Position numbers and translations under genes: made by a program
Assembly: GCA_964607225.1 (NCBI GenBank)
Contig: CAZSIU010000002.1
Location: forward strand, 1 to 55,115
DNA length: 55,115 nt
Reading direction: 5' to 3'
From: an uncultured Methanosarcinales archaeon
GTDB taxonomy: Archaea > Nanobdellota > Nanobdellia > Woesearchaeales > GW2011-AR4
Part shown: piece after piece, positions 1-55,115 of the stretch
Layout: every line of letters starts with the position of its first letter
Numbering within the stretch: the stretch's first letter is position 1
The notes under the pieces: model-generated
Database searches by the model: none
What the model saw: only the letters and a program-made list of their open reading frames with translations
Told to the model about the DNA's origin: nothing

Positions 1-387
1 CTTGGAATGAAAGTTTTGTTTGTGCCAAATGCAATAATGTATCATATGCATTCAGCAACTATGCAAAAAAGCTCTTCAGCAAGAAACACATTTTTGTTGG
101 AAAGAAACCTGCTGATTACGTTTTTCAAGAATATAGAGTTAAGAAACATTATTTTATTTATGCCTTATGTTTTGTTTGGAAGATTTACTGCAATTATTAA
201 AGACATTTTAAGCTTTCAGTTAAGGACTGCAATTTCACGGATAAAAGCAATATTCTGGATTTTGTTTAATCTCAAACTAATAATAAAAAAGAGAAATGAA
301 ACACAAAAATTAAGAAAAGTAAATGATAATTATCTATTTGAAATTTTTAGCGAGAAATATTTATTTAAGAAAAAGTTTATTGTTTAG
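1..387 (+). CDS. Partial CDS (5-prime end outside window): C-terminal part of a probable family-2 glycosyltransferase
   Basis: Frame 1 is open from base 1 to TAG at 385-387. The tail (VPNAIMYHMHSAT...ERN...) plus a hydrophobic C-terminus resembles rhamnosyl-type GT2 enzymes. Motif-level only. Confidence 0.45.
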   Translation, partial: LGMKVLFVPNAIMYHMHSATMQKSSSARNTFLLERNLLITFFKNIELRNIILFMPYVLFGRFTAIIKDILSFQLRTAISRIKAIFWILFNLKLIIKKRNETQKLRKVNDNYLFEIFSEKYLFKKKFIV

Positions 388-1879
388 CATAAATTATTGT
401 GCCAGTCTGCTTATTCTCATAAATTTTATTGTAATTGTTTTCCTTTATCTTCAATAAGAAATCCTCATTAGCAATTGCTCTTTTATCCAGCATGAACCTT
501 TGATTAAGCCAGATATAATCTGCTTTATTTAAGTTTTCAATTTTAGGCGTTAAAGTTTGCCTGTCAAAATTATATGATAAGCATTGCCCCCCTGCAATTA
601 TAATGTCACTTTTTTTAGTGTTTTCTCTTACCCATTCAAAATCTTTTTTGTAGGAATTCCATTGCTGTGCAGCCAATGATATCTTTATGGTTTCTGTAAA
701 GATTAAGCCAAATATTATCAAGATCAAAATTATTTGTATAAAGTTTTTGAAATTAAATTTTTTTAATAAATAATCAAAGCCATAAGCCCATAATACTGCA
801 AGAGCCGGAACTGCAGGCAACAGCATTCTTGACACAGACCAGCTTACATTTGCAACGTAAAGCAGGAATAGTATAAGGTATGAAATAATCCAAGCATAAA
901 TCAGATATTTTATCTTTATCCTTTTTATAAAAAATCCAATCGCTAATGGCAAAATAAAAATTAATGTTCCAATTAACCAAATTATCAATAGCAAGTTTAT
1001 GTACGGTATATTAAAAAATAACAAATTTTGAGGATTGCCATCGGGTACACCAAAAAATCCAAGGTAGGTAAATATTATAGTGTTTATATTAAATATGTAA
1101 TCAAAGCCATTAAAATTGCTGTAGGAGGCAGCTTCAAATCCTTTAAATATAAAGTTAAGGAAAGGCCATATAGGGTTGCCTAAAATAAGCCAATTCCTTA
1201 TAAACCAAGGCAACGATATTAATAAAGGAACAAAAGCAGTAATCAATAGATTTCTTAACAACAATTTCTTATCATTTTTATTAATTCTATAAACAAAATA
1301 AAGTAAAACAGGCAATATAAAAATTCCATTATATTTTGTTAGTATGCTTAATCCAGCTACTATTGAAGACAATAGAATTCTTCCATTAACCAAAAAATAT
1401 ACACTTAATACAACAAAAAAAACAAGCATGCTTTCAACATAACTGAATATGCTGTAGTCCATGAACAGAGGCAAGAATGCCATAAACAAGGTTGAATAGA
1501 AAGCAATTTTTGAATTTAATAATTTTTTAATCGTTAAAAAGGAGAAAATTAAGGCTAAGATACCAAATATAGGTGATATAAACTTAATCGCTATATTAGC
1601 TGCATTATAACTAAATAAATTAAAAACAAAGAATATCAAAGCAACAACAAAATGATACAAAGGAGGAGCCCAAAATGGCTCATCTCTTCCAAACTGCTCA
1701 AAAAGAGGTATTTTAAAATTTGAGCCAATATATCTGCCAACAGACAACTGCCAGCAAGCATCACCAGAAACATGGTAAATTGATGTTAGTGATAAAACAA
1801 TTATCGAGAACAATATTACAACATATATTGAATTTTTTGTATATTTTTCCAATTTATTGAATTTTTCAATAAAACTCAT
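377..1879 (-). CDS. Polytopic GT-C-fold glycosyltransferase (PMT_2/ArnT-like, GT39/GT83 type)
   Basis: 500 aa with about 11 predicted TM helices and a soluble C-terminal domain carrying an EWVRENT motif. The N-terminal loop reads ...GDACWQLSVGRY...PPLYH..., typical of ArnT/PMT-type enzymes. Overlaps the next gene by 4 nt. Confidence 0.6.
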   Translation of the reverse strand: MSFIEKFNKLEKYTKNSIYVVILFSIIVLSLTSIYHVSGDACWQLSVGRYIGSNFKIPLFEQFGRDEPFWAPPLYHFVVALIFFVFNLFSYNAANIAIKFISPIFGILALIFSFLTIKKLLNSKIAFYSTLFMAFLPLFMDYSIFSYVESMLVFFVVLSVYFLVNGRILLSSIVAGLSILTKYNGIFILPVLLYFVYRINKNDKKLLLRNLLITAFVPLLISLPWFIRNWLILGNPIWPFLNFIFKGFEAASYSNFNGFDYIFNINTIIFTYLGFFGVPDGNPQNLLFFNIPYINLLLIIWLIGTLIFILPLAIGFFIKRIKIKYLIYAWIISYLILFLLYVANVSWSVSRMLLPAVPALAVLWAYGFDYLLKKFNFKNFIQIILILIIFGLIFTETIKISLAAQQWNSYKKDFEWVRENTKKSDIIIAGGQCLSYNFDRQTLTPKIENLNKADYIWLNQRFMLDKRAIANEDFLLKIKENNYNKIYENKQTGTIIYAKQ

Positions 1880-2880
1880 TTTAACAATTCTATGATTGCA
1901 TTTGCAAATCCTTGAACATCATTTTTCTTTACTAAAATACCATTCTTGACAACTTCTGGATGCGAGCCTATGTTGAAAGCAACAACTTTCTTGCCGCAGG
2001 CCTGAGCCTCTGCCGCTGGAAGGTTAAAGCCTTCCCATTGGGAGCAAGTTACATATACATCGCATGCAGCATAATAAAATGGAAGGTATTCATCAGGAAC
2101 AAAACCGGTGAAAATGACATCTTTACCCGCCAATTTATTTAATTTTTTAAGGTAATTGTTAAAAGTAGGCTTTCCGACAATAATCAGCTTGGAATTTGGT
2201 ATTTTATTTTTTATAACATTAAATGATTTTAATAACAAGTATATGCCTTTGTGAGGAGCAATCCGGCCAACATACAACAAGACTTTTTTGTTTTTTAGAT
2301 TATACTTTTTTATTATTTTATCTCCCTTTACTTTCTTATTGAACCTTTTAGCATCTATTCTGTTGTAAATAACCTTGCTCTTTATTTTTGACTCTTTCCA
2401 TAATTGATTGCTTAAGTACTTGCTTACGGAATAAGCTTCATCAACATTTTTTAAGGTAATATTGTTAAAAAAAAGAAAAATTTTCATGTATACTTTCTGT
2501 AAGAAATTGTCCAACAGACCTGTTGTATTTATGCCATGATCAAAATAAACGTATTTGACTTTATAGTGTTTTTTTGCCCTGTTGGCAATCCAGTTCATCG
2601 GGTAAAAATGGCTTATCACAACATCATAATCTTTTAATTTTTTATAATAACCAATTTTATTGAAATCCAGGAAAAAAAATAGCCTGTACAATCTCTGCCA
2701 GAATACGTTTTTAGGCATGCCAAGCCCAACTATATCATATTTATCTGATTTTATTTTTGCTTCTAATGCTACTACCGTGACTTTGTGGCCTTTTTTTGCA
2801 TAATCCTCTGCCTGCTGCTGCACGACCCGGTCTATACCGCTAAAATGATTGAATGTTGGAGTTAAAATTGCTATTTTCAT
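1876..2880 (-). CDS. GT4 (GT-B, Glycos_transf_1) glycosyltransferase
   Basis: 334 aa. C-terminal EGFNLPAAEAQACGKKVVA matches the E-x7-E signature of retaining GT4 enzymes. The N-terminal Rossmann half starts MKIAILTP. Confidence 0.8.
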   Translation of the reverse strand: MKIAILTPTFNHFSGIDRVVQQQAEDYAKKGHKVTVVALEAKIKSDKYDIVGLGMPKNVFWQRLYRLFFFLDFNKIGYYKKLKDYDVVISHFYPMNWIANRAKKHYKVKYVYFDHGINTTGLLDNFLQKVYMKIFLFFNNITLKNVDEAYSVSKYLSNQLWKESKIKSKVIYNRIDAKRFNKKVKGDKIIKKYNLKNKKVLLYVGRIAPHKGIYLLLKSFNVIKNKIPNSKLIIVGKPTFNNYLKKLNKLAGKDVIFTGFVPDEYLPFYYAACDVYVTCSQWEGFNLPAAEAQACGKKVVAFNIGSHPEVVKNGILVKKNDVQGFANAIIELLK

Positions 2881-2921
2881 ATTTGAATTAATTTTATTTT
2901 TTATTTTTTAATCCGCCTTCG

Positions 2922-3014
2922 GCAAAATTTGTGCTCGGCGTAACTTTTCTACCAGTCGAATGCGAGTGAGCTCGTTTTAACGAGCGAAACTCGCTCACAA
3001 CTCACTGTTACGCC
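2922..3014. repeat. GC-rich hairpin element, copy 1 of a repeat family (other copies at 47143-47347)
   Basis: Outer inverted repeat ggcgtaac (2937-2944) / gttacgcc (3007-3014). Inner hairpin gctcg-ttttaa-cgagc (2970-2985). The 14-mer cagtcgaatgcgag (2953-2966) is the exact reverse complement of 47319-47332. caactcactg (2998-3007) is identical to 47227-47236, and gcaaaattt (2922-2930) to 47143-47151. Confidence 0.6.
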
Positions 3015-3022
3015 TCACCTAT

Positions 3023-3739
3023 TTATACAATTCCTAACAAATGCTGTATTTTCAATTTCAATACCATAAAATAGCCAGCAGCTAATTGAGGAATGCCAAG
3101 CTTTGAGTAGCCTTTTGTTCTGTCTTTAAAAGTTATAGGAATTTCTTTAATTTTAAATCCTTTTAAATGTGCTTTAAACAATACCTCTTGTACAATTGCA
3201 GGGCCTCTTGATTCAAGCTTTTCTGCATTAATTTTTTCTAATACTTCTCTTTTAAAGCATCTAAAGCCAGAGTTGCAGTCCTTTATCTTTATGCCAAGCA
3301 TCAGCTTTATGTAAAGATTTGCAAAATATGTTATCAATTTTCTTAAAAAACTTCTTCCAACTTCTTTTGCGCCTTTAATTCTTCTCGAGCCAATAATCAA
3401 GTCTGCATTTTTCAATTCTTCAAGCATTAATGGAATGCACTTTGGGTCATGACTTAAATCAGCATCCATCTCAACAACAACATCTGCATTATGCTTTAAG
3501 CAGTAAACAAAACCGTCTCTTCCAGCAGAGCCTCTTCCTTTGTCTTTTTTTCTTAATAGAAGATGAACATTCTTATTGTTTCTTGAAATATCCTGAACAA
3601 TCTTCCAAGTCCTGTCAGGGCTGTTGTCGTCAGCGATAACAATATGCAGGTTTTTAATCTTTAATTTTAGGATTTCATCTATCAACTTTCTTATATTTTC
3701 TTTTTCATTGTAGGTTGGAATCATTACAAAGGTTTTCAT
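3023..3739 (-). CDS. GT2 polyprenyl/dolichyl-phosphate hexose synthase (DPM1/AglD-like)
   Basis: 238 aa. Motifs MIPTYNEKENI, ADDNSPDRT and EMDADLSHDP are the classic signatures of dolichol-phosphate mannose/glucose synthases. Confidence 0.8.
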   Translation of the reverse strand: MKTFVMIPTYNEKENIRKLIDEILKLKIKNLHIVIADDNSPDRTWKIVQDISRNNKNVHLLLRKKDKGRGSAGRDGFVYCLKHNADVVVEMDADLSHDPKCIPLMLEELKNADLIIGSRRIKGAKEVGRSFLRKLITYFANLYIKLMLGIKIKDCNSGFRCFKREVLEKINAEKLESRGPAIVQEVLFKAHLKGFKIKEIPITFKDRTKGYSKLGIPQLAAGYFMVLKLKIQHLLGIV

Positions 3740-3740
3740 T

Positions 3741-4751
3741 TTAAATCAATGATTTTACTGCATTAACAATCTCATTTATGTCCCATTCTGGCGGATAATC
3801 ACATTTAGGTTTATATGAGCAATAGTCCTTTCCCTTCCCTATTACTTTTAAACCTCTATTGTATAGCTCAATTTCATTTGCAGAAGTGACATAAAAAAAA
3901 CAAACAAGCTTCTTCTTCAAACCTATTCCAATATGCAAAGCCAAGCTATCACTTGTCACAAGAATATCGCACAAATTAACCAAAGAAACAAATTCCATTA
4001 ATGAATTATCACAGCCAGCATCTATAATTTTTGTTTTAATTAATCTTTTTATTTTTTCATTTCTTCGCTTTTCTTCAGGACCGCCAAAAAGTAATATTTT
4101 AGCATTACTCATTTCTTTATTTAATTTATCAATTAACTCTACGGTTTTTTCAACGCTTAGTTTTTTATCCTGCCATCTTCCTCCAGCACCAGTGTTAATT
4201 CCAACAACCAAGTCTGTTTTTTTAATGTTATTTTTTTGGGCAAATTTTTTTGCAAAATTCAATGATTTTTTATCTAAAACTAATATCGGTTCTTGTTTTT
4301 TGTATTTTAAACCCAGAATTCTGTACATTATTTCTTGATAGGTTTTTTTATTCTTAGCTTTTAATTTATCAGCTTTTTTCTTTCCAAATCTTGAAAGCAA
4401 TCCCATATCAAACCATAAGGAAGAATCTTTTGTATAAGTTTTTTGATTGTCGCTTAAATACGTTCCAACAATTTTCTTAGAATTAATTTCTGCGGCTAAT
4501 TCACAAGCTGAGTCATCATCATCCAAGGATATAACTAAATCATAATTTTTATATTTTAATTTTTTTATTGTATTCTGTTCAATTAAATATATTCTATTTA
4601 TTGAGTTAATATTCTTTAAAACATCAAAAGATTCTTTTTTGGTAATCCAGTCTATTTTGCAGTTTTTATATTTCTTTTTTAGCCCCGGAAGTATGGAAGT
4701 GGTCCTGATAACATCCCCTATAGCACCGAGCTTTATTATCAAAATTTTCAT
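3741..4751 (-). CDS. GT9 family glycosyltransferase (ADP-heptose-dependent heptosyltransferase-like)
   Basis: 336 aa. N-terminal MKILIIKLGAIGDVIRTTSILPGLKKKY, mid GINTGAGGRWQDKKL and C-terminal LVTSDSLALHIGIGLKKKLVCFF are all typical WaaC/WaaF-type GT9 motifs. Confidence 0.75.
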   Translation of the reverse strand: MKILIIKLGAIGDVIRTTSILPGLKKKYKNCKIDWITKKESFDVLKNINSINRIYLIEQNTIKKLKYKNYDLVISLDDDDSACELAAEINSKKIVGTYLSDNQKTYTKDSSLWFDMGLLSRFGKKKADKLKAKNKKTYQEIMYRILGLKYKKQEPILVLDKKSLNFAKKFAQKNNIKKTDLVVGINTGAGGRWQDKKLSVEKTVELIDKLNKEMSNAKILLFGGPEEKRRNEKIKRLIKTKIIDAGCDNSLMEFVSLVNLCDILVTSDSLALHIGIGLKKKLVCFFYVTSANEIELYNRGLKVIGKGKDYCSYKPKCDYPPEWDINEIVNAVKSLI

Positions 4752-4832
4752 TTCTCATATAGAAAAATACAATCAATTTAAAGCTTTTCTTACGTGTAAA
4801 CATTTAAATAGTATTATCCTCCACTGCATTCC

Positions 4833-6428
4833 ATGAAAATCAGCATGAAAAATATTGAGATCATTCTGATTGTTATATTGTACTTATCCGCACTTTATAT
4901 CTGGACATTGCCTATTCAAAAAAATAAGCTGCCGTTTGGGGATGTAGATGCGAGCTCCCACTTTGTAATCGGGGATTATATGGCTACATATGACAAATCA
5001 ATAGCCAAAGTCCCTTATCCTGTTTTTTCCAGGTACGGAGCCCAAAATAGCGCTTTTCCTGGCTATTTTTGGTATCCTCCCCAGTACTGGACTAATACCG
5101 GAATTGCACAAATACTTGGTGGAGAAAGAATAATACCAGTGTTCATCTTTGTTGCAATTTTTAGTTCCATGATAGTAATTTCTTCGTACTACTTAATAAG
5201 AAATTTATTCGGCTTTTGGACTGCTTTTTTATCAAGCTTTTTACTGATTTTTTCTGTAAGGGACTATATGGTTTACTTATGGGGCCAATGGCCGCAATCT
5301 TTATCTTTCGCTTTTACCCCCTTGGTTTTGTACAGCTTTTATCGCTATTATCAGAATTATAAAGAAAATAAAAATAAGGCAATCTATCTTTACATTTTGT
5401 CCTTGTTTTTAGCAGCACAATTTTTTTTCCATCCTCAGGGATTGATAGCCTCTATCTCAGCTTTGATTGCATTTAATCTGATATTATTGGTTAAATATAG
5501 AAAGATTCCATTTAACTTTAAGCATGCATTCATTGCATTTATTATTTTCACTATCATTTCTTCGCTATTTGCACCTTTTAATGTTAAGGACTTCTTGAAT
5601 AGCCTATTGCCAAGCGGACAAAAAGAAGATAAAAGCATAGAAATTGACAAATTGTTTAAATGGTACCAGGGCATAAAAAATGATCCTGGATTACCTGATT
5701 TTTACTTTACTTACAATAGAACTCACGGCTCCTTGAATGGAGGTGTATTATCCTGGTGGACTTTACCATTGCTACTTTTAGGGTTGTTTGTGCTAATGTC
5801 CAGAAGGAATGACAAGGACTTGTTGCTGCTGAGCTGGCTTGTATCCTTTTATTTCCTAACCAGATTAGTGATTTTTGGTGTTGGGGAAAGGGATATAAGA
5901 ATGTTTGCTTATGAAGCTCATGTATTTTACCCTATAATAGCAATCGGGGCAATGTCCATAAACTCTTTTATTCCATTAAAAAATGCTGAAAAATATGGAA
6001 AGTATATTCTTGTCGCTTTATTCTTAATACTAGCAGTATCCATAAATGGAAAATCTGCATATGAAACTCTGGGTGGAATGCAGTACTCTGTTGGCAGGAT
6101 AAACCCTGCACAATATGAAGCAGCAGAATGGATACGAAATAATTTGCCCCAAAATGCCGATATATATGATTTTGGAACATTAGGATACCAATACTATGGG
6201 GGTAAAGTAAAATGGCTAGGTGTTTTATCACAAAGGCATTTTGTTGTTGAGGATAGGGAAATCAACCAGACAGACTATGTTTTTGTTGATTATAGCGATG
6301 TGTTGCTGCTAAAGAGCCAAGAATACGCCAATCTTATTCAAAATTTTGAAACTAGTTTCCAAAATCTGAGACCCGTCTATAATAACAATAATATTAGGAT
6401 ATATGAAGTATCGGGTATGAAAATCTGA
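4833..6428 (+). CDS. Polytopic GT-C-like membrane protein, paralog of 16241-17923
   Basis: 531 aa, more than 10 TM helices plus a soluble C-terminal domain. First-loop acidic motif PFGDVDASSHF. LIFS...WGQWPQSLS and C-terminal EWIRNNLPQNADIY are shared with the 560-aa protein. Confidence 0.5.
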   Translation: MKISMKNIEIILIVILYLSALYIWTLPIQKNKLPFGDVDASSHFVIGDYMATYDKSIAKVPYPVFSRYGAQNSAFPGYFWYPPQYWTNTGIAQILGGERIIPVFIFVAIFSSMIVISSYYLIRNLFGFWTAFLSSFLLIFSVRDYMVYLWGQWPQSLSFAFTPLVLYSFYRYYQNYKENKNKAIYLYILSLFLAAQFFFHPQGLIASISALIAFNLILLVKYRKIPFNFKHAFIAFIIFTIISSLFAPFNVKDFLNSLLPSGQKEDKSIEIDKLFKWYQGIKNDPGLPDFYFTYNRTHGSLNGGVLSWWTLPLLLLGLFVLMSRRNDKDLLLLSWLVSFYFLTRLVIFGVGERDIRMFAYEAHVFYPIIAIGAMSINSFIPLKNAEKYGKYILVALFLILAVSINGKSAYETLGGMQYSVGRINPAQYEAAEWIRNNLPQNADIYDFGTLGYQYYGGKVKWLGVLSQRHFVVEDREINQTDYVFVDYSDVLLLKSQEYANLIQNFETSFQNLRPVYNNNNIRIYEVSGMKI

Positions 6429-6751
6429 TGAAAATAAAAGAAACTTCAATCTTTTATGGATTGCTGCTAATTATAATTATTTTTGGCTCCTTGATTGTAT
6501 TTGGACTTTCCGGAATGAGGACGTTGCTGGGGCTCATATTTGTAATTTTCCTGCCATTTTACCTAATCCTTAAAAATTTTGATCTTAGCCAGACTGAGAG
6601 AGTTGTATTTTCCATGTTTATCAGCTTAATGCTATTCCCATCATTAGTTTATTGGCTGGGGTTTATCATACCTTTTAGAATTTCTATTTTTGTGATATTT
6701 ATATTGCTGATTGCCGTTGCTTTTCTTCTTAATAAATATTACAAAAAATAA
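6428..6751 (+). CDS. Small 3-4-TM membrane protein, partner of the preceding GT-C-like gene; paralog of 15898-16284
   Basis: 107 aa. Its start overlaps the upstream stop (ATGA-type). It shares FLPFYLIL / TER / FIS / YWLG motifs with the 128-aa protein. From memory it resembles the N-terminal membrane module of archaeal DUF1616-type proteins (tentative). Confidence 0.55.
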   Translation: MKIKETSIFYGLLLIIIIFGSLIVFGLSGMRTLLGLIFVIFLPFYLILKNFDLSQTERVVFSMFISLMLFPSLVYWLGFIIPFRISIFVIFILLIAVAFLLNKYYKK

Positions 6752-7198
6752 AAACAAATGTTTCCTGGACTTTTGACACTAAGAACAGCAATGTTATTAA
6801 TAGCACTTATACAATTGTATTGCAGCCAAACGAGGAAATCAAAATGGTTTTTATTATTACTTCTTAAAAACTAGTGCTTTTCAGTATCTCAAAACCACCC
6901 CAACTGCAATAGCAATTTGAAAACATGTTTATATACATTTTGATTTTGGGACTGCAACATCAGCTATATATTGAAAAAATTTATTCTCTATATTTTATTC
7001 ACTATTTTGCCATAGTTTAGGCATTGAGAGATCTTTCAGCATTTTTTCAGAAATGCTTAAATAGGTGCTGTTGTCCATTCCTCTAAAATAAAAGGGGGTG
7101 GTTAAAATAATAGGTTATGTTAGCGTTCCTATTTTAATTTCTTTTAGACTTAATAATATAAAACCATTCTTTCAAAATAAAACCAAGAGGTGTTCTTT

Positions 7199-7810
7199 AT
7201 GAGAATAAATAAACTATTAGTCTTAGTTAGCTTATTGATTTCTATTCTTGCATTAACTGTAGCAAGCCAGATTTCCCAAGTGACAAGCACTATAAGCTTT
7301 GAAGATGTAAAAACATGCAATACTATTTTTTATGATGAAGTGCAGAATGTATATGGCAATTGCATATATTACCATAATTACACAAGCTGCTTAAATACTT
7401 CTGGACTGAATACAGACTGCTCTTTAAATCAGATTCAAAGAAATTTCACATGCAAAACAGGAGAAGATATTGTTAAAAAGAATTCAACAGAATGCAAACC
7501 ATTAAATAAATTTATTGTATCGATTAATAAAGGCTCTTTAATTGAGAAAAAAGAAGTTGATTTTTCTAGTTGGGGTGTTTGTGTACAAAGCACTGAAAAT
7601 AATTGCTTAGCAATTACATGCGGAACTTTAAAAGGTGGCAGTGCAAGAAATGGCATCTTCAATGGTTGCGATGGTGGCAAGTCATGCCAGAAATTTTTGT
7701 TCTGTCCAGATGTAATTAAAGTGCTTTACAAAGATTCTAGAGACGACTTTGTAGCAGAAGATCCTACTTTCAACTTGCCTAAATTAGCCTATAAGGAGGT
7801 GAGACAATGA
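7199..7810 (+). CDS. Secreted cysteine-rich protein, first gene of the surface-protein operon
   Basis: ATG at 7199 is preceded by gaggtg (7187-7192) and a TATA-like taataatataaaa (7151-7163). Signal peptide MRINKLLVLVSLLISILALTVA, many Cys residues and several N-x-S/T sequons. Confidence 0.7.
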   Translation: MRINKLLVLVSLLISILALTVASQISQVTSTISFEDVKTCNTIFYDEVQNVYGNCIYYHNYTSCLNTSGLNTDCSLNQIQRNFTCKTGEDIVKKNSTECKPLNKFIVSINKGSLIEKKEVDFSSWGVCVQSTENNCLAITCGTLKGGSARNGIFNGCDGGKSCQKFLFCPDVIKVLYKDSRDDFVAEDPTFNLPKLAYKEVRQ

Positions 7811-9321
7811 AAAAAGCAATGATTTGGATTTTTGCATTGTTTTTCATACCATTAGCATTTGCAGATACAGGAAATGATATTCTCCATAATTCTACGTGCA
7901 CATGGAATCCTCACAATCTTTCTCTTTGTAACAACACGAAAAGCATTATTGGGACTGACTTATATGGAATAATAACGGGAAACCCTATTTTTAGTGCAAC
8001 AGGAGGATTAACAAAAAGTGGTTATGTTGAGTTTGATGGGAATGATTATATATATTTTGGAAGTGATGAAGCTATATTACATCATAGAACTAACGACCAG
8101 AATTGGTCTGCTCTATGCACTATTTCTACAACAGGCATTACTACTTCTGCCGAGATGGCGGTAATATTTGGAACAATACCAAGTAAAGGAGATGGAGATA
8201 ATGGAGGATGGGGAATATTTATAGATGATAGGCCTGGAACTGATACTGTAGGCTGCGCACTTTCCATAGGCAATGGGTTTAATTTGTTAACTCAAGGAGC
8301 AATAACGTTAGTCAATGATGGCAAAAATCACAGTTTGGCTTGTGTTTGGAATAAAACAGGAGCTCCAGGACATTCCGGCACTTTTTGGCTTGACGGTGTG
8401 AAACAAGCGAATAATACAGTTGCCTATGCACCAAATAAAGCACCTTTTAATTTGACTATTGGAAGTGATAGCGCAGGAATTAGCGCAGCGTTTGGCAGAC
8501 AGAATTATACAGGAAAAATAAGTGAATGTAAATATGTAAATCGTTCTCTTACAGGAGCTGAAATAGTTCATGAGTATAATCAAACTTGGAATGGAACAAT
8601 TAATCAAGAAACTGGCACTACAGTAGGTTCAGATACAACTCCACCAGAGATAACATATTATAATTTATCATCAAGTGACGATGGATGCGAAAGTTGGAAT
8701 ACCAACAAAAATACTGCATGCAGCACTTCAGACCCAACTCCAGTGGTACAATTTAATACCAGCGAGAATGCTTGGTGCGCAATAAGAGGTAATAGCTCTG
8801 CAACTTCAGGCCAAAACTATACAGAGATGGGAAGCTCCAGAAACTGTACAGGAGTTGCTTCTGGCGAAGGCACAAGAGAGCATTTCTGCACATTAACAAA
8901 CCAAGATGAGTTAGTTTATGATACATCTTATATCCATATAAGCTGTAAAGATGCAAGCAACAATCAAAATAGGTCAGGAACAAGCACAAGCGGTGCCTTA
9001 AAGGTTTCTGTAACAAGTTTAGAGACTGATGGCAGAAATTCTATAGGAATAGGCATCCAAAATGCTTTGCTAAGTGGCTACACTAACTACACTGATTTGC
9101 AGATATATGCAAGAAATCTTAGTAATGGACAAGTAAAAGGAACTTTTGATAGAGCTGCAAAGAAAGGCAGCAAGATGTGGGCTTTCAACAGAATTGGAGT
9201 TTCTGATAGCCATGTGAATATGTTTAATCTGACTCCCGTGTTGTATACTTTTGAGTTTGCGAACAAAACCTCTAGCAACATTACTTTAGAGGTTGAGAAG
9301 CTGATTAACGCAACCAAATAG
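7807..9321 (+). CDS. Secreted LamG/concanavalin-A-like lectin-domain protein with a Cys-containing C-terminal beta-rich region
   Basis: Signal peptide MKKAMIWIFALFFIPLAFA. Residues about 55-255 (FDGNDYIYFGSD...LACVWNKTG...FWLDGV...LTIGSD...YTGKISECKYVNRSLTGAEI) match the Laminin_G_3 pattern. About 24 N-x-S/T sequons by hand count. ATGA overlap with the upstream gene. Confidence 0.75.
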   Translation: MKKAMIWIFALFFIPLAFADTGNDILHNSTCTWNPHNLSLCNNTKSIIGTDLYGIITGNPIFSATGGLTKSGYVEFDGNDYIYFGSDEAILHHRTNDQNWSALCTISTTGITTSAEMAVIFGTIPSKGDGDNGGWGIFIDDRPGTDTVGCALSIGNGFNLLTQGAITLVNDGKNHSLACVWNKTGAPGHSGTFWLDGVKQANNTVAYAPNKAPFNLTIGSDSAGISAAFGRQNYTGKISECKYVNRSLTGAEIVHEYNQTWNGTINQETGTTVGSDTTPPEITYYNLSSSDDGCESWNTNKNTACSTSDPTPVVQFNTSENAWCAIRGNSSATSGQNYTEMGSSRNCTGVASGEGTREHFCTLTNQDELVYDTSYIHISCKDASNNQNRSGTSTSGALKVSVTSLETDGRNSIGIGIQNALLSGYTNYTDLQIYARNLSNGQVKGTFDRAAKKGSKMWAFNRIGVSDSHVNMFNLTPVLYTFEFANKTSSNITLEVEKLINATK

Positions 9322-9343
9322 CTTAGGAGGTGATGACAAAGAG

Positions 9344-16284: not shown

Positions 16285-17923
16285 TTTTTAAAATAAAAAC
16301 AACTTCATTTTGGAAAACCATGCTAACATAGTCTTTTTTGAGCATTTCAGATGCTATTAATAAATTATACTGCGCAAGCGCCTGCTGCCTTGATGCCTTA
16401 TCAAAAACATAGTAATCAAACTTGCAAATGTCATGGACTCCTTCAAAGAATTCTGCTGGTTTTGATTTGCCAGCTTTCTCAAACCGGAAGAAGCTTTCCT
16501 TGGTTACCAAGCCCCCTCCAGAGTCTCCTGGCAACTCCGTATAATAGTGCCTCTTTATCCTTCTTTCCTGCAATGAATTTACAAATTCGTTTGCCCACAC
16601 CTGATAATGAACCCTTTTTGCATTTCTTAATAAGGCATCTTGGCTGTATATGTCCCCATAAAAGAAATATATTAGTGCATCATTTTCCGTATTTCGACTA
16701 ATCCACTTAAGGGCTTCCCAGTGGTATTTGTCCATCACCCCTTGGTTAGTTGTTATATCAGTATATGGTATGGAAGGTATAGCCTGAACATCTGTTTGCT
16801 TGATTATCGGAAACTTTATGATTCCACTAAGTAAAAATACGAGAATTACAAAAATGGAGGATGTTAAAACAAAATTCCATTTCCTGATTAAAAATTTAAA
16901 AATAATATAGAGTCCTAGTCCTAGAAATGCGGATAAGTAAATTGGCCATAAAAATCTTGCCTGAAATGACCTAAAGCCGAAGCCTACATAGTTTAAGAAT
17001 CCAATAAGCAGCATTGCAAAAGCCAAAATCAAAGATATATGAAGGTTCTTTAATTTTAATACAGAGAATATTATTCCTATTGCAATTGGCAGCAATAATA
17101 AGCCAAAACCTGCAATATATAGCACAGGAGTCCCAAAGGATACAGGCTCTGCATTGAAAGAATATGGCTGATCTTTTGCCCATGTATTCTGGAAAATTAC
17201 CAAGTAATAGAATGAAATCAAAAAAGAAACAGCAAAAGCCGCCATTATTGCCTTAATATCCTGCTTCTTTATACCTTTAAATATAAATCTTATCCCAAAA
17301 AATAATATCAAAAATATTATGGCAAAAATTGTTGCTGTGGCATGAATCAAAGTTATTGATGAAAGGGCTATCGCTATTATAATGAACGATTTGTCCAAAT
17401 CCATTCTCATGATACTCCAGAAAAAGAAAATCAGAAATGACTGGGATAGGATAGACGGCCAATGCCCCCATACAAAACCTATGGTTATCGGACTGGAAAA
17501 AATTAGCATGGATAAAGGCGCCGAGAGCAAAGCAACTGCTTTGCTATAATCTCTTATTATAAAATACATTACCAAGCTGCTTAATATTGGAAAAATAGTT
17601 ACCAAGAAGTACATAGTGTCATAGGTTTCCATTCCGGACAGATATGATAAAATAACAGCAAGATGATAGGAAACCGGCGGATACCTTCCAACAACATTTT
17701 CAAGGCCCAAAGAAATGTAATTTGCTTCATACCTAAAGTTCCCCATATCCTTAATTGCTTCCGCTCTTACCTGATGCTGGAAAGCGTCAGAGGCACCATA
17801 GCCAAAGGGGAAATCATGCTTTATCTTATGGTCAAATAGATTTCCAGGGCCTAAAAATAAAATAACGCTAAAAAATAGCACTAAAAGAACCTTTTCTATG
17901 TCAACTTTTATTTTTACCACCAC
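16241..17923 (-). CDS. Polytopic GT-C-like membrane protein, paralog of 4833-6428
   Basis: 560 aa with a GTG start. First loop PFGYGASDAF, then YPP, LIFS...WGHWPSILS, and C-terminal KWISRNTENDALIY. Soluble C-terminal domain. Confidence 0.55.
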   Translation of the reverse strand: MVVKIKVDIEKVLLVLFFSVILFLGPGNLFDHKIKHDFPFGYGASDAFQHQVRAEAIKDMGNFRYEANYISLGLENVVGRYPPVSYHLAVILSYLSGMETYDTMYFLVTIFPILSSLVMYFIIRDYSKAVALLSAPLSMLIFSSPITIGFVWGHWPSILSQSFLIFFFWSIMRMDLDKSFIIIAIALSSITLIHATATIFAIIFLILFFGIRFIFKGIKKQDIKAIMAAFAVSFLISFYYLVIFQNTWAKDQPYSFNAEPVSFGTPVLYIAGFGLLLLPIAIGIIFSVLKLKNLHISLILAFAMLLIGFLNYVGFGFRSFQARFLWPIYLSAFLGLGLYIIFKFLIRKWNFVLTSSIFVILVFLLSGIIKFPIIKQTDVQAIPSIPYTDITTNQGVMDKYHWEALKWISRNTENDALIYFFYGDIYSQDALLRNAKRVHYQVWANEFVNSLQERRIKRHYYTELPGDSGGGLVTKESFFRFEKAGKSKPAEFFEGVHDICKFDYYVFDKASRQQALAQYNLLIASEMLKKDYVSMVFQNEVVFILKNDNPGADCVEERSF

Positions 17924-20150
17924 GCCGCTTTGTATAAGAATATCCTAAAAATGCAACAATCAAGGATGATGTCACTATAGTAATTAATAAACCTTTCCTA
18001 AACGAAGCAGGTTTATATTTGAATGTTATTTTATCGTCTTTGTCAACGAAAACAGCAGTTATTATGCCGTTAGCCTTCAGAATTTCTTTTTTATCTTTTC
18101 CGTTGGCTTCCCACCCCGGGAAACTAGAGAATCTTTCGCTTAATACCAAAAATCCCTTTTTACCTTTTACATTATACGTTGCTTTATTGTTCTCATACTC
18201 TATTACTTCAATCTCTTCGAAATGCCCATCAAGCTCTTTAAATAAATTTTGGATTTCATCCTGGCTTATAGAATTTTTATTGCTAAACATATCCGGAAGT
18301 AAAATTCCACCATTGTCAACATAGCTTCTTAATTTTGTAATCTGGCTATCATCCAATTCAGTAATAATTATAGCATCATATTTTCTCAAATCTGAAAGCG
18401 TATGCTGGTTTAGCGGTTTTTCCCCCTGAATTATTACAACATTATTGGGGTTAAAATTATTGTCCAATAATAATGAGTATATCAGCTGATTGCTGTTTTG
18501 CTGATTTCCTATTGTTAATATGCTTTTATCAACAAAGTAGGCGCGAGGCATAAAATAAAGATTTTCATAAAGGTAGGGACCAGACGCTTCCCACGGCTCA
18601 CAACCTTTGCATACTTCAAATTTGTCTATGAACCTTAAACCTTTGATATCAAGCTCTTTGTCCGAAATAACATACTTATTGTTGAGTATGCCCCATAATT
18701 TTGCGGGATTTGATTGCTGTGCTATTGACAAGTATTTCAAATAGTCATTGAACCATATTCCGCTTCCGCCCTTGATTGTCCCTATGCCTAATTGGGATAG
18801 GTAATTGTATCCTGAGGCTCCAACTAAAGTTGATAATGCAAGGTTTATCGTCCGAAATGTGCTTGCGTCTTTGCTTATATAATCATTAATCGGTATTTCC
18901 TTAGGCTTCACAATCAATGTTGCTTTCGGCATGGTTTGCAAAAACAGCAGTTCAACAGCTATCAAAATTATTACGCTAATAAAAATTATATTTTTTTTAT
19001 TTATTTTAATTACATTGCAAACCTTATCTTTCAAAATAATAAAACCTGCGCCTGCCAGAATTGAAGAAGAAAATGCTGTCAGGAATAATGCTCTTTCTAT
19101 ATGCCTTAATTGGTTGAATACCGGAAGCTTGTAGAAAATATCAGCAACAAGCCCTTTCATTGCCATGAGAATTGAGAATATAAGCAGGGCAATTGAAAAC
19201 ATCACATACCTCTTTTTGTAATTATAAAGGCCAAACAGCAGCAATATAAATCCAGCAATCCCTACGGCAGCGGATATCCCTTCCCCTACAAGATTTGTCA
19301 TTAATATATGCACAAAGTTGCTCAACTCTATAGGATGGCCGAGATATTCCTGGTAAGAGACACCTTCCGAGCGGTTGGATAAATCCATGAACTCAAAACC
19401 AGGCAGCAGCTTTACTGCGGAAATGCCGAATGCGACCAAAAGAATAATTACCAAAGAAAATACCAATTTTAATGTTCGTTTTGGCAGATTCCTTCCGAAT
19501 AGATAAAACAATGCATAAATGCCAAACAACACTATCTCATAAGGTATCAATAAGGTTCCTCCTGCGAATAGCTGCAATGCAATAAAAACTCCAGACAGGA
19601 TGGAATATTTTGCATAGTCCCTTGACTGCAGGGCTTTTATGAAGAACATAAATGCAAACGGTATTAGGGAGTATCCAGCCAGAACATTAAGGTTCCCAGT
19701 TATGACAAAAGAGTGCATATAGCCGTTAAGCATATAGATTATTGCCGATATAAAAGCGCCTTTTTTGTTATCATAAAAGGCTAAAAACAGGAAATACATT
19801 CCCAGACCGGCTAAAAAAAAGTAAGTTATAGTTGCTAAATTCATAGCTACGAAGATATCCCTAAATAAGACAATGTACAGAAAGTTAAAATCAAGAAAAT
19901 AATATTCGGGTTGCGCATATAAAGGCCTTCCCGAATAATAATAAGGCGTCCACAAGTGCAATCCTTTGTATTTGAAGAGAGACTCTTTTACGTTATGGGA
20001 AACAAAAGTTACATCATTAATATGATGTATATTGTTCATTATTTTTGATGTACTCAAAATGCTATGCAGGAAAACAATACTTATCAGAAACAGCAAAATA
20101 ATAAAAAGTAGACTCTCTTTGTCGGATTTAGAGAATACATTTTTAAGCAT
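17901..20150 (-). CDS. Large polytopic membrane protein with YfhO-like (GT-C) architecture
   Basis: 749 aa. N-terminal multi-TM block contains LHLWTPYYYSGRPLYAQPEYYF. A large extracytoplasmic domain is followed by one terminal TM and a basic tail (KRRGGKNKS). Confidence 0.5.
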   Translation of the reverse strand: MLKNVFSKSDKESLLFIILLFLISIVFLHSILSTSKIMNNIHHINDVTFVSHNVKESLFKYKGLHLWTPYYYSGRPLYAQPEYYFLDFNFLYIVLFRDIFVAMNLATITYFFLAGLGMYFLFLAFYDNKKGAFISAIIYMLNGYMHSFVITGNLNVLAGYSLIPFAFMFFIKALQSRDYAKYSILSGVFIALQLFAGGTLLIPYEIVLFGIYALFYLFGRNLPKRTLKLVFSLVIILLVAFGISAVKLLPGFEFMDLSNRSEGVSYQEYLGHPIELSNFVHILMTNLVGEGISAAVGIAGFILLLFGLYNYKKRYVMFSIALLIFSILMAMKGLVADIFYKLPVFNQLRHIERALFLTAFSSSILAGAGFIILKDKVCNVIKINKKNIIFISVIILIAVELLFLQTMPKATLIVKPKEIPINDYISKDASTFRTINLALSTLVGASGYNYLSQLGIGTIKGGSGIWFNDYLKYLSIAQQSNPAKLWGILNNKYVISDKELDIKGLRFIDKFEVCKGCEPWEASGPYLYENLYFMPRAYFVDKSILTIGNQQNSNQLIYSLLLDNNFNPNNVVIIQGEKPLNQHTLSDLRKYDAIIITELDDSQITKLRSYVDNGGILLPDMFSNKNSISQDEIQNLFKELDGHFEEIEVIEYENNKATYNVKGKKGFLVLSERFSSFPGWEANGKDKKEILKANGIITAVFVDKDDKITFKYKPASFRKGLLITIVTSSLIVAFLGYSYTKRRGGKNKS

Positions 20151-20200
20151 ATGTGTGTTGATTCAGGAGTATTTATTAATTTTTTGAGTATCCAATCGAT

Positions 20201-20289
20201 ATAGTAAGTGACACAAATTTTAGGACAATTTATTTGTCACTTACTATCTCAGAAAATGACACAAATGTCCAATAATTAATGTCATTTTC
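20201..20289. promoter_or_regulatory. Two adjacent perfect palindromes (candidate operator or 5-prime-UTR hairpins) in a divergent promoter region
   Basis: IR1: atagtaagtgaca (20201-20213) / tgtcacttactat (20235-20247). IR2: gaaaatgaca (20252-20261) / tgtcattttc (20280-20289). Both left arms continue with the same caaat, so tgacacaaat occurs at 20209-20218 and 20257-20266. The 12-mer tgtcacttacta recurs at 26180-26191. Confidence 0.45.
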
Positions 20290-20332
20290 TAATATATGAA
20301 AAATCTTTTAAACCAATGCATTAAACTACAAA

Positions 20333-22903
20333 ATGCCATATAAAATGAAAATAAAGCTCGCACCCATATTAGTCTTGGCTTATTTTTTGCTAACATTGGT
20401 GATATCCCAATTTAAAATTTACCCCCTTATATTTTTTGCCTTTGTGGTAGTTCTTGGCTATTTTACCAATATCAAGAATGGCATTAAGAACCTACTTTAT
20501 TTACTTTCTGCACTGTCTGCTTTTCTCCCTTTATTTGCCATATTTCTGATATACCTGCCTTTCACAGTTTTCGGGATGCTGTTAAAGGAAAGAAATTTTA
20601 TAAGAGACTATATCCTGGGATTTGCGATTTCTTTTATACCTACTACAATTATCTACCTTATCTCAACTTACTTATCCATCCCCCTAAATATTGCGATAAT
20701 TGCCGTTCTTGTGTATTTATTGCCTGTCATGGTTTTTGCAATTTTGAGGGAAAAATCAATCAAAGCATTCGAACTGAGCAATAGGGAACTTATTTTTTTC
20801 TTAACATTTCTTTTTTTTGCAACGGTTGTTGCTATAAACATAGTTGATGACAATAACCTATTTATGGCGAATGCGGCAAGGGAATTTTACAGGATACAGC
20901 TTGCAGTAGAGGGCATAGGAGAAAACGGCTTAATTCCAATTTATAACCCAGGAATAGGTCATGGTGAAGACACTTACCTATGGATACCACCAGCAAATAT
21001 AATCCATTTTGCAACATCAAACCTTTTGCTTAAGTTTATTGATCCTCTGCTTTTTTATAATGCACACTCGTTTTTTCTGTTGTTTATTTTTATTTTAAGC
21101 CTAAGCTTTCTCTTTTCAAAATTAACAAATGACAAGTCAAATATTGGCATACTGGCTGTCATTGCAGTAAGCCTAGTTACCGGTCTAAATTTTTTCATAC
21201 TGCAGTCTATAGAGGGCTTAAAGGCATTTACCGGCTATCCTATAGCCACATTGCTTGCTGGCATAATTATAGGCAACCCAAAAAAATTCAGCGAATTTGT
21301 AGTGATAATGTATCTATCCGCTTTGATGCTACTTGTACATCCATCGTTGGGTTTTGGTACAACAATCTTTGCAATAAGCTTATTCTTTTTCACAAAGCTA
21401 TACTATTTTAAAGACAGAAGTGAGCTCAAGTATTTTTTTAAGTGGATTATGGACAATAAATTGAAGGTTATCATAATCTTAGCTTTGATTGGATCATTGC
21501 CATTATTTTATGTATCGACTCCATCAATTTTCAAAGATTTTCTTTCGCAGACAGCAAGGTTTAATTTCACGCTGGAGCTTTTTAAAAATACATTTACCTC
21601 ATTTTACGCAGAGTACCGCACTAATGAGTTTTCCTTTTTGTCATTTAGTTTTCCAGGCTACCCTGATGTTAACAGAATAGACGACCATAAGTTTGGATTT
21701 TTTATTTCAGTTATAGGACTAATATCATTTTTTTTGCTGATGTTTTTATATAGGTCCAAATCACTAAAAAACTATCGAGTATTTGCATTTGGCTATTTGT
21801 TCCATCTCTTTTTGCTGTCCTTGTTAACGGTATTTGGCGAGAGGGTCGGAGGATTTTTTAAGACTCCCGGGCTTTACTTGCTGGTGTTATTAGGAGCGTC
21901 TATACTTGCCCTAATTTACGTGATAAGCAATAAAAATGCAAAATTAGCAATGATTGCAATTATAGTTGTGTTTGCCGCATTTCTTCATATGATGCCTTAT
22001 GCAAAGCAAAACATTAGCAACATACACAGGGAAGGTTTTATGAGCGGCGATATTTATAAGAACGAACTGGATTTCATAAGCCAATTGCCCGTTGACGGAA
22101 GAATATTGACTTATGGACTTTTTGACAATGTTGTTGATTATGGAATAAATTATATCACTGGAAGATATGGATCAAGAAATGAAAAAACATCGCTTCAGAG
22201 TGCAAGAACACCTCACGAGAAGATACACGACCAAAATTCATTTGGAGATCCAGGAGTCATAATTGGTAAGTTTGGAGCAGAGCTTTCCAATTACCTCAAA
22301 GCCGGCGGCTACAAATACGTATTTATGAACATAGCACACCCTGTGGCCAATTACGTCTTAGCCCAAATATATCCTAATTTCTCCTATCCTATCTATCAGA
22401 ATGGGCCTTTAGTGATTTTAGTGGTAAATGATACTTATTATGCTGAAAAAGTGAACTTGGTGGAACAAGTTGATGATAGAATCTATAAACAAACTGGTGG
22501 GTACAAATATACGACTATTGGCAGGCATTACGATTATGATTATAGTGGTGCACAATTTGAGACTGAACCAAAAGAACCAGAGCCATTAAGATTTGAGAGA
22601 TTATCTCCTGAGAAGGTAGGGATTTATGGAAACTTCAGCGATGGGGGCTGGGTTGTTTTCAAGGAACAGTACTTTGCGAGGTGGAAAGCTTATATGGGTG
22701 GAAAGGAAATTCCGGTTTTTACAAATAATCATGAGATGATTCTGCTAAGAACCATTAGCGGAGATACGATTTTGCTTGAATATTCTTTGCTTCCTATAGA
22801 AAAATTCATTGGTATTGTCTCTTTAGCCGGATTTTTGTTCTTCTCCCTGTTTGTTTTATTTCTGGTCAGGCAGGGGTCTTTAAATGCATACAGTCCAGAA
22901 TAA
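20333..22903 (+). CDS. Large polytopic membrane protein (GT-C/YfhO-like topology), function unknown
   Basis: 856 aa with more than 12 TM helices, a large C-terminal soluble domain and a final TM (IVSLAGFLFFSLFVLFLV). No confident family motif recognised. Confidence 0.45.
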   Translation: MPYKMKIKLAPILVLAYFLLTLVISQFKIYPLIFFAFVVVLGYFTNIKNGIKNLLYLLSALSAFLPLFAIFLIYLPFTVFGMLLKERNFIRDYILGFAISFIPTTIIYLISTYLSIPLNIAIIAVLVYLLPVMVFAILREKSIKAFELSNRELIFFLTFLFFATVVAINIVDDNNLFMANAAREFYRIQLAVEGIGENGLIPIYNPGIGHGEDTYLWIPPANIIHFATSNLLLKFIDPLLFYNAHSFFLLFIFILSLSFLFSKLTNDKSNIGILAVIAVSLVTGLNFFILQSIEGLKAFTGYPIATLLAGIIIGNPKKFSEFVVIMYLSALMLLVHPSLGFGTTIFAISLFFFTKLYYFKDRSELKYFFKWIMDNKLKVIIILALIGSLPLFYVSTPSIFKDFLSQTARFNFTLELFKNTFTSFYAEYRTNEFSFLSFSFPGYPDVNRIDDHKFGFFISVIGLISFFLLMFLYRSKSLKNYRVFAFGYLFHLFLLSLLTVFGERVGGFFKTPGLYLLVLLGASILALIYVISNKNAKLAMIAIIVVFAAFLHMMPYAKQNISNIHREGFMSGDIYKNELDFISQLPVDGRILTYGLFDNVVDYGINYITGRYGSRNEKTSLQSARTPHEKIHDQNSFGDPGVIIGKFGAELSNYLKAGGYKYVFMNIAHPVANYVLAQIYPNFSYPIYQNGPLVILVVNDTYYAEKVNLVEQVDDRIYKQTGGYKYTTIGRHYDYDYSGAQFETEPKEPEPLRFERLSPEKVGIYGNFSDGGWVVFKEQYFARWKAYMGGKEIPVFTNNHEMILLRTISGDTILLEYSLLPIEKFIGIVSLAGFLFFSLFVLFLVRQGSLNAYSPE

Positions 22904-22915
22904 TAATCAAGACGC

Positions 22916-23710
22916 TTATTTGCCAGTAAGACTTTCTTTTAGCTTTTGAGGAACAAAAAAACAATTTTTAAATCTCCCTTCATCAAACTCCGCAAATTTC
23001 ATTTGCTTAGAGTCAAAGCCGTAAATATAATATCTTCTCTTCAAAAAGAAACTTTTAATTTTTGAGAAGTTACTCTCATTGTACTCTATAAGGAAAGATG
23101 GAGAATGCATCTTTATTGTTTTGACGCAGCTATACAAAACATCTAACTCATTGCCTTCCACATCAATCTTCACTATATCGGGGCTTAGTTTTAAGTCATC
23201 AATTTTTATCGTAGTGACAAAAGTTTCTTTATATTTGAACTTGTCTGCTATTTTCTTGCCAAATAAAGATTCTATGTTCTTCTTTAATAAACTCAAATTG
23301 GCGGAAGTAGCGGTGTGCATAGCATAAAAATAATAAATGGGGGTATATAGCTTCAGTTTTAGATTACCTTTCCTGCCAACGGCACGAATAATATAGTTTA
23401 CGTTTGGAATCTCCGATTTTATTCTTTCAAGCCTTTGCCTGTGCAACGAGTTTGCTTCTATAGAAAAAATTCTCCAGCCCTTTTTGAGTTTATGAAAAGA
23501 TAATACACTTCTTCCGTCATTTGCCCCTATATCGAGGAACAAACCATTTTTTTTATTTGTGAGTTTACAAAGGCCATAATAGTCATCGTCATGAGGCAGA
23601 AAAATTGGGAAATTCCGCAGAAAAAACTCAGCAGCAAAAATACCCAGTGGATGCTTCTCAACAATTTTTTTAGTATAATTCCTTAGGTTTTTTATGAATT
23701 TTAGAGTCAT
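22916..23710 (-). CDS. FkbM-family SAM-dependent methyltransferase
   Basis: FLDIGANDGRSVL (SAM motif I) and VKIDVEGNELDVL are characteristic of Methyltransf_21/FkbM. ATG 23710 is preferred over the TTG at 23728. Confidence 0.75.
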   Translation of the reverse strand: MTLKFIKNLRNYTKKIVEKHPLGIFAAEFFLRNFPIFLPHDDDYYGLCKLTNKKNGLFLDIGANDGRSVLSFHKLKKGWRIFSIEANSLHRQRLERIKSEIPNVNYIIRAVGRKGNLKLKLYTPIYYFYAMHTATSANLSLLKKNIESLFGKKIADKFKYKETFVTTIKIDDLKLSPDIVKIDVEGNELDVLYSCVKTIKMHSPSFLIEYNESNFSKIKSFFLKRRYYIYGFDSKQMKFAEFDEGRFKNCFFVPQKLKESLTGK

Positions 23711-24033
23711 TTTATAAATTGGTGTCAATAAAAGCTATATGTGAAAGTCTGAAATTCTTTAAAAGCATTTGCATTAAATAAAGTAACTATAAATTTTACT
23801 TTAAATAAAATAATCCTTCAGAAATTTAGGTTCAGCCAGTGCGCTTCGCATTTATTTGGACACACCGCATTAAGCACAAGTTGGCAATTATGCATGAATT
23901 CATTATTTTGCTTTCGGAACTGGGGTTAGTATTTTAGAGCTAAATGCTTCTACCAAGGCGACTTTTGAAACGGATTTGCATTAAAATTAAAACATAGTAA
24001 TATTTAATAAGTTGTTATTAATTTATTTCAATT

Positions 24034-24486
24034 ATGCATTGTTTATTTTGTGATTTAGTAAGTGGAAAAAGAAAAAGTCATCCGAATGGCTACCCATTTA
24101 CAGTAATCAACGAAACCCCAAATACAATTTCTTTTATGGCAATAGATATTCCTGCAACAGAAGATGGTCATTTATTAGTCATTCCTAAAAATCACTTTAC
24201 ATATGTAGAGGATTTACCAAAGTATATCCTGCACGAATTAATTGACCACGTAAGTCTTATCATAAGAGTTTTAAGAAAAACACATCAGGGTTGCAACATT
24301 TTGCTCAATGACGGAAAAAGTGCAGGCCAACATATACTTCATGCACATTTCCATGTTATTCCAAGAGATAAGGGGGATAAAATTAAGATTGATGTGTGGA
24401 AACGTAAAAGAATTGGTAAGCAGGATTTTATAAAATTGAATGCTAAAATAAGAAATGCTTTAGCAAAGTACAAAGACGATAATTAA
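24034..24486 (+). CDS. HIT-family nucleotide hydrolase/transferase
   Basis: 150 aa with the histidine-triad motif HAHFHVIP. Confidence 0.85.
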   Translation: MHCLFCDLVSGKRKSHPNGYPFTVINETPNTISFMAIDIPATEDGHLLVIPKNHFTYVEDLPKYILHELIDHVSLIIRVLRKTHQGCNILLNDGKSAGQHILHAHFHVIPRDKGDKIKIDVWKRKRIGKQDFIKLNAKIRNALAKYKDDN

Positions 24487-24505
24487 GAAGGTATATCCAA
24501 TATTT

Positions 24506-25180
24506 CTACTGATGAGCCCTCATTAAATACTTTATTGTCTGCTCCAATTCAACTCCTGCTATGTGCCTTGAAATCTCAGAGTAAAAAAATCCTGGCTTTT
24601 TTAATTCTTGAAGGCGGTCATCTTGAAACTGTTCTGGCTTTTTAGCATAATAATCCATCTGCGTTTGACGCAAAGTAAATCTCCAAAGTTTGTCAGCATC
24701 CCTTACAACTCCATCTTCTGGGCAAAAAAAGCCAACTCGAGTGTCATGTTGAGCGACAATCTCTACAATCGTTGACTTATATTTCTCTGGATAACCAACT
24801 TCTTCCAAAATTCTTTGTGAAATTTCTACTCCTGCTTTTTGATGAAGATCTCTATATCTTTGCTCATTTTTCCTAAAACCCTCAGAAAAAGGCTCATATT
24901 TAGGCAGAACTTTGGGTATCAAATCGCCCCATCCGGTATCATGCAATATAGCAGCAGGAATTACAATTGCTCTTTCAGCTTGGATATATTCTAGAAGTTT
25001 AAAGGCAAAATACAGGACATGTTCTGCATGTCCAACATCTTCTCTCTTGTCTTGATAAGGAAATGCTTTATCCCAAATCTCTACCTCTCTCGGAGTAAAT
25101 AAATATCTTATATTGTTTCCTTGGCCACTTTTGTCCCAAGTAGAAAGGTTCATTGGTTTATAGTCTGTTATTAATTTCAT
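24506..25180 (-). CDS. HD-domain metal-dependent phosphohydrolase
   Basis: H...HD motif (AAILHDTGW) and a second AQHDTR. ATG 25180 is preceded by aggtga. The ORF-track start at 25222 would overlap the upstream gene by 35 nt. Confidence 0.65.
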   Translation of the reverse strand: MKLITDYKPMNLSTWDKSGQGNNIRYLFTPREVEIWDKAFPYQDKREDVGHAEHVLYFAFKLLEYIQAERAIVIPAAILHDTGWGDLIPKVLPKYEPFSEGFRKNEQRYRDLHQKAGVEISQRILEEVGYPEKYKSTIVEIVAQHDTRVGFFCPEDGVVRDADKLWRFTLRQTQMDYYAKKPEQFQDDRLQELKKPGFFYSEISRHIAGVELEQTIKYLMRAHQ

Positions 25181-25187
25181 TTCATCA

Positions 25188-26132
25188 TCACCTTTGAATT
25201 TTACCATATCTCTTGTAAGCATTAATAACCATTCTTAAATCTTCAAATGCCTGAGTAGCATTACTATCTGCTTGATTTACCCTCCTAATAAAATCTTTAT
25301 AAATGTCTAAGTATCTGTCTTCTTGTCCTTTGTATACTATTCTTCCTTCATATGACATAGTATTAACGAATTGATCATCAGCTAAATGTTCCAATATAAT
25401 TTCTCCTCGCGAGGTTCTTAATTTTGTTTTGTATTGTGCCTTATTTTGGCTTCTCCAATCAACAACCACTTTACCAGATATATCATTACATTTAAAATCA
25501 ATTTCTACAAAATCTTCAACTAATGGGTCTTTAATTTTGTTTCTTTGTTCGTATTCAAATGTTGCTCTTATGATATTCAAGTCAGGGATAAAAAGTCTGA
25601 GAACACTTAGTACATTAACGCCATTATCTATACAGACACCGCCACCAGATAATTCTTTTGTTAAACGCCAACCTTCTGCATACTCAATAGGGCATGTGAA
25701 ATGTGCCTCGAAGGATTTTATTCTTCCATATTTTTTCTTTGTTTGCAAAAAGTATTGTATTTCAGGCATAAATTGAAAATGATAAGCTACAACAAGAACT
25801 TTACTTGATGATTTGGCAGCTTCTATCATACTTTGGGCATCTTCTAAGTTTGTCGTCATTGGTTTCTCAACTAGCACATGTTTACCTTTTCTAAGAGCTT
25901 CTATGGACATAGGGGCGTGAAGATAATTTGGAGTTGCTATTGCAACAGCATCTATTCCTTTATCATTAAACATTTTATGATAGTCCACGAAAAAATTGAC
26001 TCCTAAAATTTTTGGATCTCTAGATTTATCTACATCTGATACAGCTTTCAATTCTAGCCCATCAAGGCGTTGTATGGCAGTAATATGCTGCCTTGAAATT
26101 TGTCCAAGTCCTATTAAACCTATTTTCATCAT
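25188..26132 (-). CDS. Gfo/Idh/MocA-family NAD(P)-dependent sugar oxidoreductase
   Basis: N-terminal MKIGLIGLGQISRQH Rossmann segment and the EKP motif (HVLVEKPM). Confidence 0.8.
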   Translation of the reverse strand: MMKIGLIGLGQISRQHITAIQRLDGLELKAVSDVDKSRDPKILGVNFFVDYHKMFNDKGIDAVAIATPNYLHAPMSIEALRKGKHVLVEKPMTTNLEDAQSMIEAAKSSSKVLVVAYHFQFMPEIQYFLQTKKKYGRIKSFEAHFTCPIEYAEGWRLTKELSGGGVCIDNGVNVLSVLRLFIPDLNIIRATFEYEQRNKIKDPLVEDFVEIDFKCNDISGKVVVDWRSQNKAQYKTKLRTSRGEIILEHLADDQFVNTMSYEGRIVYKGQEDRYLDIYKDFIRRVNQADSNATQAFEDLRMVINAYKRYGKIQR

Positions 26133-26328
26133 AACAACTATAATATCTTATTTTCATTTAAAAAATTTTTGTTTATTTATGTCACTTACTAAATAACAGA
26201 AAGCTTTAAAAAAGCACCTAGCTACTCCAAGCAGTTGGATTTGTAAAGAAATTGGTACTGTTAGTCATTGTACAAGGTGGTTAAAAATAGAATCAGCAAA
26301 GTATTACTTAGAGCAATTTAAGAAAACA

Positions 26329-26859
26329 TTGGAAACTCTTGATCTGACGGACTTAAACAGCATAATAGACTTGCTACTCAAAGCCTACAAGTCCGGAAAT
26401 CAGGTTTTCATAATGGGCAACGGAGGCTCAGCAGCCATCGCATCTCATTTTGCCTGCGATTTGGGAAAAGGTACTTTAAAGGACCCATATGACGAGAAAG
26501 AAAAAAGACTTAAGGTAATATCATTGACAGACAATGTCCCATTAATGACTGCCTATTCAAATGATTTAGCTTATGAGCATGTGTTTTCCCAACAGTTAAA
26601 GAACTTACTTAATGCAGGAGATGTCGTAATAGGCATAAGTTCAAGCGGCAATTCCAAAAACGTTTTGAATGCGATTGAGCTGGCAAAGAAAAATAAAGCA
26701 ACAACAATAGGGTTTGTGGGTTTTGACGGAGGAAAGCTTATAAGGCTTGTAGATTACAAAATCTGGGTTAACAAGTCCGACTACGGAATTGTTGAAGATA
26801 CGCATTCGATAATGCACCATATGATATGCGCTATAATAAGGGAAAGAACAAAAAAGTAA
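26329..26859 (+). CDS. gmhA: SIS-domain sedoheptulose-7-phosphate isomerase
   Basis: GNGGSAAIASHFACDL and ISSSGNSKNV motifs. The start is uncertain: the frame is open and GmhA-like back to 26197, but no ATG/GTG/TTG lies upstream of the TTG at 26329. Confidence 0.7.
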   Translation: METLDLTDLNSIIDLLLKAYKSGNQVFIMGNGGSAAIASHFACDLGKGTLKDPYDEKEKRLKVISLTDNVPLMTAYSNDLAYEHVFSQQLKNLLNAGDVVIGISSSGNSKNVLNAIELAKKNKATTIGFVGFDGGKLIRLVDYKIWVNKSDYGIVEDTHSIMHHMICAIIRERTKK

Positions 26860-26860
26860 A

Positions 26861-27766
26861 ATGCAAAACCCCGAATATTCTAAAAGCAAGATAAAGAAAA
26901 TCATAATCTTAGGGCATACAGGATTCATAGGCAGCAGACTATCAAGCTTTTTTGAGAAAAGCACTAAAGACATAAAGGTTATAGGAAAATCTTTTCCTGA
27001 GATAGATCTTACAAAATATGATGATGTCCTATCCCTGAAAAAATATTTTGATATGGACTCTGTTGTGGTAATGTGCTCTGCATTAAAGAAAGAGCACGGG
27101 GACAATATTGATAACTTTTTTAAGAATATAAACATGGTAGCTAATCTTTGCAGGCTAATTGAAACTAATCCGGTAAGAAAATTTATTTATTTTAGTTCTG
27201 CGGCAGTCTATGGAGAGGAAGTACATAACTTGAAGATTTCAGAAGATACCTTAATAAGCCCCACTTCTTATTACAGTTTAGCAAAATATTGCTCTGAAGT
27301 GTTACTCAAAAATTCAATAAAAAATGGAAGTGGTGGCAGGCTTACCATTATAAGGCCACCGGTAATATACGGTCCTGGAGACCAGCCTTGTTATGGCCCT
27401 TCAGGGTTTGCCAAAGCTGCAATCGATAAAGGCACAATAACTTTGTGGGGAGACGGCACAGAGAAAAGAGAATTTGTATTCGTTGATGATATTGTTGATA
27501 TTGTTAATAGGCTTGTATTTTCTAATTTTGAAGGAGTACTAAACATAGCAACTGGAAATAGCTATTCTTTTATTGAGGTACTAGAAATCCTCTCGTCTTT
27601 ATTAGAACACAAAATAAATATTGAGGCTAAGGAAAGGACTAAACAAAAAATAGACCATGGTTTTGATAATTCTAAGCTGATTAAACTATTTCCAAATTTT
27701 TCTTTTACTCCACTGGAGCAAGGCATAAAGAAAACAATGGAATCCATTAAGTGTTCAATTGAATAA
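26861..27766 (+). CDS. NAD-dependent sugar epimerase/reductase (extended SDR)
   Basis: GHTGFIGSRL (G-x-x-G-x-x-G) and YSLAKYCSE (Y-x3-K). 301 aa. Confidence 0.75.
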   Translation: MQNPEYSKSKIKKIIILGHTGFIGSRLSSFFEKSTKDIKVIGKSFPEIDLTKYDDVLSLKKYFDMDSVVVMCSALKKEHGDNIDNFFKNINMVANLCRLIETNPVRKFIYFSSAAVYGEEVHNLKISEDTLISPTSYYSLAKYCSEVLLKNSIKNGSGGRLTIIRPPVIYGPGDQPCYGPSGFAKAAIDKGTITLWGDGTEKREFVFVDDIVDIVNRLVFSNFEGVLNIATGNSYSFIEVLEILSSLLEHKINIEAKERTKQKIDHGFDNSKLIKLFPNFSFTPLEQGIKKTMESIKCSIE

Positions 27767-27767
27767 G

Positions 27768-29510
27768 ATGGCAAACTGCAGAATCTGCAAAAGTAGTAAA
27801 GTGTTGTTGTTGCTTGATTTCGGCAATCAACCGGTTTGCAATAAATTTCTCAAGAAGTCCAAAGAGAAAGAGAAGAAGTACAGGCTTTCTATGGGTGTTT
27901 GCAATGATTGCGGTCTAGTGCAGCTTATAGATGCTATTCCTGAAAAAGAACTTAGGCCAATTTACGAATGGGTTACTTATAATGAGCCAGAGAATCATTT
28001 GGACAAGGTTGCAGATATTCTTTCTAGGCTTCCGAATATAGACACAAAATCCTCTATCTGCGGACTAAGCTTTAAGGACGACTCTTTGCTAGAACGCTTA
28101 AAGAATAAAGGCTTTACTAAAATAACCAGGCTTGACCTGAAGGAAGATTTAGGCGGAATAAGTTACGGCGGCGTAGAAACCGTACAGATGCTTTTAAGCC
28201 CCTCGAAAGCAAAAAGTATTGCTAAGGAGAAAGGGAAATTTGATATCGTTTTAGCCAGACACATAGTGGAGCATGCATATGACTTGCACGAATTTTCTGA
28301 TGCAATTAAGGAGCTGCTTAAGCCGAATGGCTATGCAATGTTTGAAATCCCTGACTGCACAAAACCGCTGGAAATGCTGGATTACTCTACAGTCTGGGAA
28401 GAGCATACGGTCTATTTTACGCCTCAAACCTTTAAGGATTCATTCGCATTTTTGGGATTAGAATTAAAAAAATTTGATGTTTATCCATACACTCTTGAAA
28501 ACTGCATAGTTGCCATAGTGAAACCAGGAGGGAAAAAATTTAAGCCAAATTCAAAAAAGTCTGTTAATGATGAAATTAACAGAGCGCTAGATTTTTCAAA
28601 ATCTTTTCCAGGAATAAAGGATAAACTCAATCTTCTTTTGTCCACATATAAAAGAACTTATGGCAATATAGCCCTTTTTGGTGCAGGGCACATAGCCTGT
28701 ACTTTCATAAACCTTCTAGGGCTGAAAGACTATATTTCCTTTGTTATCGATGATAACCCACAAAAACAAGGACTATTTATGCCGGGCACTCATATACCAA
28801 TATTAAGTTCCTCTTCCGTCTTCGAAAATGACATCAAATTATGCATATTCAGTCTAAATGCAGAGCTTGAAGACAAGATTATAGCAAAAAATAGCAGGTT
28901 TATAGAAAACGGAGGAGCATTTATGTCAATTTCGCCAACCAGCGAGTATTCTATCTACAAGCAATTGAATTCTGACACTGCTTCAAAATATAACCAAATA
29001 AACGAGGAAGTTTACTATTCAAAAAACGGCATTATTGAAGTTGGAAAAGAATCCGTGAACTTTCTTAAAAAAAAATCAGATGAAAACAAGCGCCAAAGAT
29101 GCAGACTATGCACGCATAAAGATGTTGATGATAAGTTTCATGAGATGTTTATTGTTCATACCAAAGGGACTTACATCAGGCCGCATAAGCACCTTAATAA
29201 AGACGAATCTGCTCACATAATAGAGGGGTCTGGTTATCTGGTAATTTTTGATGATAAAGGTGGGATAGTAAAAATACTTTGGATGGGGGATTATGCATCA
29301 GGCAATGACTTTTATTATAGGATTAATGAGCCATATTTCCATACCCAATTCATCACTTCTGATTATTTTATATTTCATGAAACTACAAGTGGGCCTTTTA
29401 GGAAGTCGGAGACAGTTTTTGCGCCTTGGTCACCAGACGAAAACGATAAGGAAGGCATAAAAAAATTCATGAAGGATATGGAAAAGAGCATAAAGCAAAA
29501 AGAAAGCTAA
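27768..29510 (+). CDS. Fusion: NDP-sugar C-methyltransferase-like (Zn-ribbon + MT + C-terminal MT_14-like) :: WbuC-type cupin
   Basis: N-terminal CRICKSS...CNDCGLVQL Zn ribbon, as in TylCIII-type C-methyltransferases. C-terminal about 170 aa (RCRLCTHKD...FHEMFIVHTKGTYIRPHKH...ESAHIIEGSG) matches the WbuC cupin pattern. ATG 27768 lies just after the upstream stop. Confidence 0.7.
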   Translation: MANCRICKSSKVLLLLDFGNQPVCNKFLKKSKEKEKKYRLSMGVCNDCGLVQLIDAIPEKELRPIYEWVTYNEPENHLDKVADILSRLPNIDTKSSICGLSFKDDSLLERLKNKGFTKITRLDLKEDLGGISYGGVETVQMLLSPSKAKSIAKEKGKFDIVLARHIVEHAYDLHEFSDAIKELLKPNGYAMFEIPDCTKPLEMLDYSTVWEEHTVYFTPQTFKDSFAFLGLELKKFDVYPYTLENCIVAIVKPGGKKFKPNSKKSVNDEINRALDFSKSFPGIKDKLNLLLSTYKRTYGNIALFGAGHIACTFINLLGLKDYISFVIDDNPQKQGLFMPGTHIPILSSSSVFENDIKLCIFSLNAELEDKIIAKNSRFIENGGAFMSISPTSEYSIYKQLNSDTASKYNQINEEVYYSKNGIIEVGKESVNFLKKKSDENKRQRCRLCTHKDVDDKFHEMFIVHTKGTYIRPHKHLNKDESAHIIEGSGYLVIFDDKGGIVKILWMGDYASGNDFYYRINEPYFHTQFITSDYFIFHETTSGPFRKSETVFAPWSPDENDKEGIKKFMKDMEKSIKQKES

Positions 29511-30218
29511 CTATTTAGCTCTTTTGCCAAAATTTATCTCAAATAACAATCTTGTTACCAAGGCAATAATTCCAACAAGATTTCTAAAGCGGAAACACAT
29601 TGTTTTATTATGATCCAATTCTTTATTATAAATTGGAACTTCTTTGTAAGAATAACCTCTTTTCAACAATCTAATCAAAATTTCAGCCGGCAAGGCAAAG
29701 CTGTTTGTTGTTAATTTAACTTTTTGAACTGACTTTGTTTCATAAGATTGCAAAGTCATATAATGTTTAAGTCTCAACCCAAACAATAAATTTAACGTAT
29801 TTACGAAGAACACGGACATAATTCGCCTGAATAAAGGCCTTATATCTTGGTTTGCTATGTATCCTATCACCACCGTGTCTGTTCCAACATTGGACATAAA
29901 TTTTTTTATGGAATCTAAAGTCATATTATCAGGTCCAGGAAGCAACATTACATAATTTTTTGTAGCATTCTTGATGCCTAACCTATAGTTATAGCCTAAA
30001 TTCATATTTTTTTTATTATGAAAAGGCCTTATACCAGAATGCTTTTTTGCAAAATTATCAATTATTTCTCCTGTCCTGTCAGTGCTTCCATCATCTACGA
30101 TTAGTAATTCATAATTGTCAAAGACCTCATTAACTATCTTATATATATTTTTTAGAGTTTTTTCCAGTACCTTATCTTCGTTGTATGCAGGTATAATGAT
30201 GCTTACTGATTTTTTCAT
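29511..30218 (-). CDS. GT2 glycosyltransferase
   Basis: SIIIPAYNEDKVLEKTL and VDDGSTDRT motifs. 235 aa. Confidence 0.8.
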   Translation of the reverse strand: MKKSVSIIIPAYNEDKVLEKTLKNIYKIVNEVFDNYELLIVDDGSTDRTGEIIDNFAKKHSGIRPFHNKKNMNLGYNYRLGIKNATKNYVMLLPGPDNMTLDSIKKFMSNVGTDTVVIGYIANQDIRPLFRRIMSVFFVNTLNLLFGLRLKHYMTLQSYETKSVQKVKLTTNSFALPAEILIRLLKRGYSYKEVPIYNKELDHNKTMCFRFRNLVGIIALVTRLLFEINFGKRAK

Positions 30219-30275
30219 ATTGGATTATACTTTGAAGAATCTGAATTTAATTTATAAAGTTTTGCACTTTAGAAT

Positions 30276-30719
30276 TTAACTATGATTAACATCTGCTAAC
30301 TTATCCCAAACTGGTTTCCAGTAAGTTCTAGGCTCATCTCTTTTATATACATATTGAGTAGAATAAAGCATAGGAAAAGCAGCCTCCAGATCTTCTAAAC
30401 TTTTAAAAGAAATGTTTTCTCTAGCAAAGTGGACTTCATATCCCTTTTCCAGAAGAAGTTTAAGAAAACTGAAGTTTAACTTTCCGCTATAGAAAAATTG
30501 CTTTAAGGTAAAGAAAATGACACCATCCACATTATCAGGCCTGGTTTGGACTTTGTCTTTAATAACTGCTTGAGAAGCTAATGATTTAAAATCTTCGCCT
30601 GTATAAAATATTATCTTTCCCCCTAAATCACCTGCCTTTTTGGACATAGCCAAATGCTGAATAGGTTGGGGAACATGCTTTACATATCCAATATCAATGC
30701 ACGAGTAATAGTTCTTCAT
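30276..30719 (-). CDS. Hypothetical protein (147 aa) in a carbohydrate operon
   Basis: Intact ORF overlapping the upstream gene by 26 nt. No family motif recognised with confidence. Confidence 0.5.
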   Translation of the reverse strand: MKNYYSCIDIGYVKHVPQPIQHLAMSKKAGDLGGKIIFYTGEDFKSLASQAVIKDKVQTRPDNVDGVIFFTLKQFFYSGKLNFSFLKLLLEKGYEVHFARENISFKSLEDLEAAFPMLYSTQYVYKRDEPRTYWKPVWDKLADVNHS

Positions 30720-31479
30720 TTATATACGCCTCTTTTTCGTATTCGAATGCCATCTGGGAGAGTGGTGAAAGCCTAAGTAAATCAAAGAATTCCACTAAGC
30801 CTTTTGAGCCGCATGGTGAAAATATGCTTTTATACCTCATGTTTAAAGTCCATCTAGTTTCATCTTCTTTGTTGACATGAATTCCATGTACAAGGCCTGG
30901 CCAGAAAAATACTGCGCTTCCAAAAGGCACTTCCAAATTTTCTCCTTCATTGGATGCAAACTCGCTAAAATCTCTAAAGCCGGAATCTGAATTTTTAAGC
31001 AACTCCAATGCCTCATTTACTTTTTTATGTTCAACAATGTACATACTTTTAGTCCCATAGACATCCACTAAGGGTAGCCAAACAACAATCTCAAAAGGGG
31101 AATTTAAAGGGGAATCCCTATGAGTGCCAGTAGCATCAGGGTCATTAGGCTGTTGAATAACCAAATTTGTAGTTTTTTGCGTCACGATGTCAGGACCTAC
31201 AAATTCTGTAATTGATTTCTCAAAAGCCTCAAATACAGTTTTACCAACATTTAAGTTCTCTGTGCAGTACTTGATAATCTCTAATCTCTTTTCATTTAAC
31301 GCTGATCCTTTTAAGCCATATTTGTGGAATTTGTTAAAGAACTCATCCATGTCCTCATTTTGGTACTCAACTAACTGTTTTGATTTTTGAAATATTTTTT
31401 CTTTTAGTTCAAAAAGTTTACTTTTATTTTCAGCAGGGATAATGTCATAACCCTTTTCCAGAAATCTTTTCATATTCAT
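30694..31479 (-). CDS. PhyH-like Fe(II)/2-oxoglutarate dioxygenase
   Basis: H-x-D (GTHRDSP), a distal His (GLVHGIH) and a downstream Arg (RWTLNMRY), with the spacing of a facial triad. Confidence 0.55.
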   Translation of the reverse strand: MNMKRFLEKGYDIIPAENKSKLFELKEKIFQKSKQLVEYQNEDMDEFFNKFHKYGLKGSALNEKRLEIIKYCTENLNVGKTVFEAFEKSITEFVGPDIVTQKTTNLVIQQPNDPDATGTHRDSPLNSPFEIVVWLPLVDVYGTKSMYIVEHKKVNEALELLKNSDSGFRDFSEFASNEGENLEVPFGSAVFFWPGLVHGIHVNKEDETRWTLNMRYKSIFSPCGSKGLVEFFDLLRLSPLSQMAFEYEKEAYINEELLLVH

Positions 31480-31497
31480 TGAGTTACACCTTTGCAG

Positions 31498-32663
31498 CTA
31501 AAAAAAGTTCTTATGGAGTCCTTCCTGCTCTGGCTGTTCAAGCCCCATCTCTTCACAATACTCATGAACAGGTCTGCCGCTTTCTATAATATCCCACAAC
31601 AATTTAACATGCCTCTCATAGTTGCATGGATTTGGACAAAACCTAAAATCAATTTTATCGCTTATATTCTTACGGCTTTCTTTATACCATATATCCTTAA
31701 ATGATTCTTCCTTTATGTTGCCTATAGACGTAACAGGGCGATTTTTCATATAGCAACATGGATATACATTTCCATCTGGGGTGATTGATGATAAGAAATG
31801 CACTGCATAGCATTTTTCGTATTTCCTTACTCTATTTTTGTCATCCATCCATTCAAAACGATGCCTTGGATAAGACACTTTAAAATTTTCTGTCTCAAGT
31901 TCTTTGCATTTCTCCAAAAGCTTTAATGTCTCATCAATCTCTATCCTTGTACTATCATCCCCCGGTTTTTGAAAATAAGGCCTTATGCGGATATAATCTA
32001 CGCCTAGTTCTTTGCTAAGCTTTGTTGCTCTGTACGCTCCGTGCAAAGTTTTAGGACCAATGAGAAAGCAGGTTGCAATAGTGACTTTACTCTGCTTGGC
32101 TTTCCTCTTTTCTATTAGACGCTTGATATTGTTCAGTACAGTAAAAAATATCTGACCAGGCACTCCATGCGTAATCTGATACATTTGAGGGCCATCAGCA
32201 TCCAAACTAATTCTTATCCATGTGCAGCAGTCAATCATAGCATCTAAGCATTCTTCTTTTAGTATATGGCCGTTTGTATACATTCCAATGTCCAGGCCCA
32301 TTGATTTTGTATACCTCAGCACCTCTGCCAAATGAGGGTAAAGGGAAGGATCACCGCCGCCAGCATAAGTGACAGAACGTCCACCAAGTTCCTTAATCTC
32401 AGCCAATAGCTTTTTTAAGCGCTCAAAGTCCTGATGGGTTTTATCCATCTGTCCAGAAATTTTGGTTAATTCTCCAGTTCCGCAGCAATGCGGGCATCTG
32501 TGATTGCAAAGATTAGTGAGGTCAATATCAAATGCTATGGGAAAAGTTGTTCCTGTGTCTTGGAATTCTTTGATTTTATCCTTATGAAAAAGAAGTTTAT
32601 GTTCGGTAAAAATCCAATCGTCGCCAGAGCTTTCCTCTAAGATTTGACCCCACCTTTTTTCAT
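31498..32663 (-). CDS. Radical SAM/SPASM-type enzyme; N-terminus disrupted by a 1-nt frame problem in an A6 run
   Basis: The frame is open from 32688 to 31498. CNHRCPHC (C-x3-C-x2-C, nt 32485-32508) lies upstream of the first in-frame Met (32448). The only RBS-preceded ATG (32663) is in the adjacent frame and stops after 8 codons. C-terminal motif C...GNVYPCC...CPNPC is SPASM/twitch-like. Confidence 0.65.
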
Positions 32664-32808
32664 TTTTAAGAACCCCCGTTGCTATGTACTAGATTCTAAT
32701 GAGATATATAAATTTTTTGGTCGCTATTGCGCCGAAGTTTTAGGTTCTAGGAAAGGAAACATTTTATAGAAAAGTTTTTAATGAAGATGAAAAGTATGCC
32801 TAAGAAGC

Positions 32809-33564
32809 ATGAAAAAAATGCATACTCTTGTTGTAGGTGGTACTAGAGGAATAGGCAAAGCTTTAGTCAGGTTGCTTGCCAACAAAAGAAACTTAGTTTC
32901 GGTTATTGCCAGAAATCACCCTAACCAGGGCAAAGCAGTAAAAGGAGCAACTTATTGGAAATTAGACATAACGAAAGTTGATGCCTTTAAAAAGATGCTT
33001 CCAAGAATAATAAGAAAAAATGGAAAACTGAACAATCTGGTTTTCTTTCAGAAATACAGAGGGGATGAAGACTGGAAAGGAGAAATTATGCTAAGCCTTA
33101 CAGCAACAAAAAATATAATAGAGATTACTCCTACGTTCTTTGTGGATGAAGGCGGCTCAATTGTCATTATGAGCTCGAGCGTAGGACACCTTATATCTTA
33201 CGACCAGCCTTTAGGCTATCATGTGGGAAAGGCTGGAATTAACCAGATGGCAAGATATTATGCAGTAAAGCTTGGACATAAAGGAATAAGGGTAAACTCT
33301 GTTTCTCCATGCGCAGTCCTAAAGGAAGAGACAAAGGAATTCTACCAAAAAAACAAGAATCTCTATAATCTCTACAAGGATATTGCCCCTTTGGGAAGAA
33401 TGGGAACTTCCGAGGATATTGCTAATGTCATAATGTTCCTTTGCAGCCCAGCTGGTTCTTTTATTACCGGCCAAAACATAATCGTTGACGGCGGCATTTC
33501 AATTATAGGACAGGAAGCCCTTGGGAGGAAGCTGATGTCACAAACAGACACGAAAAGAAAATAA
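32809..33564 (+). CDS. Classical short-chain dehydrogenase/reductase, paralog of 43950-44738
   Basis: VVGGTRGIGKAL, YHVGKAGINQM (Y-x3-K) and GRMGTSEDIANV...ITGQNIIVDGG. Confidence 0.8.
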   Translation: MKKMHTLVVGGTRGIGKALVRLLANKRNLVSVIARNHPNQGKAVKGATYWKLDITKVDAFKKMLPRIIRKNGKLNNLVFFQKYRGDEDWKGEIMLSLTATKNIIEITPTFFVDEGGSIVIMSSSVGHLISYDQPLGYHVGKAGINQMARYYAVKLGHKGIRVNSVSPCAVLKEETKEFYQKNKNLYNLYKDIAPLGRMGTSEDIANVIMFLCSPAGSFITGQNIIVDGGISIIGQEALGRKLMSQTDTKRK

Positions 33565-33582
33565 TCAAAAAGCTATTTAGTT

Positions 33583-34605
33583 TTATGCCCCTCTTTTATT
33601 TTCCTGCTCAATAATCTTTTTCATTCTTCTGACATTGTAATACTTATCATCATCAATATCTTTGATTAACCCATTCTCAAATGCCTGCTTTAGCTCTATG
33701 ATTGCCTCTTTGACGCTATGCTTTGGTTCAAAGCCTAACTCATTCTTTATCTTATCCGAGCAAACATGATAGGACCTAAGATCATTGGATTCCTCAACTT
33801 TAACTTCCACATTTCCAACGACTTCTCTCACTAGGCTGGCTATTTCCAAAACCTTAAGATTCTCGTAGCCTGCATTATAGATTTTTCCGTTAATCTTATC
33901 CATAGGGGTTTCTAAAAGTATCTCGAACACTCTTACCATGTCCTTAATATGTATGTTAGGCCTTAGCTGTGTTCCTCCAAAGACAGTTATCTTTCCTTTA
34001 TTTATTGCAAGATTTGTAATAATGTTTACCACAACATCCAGCCTTTGCCTGGGAGAATAGCCACACACTGTTGAAGGCCGTATTATGACTCCTTTAAAGC
34101 TTCCTTTTAAGCGATGCAAAAGGTAATGCTCTATCTCTACTTTTAGTCTGGAGTACTGGGTCAATGGCTCCAGCTCGAGGTCTTCTGTAACATTTTTTTC
34201 CTGCTTTATGCCGTATACACTGCTTGTTGACGCATATACAAACTTTTTTACCCCAGCATCTTTAGACAAATCAATAAGATTTATCTGGCCATCATAGTTA
34301 ACAGAATGTGTAAAGTCTGAATCTAGTTCAGAACTTGGGTCGTTTGAGACGCAAGCTAGGTGTATTATGCTGTCTGCATCCTTTAATGAAGCTTCTACCT
34401 CCTTCTTGTTTCTTAAATCCCCTTTTATAATTCTGATATTGGGGTTATTGTCTATGCCTAGTGCTTCCTGGTACTCCTTAACGGAATTCCAGAACCAAAA
34501 AGTATCCAATACAGTGACTTTGTAGCCCTTTTTCAATAAGCTGGAAACTAGAGGTGATCCAACGTAACCTGCTCCTCCTGTTACAAGCACCCTTTCCGTT
34601 AGCAT
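33583..34605 (-). CDS. NAD-dependent nucleotide-sugar epimerase/dehydratase (extended SDR)
   Basis: VLVTGGAGYVGSPLV, STSSVYG and YSRLKVEIE. Confidence 0.8.
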   Translation of the reverse strand: MLTERVLVTGGAGYVGSPLVSSLLKKGYKVTVLDTFWFWNSVKEYQEALGIDNNPNIRIIKGDLRNKKEVEASLKDADSIIHLACVSNDPSSELDSDFTHSVNYDGQINLIDLSKDAGVKKFVYASTSSVYGIKQEKNVTEDLELEPLTQYSRLKVEIEHYLLHRLKGSFKGVIIRPSTVCGYSPRQRLDVVVNIITNLAINKGKITVFGGTQLRPNIHIKDMVRVFEILLETPMDKINGKIYNAGYENLKVLEIASLVREVVGNVEVKVEESNDLRSYHVCSDKIKNELGFEPKHSVKEAIIELKQAFENGLIKDIDDDKYYNVRRMKKIIEQENKRGA

Positions 34606-34636
34606 TTTTATAATATTTTAAAAATTTTTAACAAAA

Positions 34637-35626
34637 TCAATCTTCTTTGAGGTATTTAAACCACTCTTTTGTTGCCTCTGCAATTGTCTCCTCATCCCAC
34701 ACAGGCGTATTTTTCCAGTAACCTATATTATCAAGCATTATTTTTACACCTTCTTCAAAAGATACTTGAGGTTCCCATTTAAGAAGCTTTTTTGCTTTCG
34801 TAATGTCTGCATGGGTAGAATCTGGTTCTCCAGGTCTCTTTGGTATATTTATGGTGGGGCCGCCTATTAATTTTGCAAGATAGTTTATGGATTGGGGCTT
34901 TCCGGTCCCGATATTAATAACCTCTCCATTTATGTCTGATTCTGCTGCCATTAGGTTTGCCCTGGCAATATCAGTAACATAAGTAAAGTCTCTTGTCTGG
35001 TTACCATCGCCTACAATGGTAAGGGGTTTATTATGGATCTTTTGTGAGAGAAAAACCTTAAAGACAGCTCCATAAGTGTCATTTGATCTTGCTCTTGTTC
35101 CAAAAACGTTAAAATACCTTAAAGATATCACTGGAAGCTTGTAAATCTTCCCCCAGAAGAGCGCATATTCTTCTGCAATGTGCTTCGTAAAAGCATATGG
35201 ATGCTTTGGCCTCATTTCAGCATCTTCTAGTGTAGGGTATTTGTCCGGAATTCCGTAGGATGTTGAGGAACCGCTAAAAACAAATTTTTTGATTTTATGT
35301 TGTCTGCTTGCCTCCAAAGTCCTTATTGTTGAATTAACATTAGCGTTGTGGTACTTTAATGGTTGTCTGATAGAAGGTACTATATCCGCCAATGCTGCCA
35401 TATGGAATACGTAAGTAGCCCCATTAAAAGAGCTTTCGTCAAATTCTTGCGAAAGGTCTATCTTATGGAACTCGTAATTTGGATTGTCCTCAAAAATTTT
35501 CACATTATCATATTGCCCATTTGACATATCATCAATAGCTATAACTGCAAACCCATTTTCCAGAAGATACTCCACCATATGGCTGCCTATGAATCCTGCA
35601 CCACCGGTTACTATTGCTTTCTTCAT
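34637..35626 (-). CDS. NAD-dependent nucleotide-sugar epimerase/dehydratase (extended SDR)
   Basis: AIVTGGAGFIGSHMV, SGSSTSYG and YAFTKHIAEEY. Confidence 0.8.
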   Translation of the reverse strand: MKKAIVTGGAGFIGSHMVEYLLENGFAVIAIDDMSNGQYDNVKIFEDNPNYEFHKIDLSQEFDESSFNGATYVFHMAALADIVPSIRQPLKYHNANVNSTIRTLEASRQHKIKKFVFSGSSTSYGIPDKYPTLEDAEMRPKHPYAFTKHIAEEYALFWGKIYKLPVISLRYFNVFGTRARSNDTYGAVFKVFLSQKIHNKPLTIVGDGNQTRDFTYVTDIARANLMAAESDINGEVINIGTGKPQSINYLAKLIGGPTINIPKRPGEPDSTHADITKAKKLLKWEPQVSFEEGVKIMLDNIGYWKNTPVWDEETIAEATKEWFKYLKED

Positions 35627-35736
35627 CTTACATTATTAAACTAGCGGGATAACTTGTAATTTATAAATATTTTTATATAACTTTGTAGTCTGTCCATAAC
35701 GAAAGCTTAATAAAAATAAGTAAAATACCTGCAATC

Positions 35737-37389
35737 ATGAATTTAGTCGTAGGAGTGGACCTCGATAATACAATTGTAAGTTACGATGAGCTACTGCATA
35801 GAGTAGCTGTAGAGCATAGTCTCATAAATCGTAGTACTAGAAAGAGCAAACGGCGTATAAGGGATATTATAAGGGAACTTCCTCATGGAGATATGAAGTG
35901 GCAAAAGCTCCAGGCATTGGTTTATGGGCCTAAAATGAAAGAGGCCGAGCTAATAAAAGGTGTAAGCAAGTTTTTTAGATTGTGCAAAAAGAATGATGCA
36001 AAAGTATACATAATAAGCCACAAAACAGAGTTTGCAAGCTATGACAAAACAAAAACCAACCTTAGATCTGCTGCTATTGACTGGATGGAAAAAAACAAGT
36101 TTTTTAAAGATAAGGGATTATCGTTATCGAAGAAAGACGTCTATTTTGAAGCGACAAGAGCAGGAAAAATATCAAAAATAAAAGAGTTGAGATGTACTCA
36201 TTTCATAGATGATCTCGAGGAAACATTTCTGGAAGAAACTTTTCCAAAAGAAGTGGAAAAAATTTTATATGACCCACACCAGGGGCATAAACATTTGGTT
36301 GGAGCAAAAGTTTTTGCAAGTTGGGATGGTATAAATAAATATTTATTCAGTAAAAAGAGTGAGGTATTGCAGAAAGAGGCCATACTTTCCAGAGTGCTTG
36401 GGAAAGACATAGCTTCAATAAAGAACATAGGCGATGGCAGGAATAGTAGAGTGTATTTGCTGACATATTCTAATAACCGAAGAGTTATAGCAAAATTTTA
36501 TTTCTCGCATGAGTTTGACAAAAGAGACAGAATGAATGTGGAGTTTAATAGCTTAAAATTTTTATGGGATAATGGTGTCAGGTGCGTACCAGAACCAATA
36601 GACTGCTATAAAAATCATAATTTTGCTTTGTATAGTTATATCGAAGGTGTTAAAGTATCTAATGTGACATCCGCTGACATCCAAGTTGCATCTGGTTTCC
36701 TCAGAAAGCTTGATTCGTTGAAAAATGAAAAAAGAGCTGCTGAATTGCCTGAAGCGTCAGAAGCCTGTTTTTCAGTTGAGGACATTGCAAAAAGCATAAA
36801 TAAGAGGTACAAAAGGTTGGCATCTTTAAGAAATAACAAGAATAACAAACCGCTCCATGAATTCCTGGAAAAGGAGTTTATGCCTTCTTTTCAGGGAATT
36901 TTGCAATGGTGCAAATCAGAGATAGAAAGGCATAAAATAGGGTACTCAACAAGAATAGGAAAAAAAGATAGAACACTAAGTCCTTCTGATTTCGGTTTCC
37001 ATAATGCGTTAAGGGAAAAAAACGGCAGCATAGTATTCCTGGATTTTGAGTATTTTGGATGGGATGATCCGGCAAAAATGATGTCAGATTTCCTATTGCA
37101 CCCAGGCATGCAACTAACCGAAAAACTAAAGAAACAGTTTATAAATAATATGGCCTACCATTTTCAAGATAAAAATATAACAAAAAGGTTAGGGATTGTC
37201 TATCCTTTATTTGGCTTGAAGTGGTGCCTAATCCTCCTTAACGAATTTGTTAATGAAGATTTCTTAAGGCGTAGGTTTGCATATAATGGAAGTCTGCCTA
37301 GAAGACCTATACTCACGCAACAATTATTAAAGGCTAAACAGCTCCTCACTCAAATAAATAGGGAATTCAGTAATTTCACATTTGTCTAA
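35737..37389 (+). CDS. Fusion: HAD-like phosphatase domain :: APH/choline-kinase-fold kinase
   Basis: N-terminal VGVDLDNTIV (D-x-D-x-T). C-terminal LSPSDFGFHNAL...VFLDFEYFGWDDP matches the catalytic-loop and DFE metal-loop pattern of aminoglycoside/choline kinase-like enzymes. Confidence 0.6.
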   Translation: MNLVVGVDLDNTIVSYDELLHRVAVEHSLINRSTRKSKRRIRDIIRELPHGDMKWQKLQALVYGPKMKEAELIKGVSKFFRLCKKNDAKVYIISHKTEFASYDKTKTNLRSAAIDWMEKNKFFKDKGLSLSKKDVYFEATRAGKISKIKELRCTHFIDDLEETFLEETFPKEVEKILYDPHQGHKHLVGAKVFASWDGINKYLFSKKSEVLQKEAILSRVLGKDIASIKNIGDGRNSRVYLLTYSNNRRVIAKFYFSHEFDKRDRMNVEFNSLKFLWDNGVRCVPEPIDCYKNHNFALYSYIEGVKVSNVTSADIQVASGFLRKLDSLKNEKRAAELPEASEACFSVEDIAKSINKRYKRLASLRNNKNNKPLHEFLEKEFMPSFQGILQWCKSEIERHKIGYSTRIGKKDRTLSPSDFGFHNALREKNGSIVFLDFEYFGWDDPAKMMSDFLLHPGMQLTEKLKKQFINNMAYHFQDKNITKRLGIVYPLFGLKWCLILLNEFVNEDFLRRRFAYNGSLPRRPILTQQLLKAKQLLTQINREFSNFTFV

Positions 37390-37398
37390 GTGGTAAAA

Positions 37399-38214
37399 AT
37401 GGATACGCTAGAGTTGGATAAAAGGTCTAAAGATTTAAGGAAGACTATAATTGAAATAATGGGTTGTGGAGGAAGAGGGCACCTAGGATCTGCCTTCTCT
37501 ATAGTGGAAATATTGCGTGTACTTTATGATGATATCATGCTCTATGATGCCAAAAACCTTAAATGGAATGAAAGAGATAGGTTTATCCTAAGCAAAGGGC
37601 ATGGGTGCCTTGCGCTTTATGCAATACTTGCTGAAAAAGGATTTTTTCCAAAATCAGAATTGAAAAAGTTCTGCAAAAGCGATTCCATTCTTGGAGGCCA
37701 TCCTGAGCATAGAATACCTGGTGTAGAAGCCTCAACAGGAAGCCTTGGCCACGGCCTCTCATATGGGATAGGGTTTGCCCTTAATGCGCGCTACGAAAAA
37801 CTCAATTACAGAACCTTTGTGGTAATAGGAGATGGTGAATCCAATGAGGGTTCTATCTGGGAAGCGGCACTTTGCGCAGGAAAGCACAAGCTTAGCAACT
37901 TAACGGTTTTGGTTGATTATAACAAGTACATGACTTATGGGCAGACTTCCGAGGTGCAGGATATGGAGCCTTTTGCTGATAAATGGAGAAGCTTTAATTT
38001 CGGTGTCAAAGAAGTTGACGGGCATGATATAAATGAAATTAAAGGCGTATTGTCAAATTTACCTATTAGCAAAAATAAGCCCAATGCAATAATCTGCCAT
38101 ACCATAAAAGGCAAGGGTATTAAGTTTGCGGAAGGAAATATGGAATGGCACCATAAGAGCAGTATAGGCGAAGAGGAATTAAAGGCCCTGTATAAAGCGC
38201 TGGAGGAGTATTAA
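37399..38214 (+). CDS. Transketolase, N-terminal (ThDP-binding PP) subunit
   Basis: GHLGSAFSIVEIL, SKGHG and VIGDGESNEGSIWEA are canonical. GTG 37390 is an alternative start. Confidence 0.85.
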   Translation: MDTLELDKRSKDLRKTIIEIMGCGGRGHLGSAFSIVEILRVLYDDIMLYDAKNLKWNERDRFILSKGHGCLALYAILAEKGFFPKSELKKFCKSDSILGGHPEHRIPGVEASTGSLGHGLSYGIGFALNARYEKLNYRTFVVIGDGESNEGSIWEAALCAGKHKLSNLTVLVDYNKYMTYGQTSEVQDMEPFADKWRSFNFGVKEVDGHDINEIKGVLSNLPISKNKPNAIICHTIKGKGIKFAEGNMEWHHKSSIGEEELKALYKALEEY

Positions 38215-39137
38215 TGAGAAAGACAGCTTTGGAGATGGTCTATGAATTGGCTAAAAAAGACAAAAGAATATTCTTTATAGGCTCTGATTTAGGCGCTGGA
38301 ACTTTAAAGCAATTTAAGGAAGAGATGCCGGAAAGATTTTTTATGGAAGGTGTATCAGAACAGAATATAATAGGCATGGCTGCTGGCCTTGCGATGGAAG
38401 GAAAAATTGTTTACGTTAATACTATCTCTACTTTCATTACTAGGCGTTGTTTTGAACAGAACGTCCTGGATTTGGGCTTGCATAACGCTAATGTAAGGTT
38501 AATTGGGAATGGTGGTGGCTTAGTGTATGCTCCTCTTGGACCTACTCATGACGCGATTGAGGATATAGCCATTATGAGGACAATTCCTAATATGACTATT
38601 GTTGCTCCTGCAGATGCGGATGAAATGCGAAGATTTATGCCGCAGAGTGTAAATTATAAAGGTCCCATATATATCAGGCTCGCAAAAGGAAATGATCCTA
38701 TTGTGACAAACGACAAGGTTCCATTTAAGATAGGAAAAGCAATACCTATGCGGGAAGGTTCGGATGCTTTAGTAATTACAACTGGAATCACTCTTAAGCT
38801 TGCTCTGGAAGCAGCGGACATACTTAAGAAAGAGAGTATGGATTTAGCGGTGCTTCATGTCCCGACTATTAAGCCTTTAGACAGGAAGAGTATCATTGAA
38901 TATGCCAAAAAAGTGCCTGCCATCGTTACTATTGAAGAGCACACATTGATTGGAGGCCTCGGAAGCGCTGTGGCCGAAATCATTGCAGAAACAGACTTTA
39001 ATTCAAGTAAACGCTTTAAACGTATTGGAATTCCGGATGTTTTTCCTGATGAATATGGGTCCCAAGCTAGTCTTATGGAGAAATACTCAATATCTACAGA
39101 ACAACTGTTGATTGAAATAAAAAATTTAATAAAATGA
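38214..39137 (+). CDS. Transketolase, C-terminal (Pyr + C-terminal domain) subunit
   Basis: FFMEGVSEQNIIGMAAGLA and GPTHDAIEDIAIMR. ATGA overlap with the N-terminal subunit. Confidence 0.85.
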   Translation: MRKTALEMVYELAKKDKRIFFIGSDLGAGTLKQFKEEMPERFFMEGVSEQNIIGMAAGLAMEGKIVYVNTISTFITRRCFEQNVLDLGLHNANVRLIGNGGGLVYAPLGPTHDAIEDIAIMRTIPNMTIVAPADADEMRRFMPQSVNYKGPIYIRLAKGNDPIVTNDKVPFKIGKAIPMREGSDALVITTGITLKLALEAADILKKESMDLAVLHVPTIKPLDRKSIIEYAKKVPAIVTIEEHTLIGGLGSAVAEIIAETDFNSSKRFKRIGIPDVFPDEYGSQASLMEKYSISTEQLLIEIKNLIK

Positions 39138-39174
39138 GGATAATTATCATGCTTTAATAGGAGGTTTTAAGAAT

Positions 39175-39837
39175 ATGGGAAGATTGCTAGAAGTTATAAC
39201 TCCATTGCATAAAAAGACTAAGAGAGATTATATTGGGAGAATGAATGATGATAAGATAGAGTGTTCCAAAGTGGCAAGGAAATACGGCCAGGAATACTGG
39301 GACGGCGACAGAAGATACGGTTATGGTGGATATAAGTACGACGGCAGGCAATCTGCGATAGCAAAAAGGCTTATTGAAATTTATAATCTGCCGGAAAATG
39401 CAAAAATATTGGATGTTGGATGCGGAAAAGGGTATTTATTGTATGAATTCAGGAAGCTTCTCCCAAAAGCTAAAGTGATTGGTTTTGACATTTCTGAATA
39501 TGCAATCCAAAATGCAAAAGAAGAGGTAAAGGATAACCTTTTTGTAGCAAGAGCCCAGGATCCATTTAAATTCGGAGATAAAGAGTTTGATTTAGTGGTC
39601 TCAATAACAACATTACATAACCTCAAAATTGATGAGCTCACACCTGCATTAAAAGAGATTGAAAGAGTTGGGAAAAACAAGTATATTGCCGTGGAAAGTT
39701 ATAGAAATGTTGCGGAATTATTTAATTTACAGTGCTGGGCATTGACTGCTGAAGCCTTTTTTACCAATGAAGAATGGGCATGGCTGTTTGATCATTTTGG
39801 CTATACCGGCGATTATGAGTTTATATATTTTGAATAG
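39175..39837 (+). CDS. Class I SAM-dependent methyltransferase
   Basis: ILDVGCGKGYLL motif I. The N-terminal YWDGDRRYGYGGYKYDGR segment is seen in polysaccharide-locus methyltransferases. Confidence 0.8.
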   Translation: MGRLLEVITPLHKKTKRDYIGRMNDDKIECSKVARKYGQEYWDGDRRYGYGGYKYDGRQSAIAKRLIEIYNLPENAKILDVGCGKGYLLYEFRKLLPKAKVIGFDISEYAIQNAKEEVKDNLFVARAQDPFKFGDKEFDLVVSITTLHNLKIDELTPALKEIERVGKNKYIAVESYRNVAELFNLQCWALTAEAFFTNEEWAWLFDHFGYTGDYEFIYFE

Positions 39838-40872
39838 ATGTCTACAATGAAAGCGGCAATCCTTGTAAAACAAAACTCCCCACTCATTATTGATGAGGTT
39901 GGACTTCCTAAAGATTTGGTGTATGGCCAGGTTCTTGTTAAAATAAAGTATAGCGGCATATGCGGAGCACAGCTAAATGAAATTGACGGTGCAAAAGGTC
40001 CGGACAACTTTCTGCCCCATCTTCTTGGGCATGAAGGCTCTGGAGTAGTCGAAAAAATAGGACAAGGTGTAACTAATGTCAAGCCTAATGACCACGTTGT
40101 GCTGCATTGGAGAAAAGGGAATGGCATACAATCAGCAACACCAAAATACAAATGGGGAAGCAAAACAGTAAATGCAGGATGGGTGACTACTTTTAATGAG
40201 TATGCTGTAGTTTCTGAAAATAGGATTACCACTATTCCAAAAAAAATTGATTTAAAAATTGGGCCTTTGTATGGTTGCGCGATAACTACCGGTTACGGGG
40301 TTGTGCATAACGATGCAGACTTAAAGGGCGGTCAGTCTATTGCTGTATTTGGAGCTGGAGGAGCTGGCACCGCTATTGTTCTTGCTGCTTCATTGGCATC
40401 TGCTTACCCTATTATAGCCATAGACATCAATGATTTTAAGCTGGAAAAGGCAAAAGAATTCGGAGCAACACATATGATCAATTCTCTTAAAGAAGACCCA
40501 AGTAAGAAAATCAAGGAATATGTCCCAGAAGGTGTCGATGCTGCTGTTGACACTACAGGCATCAAAAAAATAAGGGAGCTGGCATATGAATTAACCAATA
40601 AAGAAGGGACGACAGTCCTTGTCGGTGTTCCAAAAAAAGGCGATAAAATGTGCATAGATTCGTTTCCATTGCATTTTACCAAAAAAATAACTGGCTCGCA
40701 TGGAGGCTCAAGCAATCCTTCTTACGACATACCAAGACTAATCAGATTGCAGGAATCTGGAAGATTTAACTTGGAGAAAATGATCACCAAGACATATGCT
40801 TTAGATGATATTAACGATGCTATCGAGGAAGTGCGCACTGGAGATGTGATTAGATGCATGATTAAATTGTAA
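39838..40872 (+). CDS. Zn-dependent medium-chain alcohol/sugar dehydrogenase
   Basis: GICGAQLNE, GHEGSGVVEKIG and the GAGGAGTAIV Rossmann motif. Confidence 0.8.
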   Translation: MSTMKAAILVKQNSPLIIDEVGLPKDLVYGQVLVKIKYSGICGAQLNEIDGAKGPDNFLPHLLGHEGSGVVEKIGQGVTNVKPNDHVVLHWRKGNGIQSATPKYKWGSKTVNAGWVTTFNEYAVVSENRITTIPKKIDLKIGPLYGCAITTGYGVVHNDADLKGGQSIAVFGAGGAGTAIVLAASLASAYPIIAIDINDFKLEKAKEFGATHMINSLKEDPSKKIKEYVPEGVDAAVDTTGIKKIRELAYELTNKEGTTVLVGVPKKGDKMCIDSFPLHFTKKITGSHGGSSNPSYDIPRLIRLQESGRFNLEKMITKTYALDDINDAIEEVRTGDVIRCMIKL

Positions 40873-40877
40873 TACCT

Positions 40878-41603
40878 TTAAAATATTAATTTTTGTTTTA
40901 TGATTTTTCCAGGGACACCTACTACTGTAACATTATCGGGAACATCTTCAATTATTACCGAGCCGGCTCCAATAATAGAGTTTTCTCCAATCTTTATTCT
41001 GTTTATAATGGTGGCGCCAGTATGGACTCTTGTAAAACGACCTACGGTAACATTTCCTGCACACACCACGCCTGGGTCAATTGTTGCACAATCTTTTATT
41101 ACATTCTGATGGTCTATTTGAGCGTTAATATTAAGAATTACTCCAGGATATAACTCAGCTCGATAACCAACATAGGCTTTAGCGTGAAGAATTATATTAT
41201 CATGAAGTATGGCATCTTCCATTATAACAGCTGTTGGATGAATAGCATTAATTAACTCCATTCCAAATTTTCTTGCATAATTAATTTGTTTAAAGCGTTG
41301 ATATGCATCATCTGTTGTAATAAGAACTTTATTGATGTCTAACTCTTGTAAAATTTTAACCCAATTTGATGAATTTATCAGAGATTTGTCTTTAAAAGTA
41401 TTTTTGGTAGGATAGGAAAATTGAGTTGCATCCCTTTTAATCGTCTTTGGATTTATTTTAATAGCTTCATCACTAGGATTTACAAAACAAGCTATATGGT
41501 ACTTTCCTGATTTTTCAATCCAGGAATGAATTTGTCCTGCTCCCCCTTCTTGCCATCCAATAATGGCAATTGAGTTTTTTTTAACCTTTATATTAAATTT
41601 CAT
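40878..41603 (-). CDS. NeuD/PglD-type sugar N-acyltransferase (left-handed beta-helix)
   Basis: N-terminal Rossmann-like IAIIGWQEGGAGQ, with C-terminal hexapeptide repeats (IDPGVVCAGNVTVGRFTRVHTGATIINRIKIGENSIIGAGSVI). Confidence 0.65.
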   Translation of the reverse strand: MKFNIKVKKNSIAIIGWQEGGAGQIHSWIEKSGKYHIACFVNPSDEAIKINPKTIKRDATQFSYPTKNTFKDKSLINSSNWVKILQELDINKVLITTDDAYQRFKQINYARKFGMELINAIHPTAVIMEDAILHDNIILHAKAYVGYRAELYPGVILNINAQIDHQNVIKDCATIDPGVVCAGNVTVGRFTRVHTGATIINRIKIGENSIIGAGSVIIEDVPDNVTVVGVPGKIIKQKLIF

Positions 41604-41613
41604 TTTTATCTGC

Positions 41614-42705
41614 TCAAAATGATTTTAAAGCCTGTATAACTCTCTCGATATTTTCAAGCGGTTGGTCGGGTCCGCATGGTAAATAAAGACCATGTTCACA
41701 AAATACATCTGAATTAGGAAACTTATCAGTACTTTTTAGATAAGGTGCTGAATTGAGATTAGGCAATGAGGGTCTTGTTTCGATGCCCTCAGATTTTAGG
41801 AAGTCTGCCAGCTTGGTCCGCTCTTTGCATAATACCTCGACATATTGTGCAACTTCCCCATCTCTGACTCTTACCGGTACCATTTTAATGTAAGGTAGCT
41901 TTTCAACAGCCTTTGCATATGTCTCATAAATTTTGTTTGCATTATTAATTTTATTTTTCGCCTTAGATAACTGCACCAGCCCAATAGATGCGAGTATGTC
42001 ATTAAATTTGAAGTTACAGCCGACAAGTCTATAGACAGGATTTATATTGTCCCCTGCTCCATGCCATCTTATTAGTTTTAGCTTTTCATAAATCTCCTTG
42101 TCTTTAGTTACTACTATGCCACCTTGGGCAGTCGATATAAGCTTAGTTATGGCAAGGGAAAAGCATCCAGCATCTGATTGTGTTCCAAGATATCCCCTCT
42201 TATTTTTTGAGAACAAAGCTTGGCATGCATCTTCAATTATATTTAAGTCGTGCTCTTCTGCTATTTTTTGCATATCCTCCATATCTGCTGATGCGCCATT
42301 AAGGTGTACAGGTATTATAGCTTTTGTTTTCTTAGTGATTTTCTCTCTGATTTGCGAAGTATCTAAAAGCGGAGCATCTGGTTTGACATCCACAAGTATG
42401 ACTTTTGCCCCAAGCAATAATGGTGCATTTGCGGTTGCAATCCAAGTTCTGTTAGGAATAATGACTTCATCATCTTTGCCTATGCCTAAGGCCATTATTG
42501 ACATCAGGAGTGAAACACTGCCGCTTGTTGTAGCTATAGCATAGGGAACATCAAGGGATTTTGCTACCGCATTTTCGAATTCTTCTGTTACTGACCCCAT
42601 GCTTACATGCTCTTTAAGCAGTGAATCTCTTATTTTCTTAAGTTCTTCCTCACCGAATAAAATTCTCCACCATGGTATTTTAATGTTGTTTTCCATCTTT
42701 AACAT
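41614..42705 (-). CDS. DegT/DnrJ/EryC1/StrS-family PLP-dependent sugar aminotransferase
   Basis: 363 aa. FSLAITKLISTAQGG contains the PLP lysine. The D/E-A-C-Q motif is IIEDACQAL. Confidence 0.85.
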   Translation of the reverse strand: MLKMENNIKIPWWRILFGEEELKKIRDSLLKEHVSMGSVTEEFENAVAKSLDVPYAIATTSGSVSLLMSIMALGIGKDDEVIIPNRTWIATANAPLLLGAKVILVDVKPDAPLLDTSQIREKITKKTKAIIPVHLNGASADMEDMQKIAEEHDLNIIEDACQALFSKNKRGYLGTQSDAGCFSLAITKLISTAQGGIVVTKDKEIYEKLKLIRWHGAGDNINPVYRLVGCNFKFNDILASIGLVQLSKAKNKINNANKIYETYAKAVEKLPYIKMVPVRVRDGEVAQYVEVLCKERTKLADFLKSEGIETRPSLPNLNSAPYLKSTDKFPNSDVFCEHGLYLPCGPDQPLENIERVIQALKSF

Positions 42706-42712
42706 ATAAAAT

Positions 42713-43957
42713 CTATATCACCTCAATCTTAGGGAGAAATTTAATGAAATGGCCTCCCTGCTCAAGATAAGCTTTGTGTTTGTTTATAATAGGCTCTGCA
42801 TACTGCCAGGCAAATATTATTACGTAATCGGGCTTTTTGTCATACAAGTTTTGCGGATTTAGTACAGGAATATGCAATCCCGGACTGTATAAATTATGTC
42901 TAGATTGGTTATCGTCCACTAGGAAATCTACAATTTTGCTATCAAGCCCGAAATAATAGAGTATTGTAGTAACACCTACTGAAGCCCCGTAACCTGCAAT
43001 CGTTTTTCCTTTTTTCTTTAAATTTGTAAGTAAGCTTAATAGCTCTCTTTTTAGTTTAGTGAGTCTTTCTGAAAACAGCGCAAAAGTGTCTGCCTTTTGG
43101 ATTCCAAGAGCTTCTTCCTTATCAATCATTTTGGTAACAGAGTCTGAGACTTTTCTTGGACCATTAGCAAGCTGCACGAATCCTCTTAACGATCCTCCTT
43201 TGGTAGGGACTAGTTTTATATCTATCAGTTCCATTTCATTATTGGCAAAAAAATTCTTTAGATCTTTTACAGAAAAGTAAGTTATATGCTCATGGTATAT
43301 GTTGTCAAAAATAGTGTTTTCTATCAAGCTTGACACATAACCAGTCTCAAATACAACTACACCATCTGGCTTAAGCAAGTGCCGTATGCCTTTTATAACA
43401 TCTTGCAGATCATCAATATTTGCCAGTACATTATTTGCAATTACTATAGATGCTTGTCCATATTCTTTGACTATTTTTTCAGCTAGTTTAGAATCAAAAA
43501 AACTGGCCAGCGTATTTACTCCAGATTTATTAGCTATTTGGGCTATTTTTTTTGCAGGATCTATACCGAGCACCTGCAACCCTCTTTCCTTAAAAAACTT
43601 CAATAAAGATCCGTCGTTACTGCCAATTTCAACTACAAGGGATTTTTCAGGAAGATTTATTTTATTAATCACAGACTCTGCATATTTTTCAAAATGTTTG
43701 ACCAGTCCAAGAGAATCTGAGGAATGATAGATATAATCCATATACACAAGCTCTGGATCAACTACATCAATTATTTGTAAGAGGCCACAGCTATTACACA
43801 AATAGAGCTTAATAGGATGCAACTCTTGCTTATTATTTAGTTTCTCAGCAGGAATATAAGCATCACCTACTGGTGTGGACTCAAGCTGCAAGACTAATCT
43901 AAGGTCACCACTACTACAAAGCCTGCAATTAGTTCGCGAATATTTTTTTTTACTCAT
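42713..43957 (-). CDS. NDP-hexose C-methyltransferase (TylCIII-like: Zn ribbon + class I MT + C-terminal domain)
   Basis: CRLCSSGDL...CNSCGLLQI, VVEIGSNDGSLL and C-terminal AGYGASVGVTT...VDDNQSRHNLYSPG. Confidence 0.75.
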   Translation of the reverse strand: MSKKKYSRTNCRLCSSGDLRLVLQLESTPVGDAYIPAEKLNNKQELHPIKLYLCNSCGLLQIIDVVDPELVYMDYIYHSSDSLGLVKHFEKYAESVINKINLPEKSLVVEIGSNDGSLLKFFKERGLQVLGIDPAKKIAQIANKSGVNTLASFFDSKLAEKIVKEYGQASIVIANNVLANIDDLQDVIKGIRHLLKPDGVVVFETGYVSSLIENTIFDNIYHEHITYFSVKDLKNFFANNEMELIDIKLVPTKGGSLRGFVQLANGPRKVSDSVTKMIDKEEALGIQKADTFALFSERLTKLKRELLSLLTNLKKKGKTIAGYGASVGVTTILYYFGLDSKIVDFLVDDNQSRHNLYSPGLHIPVLNPQNLYDKKPDYVIIFAWQYAEPIINKHKAYLEQGGHFIKFLPKIEVI

Positions 43958-44738
43958 CAGGACTTTTACTTGGCTCTCTTGTTACCTTAAGATCATTTAG
44001 GGATGAAAGTTTGCGCGCTAGGGACTCGTGCCCTCTTAGAGATATGCCACCATCCACAACAAGATTTGTGCCGGTAATAAAGGATGCTTTTGCACTAGAA
44101 AGAAATATTGCAACATTAGCAATATCCTCTGATGTACCCATCCTATTAAGAGGTGAGAGGCTCTTGTAAAGATTATATAGCTTTTCATTCTTAAGATAAA
44201 AGTCTTTTGATTCATCTTTTAGAATAGTACCAGAAGAAATACAATTGAATCTTATCCCTCTTGGGCCCAGCTTAACAGCATAATACCTTATCATTTGGTT
44301 AATGCATGCTTTTCCAACATGATAGCTTAAAGGCTGTTCCTCAGCAATTAAGTAGCTTGCAATAGAACTAATAATGACAATTGAGCCGCCTTCATCAGTA
44401 AATTTGTCAGCTAAATAATCAATTATATTTTTTGTTGCTGTCAAACTCAGTTGCAGCTCTCCTGCCCAATTATCATCATGGCCTCTGTAGCGATGAGAGA
44501 AAACTATATTATTCAATTTTCCGTTTTTGTTTATAATTTCATCCAGGACATTTGGAATAGAATCCAGATTTGATAAGTCTGTTGCCCAGTAGTGGACATT
44601 TGAAATATTTGAGTCTGGTTTTGATGGAGCTCTTAGCCCAATAACCGAAACTACATGGCCTTTTTTAGACATACCTTTTACTATTGCGCGTCCAATCCCC
44701 CTAGTACCCCCTATAACAAGAGAATGTTTTTTTTTCAT
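43950..44738 (-). CDS. Classical short-chain dehydrogenase/reductase, paralog of 32809-33564
   Basis: VIGGTRGIGRAIV, YHVGKACINQM and NRMGTSEDIANV...ITGTNLVVDGG. ATG 44738 (MKKKHSL) is preferred over 44780. Confidence 0.8.
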   Translation of the reverse strand: MKKKHSLVIGGTRGIGRAIVKGMSKKGHVVSVIGLRAPSKPDSNISNVHYWATDLSNLDSIPNVLDEIINKNGKLNNIVFSHRYRGHDDNWAGELQLSLTATKNIIDYLADKFTDEGGSIVIISSIASYLIAEEQPLSYHVGKACINQMIRYYAVKLGPRGIRFNCISSGTILKDESKDFYLKNEKLYNLYKSLSPLNRMGTSEDIANVAIFLSSAKASFITGTNLVVDGGISLRGHESLARKLSSLNDLKVTREPSKSPDE

Positions 44739-44929
44739 GATAATTTCAAAATTGATTGGGATTACCCAATTATACATCAACTATATATTCGATGTTGTCA
44801 CTACGCACGATTAGAAATATATTTATAAAAGTTTGCTTTTTAAATTCCTTTTGATATTTTCAATCTTAACGATTAATTGTTAGCAAAAAATCAGTTAAAT
44901 TTAAAAATTAACGAATATTAGTTTTCGAA

Positions 44930-45961
44930 ATGGAAAAATCGGAATCTATACAAAATTTGAAAGAAGAACATTCTTTGGAAAAAATAAAGGATATACTATC
45001 CAAATTTAAGGACATTAAGACTCTTATAATTGGAGAGGCAATTATCGATGAGTACCACTTCACTGCTTCTAAAGGAAGAGCAACAAAAGACCCAATCTTA
45101 TCAGTTGATTATATAAATCATGAGGTATATGCGGGCGGAATTTTAGCAATTGCCAATCACGTCAGCAATTTTGTAAATGATGTTACAGTTGTTACGTTGA
45201 TAGGTGATAGGGAAGACAGGAAAGATTTTATAATGAATTCCCTAAATAAAAATATTACCCCAAAATTATTTGTAAAAGAAAATTCTCCTACGATAATGAA
45301 AAGGCGATACTTGGATATCATACGCAGCACTAAACTTTTCAAGGTAGAACATATTAATGATACGCCGATATCCGAGACACTAGAAAAAGAGATTGTAAAT
45401 TTCCTGGCACAAGAACTGACAAAATACGATCTTGTAATAGTAGGAGATTTCGGGCATGGATTTATCACAGAAAAAATCATAAAGGTTCTGGAAGATAAAT
45501 CAAATTTTCTGGCTGTTAATGTCCAATGCAACAGCGCCAATCTAGGGTATAATTTTGTTACAAAATATAATCGCCCGAATTTTCTCACTATGGATATACA
45601 TGAACTATGGTATGCAGTATCTGATAGGTTCAGTAAAGTTCCGGTTCTTATGGATAAACTGCATAAAAAAAAGAATTTCAACAAATTTTTAGTGACAATG
45701 AGCAAAGACGGCTCAGCATATTTTGATAATGGGAAGCAGACTTTTTCCCCTGCATTTATCACTAACCCTAAGGATACAGTTGGTGCCGGTGACGCAGTTT
45801 TTTCGATTACATCGCTATTTGCTTATACAGGCAATAGCCATATAATCCCATTTATTGCCAATTGTGCTGGCGGAATTGCCGTCAGCTACATGGGAAATAA
45901 AGAATTTATAACAAAAGAAAAATTGCTTGAGTTTATCATGCAAGTTTATAATGGGATCTAA
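44930..45961 (+). CDS. PfkB-family sugar(-phosphate) kinase, divergent RfaE-domain-I-like
   Basis: N-terminal LIIGEAIIDEY...GGILAIANHVS and C-terminal DTVGAGDAVFS anion-hole motif. Confidence 0.7.
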   Translation: MEKSESIQNLKEEHSLEKIKDILSKFKDIKTLIIGEAIIDEYHFTASKGRATKDPILSVDYINHEVYAGGILAIANHVSNFVNDVTVVTLIGDREDRKDFIMNSLNKNITPKLFVKENSPTIMKRRYLDIIRSTKLFKVEHINDTPISETLEKEIVNFLAQELTKYDLVIVGDFGHGFITEKIIKVLEDKSNFLAVNVQCNSANLGYNFVTKYNRPNFLTMDIHELWYAVSDRFSKVPVLMDKLHKKKNFNKFLVTMSKDGSAYFDNGKQTFSPAFITNPKDTVGAGDAVFSITSLFAYTGNSHIIPFIANCAGGIAVSYMGNKEFITKEKLLEFIMQVYNGI

Positions 45962-45968
45962 AAATACG

Positions 45969-47036
45969 CTAAATTTTGTCAAATTCTTTCTTTAGCTCCT
46001 GGTAACTCTTACCAGTAACGTCTATGAATCTGGCATTTACATTTTCAGCAAGCTTGGAGTCCTCTCGACTGTTTCCAATAATAATAATCTTGTCAAAGTC
46101 ATCGATCTTCACATTCAACTCTTTAATGGCATTGTAAAACATATCGGGGTTAGGCTTTCTTGCTGTACTTTTTTTTATGAAGTCTGGCAAGAATTTAGTA
46201 TCTTTCATCACATTTGCATAATTTATGTCAACATAAGGGCAATATCGCCAATTATCTACGACAATTCCTTTACTTCTTAGTGATTTAGAGATATTTTTAT
46301 TTATAGACTCTACTGTTCTTCTACTGAAGTATCCTCGTGCAACTCCCTGCTGATTAGAAATAACTACCATCACTGTGTCATTTTTTGCCTGTATATAGTT
46401 AAGCAAATCAACAACTTCTTTTTTTAACTTTATACTTTTTTCCCAGTTTTTCTCCCTTCCCAAAAATTTGACCTCTTCTATTAGGGTTCCATCCCGATCT
46501 ATGCCCAATAATACCTTTTCTCTTTTTACATTTTCTTGGATGTACCTAATTATATCCGTAGTTGACAGTTTCTCATCGGAAGTGTATATTACCTCCCCTC
46601 CTAAGGATTTTATTTTACTCCTTTCCCGAGTTATTCCGGGAGTAGTCTTGCTTACAAAGTCAGGACCTTTCACGTAATAAGATGGCTTTAATTTTTCTAT
46701 CACAGCCATAGCTTTCTTAAAATCACTTATAACCACATAATCAACATATCTGATACTAGCAACTGAATAAGCCCGCAGCATCTCCGGAAAAATCGGCCTG
46801 CCGCTTCCTTTTCTTGAAGTTACGAATCTGTCAGATGTGACAGAAACAAAAAGATGGTCGCACAATTTAGATGCGGATTCCAAATGTTTAATATGGCCAG
46901 GGTGCAACAAATCAAAGCCGCCATGGCACAAGCCAACGGTCTTATTTAGAGATTTTAATTTTGCTATTTTCCTGGCTGCTGTAGCTATATCCACAATTTT
47001 ATCTGACTTAAAGTGATTTACTTCTGCTTTAATCAT
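45969..47036 (-). CDS. Fusion: cytidylyltransferase-fold sugar-1-P nucleotidyltransferase (RfaE-domain-II-like) :: HAD-IIIA phosphatase (GmhB-like)
   Basis: GGFDLLHPGHIKHLESAS (H-x-G-H) and RKGSGRPIF, followed by IDRDGTLIEE, ISNQQGVARGYF and RKPNPDMF. ATG 47036 is preferred over the TTG at 47087. Confidence 0.7.
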   Translation of the reverse strand: MIKAEVNHFKSDKIVDIATAARKIAKLKSLNKTVGLCHGGFDLLHPGHIKHLESASKLCDHLFVSVTSDRFVTSRKGSGRPIFPEMLRAYSVASIRYVDYVVISDFKKAMAVIEKLKPSYYVKGPDFVSKTTPGITRERSKIKSLGGEVIYTSDEKLSTTDIIRYIQENVKREKVLLGIDRDGTLIEEVKFLGREKNWEKSIKLKKEVVDLLNYIQAKNDTVMVVISNQQGVARGYFSRRTVESINKNISKSLRSKGIVVDNWRYCPYVDINYANVMKDTKFLPDFIKKSTARKPNPDMFYNAIKELNVKIDDFDKIIIIGNSREDSKLAENVNARFIDVTGKSYQELKKEFDKI

Positions 47037-47095
47037 TTTATTTTTAAGCGTATATGCGGTAAATATAAATATATAATAAAATGTCAAAAATTTTT

Positions 47096-47347
47096 CACTA
47101 GTCTATGACTAGTGGCTGGAAGCCAATGCGCTTTGTGATTGTGCAAAATTTTTGATCGACATGTGAGCGAGTTCACTTCGCTCACTCGCATGTAGATGCG
47201 TGCGAGAATGCTCGCACGCTCGCATTCAACTCACTGCTCAAAAACCACCTGTCTATTTTAGGTGCACATTATGCTTACGCTACATTACACCAGTGAGATG
47301 AGCGAGCGAGAGCGAGCTCTCGCATTCGACTGACTGGTGGTTTTTGA
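47096..47347. repeat. GC-rich, hairpin-dense element; two further copies of the repeat family seen at 2922-3014
   Basis: Perfect hairpins: cactagtc-tat-gactagtg (47096-47114), gtgagcga-gttcact-tcgctcac (47163-47185) and gcgtgcgag-aatg-ctcgcacgc (47198-47219). Direct repeat tcgcattcaactcactg (47220-47236) / tcgcattcgactgactg (47320-47336). Long-range inverted repeat aaaaaccacc (47240-47249) / ggtggttttt (47336-47345). Confidence 0.6.
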
Positions 47348-47410
47348 CAAGTGGTACAATACTAATATTAAACTTTTTCGTAAATATTGTACTTGGATTG
47401 GAACAAAACG

Positions 47411-47446
47411 TTTATATATAAAACTACACAATTGGTTTTAGGGTGG
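47411..47446 (+). promoter_or_regulatory. TATA-like box plus Shine-Dalgarno-like element upstream of rfbF
   Basis: tttatatata (47411-47420) lies about 30 nt upstream of ATG 47451, and gggtgg (47441-47446) lies 4 nt upstream. Chance occurrence is plausible in an AT-rich genome. Confidence 0.3.
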
Positions 47447-47450
47447 TTTA

Positions 47451-48236
47451 ATGGGTAAATATAAGGTCGTGATATTATGCGGAGGAATGGGAACGAGATT
47501 AAAGGAAGAGACGGAATTTCGTCCAAAGCCTTTAGTTCATATTGGCGCATTTCCTATTCTATGGCATATAATGAAGCATTATTCTCATTATGGATTTAAC
47601 GACTTTGTCTTATGCCTGGGCTACAAGGGGGAGATGATCAAGGAGTACTTCCTTAACTATGGGTGGATGAGCAATGATTTTACCCTCAACCTGGGCAAAG
47701 GAAAAGGCCAGTTAAGCAATCATACAGATAATACTGAAAACTGGAACATAACATTTGCCGATACAGGAGACACAACGCAGACAGGAGGAAGAATCAAAAA
47801 AATAGAGAAGCACATAAAAGAGGATAACTTCTTGGCCACTTATGGAGATGGAGTTTCCAATGTCGATATCAAAAGGCTTATTGGATTCCATAAGGAAAAA
47901 AATAAAATCGGAACATTAACAGGAGTGCATCCATGGTCCAAATACGGGACGGTGCATACAGATAAAAACGGCATAATAACAAAGTTTACCGAGAAGCCGA
48001 TGCTCAAGGACGTGATAAACGGCGGTTTTTTTGTCTTCAAAAAAGACATATTCGATTATCTAGATAACGAGTGCATGCTTGAAAAAGAACCTTTTGAGAA
48101 ATTAGCCCAGGAGAAGCAACTTACCTTGTTCAAGCATGATGGGTTCTGGCATTGTATGGATACTTATAAGGATTTCCAGGAATTGAATGCAATTTGGGAG
48201 AAAGGAAATGCACCATGGAACATCTGGGGACTATAA
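47451..48236 (+). CDS. rfbF: Glucose-1-phosphate cytidylyltransferase
   Basis: VILCGGMGTRLKEETEFRPKPLVHIGAFPILWHIMKHYSHYGFNDFVLCLGYKG is the canonical RfbF/DdhA N-terminus. Confidence 0.9.
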   Translation: MGKYKVVILCGGMGTRLKEETEFRPKPLVHIGAFPILWHIMKHYSHYGFNDFVLCLGYKGEMIKEYFLNYGWMSNDFTLNLGKGKGQLSNHTDNTENWNITFADTGDTTQTGGRIKKIEKHIKEDNFLATYGDGVSNVDIKRLIGFHKEKNKIGTLTGVHPWSKYGTVHTDKNGIITKFTEKPMLKDVINGGFFVFKKDIFDYLDNECMLEKEPFEKLAQEKQLTLFKHDGFWHCMDTYKDFQELNAIWEKGNAPWNIWGL

Positions 48237-48237
48237 A

Positions 48238-49275
48238 ATGGAGTTTCATAATTTTTTTAGGGGAAAGAAAGTTATTGTTACAGGTCATACAGGATTCAAG
48301 GGATCGTGGCTTACTATATGGCTAAAAGAGATGGGAGCTGATGTTATTGGATATTCTATAGATACTTTATATGAAAACAGCCTTTTTGACATTGCAAATC
48401 TAAAGGACAGGATAGTTGATGTAAGAGCAGACATCCGTGACTTGAATAAATTAGAATCTGTCTTTAAGGAGCACAAACCAGAAATAGTATTTCATCTTGC
48501 TGCACAATCCCTTGTAAGGCTTTCCTATGACATGCCTGTCGAGACTTTTTCCACAAACTTCATGGGCACTGTAAATGTTCTTGAATGTTTAAGAAAATAT
48601 CCTTTTAAATCGGCTGTCATAATAACGAGTGATAAGTGTTATAAAAATATAGAGCAAGAGAAAGGTTATGTCGAGAGCGATGATTTCAGCGATCATGACC
48701 CTTACAGCACAAGCAAGGGATGCGCAGAAATAGCTGCAGCATCATACAGGAACTCTTTTCATGTAAAAGCTGCCACAACAAGAGCAGGCAATGTAATAGG
48801 AGGGGGGGACTGGGCAAAAGACAGGCTAGTTCCGGACATAATGAGGGCATTGATGATAGTAAAGAAGGATATTGTGGTAAGGAATCCTGCATCTGTAAGG
48901 CCGTGGCAGTTTGTGCTGGAGCCTTTGTCAGGATACTTGCTGTTGGCAAAAAAGCAATATGAAGGAGAGAACCTTAATGAAGGGTGGAACTTCGGGCCAG
49001 AAAGGGCTTCAATGGTGCCTGTCAAAAAACTGGCAGAGATGATTGCTGCTGAATGGGGTTCCGGAAATATAGTTGTGCAGGAAGACAAAACCAAGCCAGA
49101 GGCAGGGCTGCTTTATCTGGATGTTAATAAAGCGAAATCACGTGTTGGATGGAAACCAAGATTGGATATGCCCAAGACAATCAAATACATTGTCGAATGG
49201 TATAAAAATTATGAAAATGAGGATCCGTATGCTCTGTGCGTAAGGCAAATAAAAAGGTATGAGGCTGAAAGATGA
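48238..49275 (+). CDS. rfbG: CDP-glucose 4,6-dehydratase
   Basis: KKVIVTGHTGFKGSWL, YSTSKGCAE (Y-x3-K) and RAGNVIGGGDW are canonical RfbG/DdhB motifs. ATG 48238 follows the rfbF stop. Confidence 0.9.
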   Translation: MEFHNFFRGKKVIVTGHTGFKGSWLTIWLKEMGADVIGYSIDTLYENSLFDIANLKDRIVDVRADIRDLNKLESVFKEHKPEIVFHLAAQSLVRLSYDMPVETFSTNFMGTVNVLECLRKYPFKSAVIITSDKCYKNIEQEKGYVESDDFSDHDPYSTSKGCAEIAAASYRNSFHVKAATTRAGNVIGGGDWAKDRLVPDIMRALMIVKKDIVVRNPASVRPWQFVLEPLSGYLLLAKKQYEGENLNEGWNFGPERASMVPVKKLAEMIAAEWGSGNIVVQEDKTKPEAGLLYLDVNKAKSRVGWKPRLDMPKTIKYIVEWYKNYENEDPYALCVRQIKRYEAER

Positions 49276-49694
49276 TTAAAAATGTGATAATAACCCCGCT
49301 GAAAGTGTTTTCTGATCAAAGGGGAGAAGTAAAGCATATGATGAAATGCACTGATCCTGCTTTCAGCAAATTTGGAGAGATATACTTTTCCATTGTGCTG
49401 CCCGGAAAGGTCAAGGCCTGGCATAGGAACAAAAAGACGACAGTAAACTATGCTGTTGTAGAGGGCAACATAAAGTTGGTGCTTTATGACGGAAAAGAAA
49501 TGAAGGAAATACTTATGGGGGAGGGCAATTACTGCCTTGTTACAATACCTCCTGGCATATGGAGGGGCTTCCAGGCAATTGGCAACAAAAAAGCGATTGT
49601 GGCTGACCTTATGGACATGCCTTATGATCCTGAAGATGCGGAAAAAAAAGAGCCAAATGATCTCATTGACTGCTGGGAGCATGAGCAAGGATGA
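49272..49694 (+). CDS. Cupin-fold NDP-4-keto-6-deoxyhexose epimerase/isomerase (RmlC/WxcM-like)
   Basis: 140 aa. FSDQRGEVKH...KAWHRNKK... matches the pattern of small sugar 3,5-epimerases and 3,4-ketoisomerases. ATGA overlaps on both sides. Confidence 0.65.
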   Translation: MIKNVIITPLKVFSDQRGEVKHMMKCTDPAFSKFGEIYFSIVLPGKVKAWHRNKKTTVNYAVVEGNIKLVLYDGKEMKEILMGEGNYCLVTIPPGIWRGFQAIGNKKAIVADLMDMPYDPEDAEKKEPNDLIDCWEHEQG

Positions 49695-50623
49695 AAGTCT
49701 TGGTAACAGGGGGTTTTGGGTATATTGGAGCAAAGCTAATCCAATCCCTGTCAGAAAAAGGCCATGATGTGAGTGTATTTAGCAACATAGTCCCGAAAAA
49801 ATTTTCAGAAGTCAAGAGCTCTTATGAAATACATAAGGGCGATATTCTTGTAAAAAAAGACATTCAGAAAGCATGCAATAAAATAGATGCAGTCGTGCAT
49901 TTAGCGGCACTCCCCCACGAAAGATGCAAAGAAAATCCTTTAATGGCCCTTGAGATTAATGGAATAGGGACAAGGAATGTTCTGGAAGCTGCAAAAAAAG
50001 CAGAGGTTAAGAAATTTATTTACACATCAACGTTCCATGTCTATGGAAAGCAAAAGGGAAAAATAACAGAGGAAACGATGCCTTTCCCCCTTAATGATTA
50101 TGCCCTTTCCAAACTAGCCGGAGAGTTTTACTGCAGACAGTTTAATGACGGAATGAAATGCATTATAATGAGATTATCCAATACATACGGATTTTCGCCA
50201 TCTCCATCAGGCTCTAATCTTGCCATAAATGATTTCTGCATTCAATGCGTTAGGGATAAGAAGATAATTCTGAGGAGCAGAGGAAATCAAAAAAGGGATT
50301 TTATAGCATTGTCTGATGTATGCGAGGCTGTTTCTATAACTTTAGATGCCCCAACTGAGAAAATAAGGGAAACAATCTTTAATGTCGGAGGAGATAATCT
50401 TCTTTCGATACATGAAGCGGCAAAATTAGTGGCTAAGGTTTATTTTGAAAACTTTAAGAAAAAGATACCTGTAGAATTTGTTGAAAACCCTCTAAATGAA
50501 AAAGCAGTTGATTTTGAGTTTGACATTGTCAGAATAAAGAAACTTGGCTATGAGCCTAAAGCGGATATTGAAAAAGAAGTAAAGGAAATATTGGAAGCTT
50601 ATAAAGGTGGTATTATTGGGTAA
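49691..50623 (+). CDS. NAD(P)-dependent NDP-sugar reductase/epimerase (extended SDR)
   Basis: VLVTGGFGYIGAKLI, TSTFHVYG and YALSKLAGEFY. Confidence 0.75.
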   Translation: MKVLVTGGFGYIGAKLIQSLSEKGHDVSVFSNIVPKKFSEVKSSYEIHKGDILVKKDIQKACNKIDAVVHLAALPHERCKENPLMALEINGIGTRNVLEAAKKAEVKKFIYTSTFHVYGKQKGKITEETMPFPLNDYALSKLAGEFYCRQFNDGMKCIIMRLSNTYGFSPSPSGSNLAINDFCIQCVRDKKIILRSRGNQKRDFIALSDVCEAVSITLDAPTEKIRETIFNVGGDNLLSIHEAAKLVAKVYFENFKKKIPVEFVENPLNEKAVDFEFDIVRIKKLGYEPKADIEKEVKEILEAYKGGIIG

Positions 50624-50630
50624 AAGGCTT

Positions 50631-51389
50631 ATGATATTCATACCTGCATACAAGACACAAAGTACTGTATGCTCTGTCATCGACAGGATACCTCATGGTG
50701 TGCTGAAAAAAACAACGGAAATTGTTGTTATGGATAATCACAGTCCAGACAAGACATATGACGCTGTTGTTCAGTATAAAAAAAAGAAAAAAATGTCCAA
50801 GCTTAATGTATTCAAGCATGAAAAGAATATTTTTTTCGGGGGCAATCTGAAAGCAGGCTTTGATTATGCCATAAAACATAAGATGGACATAATGGTGGTG
50901 CTGCACTCAGACGGCCAATATCCTCCGGAAAGAATCAATGAGTTGATAAAGCCAATAGAGGTAGGAAAAGCAGAGACAACCTTTGGCTCAAGGTTTCTTG
51001 AGGACCCTCTTAAGGGTGGTATGCCTATTTGGCGCTTTTTAGGGAATATTTTTTTAACGCAGATCGAGAATATCCTGGTAGGGAAGAGATTTTCCGAATG
51101 GCATTCCGGATTTACTGCTTATGATAGTCATGCATTGAAGAAGTTGCCTTACAGCATGTGCGATAATGGCTATGAATTAACTACTGATATACTGTTGCTT
51201 TTCATAACTAACCATTACAAGGTTACAGAAATACCCATACCTACACATTATGGGCAGGAGTCCACAAGCCCCTCAATAGCTAGGACATTTTCATACTTTA
51301 TACACTCTTTCAGGCTCGCATTCACTTTTTTTCTGCATAGGTTAGGCATCATAAGAATAAGGAAATATGTTCCTTCAAGAAAACCATGA
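50631..51389 (+). CDS. GT2 glycosyltransferase (polyprenyl-phosphate sugar synthase-like)
   Basis: IFIPAYKTQ, VVMDNHSPDKT and VLHSDGQYPP (DxD-equivalent). ATG 50631. Confidence 0.75.
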   Translation: MIFIPAYKTQSTVCSVIDRIPHGVLKKTTEIVVMDNHSPDKTYDAVVQYKKKKKMSKLNVFKHEKNIFFGGNLKAGFDYAIKHKMDIMVVLHSDGQYPPERINELIKPIEVGKAETTFGSRFLEDPLKGGMPIWRFLGNIFLTQIENILVGKRFSEWHSGFTAYDSHALKKLPYSMCDNGYELTTDILLLFITNHYKVTEIPIPTHYGQESTSPSIARTFSYFIHSFRLAFTFFLHRLGIIRIRKYVPSRKP

Positions 51390-51459
51390 GATTTAATCAA
51401 TAAACCTGTATTTATAGGAAATAACTTTAATTTTCGTATACATTTATTATTTCCTAATA

Positions 51460-51502
51460 AGCAAATCACAATGAAAAGATACGAATATTAGTGTGATTTG
51501 CT
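51460..51502. terminator. Perfect 11-bp inverted repeat at a convergent gene junction (possible bidirectional terminator)
   Basis: agcaaatcaca (51460-51470) / tgtgatttgct (51492-51502) with a 21-nt loop. It spans the stop codon of the decayed GT2. Confidence 0.3.
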
Positions 51503-51847
51503 ATAATCAAGTAAAATAAAGCTTTCAAGCCATCTTTCCATGTTGTCTTTTTTCCTTCCTTGAACTTTCTTCCTAAAAAGCTTATATCAACTTCTTTTAT
51601 CTTGTAGTCATTCTTTAATATTTTGGATATGATTTCAGGCTCAAAGTCAAAACGCTTGGCTTTTAATTTTATTTTTTTGACTTGTCTTTGATTTTTTAAA
51701 ATATTTCTTGTATTATCAGTTGAGAAATCGTCAACAACAATTATTTCTTTCAGAATATTGTTTAATTTTGCTTTCTTTACTTTGTCAATAACCTTCAATA
51801 TTGTTTTTTCCCTCGTTATAGGCAGGAATTATAATTAAGAGCCTCAT
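51466..51847 (-). pseudogene. Decayed GT2 (dolichyl-phosphate sugar synthase-like): frameshift in an A6 run plus loss of the catalytic core
   Basis: ATG 51847 gives MRLLIIIPAYNEGKNNIEGY-stop. The adjacent frame continues (TILK)VIDKVKK...IIVVDDFSTDNT and then jumps directly to the C-terminal RFDFEPEI...EVDISFLGRKFKEGKKTTWKDG. About 100 aa of the central domain are missing. Confidence 0.6.
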
Positions 51848-51878
51848 CAGAAATCAAAATTCCAAATTGTTTTAAAAA

Positions 51879-52364
51879 TTATTGATTTTTATAAATACTA
51901 AGAATTTTATTTATTAGGCTAGTTGTCGAGTAACCTTTTTTCATTTTTGCGATAATAAGCTTGCCATTCTTTTCAACAACAGCTCTTTCTATTATCTGGT
52001 TAATCTTATAGTCACCAGCCTTGACATGAAAATCCGGCTTTATTTTTGAAATCCATTTTTTTGGATATTTCTCATTAAAAAGAAAAACATAGTCAACGCT
52101 TCCAAGACCAGCCAAAACACCTATGCGGGATTTTTCATCATTAATCGGCCTTTTACCCCCTTTATTCTGCTTTACTGAAGAATCTGTATTAACACCAACT
52201 ATCAAAATATCTCCAAACTTTTTTGCTTTCTCTAAATATTTAACATGTCCAAGATGAAGAATATCAAAAACACCATTTGTTGTCACAATTTTTTTATTTT
52301 GTTTTTTTAGCTTTTTTATTATTTTGACGAGTTGGTTTAAGGTTTTGATTTTTTTATCAATCAT
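51879..52364 (-). CDS. hldC: D-beta-D-heptose-1-phosphate adenylyltransferase (stand-alone RfaE domain II)
   Basis: TNGVFDILHLGHVKYLEKAK (H-x-G-H) and KGGKRPI. ATG 52364 overlaps the gmhB stop by 8 nt. Confidence 0.8.
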   Translation of the reverse strand: MIDKKIKTLNQLVKIIKKLKKQNKKIVTTNGVFDILHLGHVKYLEKAKKFGDILIVGVNTDSSVKQNKGGKRPINDEKSRIGVLAGLGSVDYVFLFNEKYPKKWISKIKPDFHVKAGDYKINQIIERAVVEKNGKLIIAKMKKGYSTTSLINKILSIYKNQ

Positions 52365-52881
52365 TTTCAATAACCCATTTTGCAGCATCAAGCAAATCCC
52401 TTGCAACATAGTCTGCTTTTGCGCCTTCTTTCTCCTCCATTCTCTTGCCTGTCAAAACAAGGATGGATTTGCAGCCTGCATTCTGCCCCATTTCAACATC
52501 AATTTTCTTGTCCCCTATCATGAAAGACCTACTCAAGTCAATGCCAAACTCCTTTGCAGCTTCTTTAATCATTTTTGCCTTTGGCTTTCTGCATTCACAA
52601 TTATCTTCAGGAGCGTGCTGGCATACATAAGTTTTTTCTATTTTTATATTATACTTCCCCAACTCTTCCAACACTCTGCTGTTATAGTCCAAAAAATCCT
52701 CAAATTTAAAATAGCCCCTTCCAATCCCGGATTGATTTGTTATAATAAACAATTTAAAGTCTTTCAATAATTTTAATCCTTCAACGGCATTTTTGACCAA
52801 TTTAAAGTCTTCTATTTTATGAACAAAGCCAACATCTTCAACAATGCAACCATCCCTGTCGACAAAAACAGCTTTAGTCAT
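52357..52881 (-). CDS. gmhB: D-glycero-D-manno-heptose-1,7-bisphosphate 7-phosphatase
   Basis: VFVDRDGCI, ITNQSGIGRGYF, the Zn-finger insert CQHAPEDNCECRKP, and GDKKIDVE. Confidence 0.85.
   Translation of the reverse strand: MTKAVFVDRDGCIVEDVGFVHKIEDFKLVKNAVEGLKLLKDFKLFIITNQSGIGRGYFKFEDFLDYNSRVLEELGKYNIKIEKTYVCQHAPEDNCECRKPKAKMIKEAAKEFGIDLSRSFMIGDKKIDVEMGQNAGCKSILVLTGKRMEEKEGAKADYVARDLLDAAKWVIEND

Positions 52882-55115: not shown

Follow-up and report, generated by a model that had tools for sequence, protein, structure and literature searches.

A conserved, horizontally mobile split-transketolase cassette with a possible role in glycan-sugar synthesis in bacteria and archaea

The archaeal DNA analysed here (the window; 55,115 nucleotides of contig CAZSIU010000002.1) encodes a split transketolase (TK) that belongs to a conserved and horizontally mobile gene cassette. 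Judged from its sequence and gene context, the TK pair may be the C-C bond-forming enzyme of a dedicated glycan-sugar pathway, adding a C2 unit to an oxidised NDP-heptose, a reading to which we give about an even chance. The TK genes and their closest neighbours are the following.

33583..34605, minus strand: candidate Cj1427-like NDP-heptose C4 dehydrogenase (SDR), by its PDB relative and the motifs STSSVYG and YxxxK
34637..35626, minus strand: GalE/TviC-type NDP-sugar 4-epimerase-like SDR (motifs SSTSYG, YxxxK)
35737..37389, plus strand: HAD phosphatase (aa 1-205) fused to an APH/choline-kinase-like kinase (aa 210-550); 550 aa, Pfam APH at aa 228-446
37399..38214, plus strand: TK-like ThDP enzyme, N-terminal (PP-domain) subunit, TK-N (Pfam Transketolase_N, 156 bits)
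38214..39137, plus strand: TK-like ThDP enzyme, C-terminal (Pyr plus C domain) subunit, TK-C (Pfam Transket_pyr and Transketolase_C)
39175..39837, plus strand: 220-aa class I SAM methyltransferase, MT220 (Pfam Methyltransf_31, _25, _11)
39838..40872, plus strand: medium-chain Zn alcohol dehydrogenase, Zn-ADH (Pfam ADH_N and ADH_zinc_N)

Pfam and NCBIfam profiles confirmed all genes named in an earlier sequence-only reading, with the positions and domains it had given. That reading had described a single consecutive run, but the genes form two convergent operons rather than one co-directional series: HAD::APH, TK-N, TK-C, methyltransferase and ADH on the plus strand meet SDR, C-methyltransferase, DegT and NeuD on the minus strand, with stop codons 5 nt apart. 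The TK subunits, thought to be coupled by ATGA, in fact overlap by one base (TAATG), and the TK-N start moves from GTG at 37390 to ATG at 37399, giving a protein of 271 aa that matches the public call P0001. The functional unit is also larger than the block first delineated, extending over about 26329-47087. In two Omnitrophota and Planctomycetales MAGs (L010, L011) its genes make up one colinear operon, minus DegT, NeuD and the FabG-type SDRs. Some 60 unrelated genomes share this colinear gene order, far too many for the arrangement to be due to chance.

The survey covered 80 genome loci, 63 of them with a TK of the close clade; "full cassette loci" (n = 41) are those in which TK-N is flanked by 6 kb or more on either side. 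The cassette runs from the Cj1427-like NDP-heptose 4-dehydrogenase through HAD phosphatase, APH/choline-kinase-like kinase, TK-N and TK-C to MT220, which is followed by Zn-ADH in about half of the loci or else by a 2OG-oxygenase-like gene, with HldE/GmhA/GmhB paralogues nearby. The Cj1427-like SDR is present in 95% of full cassette loci, HAD/APH and MT220 in 90% each, the PfkB paralogue in 78%, the GalE/TviC-type SDR in 71%, Zn-ADH in 54% and the C-methyltransferase::WbuC cupin in 46%. MT220, recognisable by a family-specific N-terminal motif (YWD..R.GYGGY.YDGR), is the most constant partner of the TK pair, lying directly 3' of TK-C in 32 of the 63 loci. Zn-ADH, which resembles class I/III ADH and benzyl-alcohol DH, comes second after TK-C in 20/63 and largely alternates with the 2OG-oxygenase-like gene and a DegT pair; in 14/63 the gene directly after TK-C gives a weaker match (about 100-130 bits) to the window's 2OG oxygenase at 30694..31479. 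All eight inspected contexts of TK-N homologues with 66-84% identity have the cassette, and the 22 loci of more distant TK clades contain almost none of its partner genes. Of the "block" as first conceived, the HAD phosphatase, the APH-type kinase, the methyltransferase and, in about half of loci, Zn-ADH stand as TK partners, but NeuD (5% of full cassette loci), DegT of the window type (44%), C-methyltransferase (56%) and SDR (15%) are variable accessories.

Close TK relatives within the cassette are known from about 60 bacterial and archaeal genomes, which belong to more than ten phyla; carriers include Woesearchaeota, Omnitrophota, Elusimicrobiota, Planctomycetota, Acidobacteriota, Verrucomicrobiota, WWE3, Alphaproteobacteria (Bradyrhizobium, Pelagibacter), Bacteriovoracales, Nitrospirota and Lachnospiraceae. 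In the cultured Solidesulfovibrio carbinolicus the cassette is borne on plasmid pDCAR1, directly after pseB and pseC, and its TK pair adjoins a second, more canonical TK pair; its PfkB and SIS genes are found on the opposite strand, at a distance of 13 kb.

The best PDB match of TK-N is the split TK of C. hydrogenoformans (6yak, E = 4e-71), and TK-C matches 6yaj (E = 7e-59). In the alignment the cassette TK family keeps every cofactor-binding, donor-binding and catalytic residue, and TK-N retains the equivalents of His26, His66, His100 and His261 and the GDG...N ThDP/Mg motif across the family. In TK-C the equivalents of R358, E411, H473 and R520 (E. coli numbering) are retained, but S385, H461, E468 and D469 are replaced by G29, G100, P107 and L108. 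At the positions of S385, H461 and D469, three residues that human TK and the characterised split TK both keep, the whole cassette family has G, G and L; among 120 further TK-C homologues, the motif GGGxVYAPLGPTH was found in 118 and GEDG in none. In E. coli TK these three positions are reported to govern the acceptance of phosphorylated, 2-hydroxylated aldoses (PMC5073344). On this alignment the acceptor pocket of the cassette TK is remodelled, and the retained R358 and R520 equivalents could bind a diphosphate. Leucine at the D469 position also occurs in some non-cassette TK clades (Oscillospiraceae), so this replacement alone is not diagnostic.

Judged from the window and the surveyed loci, it is very improbable that the pair is an ordinary pentose-phosphate TK, present by chance or as a copy boosting sedoheptulose-7-P for heptose synthesis. 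Many archaea and some bacteria have split TKs, and such an enzyme can be a true TK, as reported for that of C. hydrogenoformans (PMC7661550); sedoheptulose-7-P is a precursor of heptose pathways encoded in the window. The family-wide replacement of the canonical acceptor/phosphate residues argues against such a role, however, as do the locking of the pair into a tailoring cassette across so many phyla, its HAD-kinase fusions in some genomes and the plasmid-borne copy of S. carbinolicus beside a more canonical pair. Bradyrhizobium and Pelagibacter, moreover, possess full-length TKs and carry the cassette TK as well. Conserved context, remodelled pocket, fusions and plasmid-borne copy together bear out the earlier proposal that this TK is dedicated to a nucleotide-sugar pathway rather than housekeeping.

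The HAD-kinase family comprises 2,359 clusters at E <= 1e-30, and in most bacterial loci the HAD and APH domains are separate genes. All four HAD motifs (D8xD10xT12, S94/T97, K144, D158D159) are invariant in 58 homologues, as are the kinase residues D418, N423 and D436 in the HAD-kinase homologues. AlphaFold gives the phosphatase domain a HAD-like model (pLDDT 94; 92.6 for the full protein) resembling 5'(3')-deoxyribonucleotidases (TM 0.68-0.72); among the relatives of the kinase domain are LicA, choline and ethanolamine kinases, APH(9) and NahK. Triple HAD-APH-TKN fusions (P0138, P0141, P0163) support coupling of the TK to the kinase and phosphatase.

These kinase matches raise the alternative, which we regard as improbable, that the HAD-kinase, TK, methyltransferase and ADH leave the sugar skeleton alone and instead produce a small phosphorylated substituent. 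In one version, for example, TK would release glycolaldehyde, reduction or amination would follow, the choline/ethanolamine-kinase-like domain would add a phosphate, and after methylation a cytidylyltransferase-like enzyme would activate the product; in another, TK would provide the glycolyl unit of an N-acylation. In structure the kinase domain does come closest to choline and ethanolamine kinases, LicA among them, but this match is generic for the APH/ChoK superfamily, NahK, MtnK and APH(9) scoring similarly. Phosphoethanolamine, phosphocholine and glycerol-3-P cytidylyltransferases share the CTP_transf_like fold, and Zn-ADH resembles enzymes for small primary alcohols and aldehydes; the DegT-family enzymes and TK-locked GalE-type SDRs, on the other hand, act on NDP-sugars. 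A TK-ACP platform delivers C2 units in tetrahydroisoquinoline antibiotics (cited in PMC9371744), but the window's Pfam calls and the surveyed loci show no ACP, lipoyl-E2 or LicD-type transferase in the cassette, and the rarity of NeuD also counts against this alternative.

The remaining genes of the unit encode a probable heptose-like activation pipeline and accessories.

26329..26859, plus strand: SIS-domain sugar-phosphate isomerase, GmhA paralogue (SIS_2; gmhA TIGR00441 128.8 bits, below 209)
26861..27766, plus strand: GDP-fucose-synthase-like SDR, candidate 4-ketoreductase or epimerase-reductase (Pfam Epimerase)
27759..29510, plus strand: C-methyltransferase (Methyltransf_13, Methyltransf_14) fused to a WbuC-family cupin (TIGR04366 at aa 429-559, 122.8, above the cut-off of 42)
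30276..30719, minus strand: small protein related to the LIC12192 family, "sporadic carbohydrate cluster" (BLASTP)
30694..31479, minus strand: 2OG-Fe(II) oxygenase, "sporadic carbohydrate cluster" family (TIGR04324 196 bits, above 150)
31498..32448, minus strand: radical SAM/SPASM enzyme, accessory tailoring (Pfam Radical_SAM, SPASM)
32809..33564, plus strand: FabG-like SDR, accessory ketoreductase (adh_short_C2; NCBIfam FabG-like matches all below cut-offs)
40878..41603, minus strand: NeuD/PglB/VioB-type N-acyltransferase (hexapeptide), accessory (TIGR03570 133 bits, below the cut-off of 160.8)
41614..42705, minus strand: DegT/PseC-type NDP-ketosugar aminotransferase, accessory (DegT_DnrJ_EryC1, 290 bits)
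42713..43957, minus strand: TylC3-type NDP-ketosugar C-methyltransferase, accessory (Methyltransf_13, Methyltransf_14)
43950..44780, minus strand: FabG-like SDR, accessory ketoreductase (adh_short_C2)
44930..45961, plus strand: PfkB kinase, divergent HldE kinase-domain paralogue (RfaE dom I 118.8 bits, below the cut-off of 345)
45969..47087, minus strand: nucleotidyltransferase (HldE domain II paralogue) fused to a GmhB-like HAD phosphatase (Pfam CTP_transf_like, PNK3P/HAD; RfaE dom II 108.4 against a cut-off of 181.5, GmhB 69.5 against 178)

Several of these genes recur elsewhere. SIS genes accompany the cassette, in some cases as PfkB fusions (L007), and the PfkB paralogue of cassette loci is usually fused to a CTP_transf_like domain. 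The SDR at 26861..27766, which in NCBIfam weakly matches GDP-L-fucose synthase and heptose epimerase, is colinear with the cassette in L004, L008, L010, L011 and L016; high-scoring DegT orthologues are found in L004, L008, L016, L027 and others, and radical SAM genes adjoin TK in several loci (L024, L029, L032, L061, L066, L088). Where present, the SDR of the 43950..44780 type usually adjoins the C-methyltransferase. The small protein at 30276..30719 matches L060:16275-16703 (BLASTP E = 5e-9), which itself matches TIGR04323 (124 bits, above the cut-off of 55).

A canonical ADP-heptose set, scoring at or near the curated NCBIfam cut-offs, is also inside the window, so the GmhA/HldE/GmhB paralogues of the cassette are extra copies; this set and the window's CDP-glucose set are both separate from the cassette unit. 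The SIS isomerase is probably the first step of an NDP-heptose-type pipeline. The closest solved relative of the SDR at 33583-34605 is PDB 6vo6/6vo8 (E = 8e-37), of which we take 6vo6 to be C. jejuni Cj1427; the match of about 130 bits is no proof of activity and makes this SDR a candidate C4 dehydrogenase. Neither the TDE dehydratase motif in this SDR nor the dehydratase acid pair in that at 34637..35626 is present, and the best PDB relatives of the latter are UDP-glucose, UDP-GlcA and UDP-GlcNAc 4-epimerases. With these paralogues and the Cj1427-like SDR beside TK, the scaffold, earlier called an amino sugar, is probably a nucleotide sugar of heptose type rather than simply an amino sugar.

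This pipeline allows another role for the TK, possible but rather unlikely, in which it acts upstream, transferring C2 onto an unusual aldose phosphate (a 2-deoxy, 2-amino, 2-O-methyl or manno-configured sugar phosphate, for example) to give a non-standard ketose phosphate that SIS, PfkB, HAD and nucleotidyltransferase convert to an NDP-higher-sugar. The paralogues nearly always travel with the cassette and score far under canonical cut-offs in a window that has the canonical set too, and an acceptor that lacks the D-2-hydroxyl would suit a pocket whose D469 equivalent is gone. Both phosphate-binding arginines are retained, but the phosphate site has lost two of its four residues, as one would not expect of an enzyme for sugar monophosphates. 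A dedicated C-C-forming enzyme feeds a heptose-like activation pipeline in the lincosamides, where the LmbR transaldolase is followed by LmbN, LmbP, LmbK and LmbO in lincomycin octose synthesis. The cassette TK, however, is co-operonic with the keto-forming SDR or pseB/pseC and not with SIS/PfkB, which in the window lie 9 kb and 6 kb off, and on pDCAR1 farther still. Upstream action also leaves unexplained the alternation of reductase, transaminase and 2OG-oxygenase-like gene beside TK, nor is it clear under this model what a second kinase-phosphatase pair, fused to the TK, would do. Of the two roles proposed in the sequence-only reading, the evidence speaks more for a two-carbon branch or extension than for the making of a ketose-phosphate precursor.

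From the domain identities, cassette conservation, active-site changes and fusions observed, we infer a substrate, a position of attack, a step order (TK, kinase, ADH, then HAD/methyltransferase) and a product as follows. The GmhA (SIS), HldE kinase (PfkB), GmhB (HAD) and HldE nucleotidyltransferase paralogues would make an NDP-heptose-type sugar, which the Cj1427-like SDR would oxidise to an NDP-4-keto-heptose, the substrate type needed by the C-methyltransferases and DegT too. With a ketose phosphate or hydroxypyruvate as donor, TK would transfer a glycolaldehyde (dihydroxyethyl-ThDP) unit to the sugar carbonyl. The result would be a tertiary alcohol with a hydroxyacetyl branch or, with lower probability, a chain longer by two carbons. 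The APH-type kinase would phosphorylate the new primary hydroxyl, and since its product would no longer be a TK donor, the TK reaction could not run backwards; loci without HAD-kinase in Pelagibacter, Magnetobacterium and Lachnospiraceae indicate that this trapping step is not obligatory. Zn-ADH would then reduce the new ketone, replaced in sister loci by DegT-type transamination or a 2OG-oxygenase-like enzyme, after which the HAD domain would remove the phosphate and MT220 would methylate the new side chain. Lineage-specific accessories would contribute C-methyl, amino and N-acetyl groups.

A supply of keto sugar is supported by the 6vo6-related SDR that usually directly precedes [HAD-APH]-TKN (as the commonest gene there, in 26/63 loci) and by pseB of pDCAR1, a 4-keto-forming dehydratase. 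To our knowledge no TK-family enzyme has been shown in vitro to accept a ketone, which counts against this branching model. The tailoring logic is supported by the largely alternating reductase, transaminase and 2OG-oxygenase-like gene beside TK; acyl branches made by ThDP enzymes are described as undergoing just these modifications, namely reduction, transamination and oxygenation (PMC9306805).

A full-text literature search found no characterised cluster with this gene set, in agreement with the earlier reading, which had matched it to no described pathway. That holds for the whole set but not for the TK step, for which the only precedent found is in Streptomyces, where a split-gene TK is proposed, unproven, to transfer hydroxyacetyl onto a keto sugar in miharamycin and amipurimycin synthesis (PMC12247030); the likeness to the cassette TK lies in the split genes and the proposed chemistry. 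Widespread and uncharacterised in both bacteria and archaea, the cassette most likely serves the building of surface glycans.

The open reading frame map and domain searches bore out every gene that the sequence-only reading had listed in its tailoring block around a split transketolase (TK; 35737-44738). Three details had to be corrected: the genes form two convergent operons instead of a single run, the TK subunits are coupled by a TAATG overlap and not by ATGA, and the start codon of the N-terminal TK subunit is the ATG at 37399. The genes on which the analysis turns are as follows.

Core genes (positions in the window)
35737-37389 (+), HAD phosphatase fused to an APH-type kinase
37399-38214 (+), N-terminal transketolase subunit (TK-N), starting with the ATG at 37399
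38214-39137 (+), C-terminal transketolase subunit (TK-C)

The first is a genuine two-domain fusion of 550 amino acids. In an alignment of 58 homologues, HAD motifs I to IV in the N-terminal 205 residues (D8xD10xT12, S94/T97, K144, and D158D159) are invariant or nearly so, and the kinase residues D418, N423, and D436 of the C-terminal part (the D....N loop and metal-binding Asp) are invariant. AlphaFold gives confident models (pLDDT 92.6 for the full-length protein, 94.4 for the HAD domain alone), and in the HAD domain, which is Rossmannoid, motifs I and II are separated by a helical cap. At the superfamily level, the only level at which these structure matches are informative, the closest folds of the HAD domain are capped 5'(3')-deoxyribonucleotidases (TM 0.68-0.72), and the kinase domain matches LicA, choline and ethanolamine kinases, APH(9), and NahK with a Foldseek probability of 1.00. 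The APH Pfam score is 32.4 bits against a cut-off of 23.2, and a sequence search of solved structures with the fusion returned zero matches. Motifs and model together identify a predicted HAD phosphatase joined to an APH/choline-kinase-like small-molecule kinase. Two further proteins, at 42713-43957 and 27759-29510, have the full TylC3-type C-methyltransferase architecture, with a Methyltransf_13 Zn-ribbon, a class I SAM domain, and a C-terminal Methyltransf_14 domain. AT-rich divergent intergenic regions at 35627-35736 and 44781-44929 carry TTTATAAATA and TATATA boxes without obvious Shine-Dalgarno spacing, as would suit promoters of archaea and best matches that point to Woesearchaeota. Together with those matches, the intergenic regions make a Woesearchaeote-like archaeon the probable source of the window.

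The TK subunits together contain the PP, Pyr, and C domains (Pfam Transketolase_N, Transket_pyr, and Transketolase_C). Their sequences were aligned with the biochemically characterized split TK of Carboxydothermus hydrogenoformans and with human TK, both taken from structure-search output. The ThDP/Mg2+ motif is kept as GDGE.nEGS.WEa and vDyNk across 65 cassette sequences. All catalytic, cofactor, and donor-binding residues are likewise conserved (equivalents of His26, His66, His100, His261, GDG...N, Glu411, and His473 in Escherichia coli numbering), and the conserved histidine sites of TK-N appear as the family signatures RGH, SKGHG, GGHPE, and WHh. The pocket that receives the acceptor and its phosphate is altered in nearly all cassette members, with Gly at S385 and H461, Pro at E468, and Leu at D469, such that the segment GED, which includes E468 and D469, is replaced by APL family-wide. 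The split TK (6yaj) and human TK retain S, H, and D at the 385, 461, and 469 equivalents. Only the equivalents of R358 and R520 persist in this part of the cassette enzymes. The motif GGGxVYAPLGPTH occurred in 118 of 120 further homologues and GEDG in none of them; Leu at the D469 position is also found in one non-cassette clade from Oscillospiraceae. The remodeled positions are those that govern acceptance of phosphorylated, 2-hydroxylated aldoses in E. coli TK, according to the abstract of PMC5073344 (S385Y/D469T/R520Q work). The altered acceptor pocket sets the cassette enzymes apart from canonical TK (EC 2.2.1.1), and loss of these residues would not be expected in an enzyme made solely to supply sedoheptulose-7-phosphate.

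TK-N homologues at 66-84% identity number in the thousands, and the neighboring genes were the same in all 8 contexts that were opened (Woesearchaeota, a Pseudomonadota MAG, and large metagenomic contigs). For a broader survey, one genome per species was taken, giving 80 loci (L-numbers below), and all their open reading frames were scored against the proteins of the window. The close TK clade was present in 63 loci, 41 of which extend at least 6 kb to each side of TK-N and form the basis of the percentages below.

Cassette genes in the 41 full loci of the close clade
TK-C, 100%
SDR of the type at 33583-34605, 95%
HAD/APH genes, 90%
220-aa methyltransferase, 90%
PfkB paralogue, 78%
Second SDR (GalE/TviC-like), 71%
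Zn-ADH, 54%
Two C-methyltransferase types, 56% and 46%

Gene order is fixed, usually SDR, HAD, APH, TK-N, TK-C, and methyltransferase, with the ADH commonly next; the Cj1427-like SDR is adjacent in 26 of the 63 loci. Distant TK clades from Dehalococcoidia, Actinomycetes, and Oscillospiraceae (22 loci) have almost none of these partners. Carriers span more than 10 phyla and include Bradyrhizobium japonicum SZCCT0153, Pelagibacter, and a Woesearchaeote, and by group SAR11, DPANN archaea, Omnitrophota, Elusimicrobiota, and candidate-phyla bacteria. The HAD-kinase family alone comprises 2,359 clusters (50% identity) at E ≤ 1e-30, and 3 proteins (P0138, P0141, and P0163) are HAD-APH-TK-N triple fusions. 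Because the cassette genes are colinear in one operon, minus the DegT, NeuD, and FabG-type SDR genes, in an Omnitrophota MAG (L011) and a Planctomycetales MAG (L010), the real unit in the window spans approximately 26329-47087.

Every close homologue examined around the TK pair sat within such a glycan cassette, and in the homologue loci examined no pentose-phosphate context surrounded the cassette TK genes. The objection that the TK genes might be housekeeping enzymes, which had been named as the case that would undo the proposal, is therefore not borne out. A housekeeping TK was rejected on the conserved context and the divergent active site; plain sedoheptulose-7-phosphate supply or a housekeeping role is very improbable.

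The window contains 3 separable nucleotide-sugar systems: a canonical ADP-heptose set, CDP-glucose genes, and the cassette with its own paralogues.

Nucleotide-sugar genes outside the cassette
51879-53852 (-), ADP-heptose set of three separate genes: HldA-type kinase, GmhB, and HldC-type adenylyltransferase
47451-49275 (+), glucose-1-phosphate cytidylyltransferase and CDP-glucose 4,6-dehydratase, both above their cut-offs
47451-51389 (+), CDP-hexose operon: the preceding two genes, an FdtA-like cupin, an SDR reductase/epimerase, and a GT2 glycosyltransferase

Against the NCBIfam equivalog cut-offs, the ADP-heptose set scores 375 for HldE domain I (cut-off 345), 182 for domain II (181.5), and 164 for GmhB (178); no canonical GmhA lies beside it. 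The cassette paralogues score far lower, at 119 for the PfkB protein (domain I, 345), 108 for the nucleotidyltransferase (domain II, 181.5), 69.5 for GmhB (178), and 129 for the SIS protein (GmhA, 209). The nucleotidyltransferase is fused to the GmhB-like HAD; the folds of all these heptose-type paralogues match, and their specificity is putative. The CDP-hexose operon probably makes a CDP-6-deoxyhexose. As listed, its first two open reading frames share 50 nt, so a later start codon is probable for the dehydratase. The CDP-glucose genes were ruled out as cassette members, as they co-occur in only 0-2% of loci.

The best solved relative of the SDR at 33583-34605 is PDB 6vo6/6vo8 (E = 8e-37), which we take to be the GDP-heptose C4 dehydrogenase Cj1427 of Campylobacter jejuni. 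Neither this SDR nor the neighboring GalE/TviC-like SDR has the TDE or SE acid pair, and a 4,6-dehydratase function leading to a 6-deoxy sugar was ruled out for both. Two "sporadic carbohydrate cluster" families, TIGR04324 and TIGR04323, are represented by the genes at 30276-31479, and the long C-methyltransferase carries a WbuC cupin. At 54114-55040 (-) is a GSU2086-family protein (NF052581, 423 bits) with a weak deoxyhypusine-synthase-like Pfam match; homologues adjoin CTP-HAD and PfkB paralogues in two distant loci (L061 and L087), so it may belong to the pathway. Farther upstream, 10846-15896 (+) encodes two very large proteins of 927 and 756 amino acids that contain FG-GAP and PKD repeats. 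Membrane glycosyltransferases of the PMT_2/DUF6541 type adjoin them, at 377-6428 and at 17901-20150. The repeat proteins are probably surface proteins, and the PMT_2/DUF6541 genes are probably glycosylation machinery that uses the sugars made downstream.

In the route we favor, a heptose-type pipeline would first produce an NDP-sugar. For the steps that follow, we infer that the Cj1427-like SDR would oxidize this sugar to a 4-keto hub, which the C-methyltransferases and DegT would also need, and that TK would move a hydroxyacetyl unit onto the sugar carbonyl. Phosphorylation of the new primary hydroxyl by the kinase would then block the reverse reaction, the Zn-ADH would reduce the ketone (in sister loci, transamination or a 2OG-oxygenase-like enzyme would take its place), the HAD domain would take off the phosphate, and the methyltransferase would cap the side chain. 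Several features support this route. The glycines enlarge the acceptor pocket while the two remaining arginines could hold a diphosphate, and the ADH, a DegT pair, and a 2OG-oxygenase-like gene largely alternate beside TK; acyl branches made by ThDP enzymes are described as being tailored by a reductase, a transaminase, or an oxygenase (PMC9306805). Kinase and phosphatase are fused to TK in some genomes, which also supports the route. A small phospho-alcohol or glycolyl-donor route is an alternative that we consider improbable.

The more serious competitor places TK upstream, where it would build an unusual ketose phosphate, in analogy to the route by which the lincomycin octose is made. The lincosamide octose pathway uses the transaldolase LmbR, isomerase LmbN, kinase LmbP, phosphatase LmbK, and nucleotidyltransferase LmbO. 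Both systems combine a dedicated pentose-phosphate-type enzyme with a pipeline of GmhA-, kinase-, GmhB-, and nucleotidyltransferase-like proteins leading to a higher-carbon NDP-sugar. The lincosamide enzyme, however, is a transaldolase that transfers C3, whereas the cassette enzyme is a TK and is operonic with the keto-forming SDR, not with the isomerase and kinase. This linkage favors branching of a keto sugar, and an upstream TK, while a real contender, seems unlikely.

The sequence-only reading could not match the gene set to a described pathway, and our searches agreed: neither the cassette nor its product was found described in the literature searched. The nearest precedent for the TK, likened by description rather than by sequence, is found in the miharamycin and amipurimycin pathways of Streptomyces. 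In the excerpts of PMC12247030, which reviews Wang 2020, Romo 2019, and Krug 2024, split-gene TKs are proposed to branch a keto sugar with a hydroxyacetyl group, 13 further split-TK candidates are all from Streptomyces, and the transfer is described as never shown in vitro. As excerpted there, those systems share with the cassette a two-gene TK in a sugar-modifying cluster, acting after an oxidoreductase thought to make the keto sugar, and a proposed C2 ketol transfer to a ketone that gives a tertiary alcohol. The cassette has the same arrangement, with its TAATG-coupled subunits and an SDR in 95% of full loci. By the same excerpts, the Streptomyces enzymes differ in serving antibiotic pathways with a guanyl-glucuronate nucleoside substrate in Streptomyces only, and the obligatory partners of the cassette (HAD phosphatase, APH-type kinase, and 220-aa methyltransferase) are unmentioned for them. 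The cassette TK lies in an NDP-heptose surface-glycan locus found across more than 10 bacterial and archaeal phyla.

Other ThDP enzymes form a C-C bond on an NDP-4-keto sugar, namely the YerE/ErwE-type lyases and AlphaKADH2 (E1 alpha/beta), which make yersiniose, erwiniose, aldgarose, and paulomycose, with the branch carbonyl later handled by a reductase, transaminase, or oxygenase (PMC9306805 and excerpts of PMC12247030). These belong to the decarboxylase or 2-oxoacid-dehydrogenase E1-type branches of ThDP enzymes, while the cassette enzyme is of TK type by Pfam, where only TK, DXS, and E1-type domains and no decarboxylase-superfamily domains (TPP_enzyme_N/M/C, YerE-type) were detected. Their donors are 2-oxo acids and their products acetyl or longer acyl branches; the branch left by TK would be hydroxyacetyl and bear a primary alcohol, in keeping with the kinase, phosphatase, and methyltransferase that are dedicated to the cassette. 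The C. hydrogenoformans split TK (6yaj/6yak) shares the fold, two-subunit architecture, ThDP/Mg motif, catalytic His and Glu residues, and two substrate arginines, and the cassette departs from it and other canonical TKs in the family-wide G, G, P, and L substitutions.

The enzymes of the ADP-heptose pathway are GmhA, HldE, and GmhB, and capsular heptose modification in C. jejuni proceeds through the C4 dehydrogenase Cj1427, the epimerase Cj1430, and the reductase Cj1428. There, a nucleotide-heptose made from sedoheptulose-7-phosphate is oxidized at C4 to a keto hub and then epimerized and reduced. The window resembles this system in its Cj1427-like SDR, cupins, GDP-fucose-synthase-like SDR, and canonical and paralogous GmhA/HldE/GmhB genes, but the C. 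jejuni system lacks the TK, HAD-kinase, and C-methyltransferases.

A more specific proposal is that the cassette is a general route to nine-carbon or carbocycle-fused heptose-based sugars similar to bradyrhizose, a bicyclic C10 compound. An NDP-keto-heptose would gain a C2 ketol from TK, an intramolecular aldol of the new ketol with a sugar carbonyl would close a second ring, and C-methylation would come last (7 + 2 + 1 carbons). Two loci from non-photosynthetic Bradyrhizobium (L037 and L038) combine the cassette with three C-methyltransferase-like genes; among the matches to the Bradyrhizobium TK-C there was no named photosynthetic Bradyrhizobium. The bradyrhizose genes are described as still to be identified, and the genes of an 11-gene cluster are not listed (PMC4743980). 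We hold this proposal to be highly improbable. If it were true, the window would be an archaeal version of an unrecognized higher-carbon sugar family widespread in uncultured bacteria, SAR11, and DPANN archaea. An unrelated, rearranged locus (L091) was set aside as support for the bradyrhizose link. At its positions 4510-11682, IS elements interrupt a tandem arrangement of two TK pairs of the cassette type, with a B12-radical SAM gene between the pairs and a DUF6016 (WbuC-cupin-like) Pfam match in one TK-N.

A cultured carrier, Solidesulfovibrio carbinolicus DSM 3852, has the cassette on plasmid pDCAR1 (L088) directly downstream of pseB and pseC, which occupy the place held elsewhere by the Cj1427-like SDR. 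The same island holds a NeuB-family gene, pseF, and a Maf-type (MptE-like) protein, and a more canonical second TK pair adjoins the cassette. This second split pair (L088 5067-9319) has the near-canonical acceptor motif SHLGLDVGPDGATHQ. Its neighbors are FabG, two methyltransferases, and an ATP-grasp enzyme, all within this one island of flagellin-glycosylation type, and the pair may represent another glycan-associated TK system. The cassette TK-N of pDCAR1 is intact at L088 15040-16003 and absent from the plasmid gene table. Its frame is open upstream to 15040, the limit of the translated stretch, and overlaps the annotated end of the APH gene at 15077; it may be an APH-TK-N fusion or a gene omitted from the table. 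A TIGR04372-family glycosyltransferase accompanies the cassette in Pelagibacter (L060 6020-7345) and in Solidesulfovibrio (L088 22800-24380) and is a candidate transferase of the modified sugar; no clear counterpart was found in the window.

A few O-antigens (YerE type) and antibiotics are known to contain sugars that a ThDP-dependent enzyme has branched or extended. For a TK in this role there is as yet only a proposal, made for two nucleoside antibiotics from Streptomyces and never demonstrated. The family in the window places such a TK at the center of a surface-glycan pathway whose HAD-kinase partner alone forms more than 2,000 sequence clusters, and with two cultured carriers the model is directly testable. 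If true, it would provide a source of TK variants with a naturally remodeled acceptor pocket, in which the altered positions coincide with those targeted in the engineering of E. coli TK. It would also explain the recurrent "transketolase" annotation in glycan loci and would define a new, abundant class of higher-carbon or hydroxyacetyl-branched heptoses.
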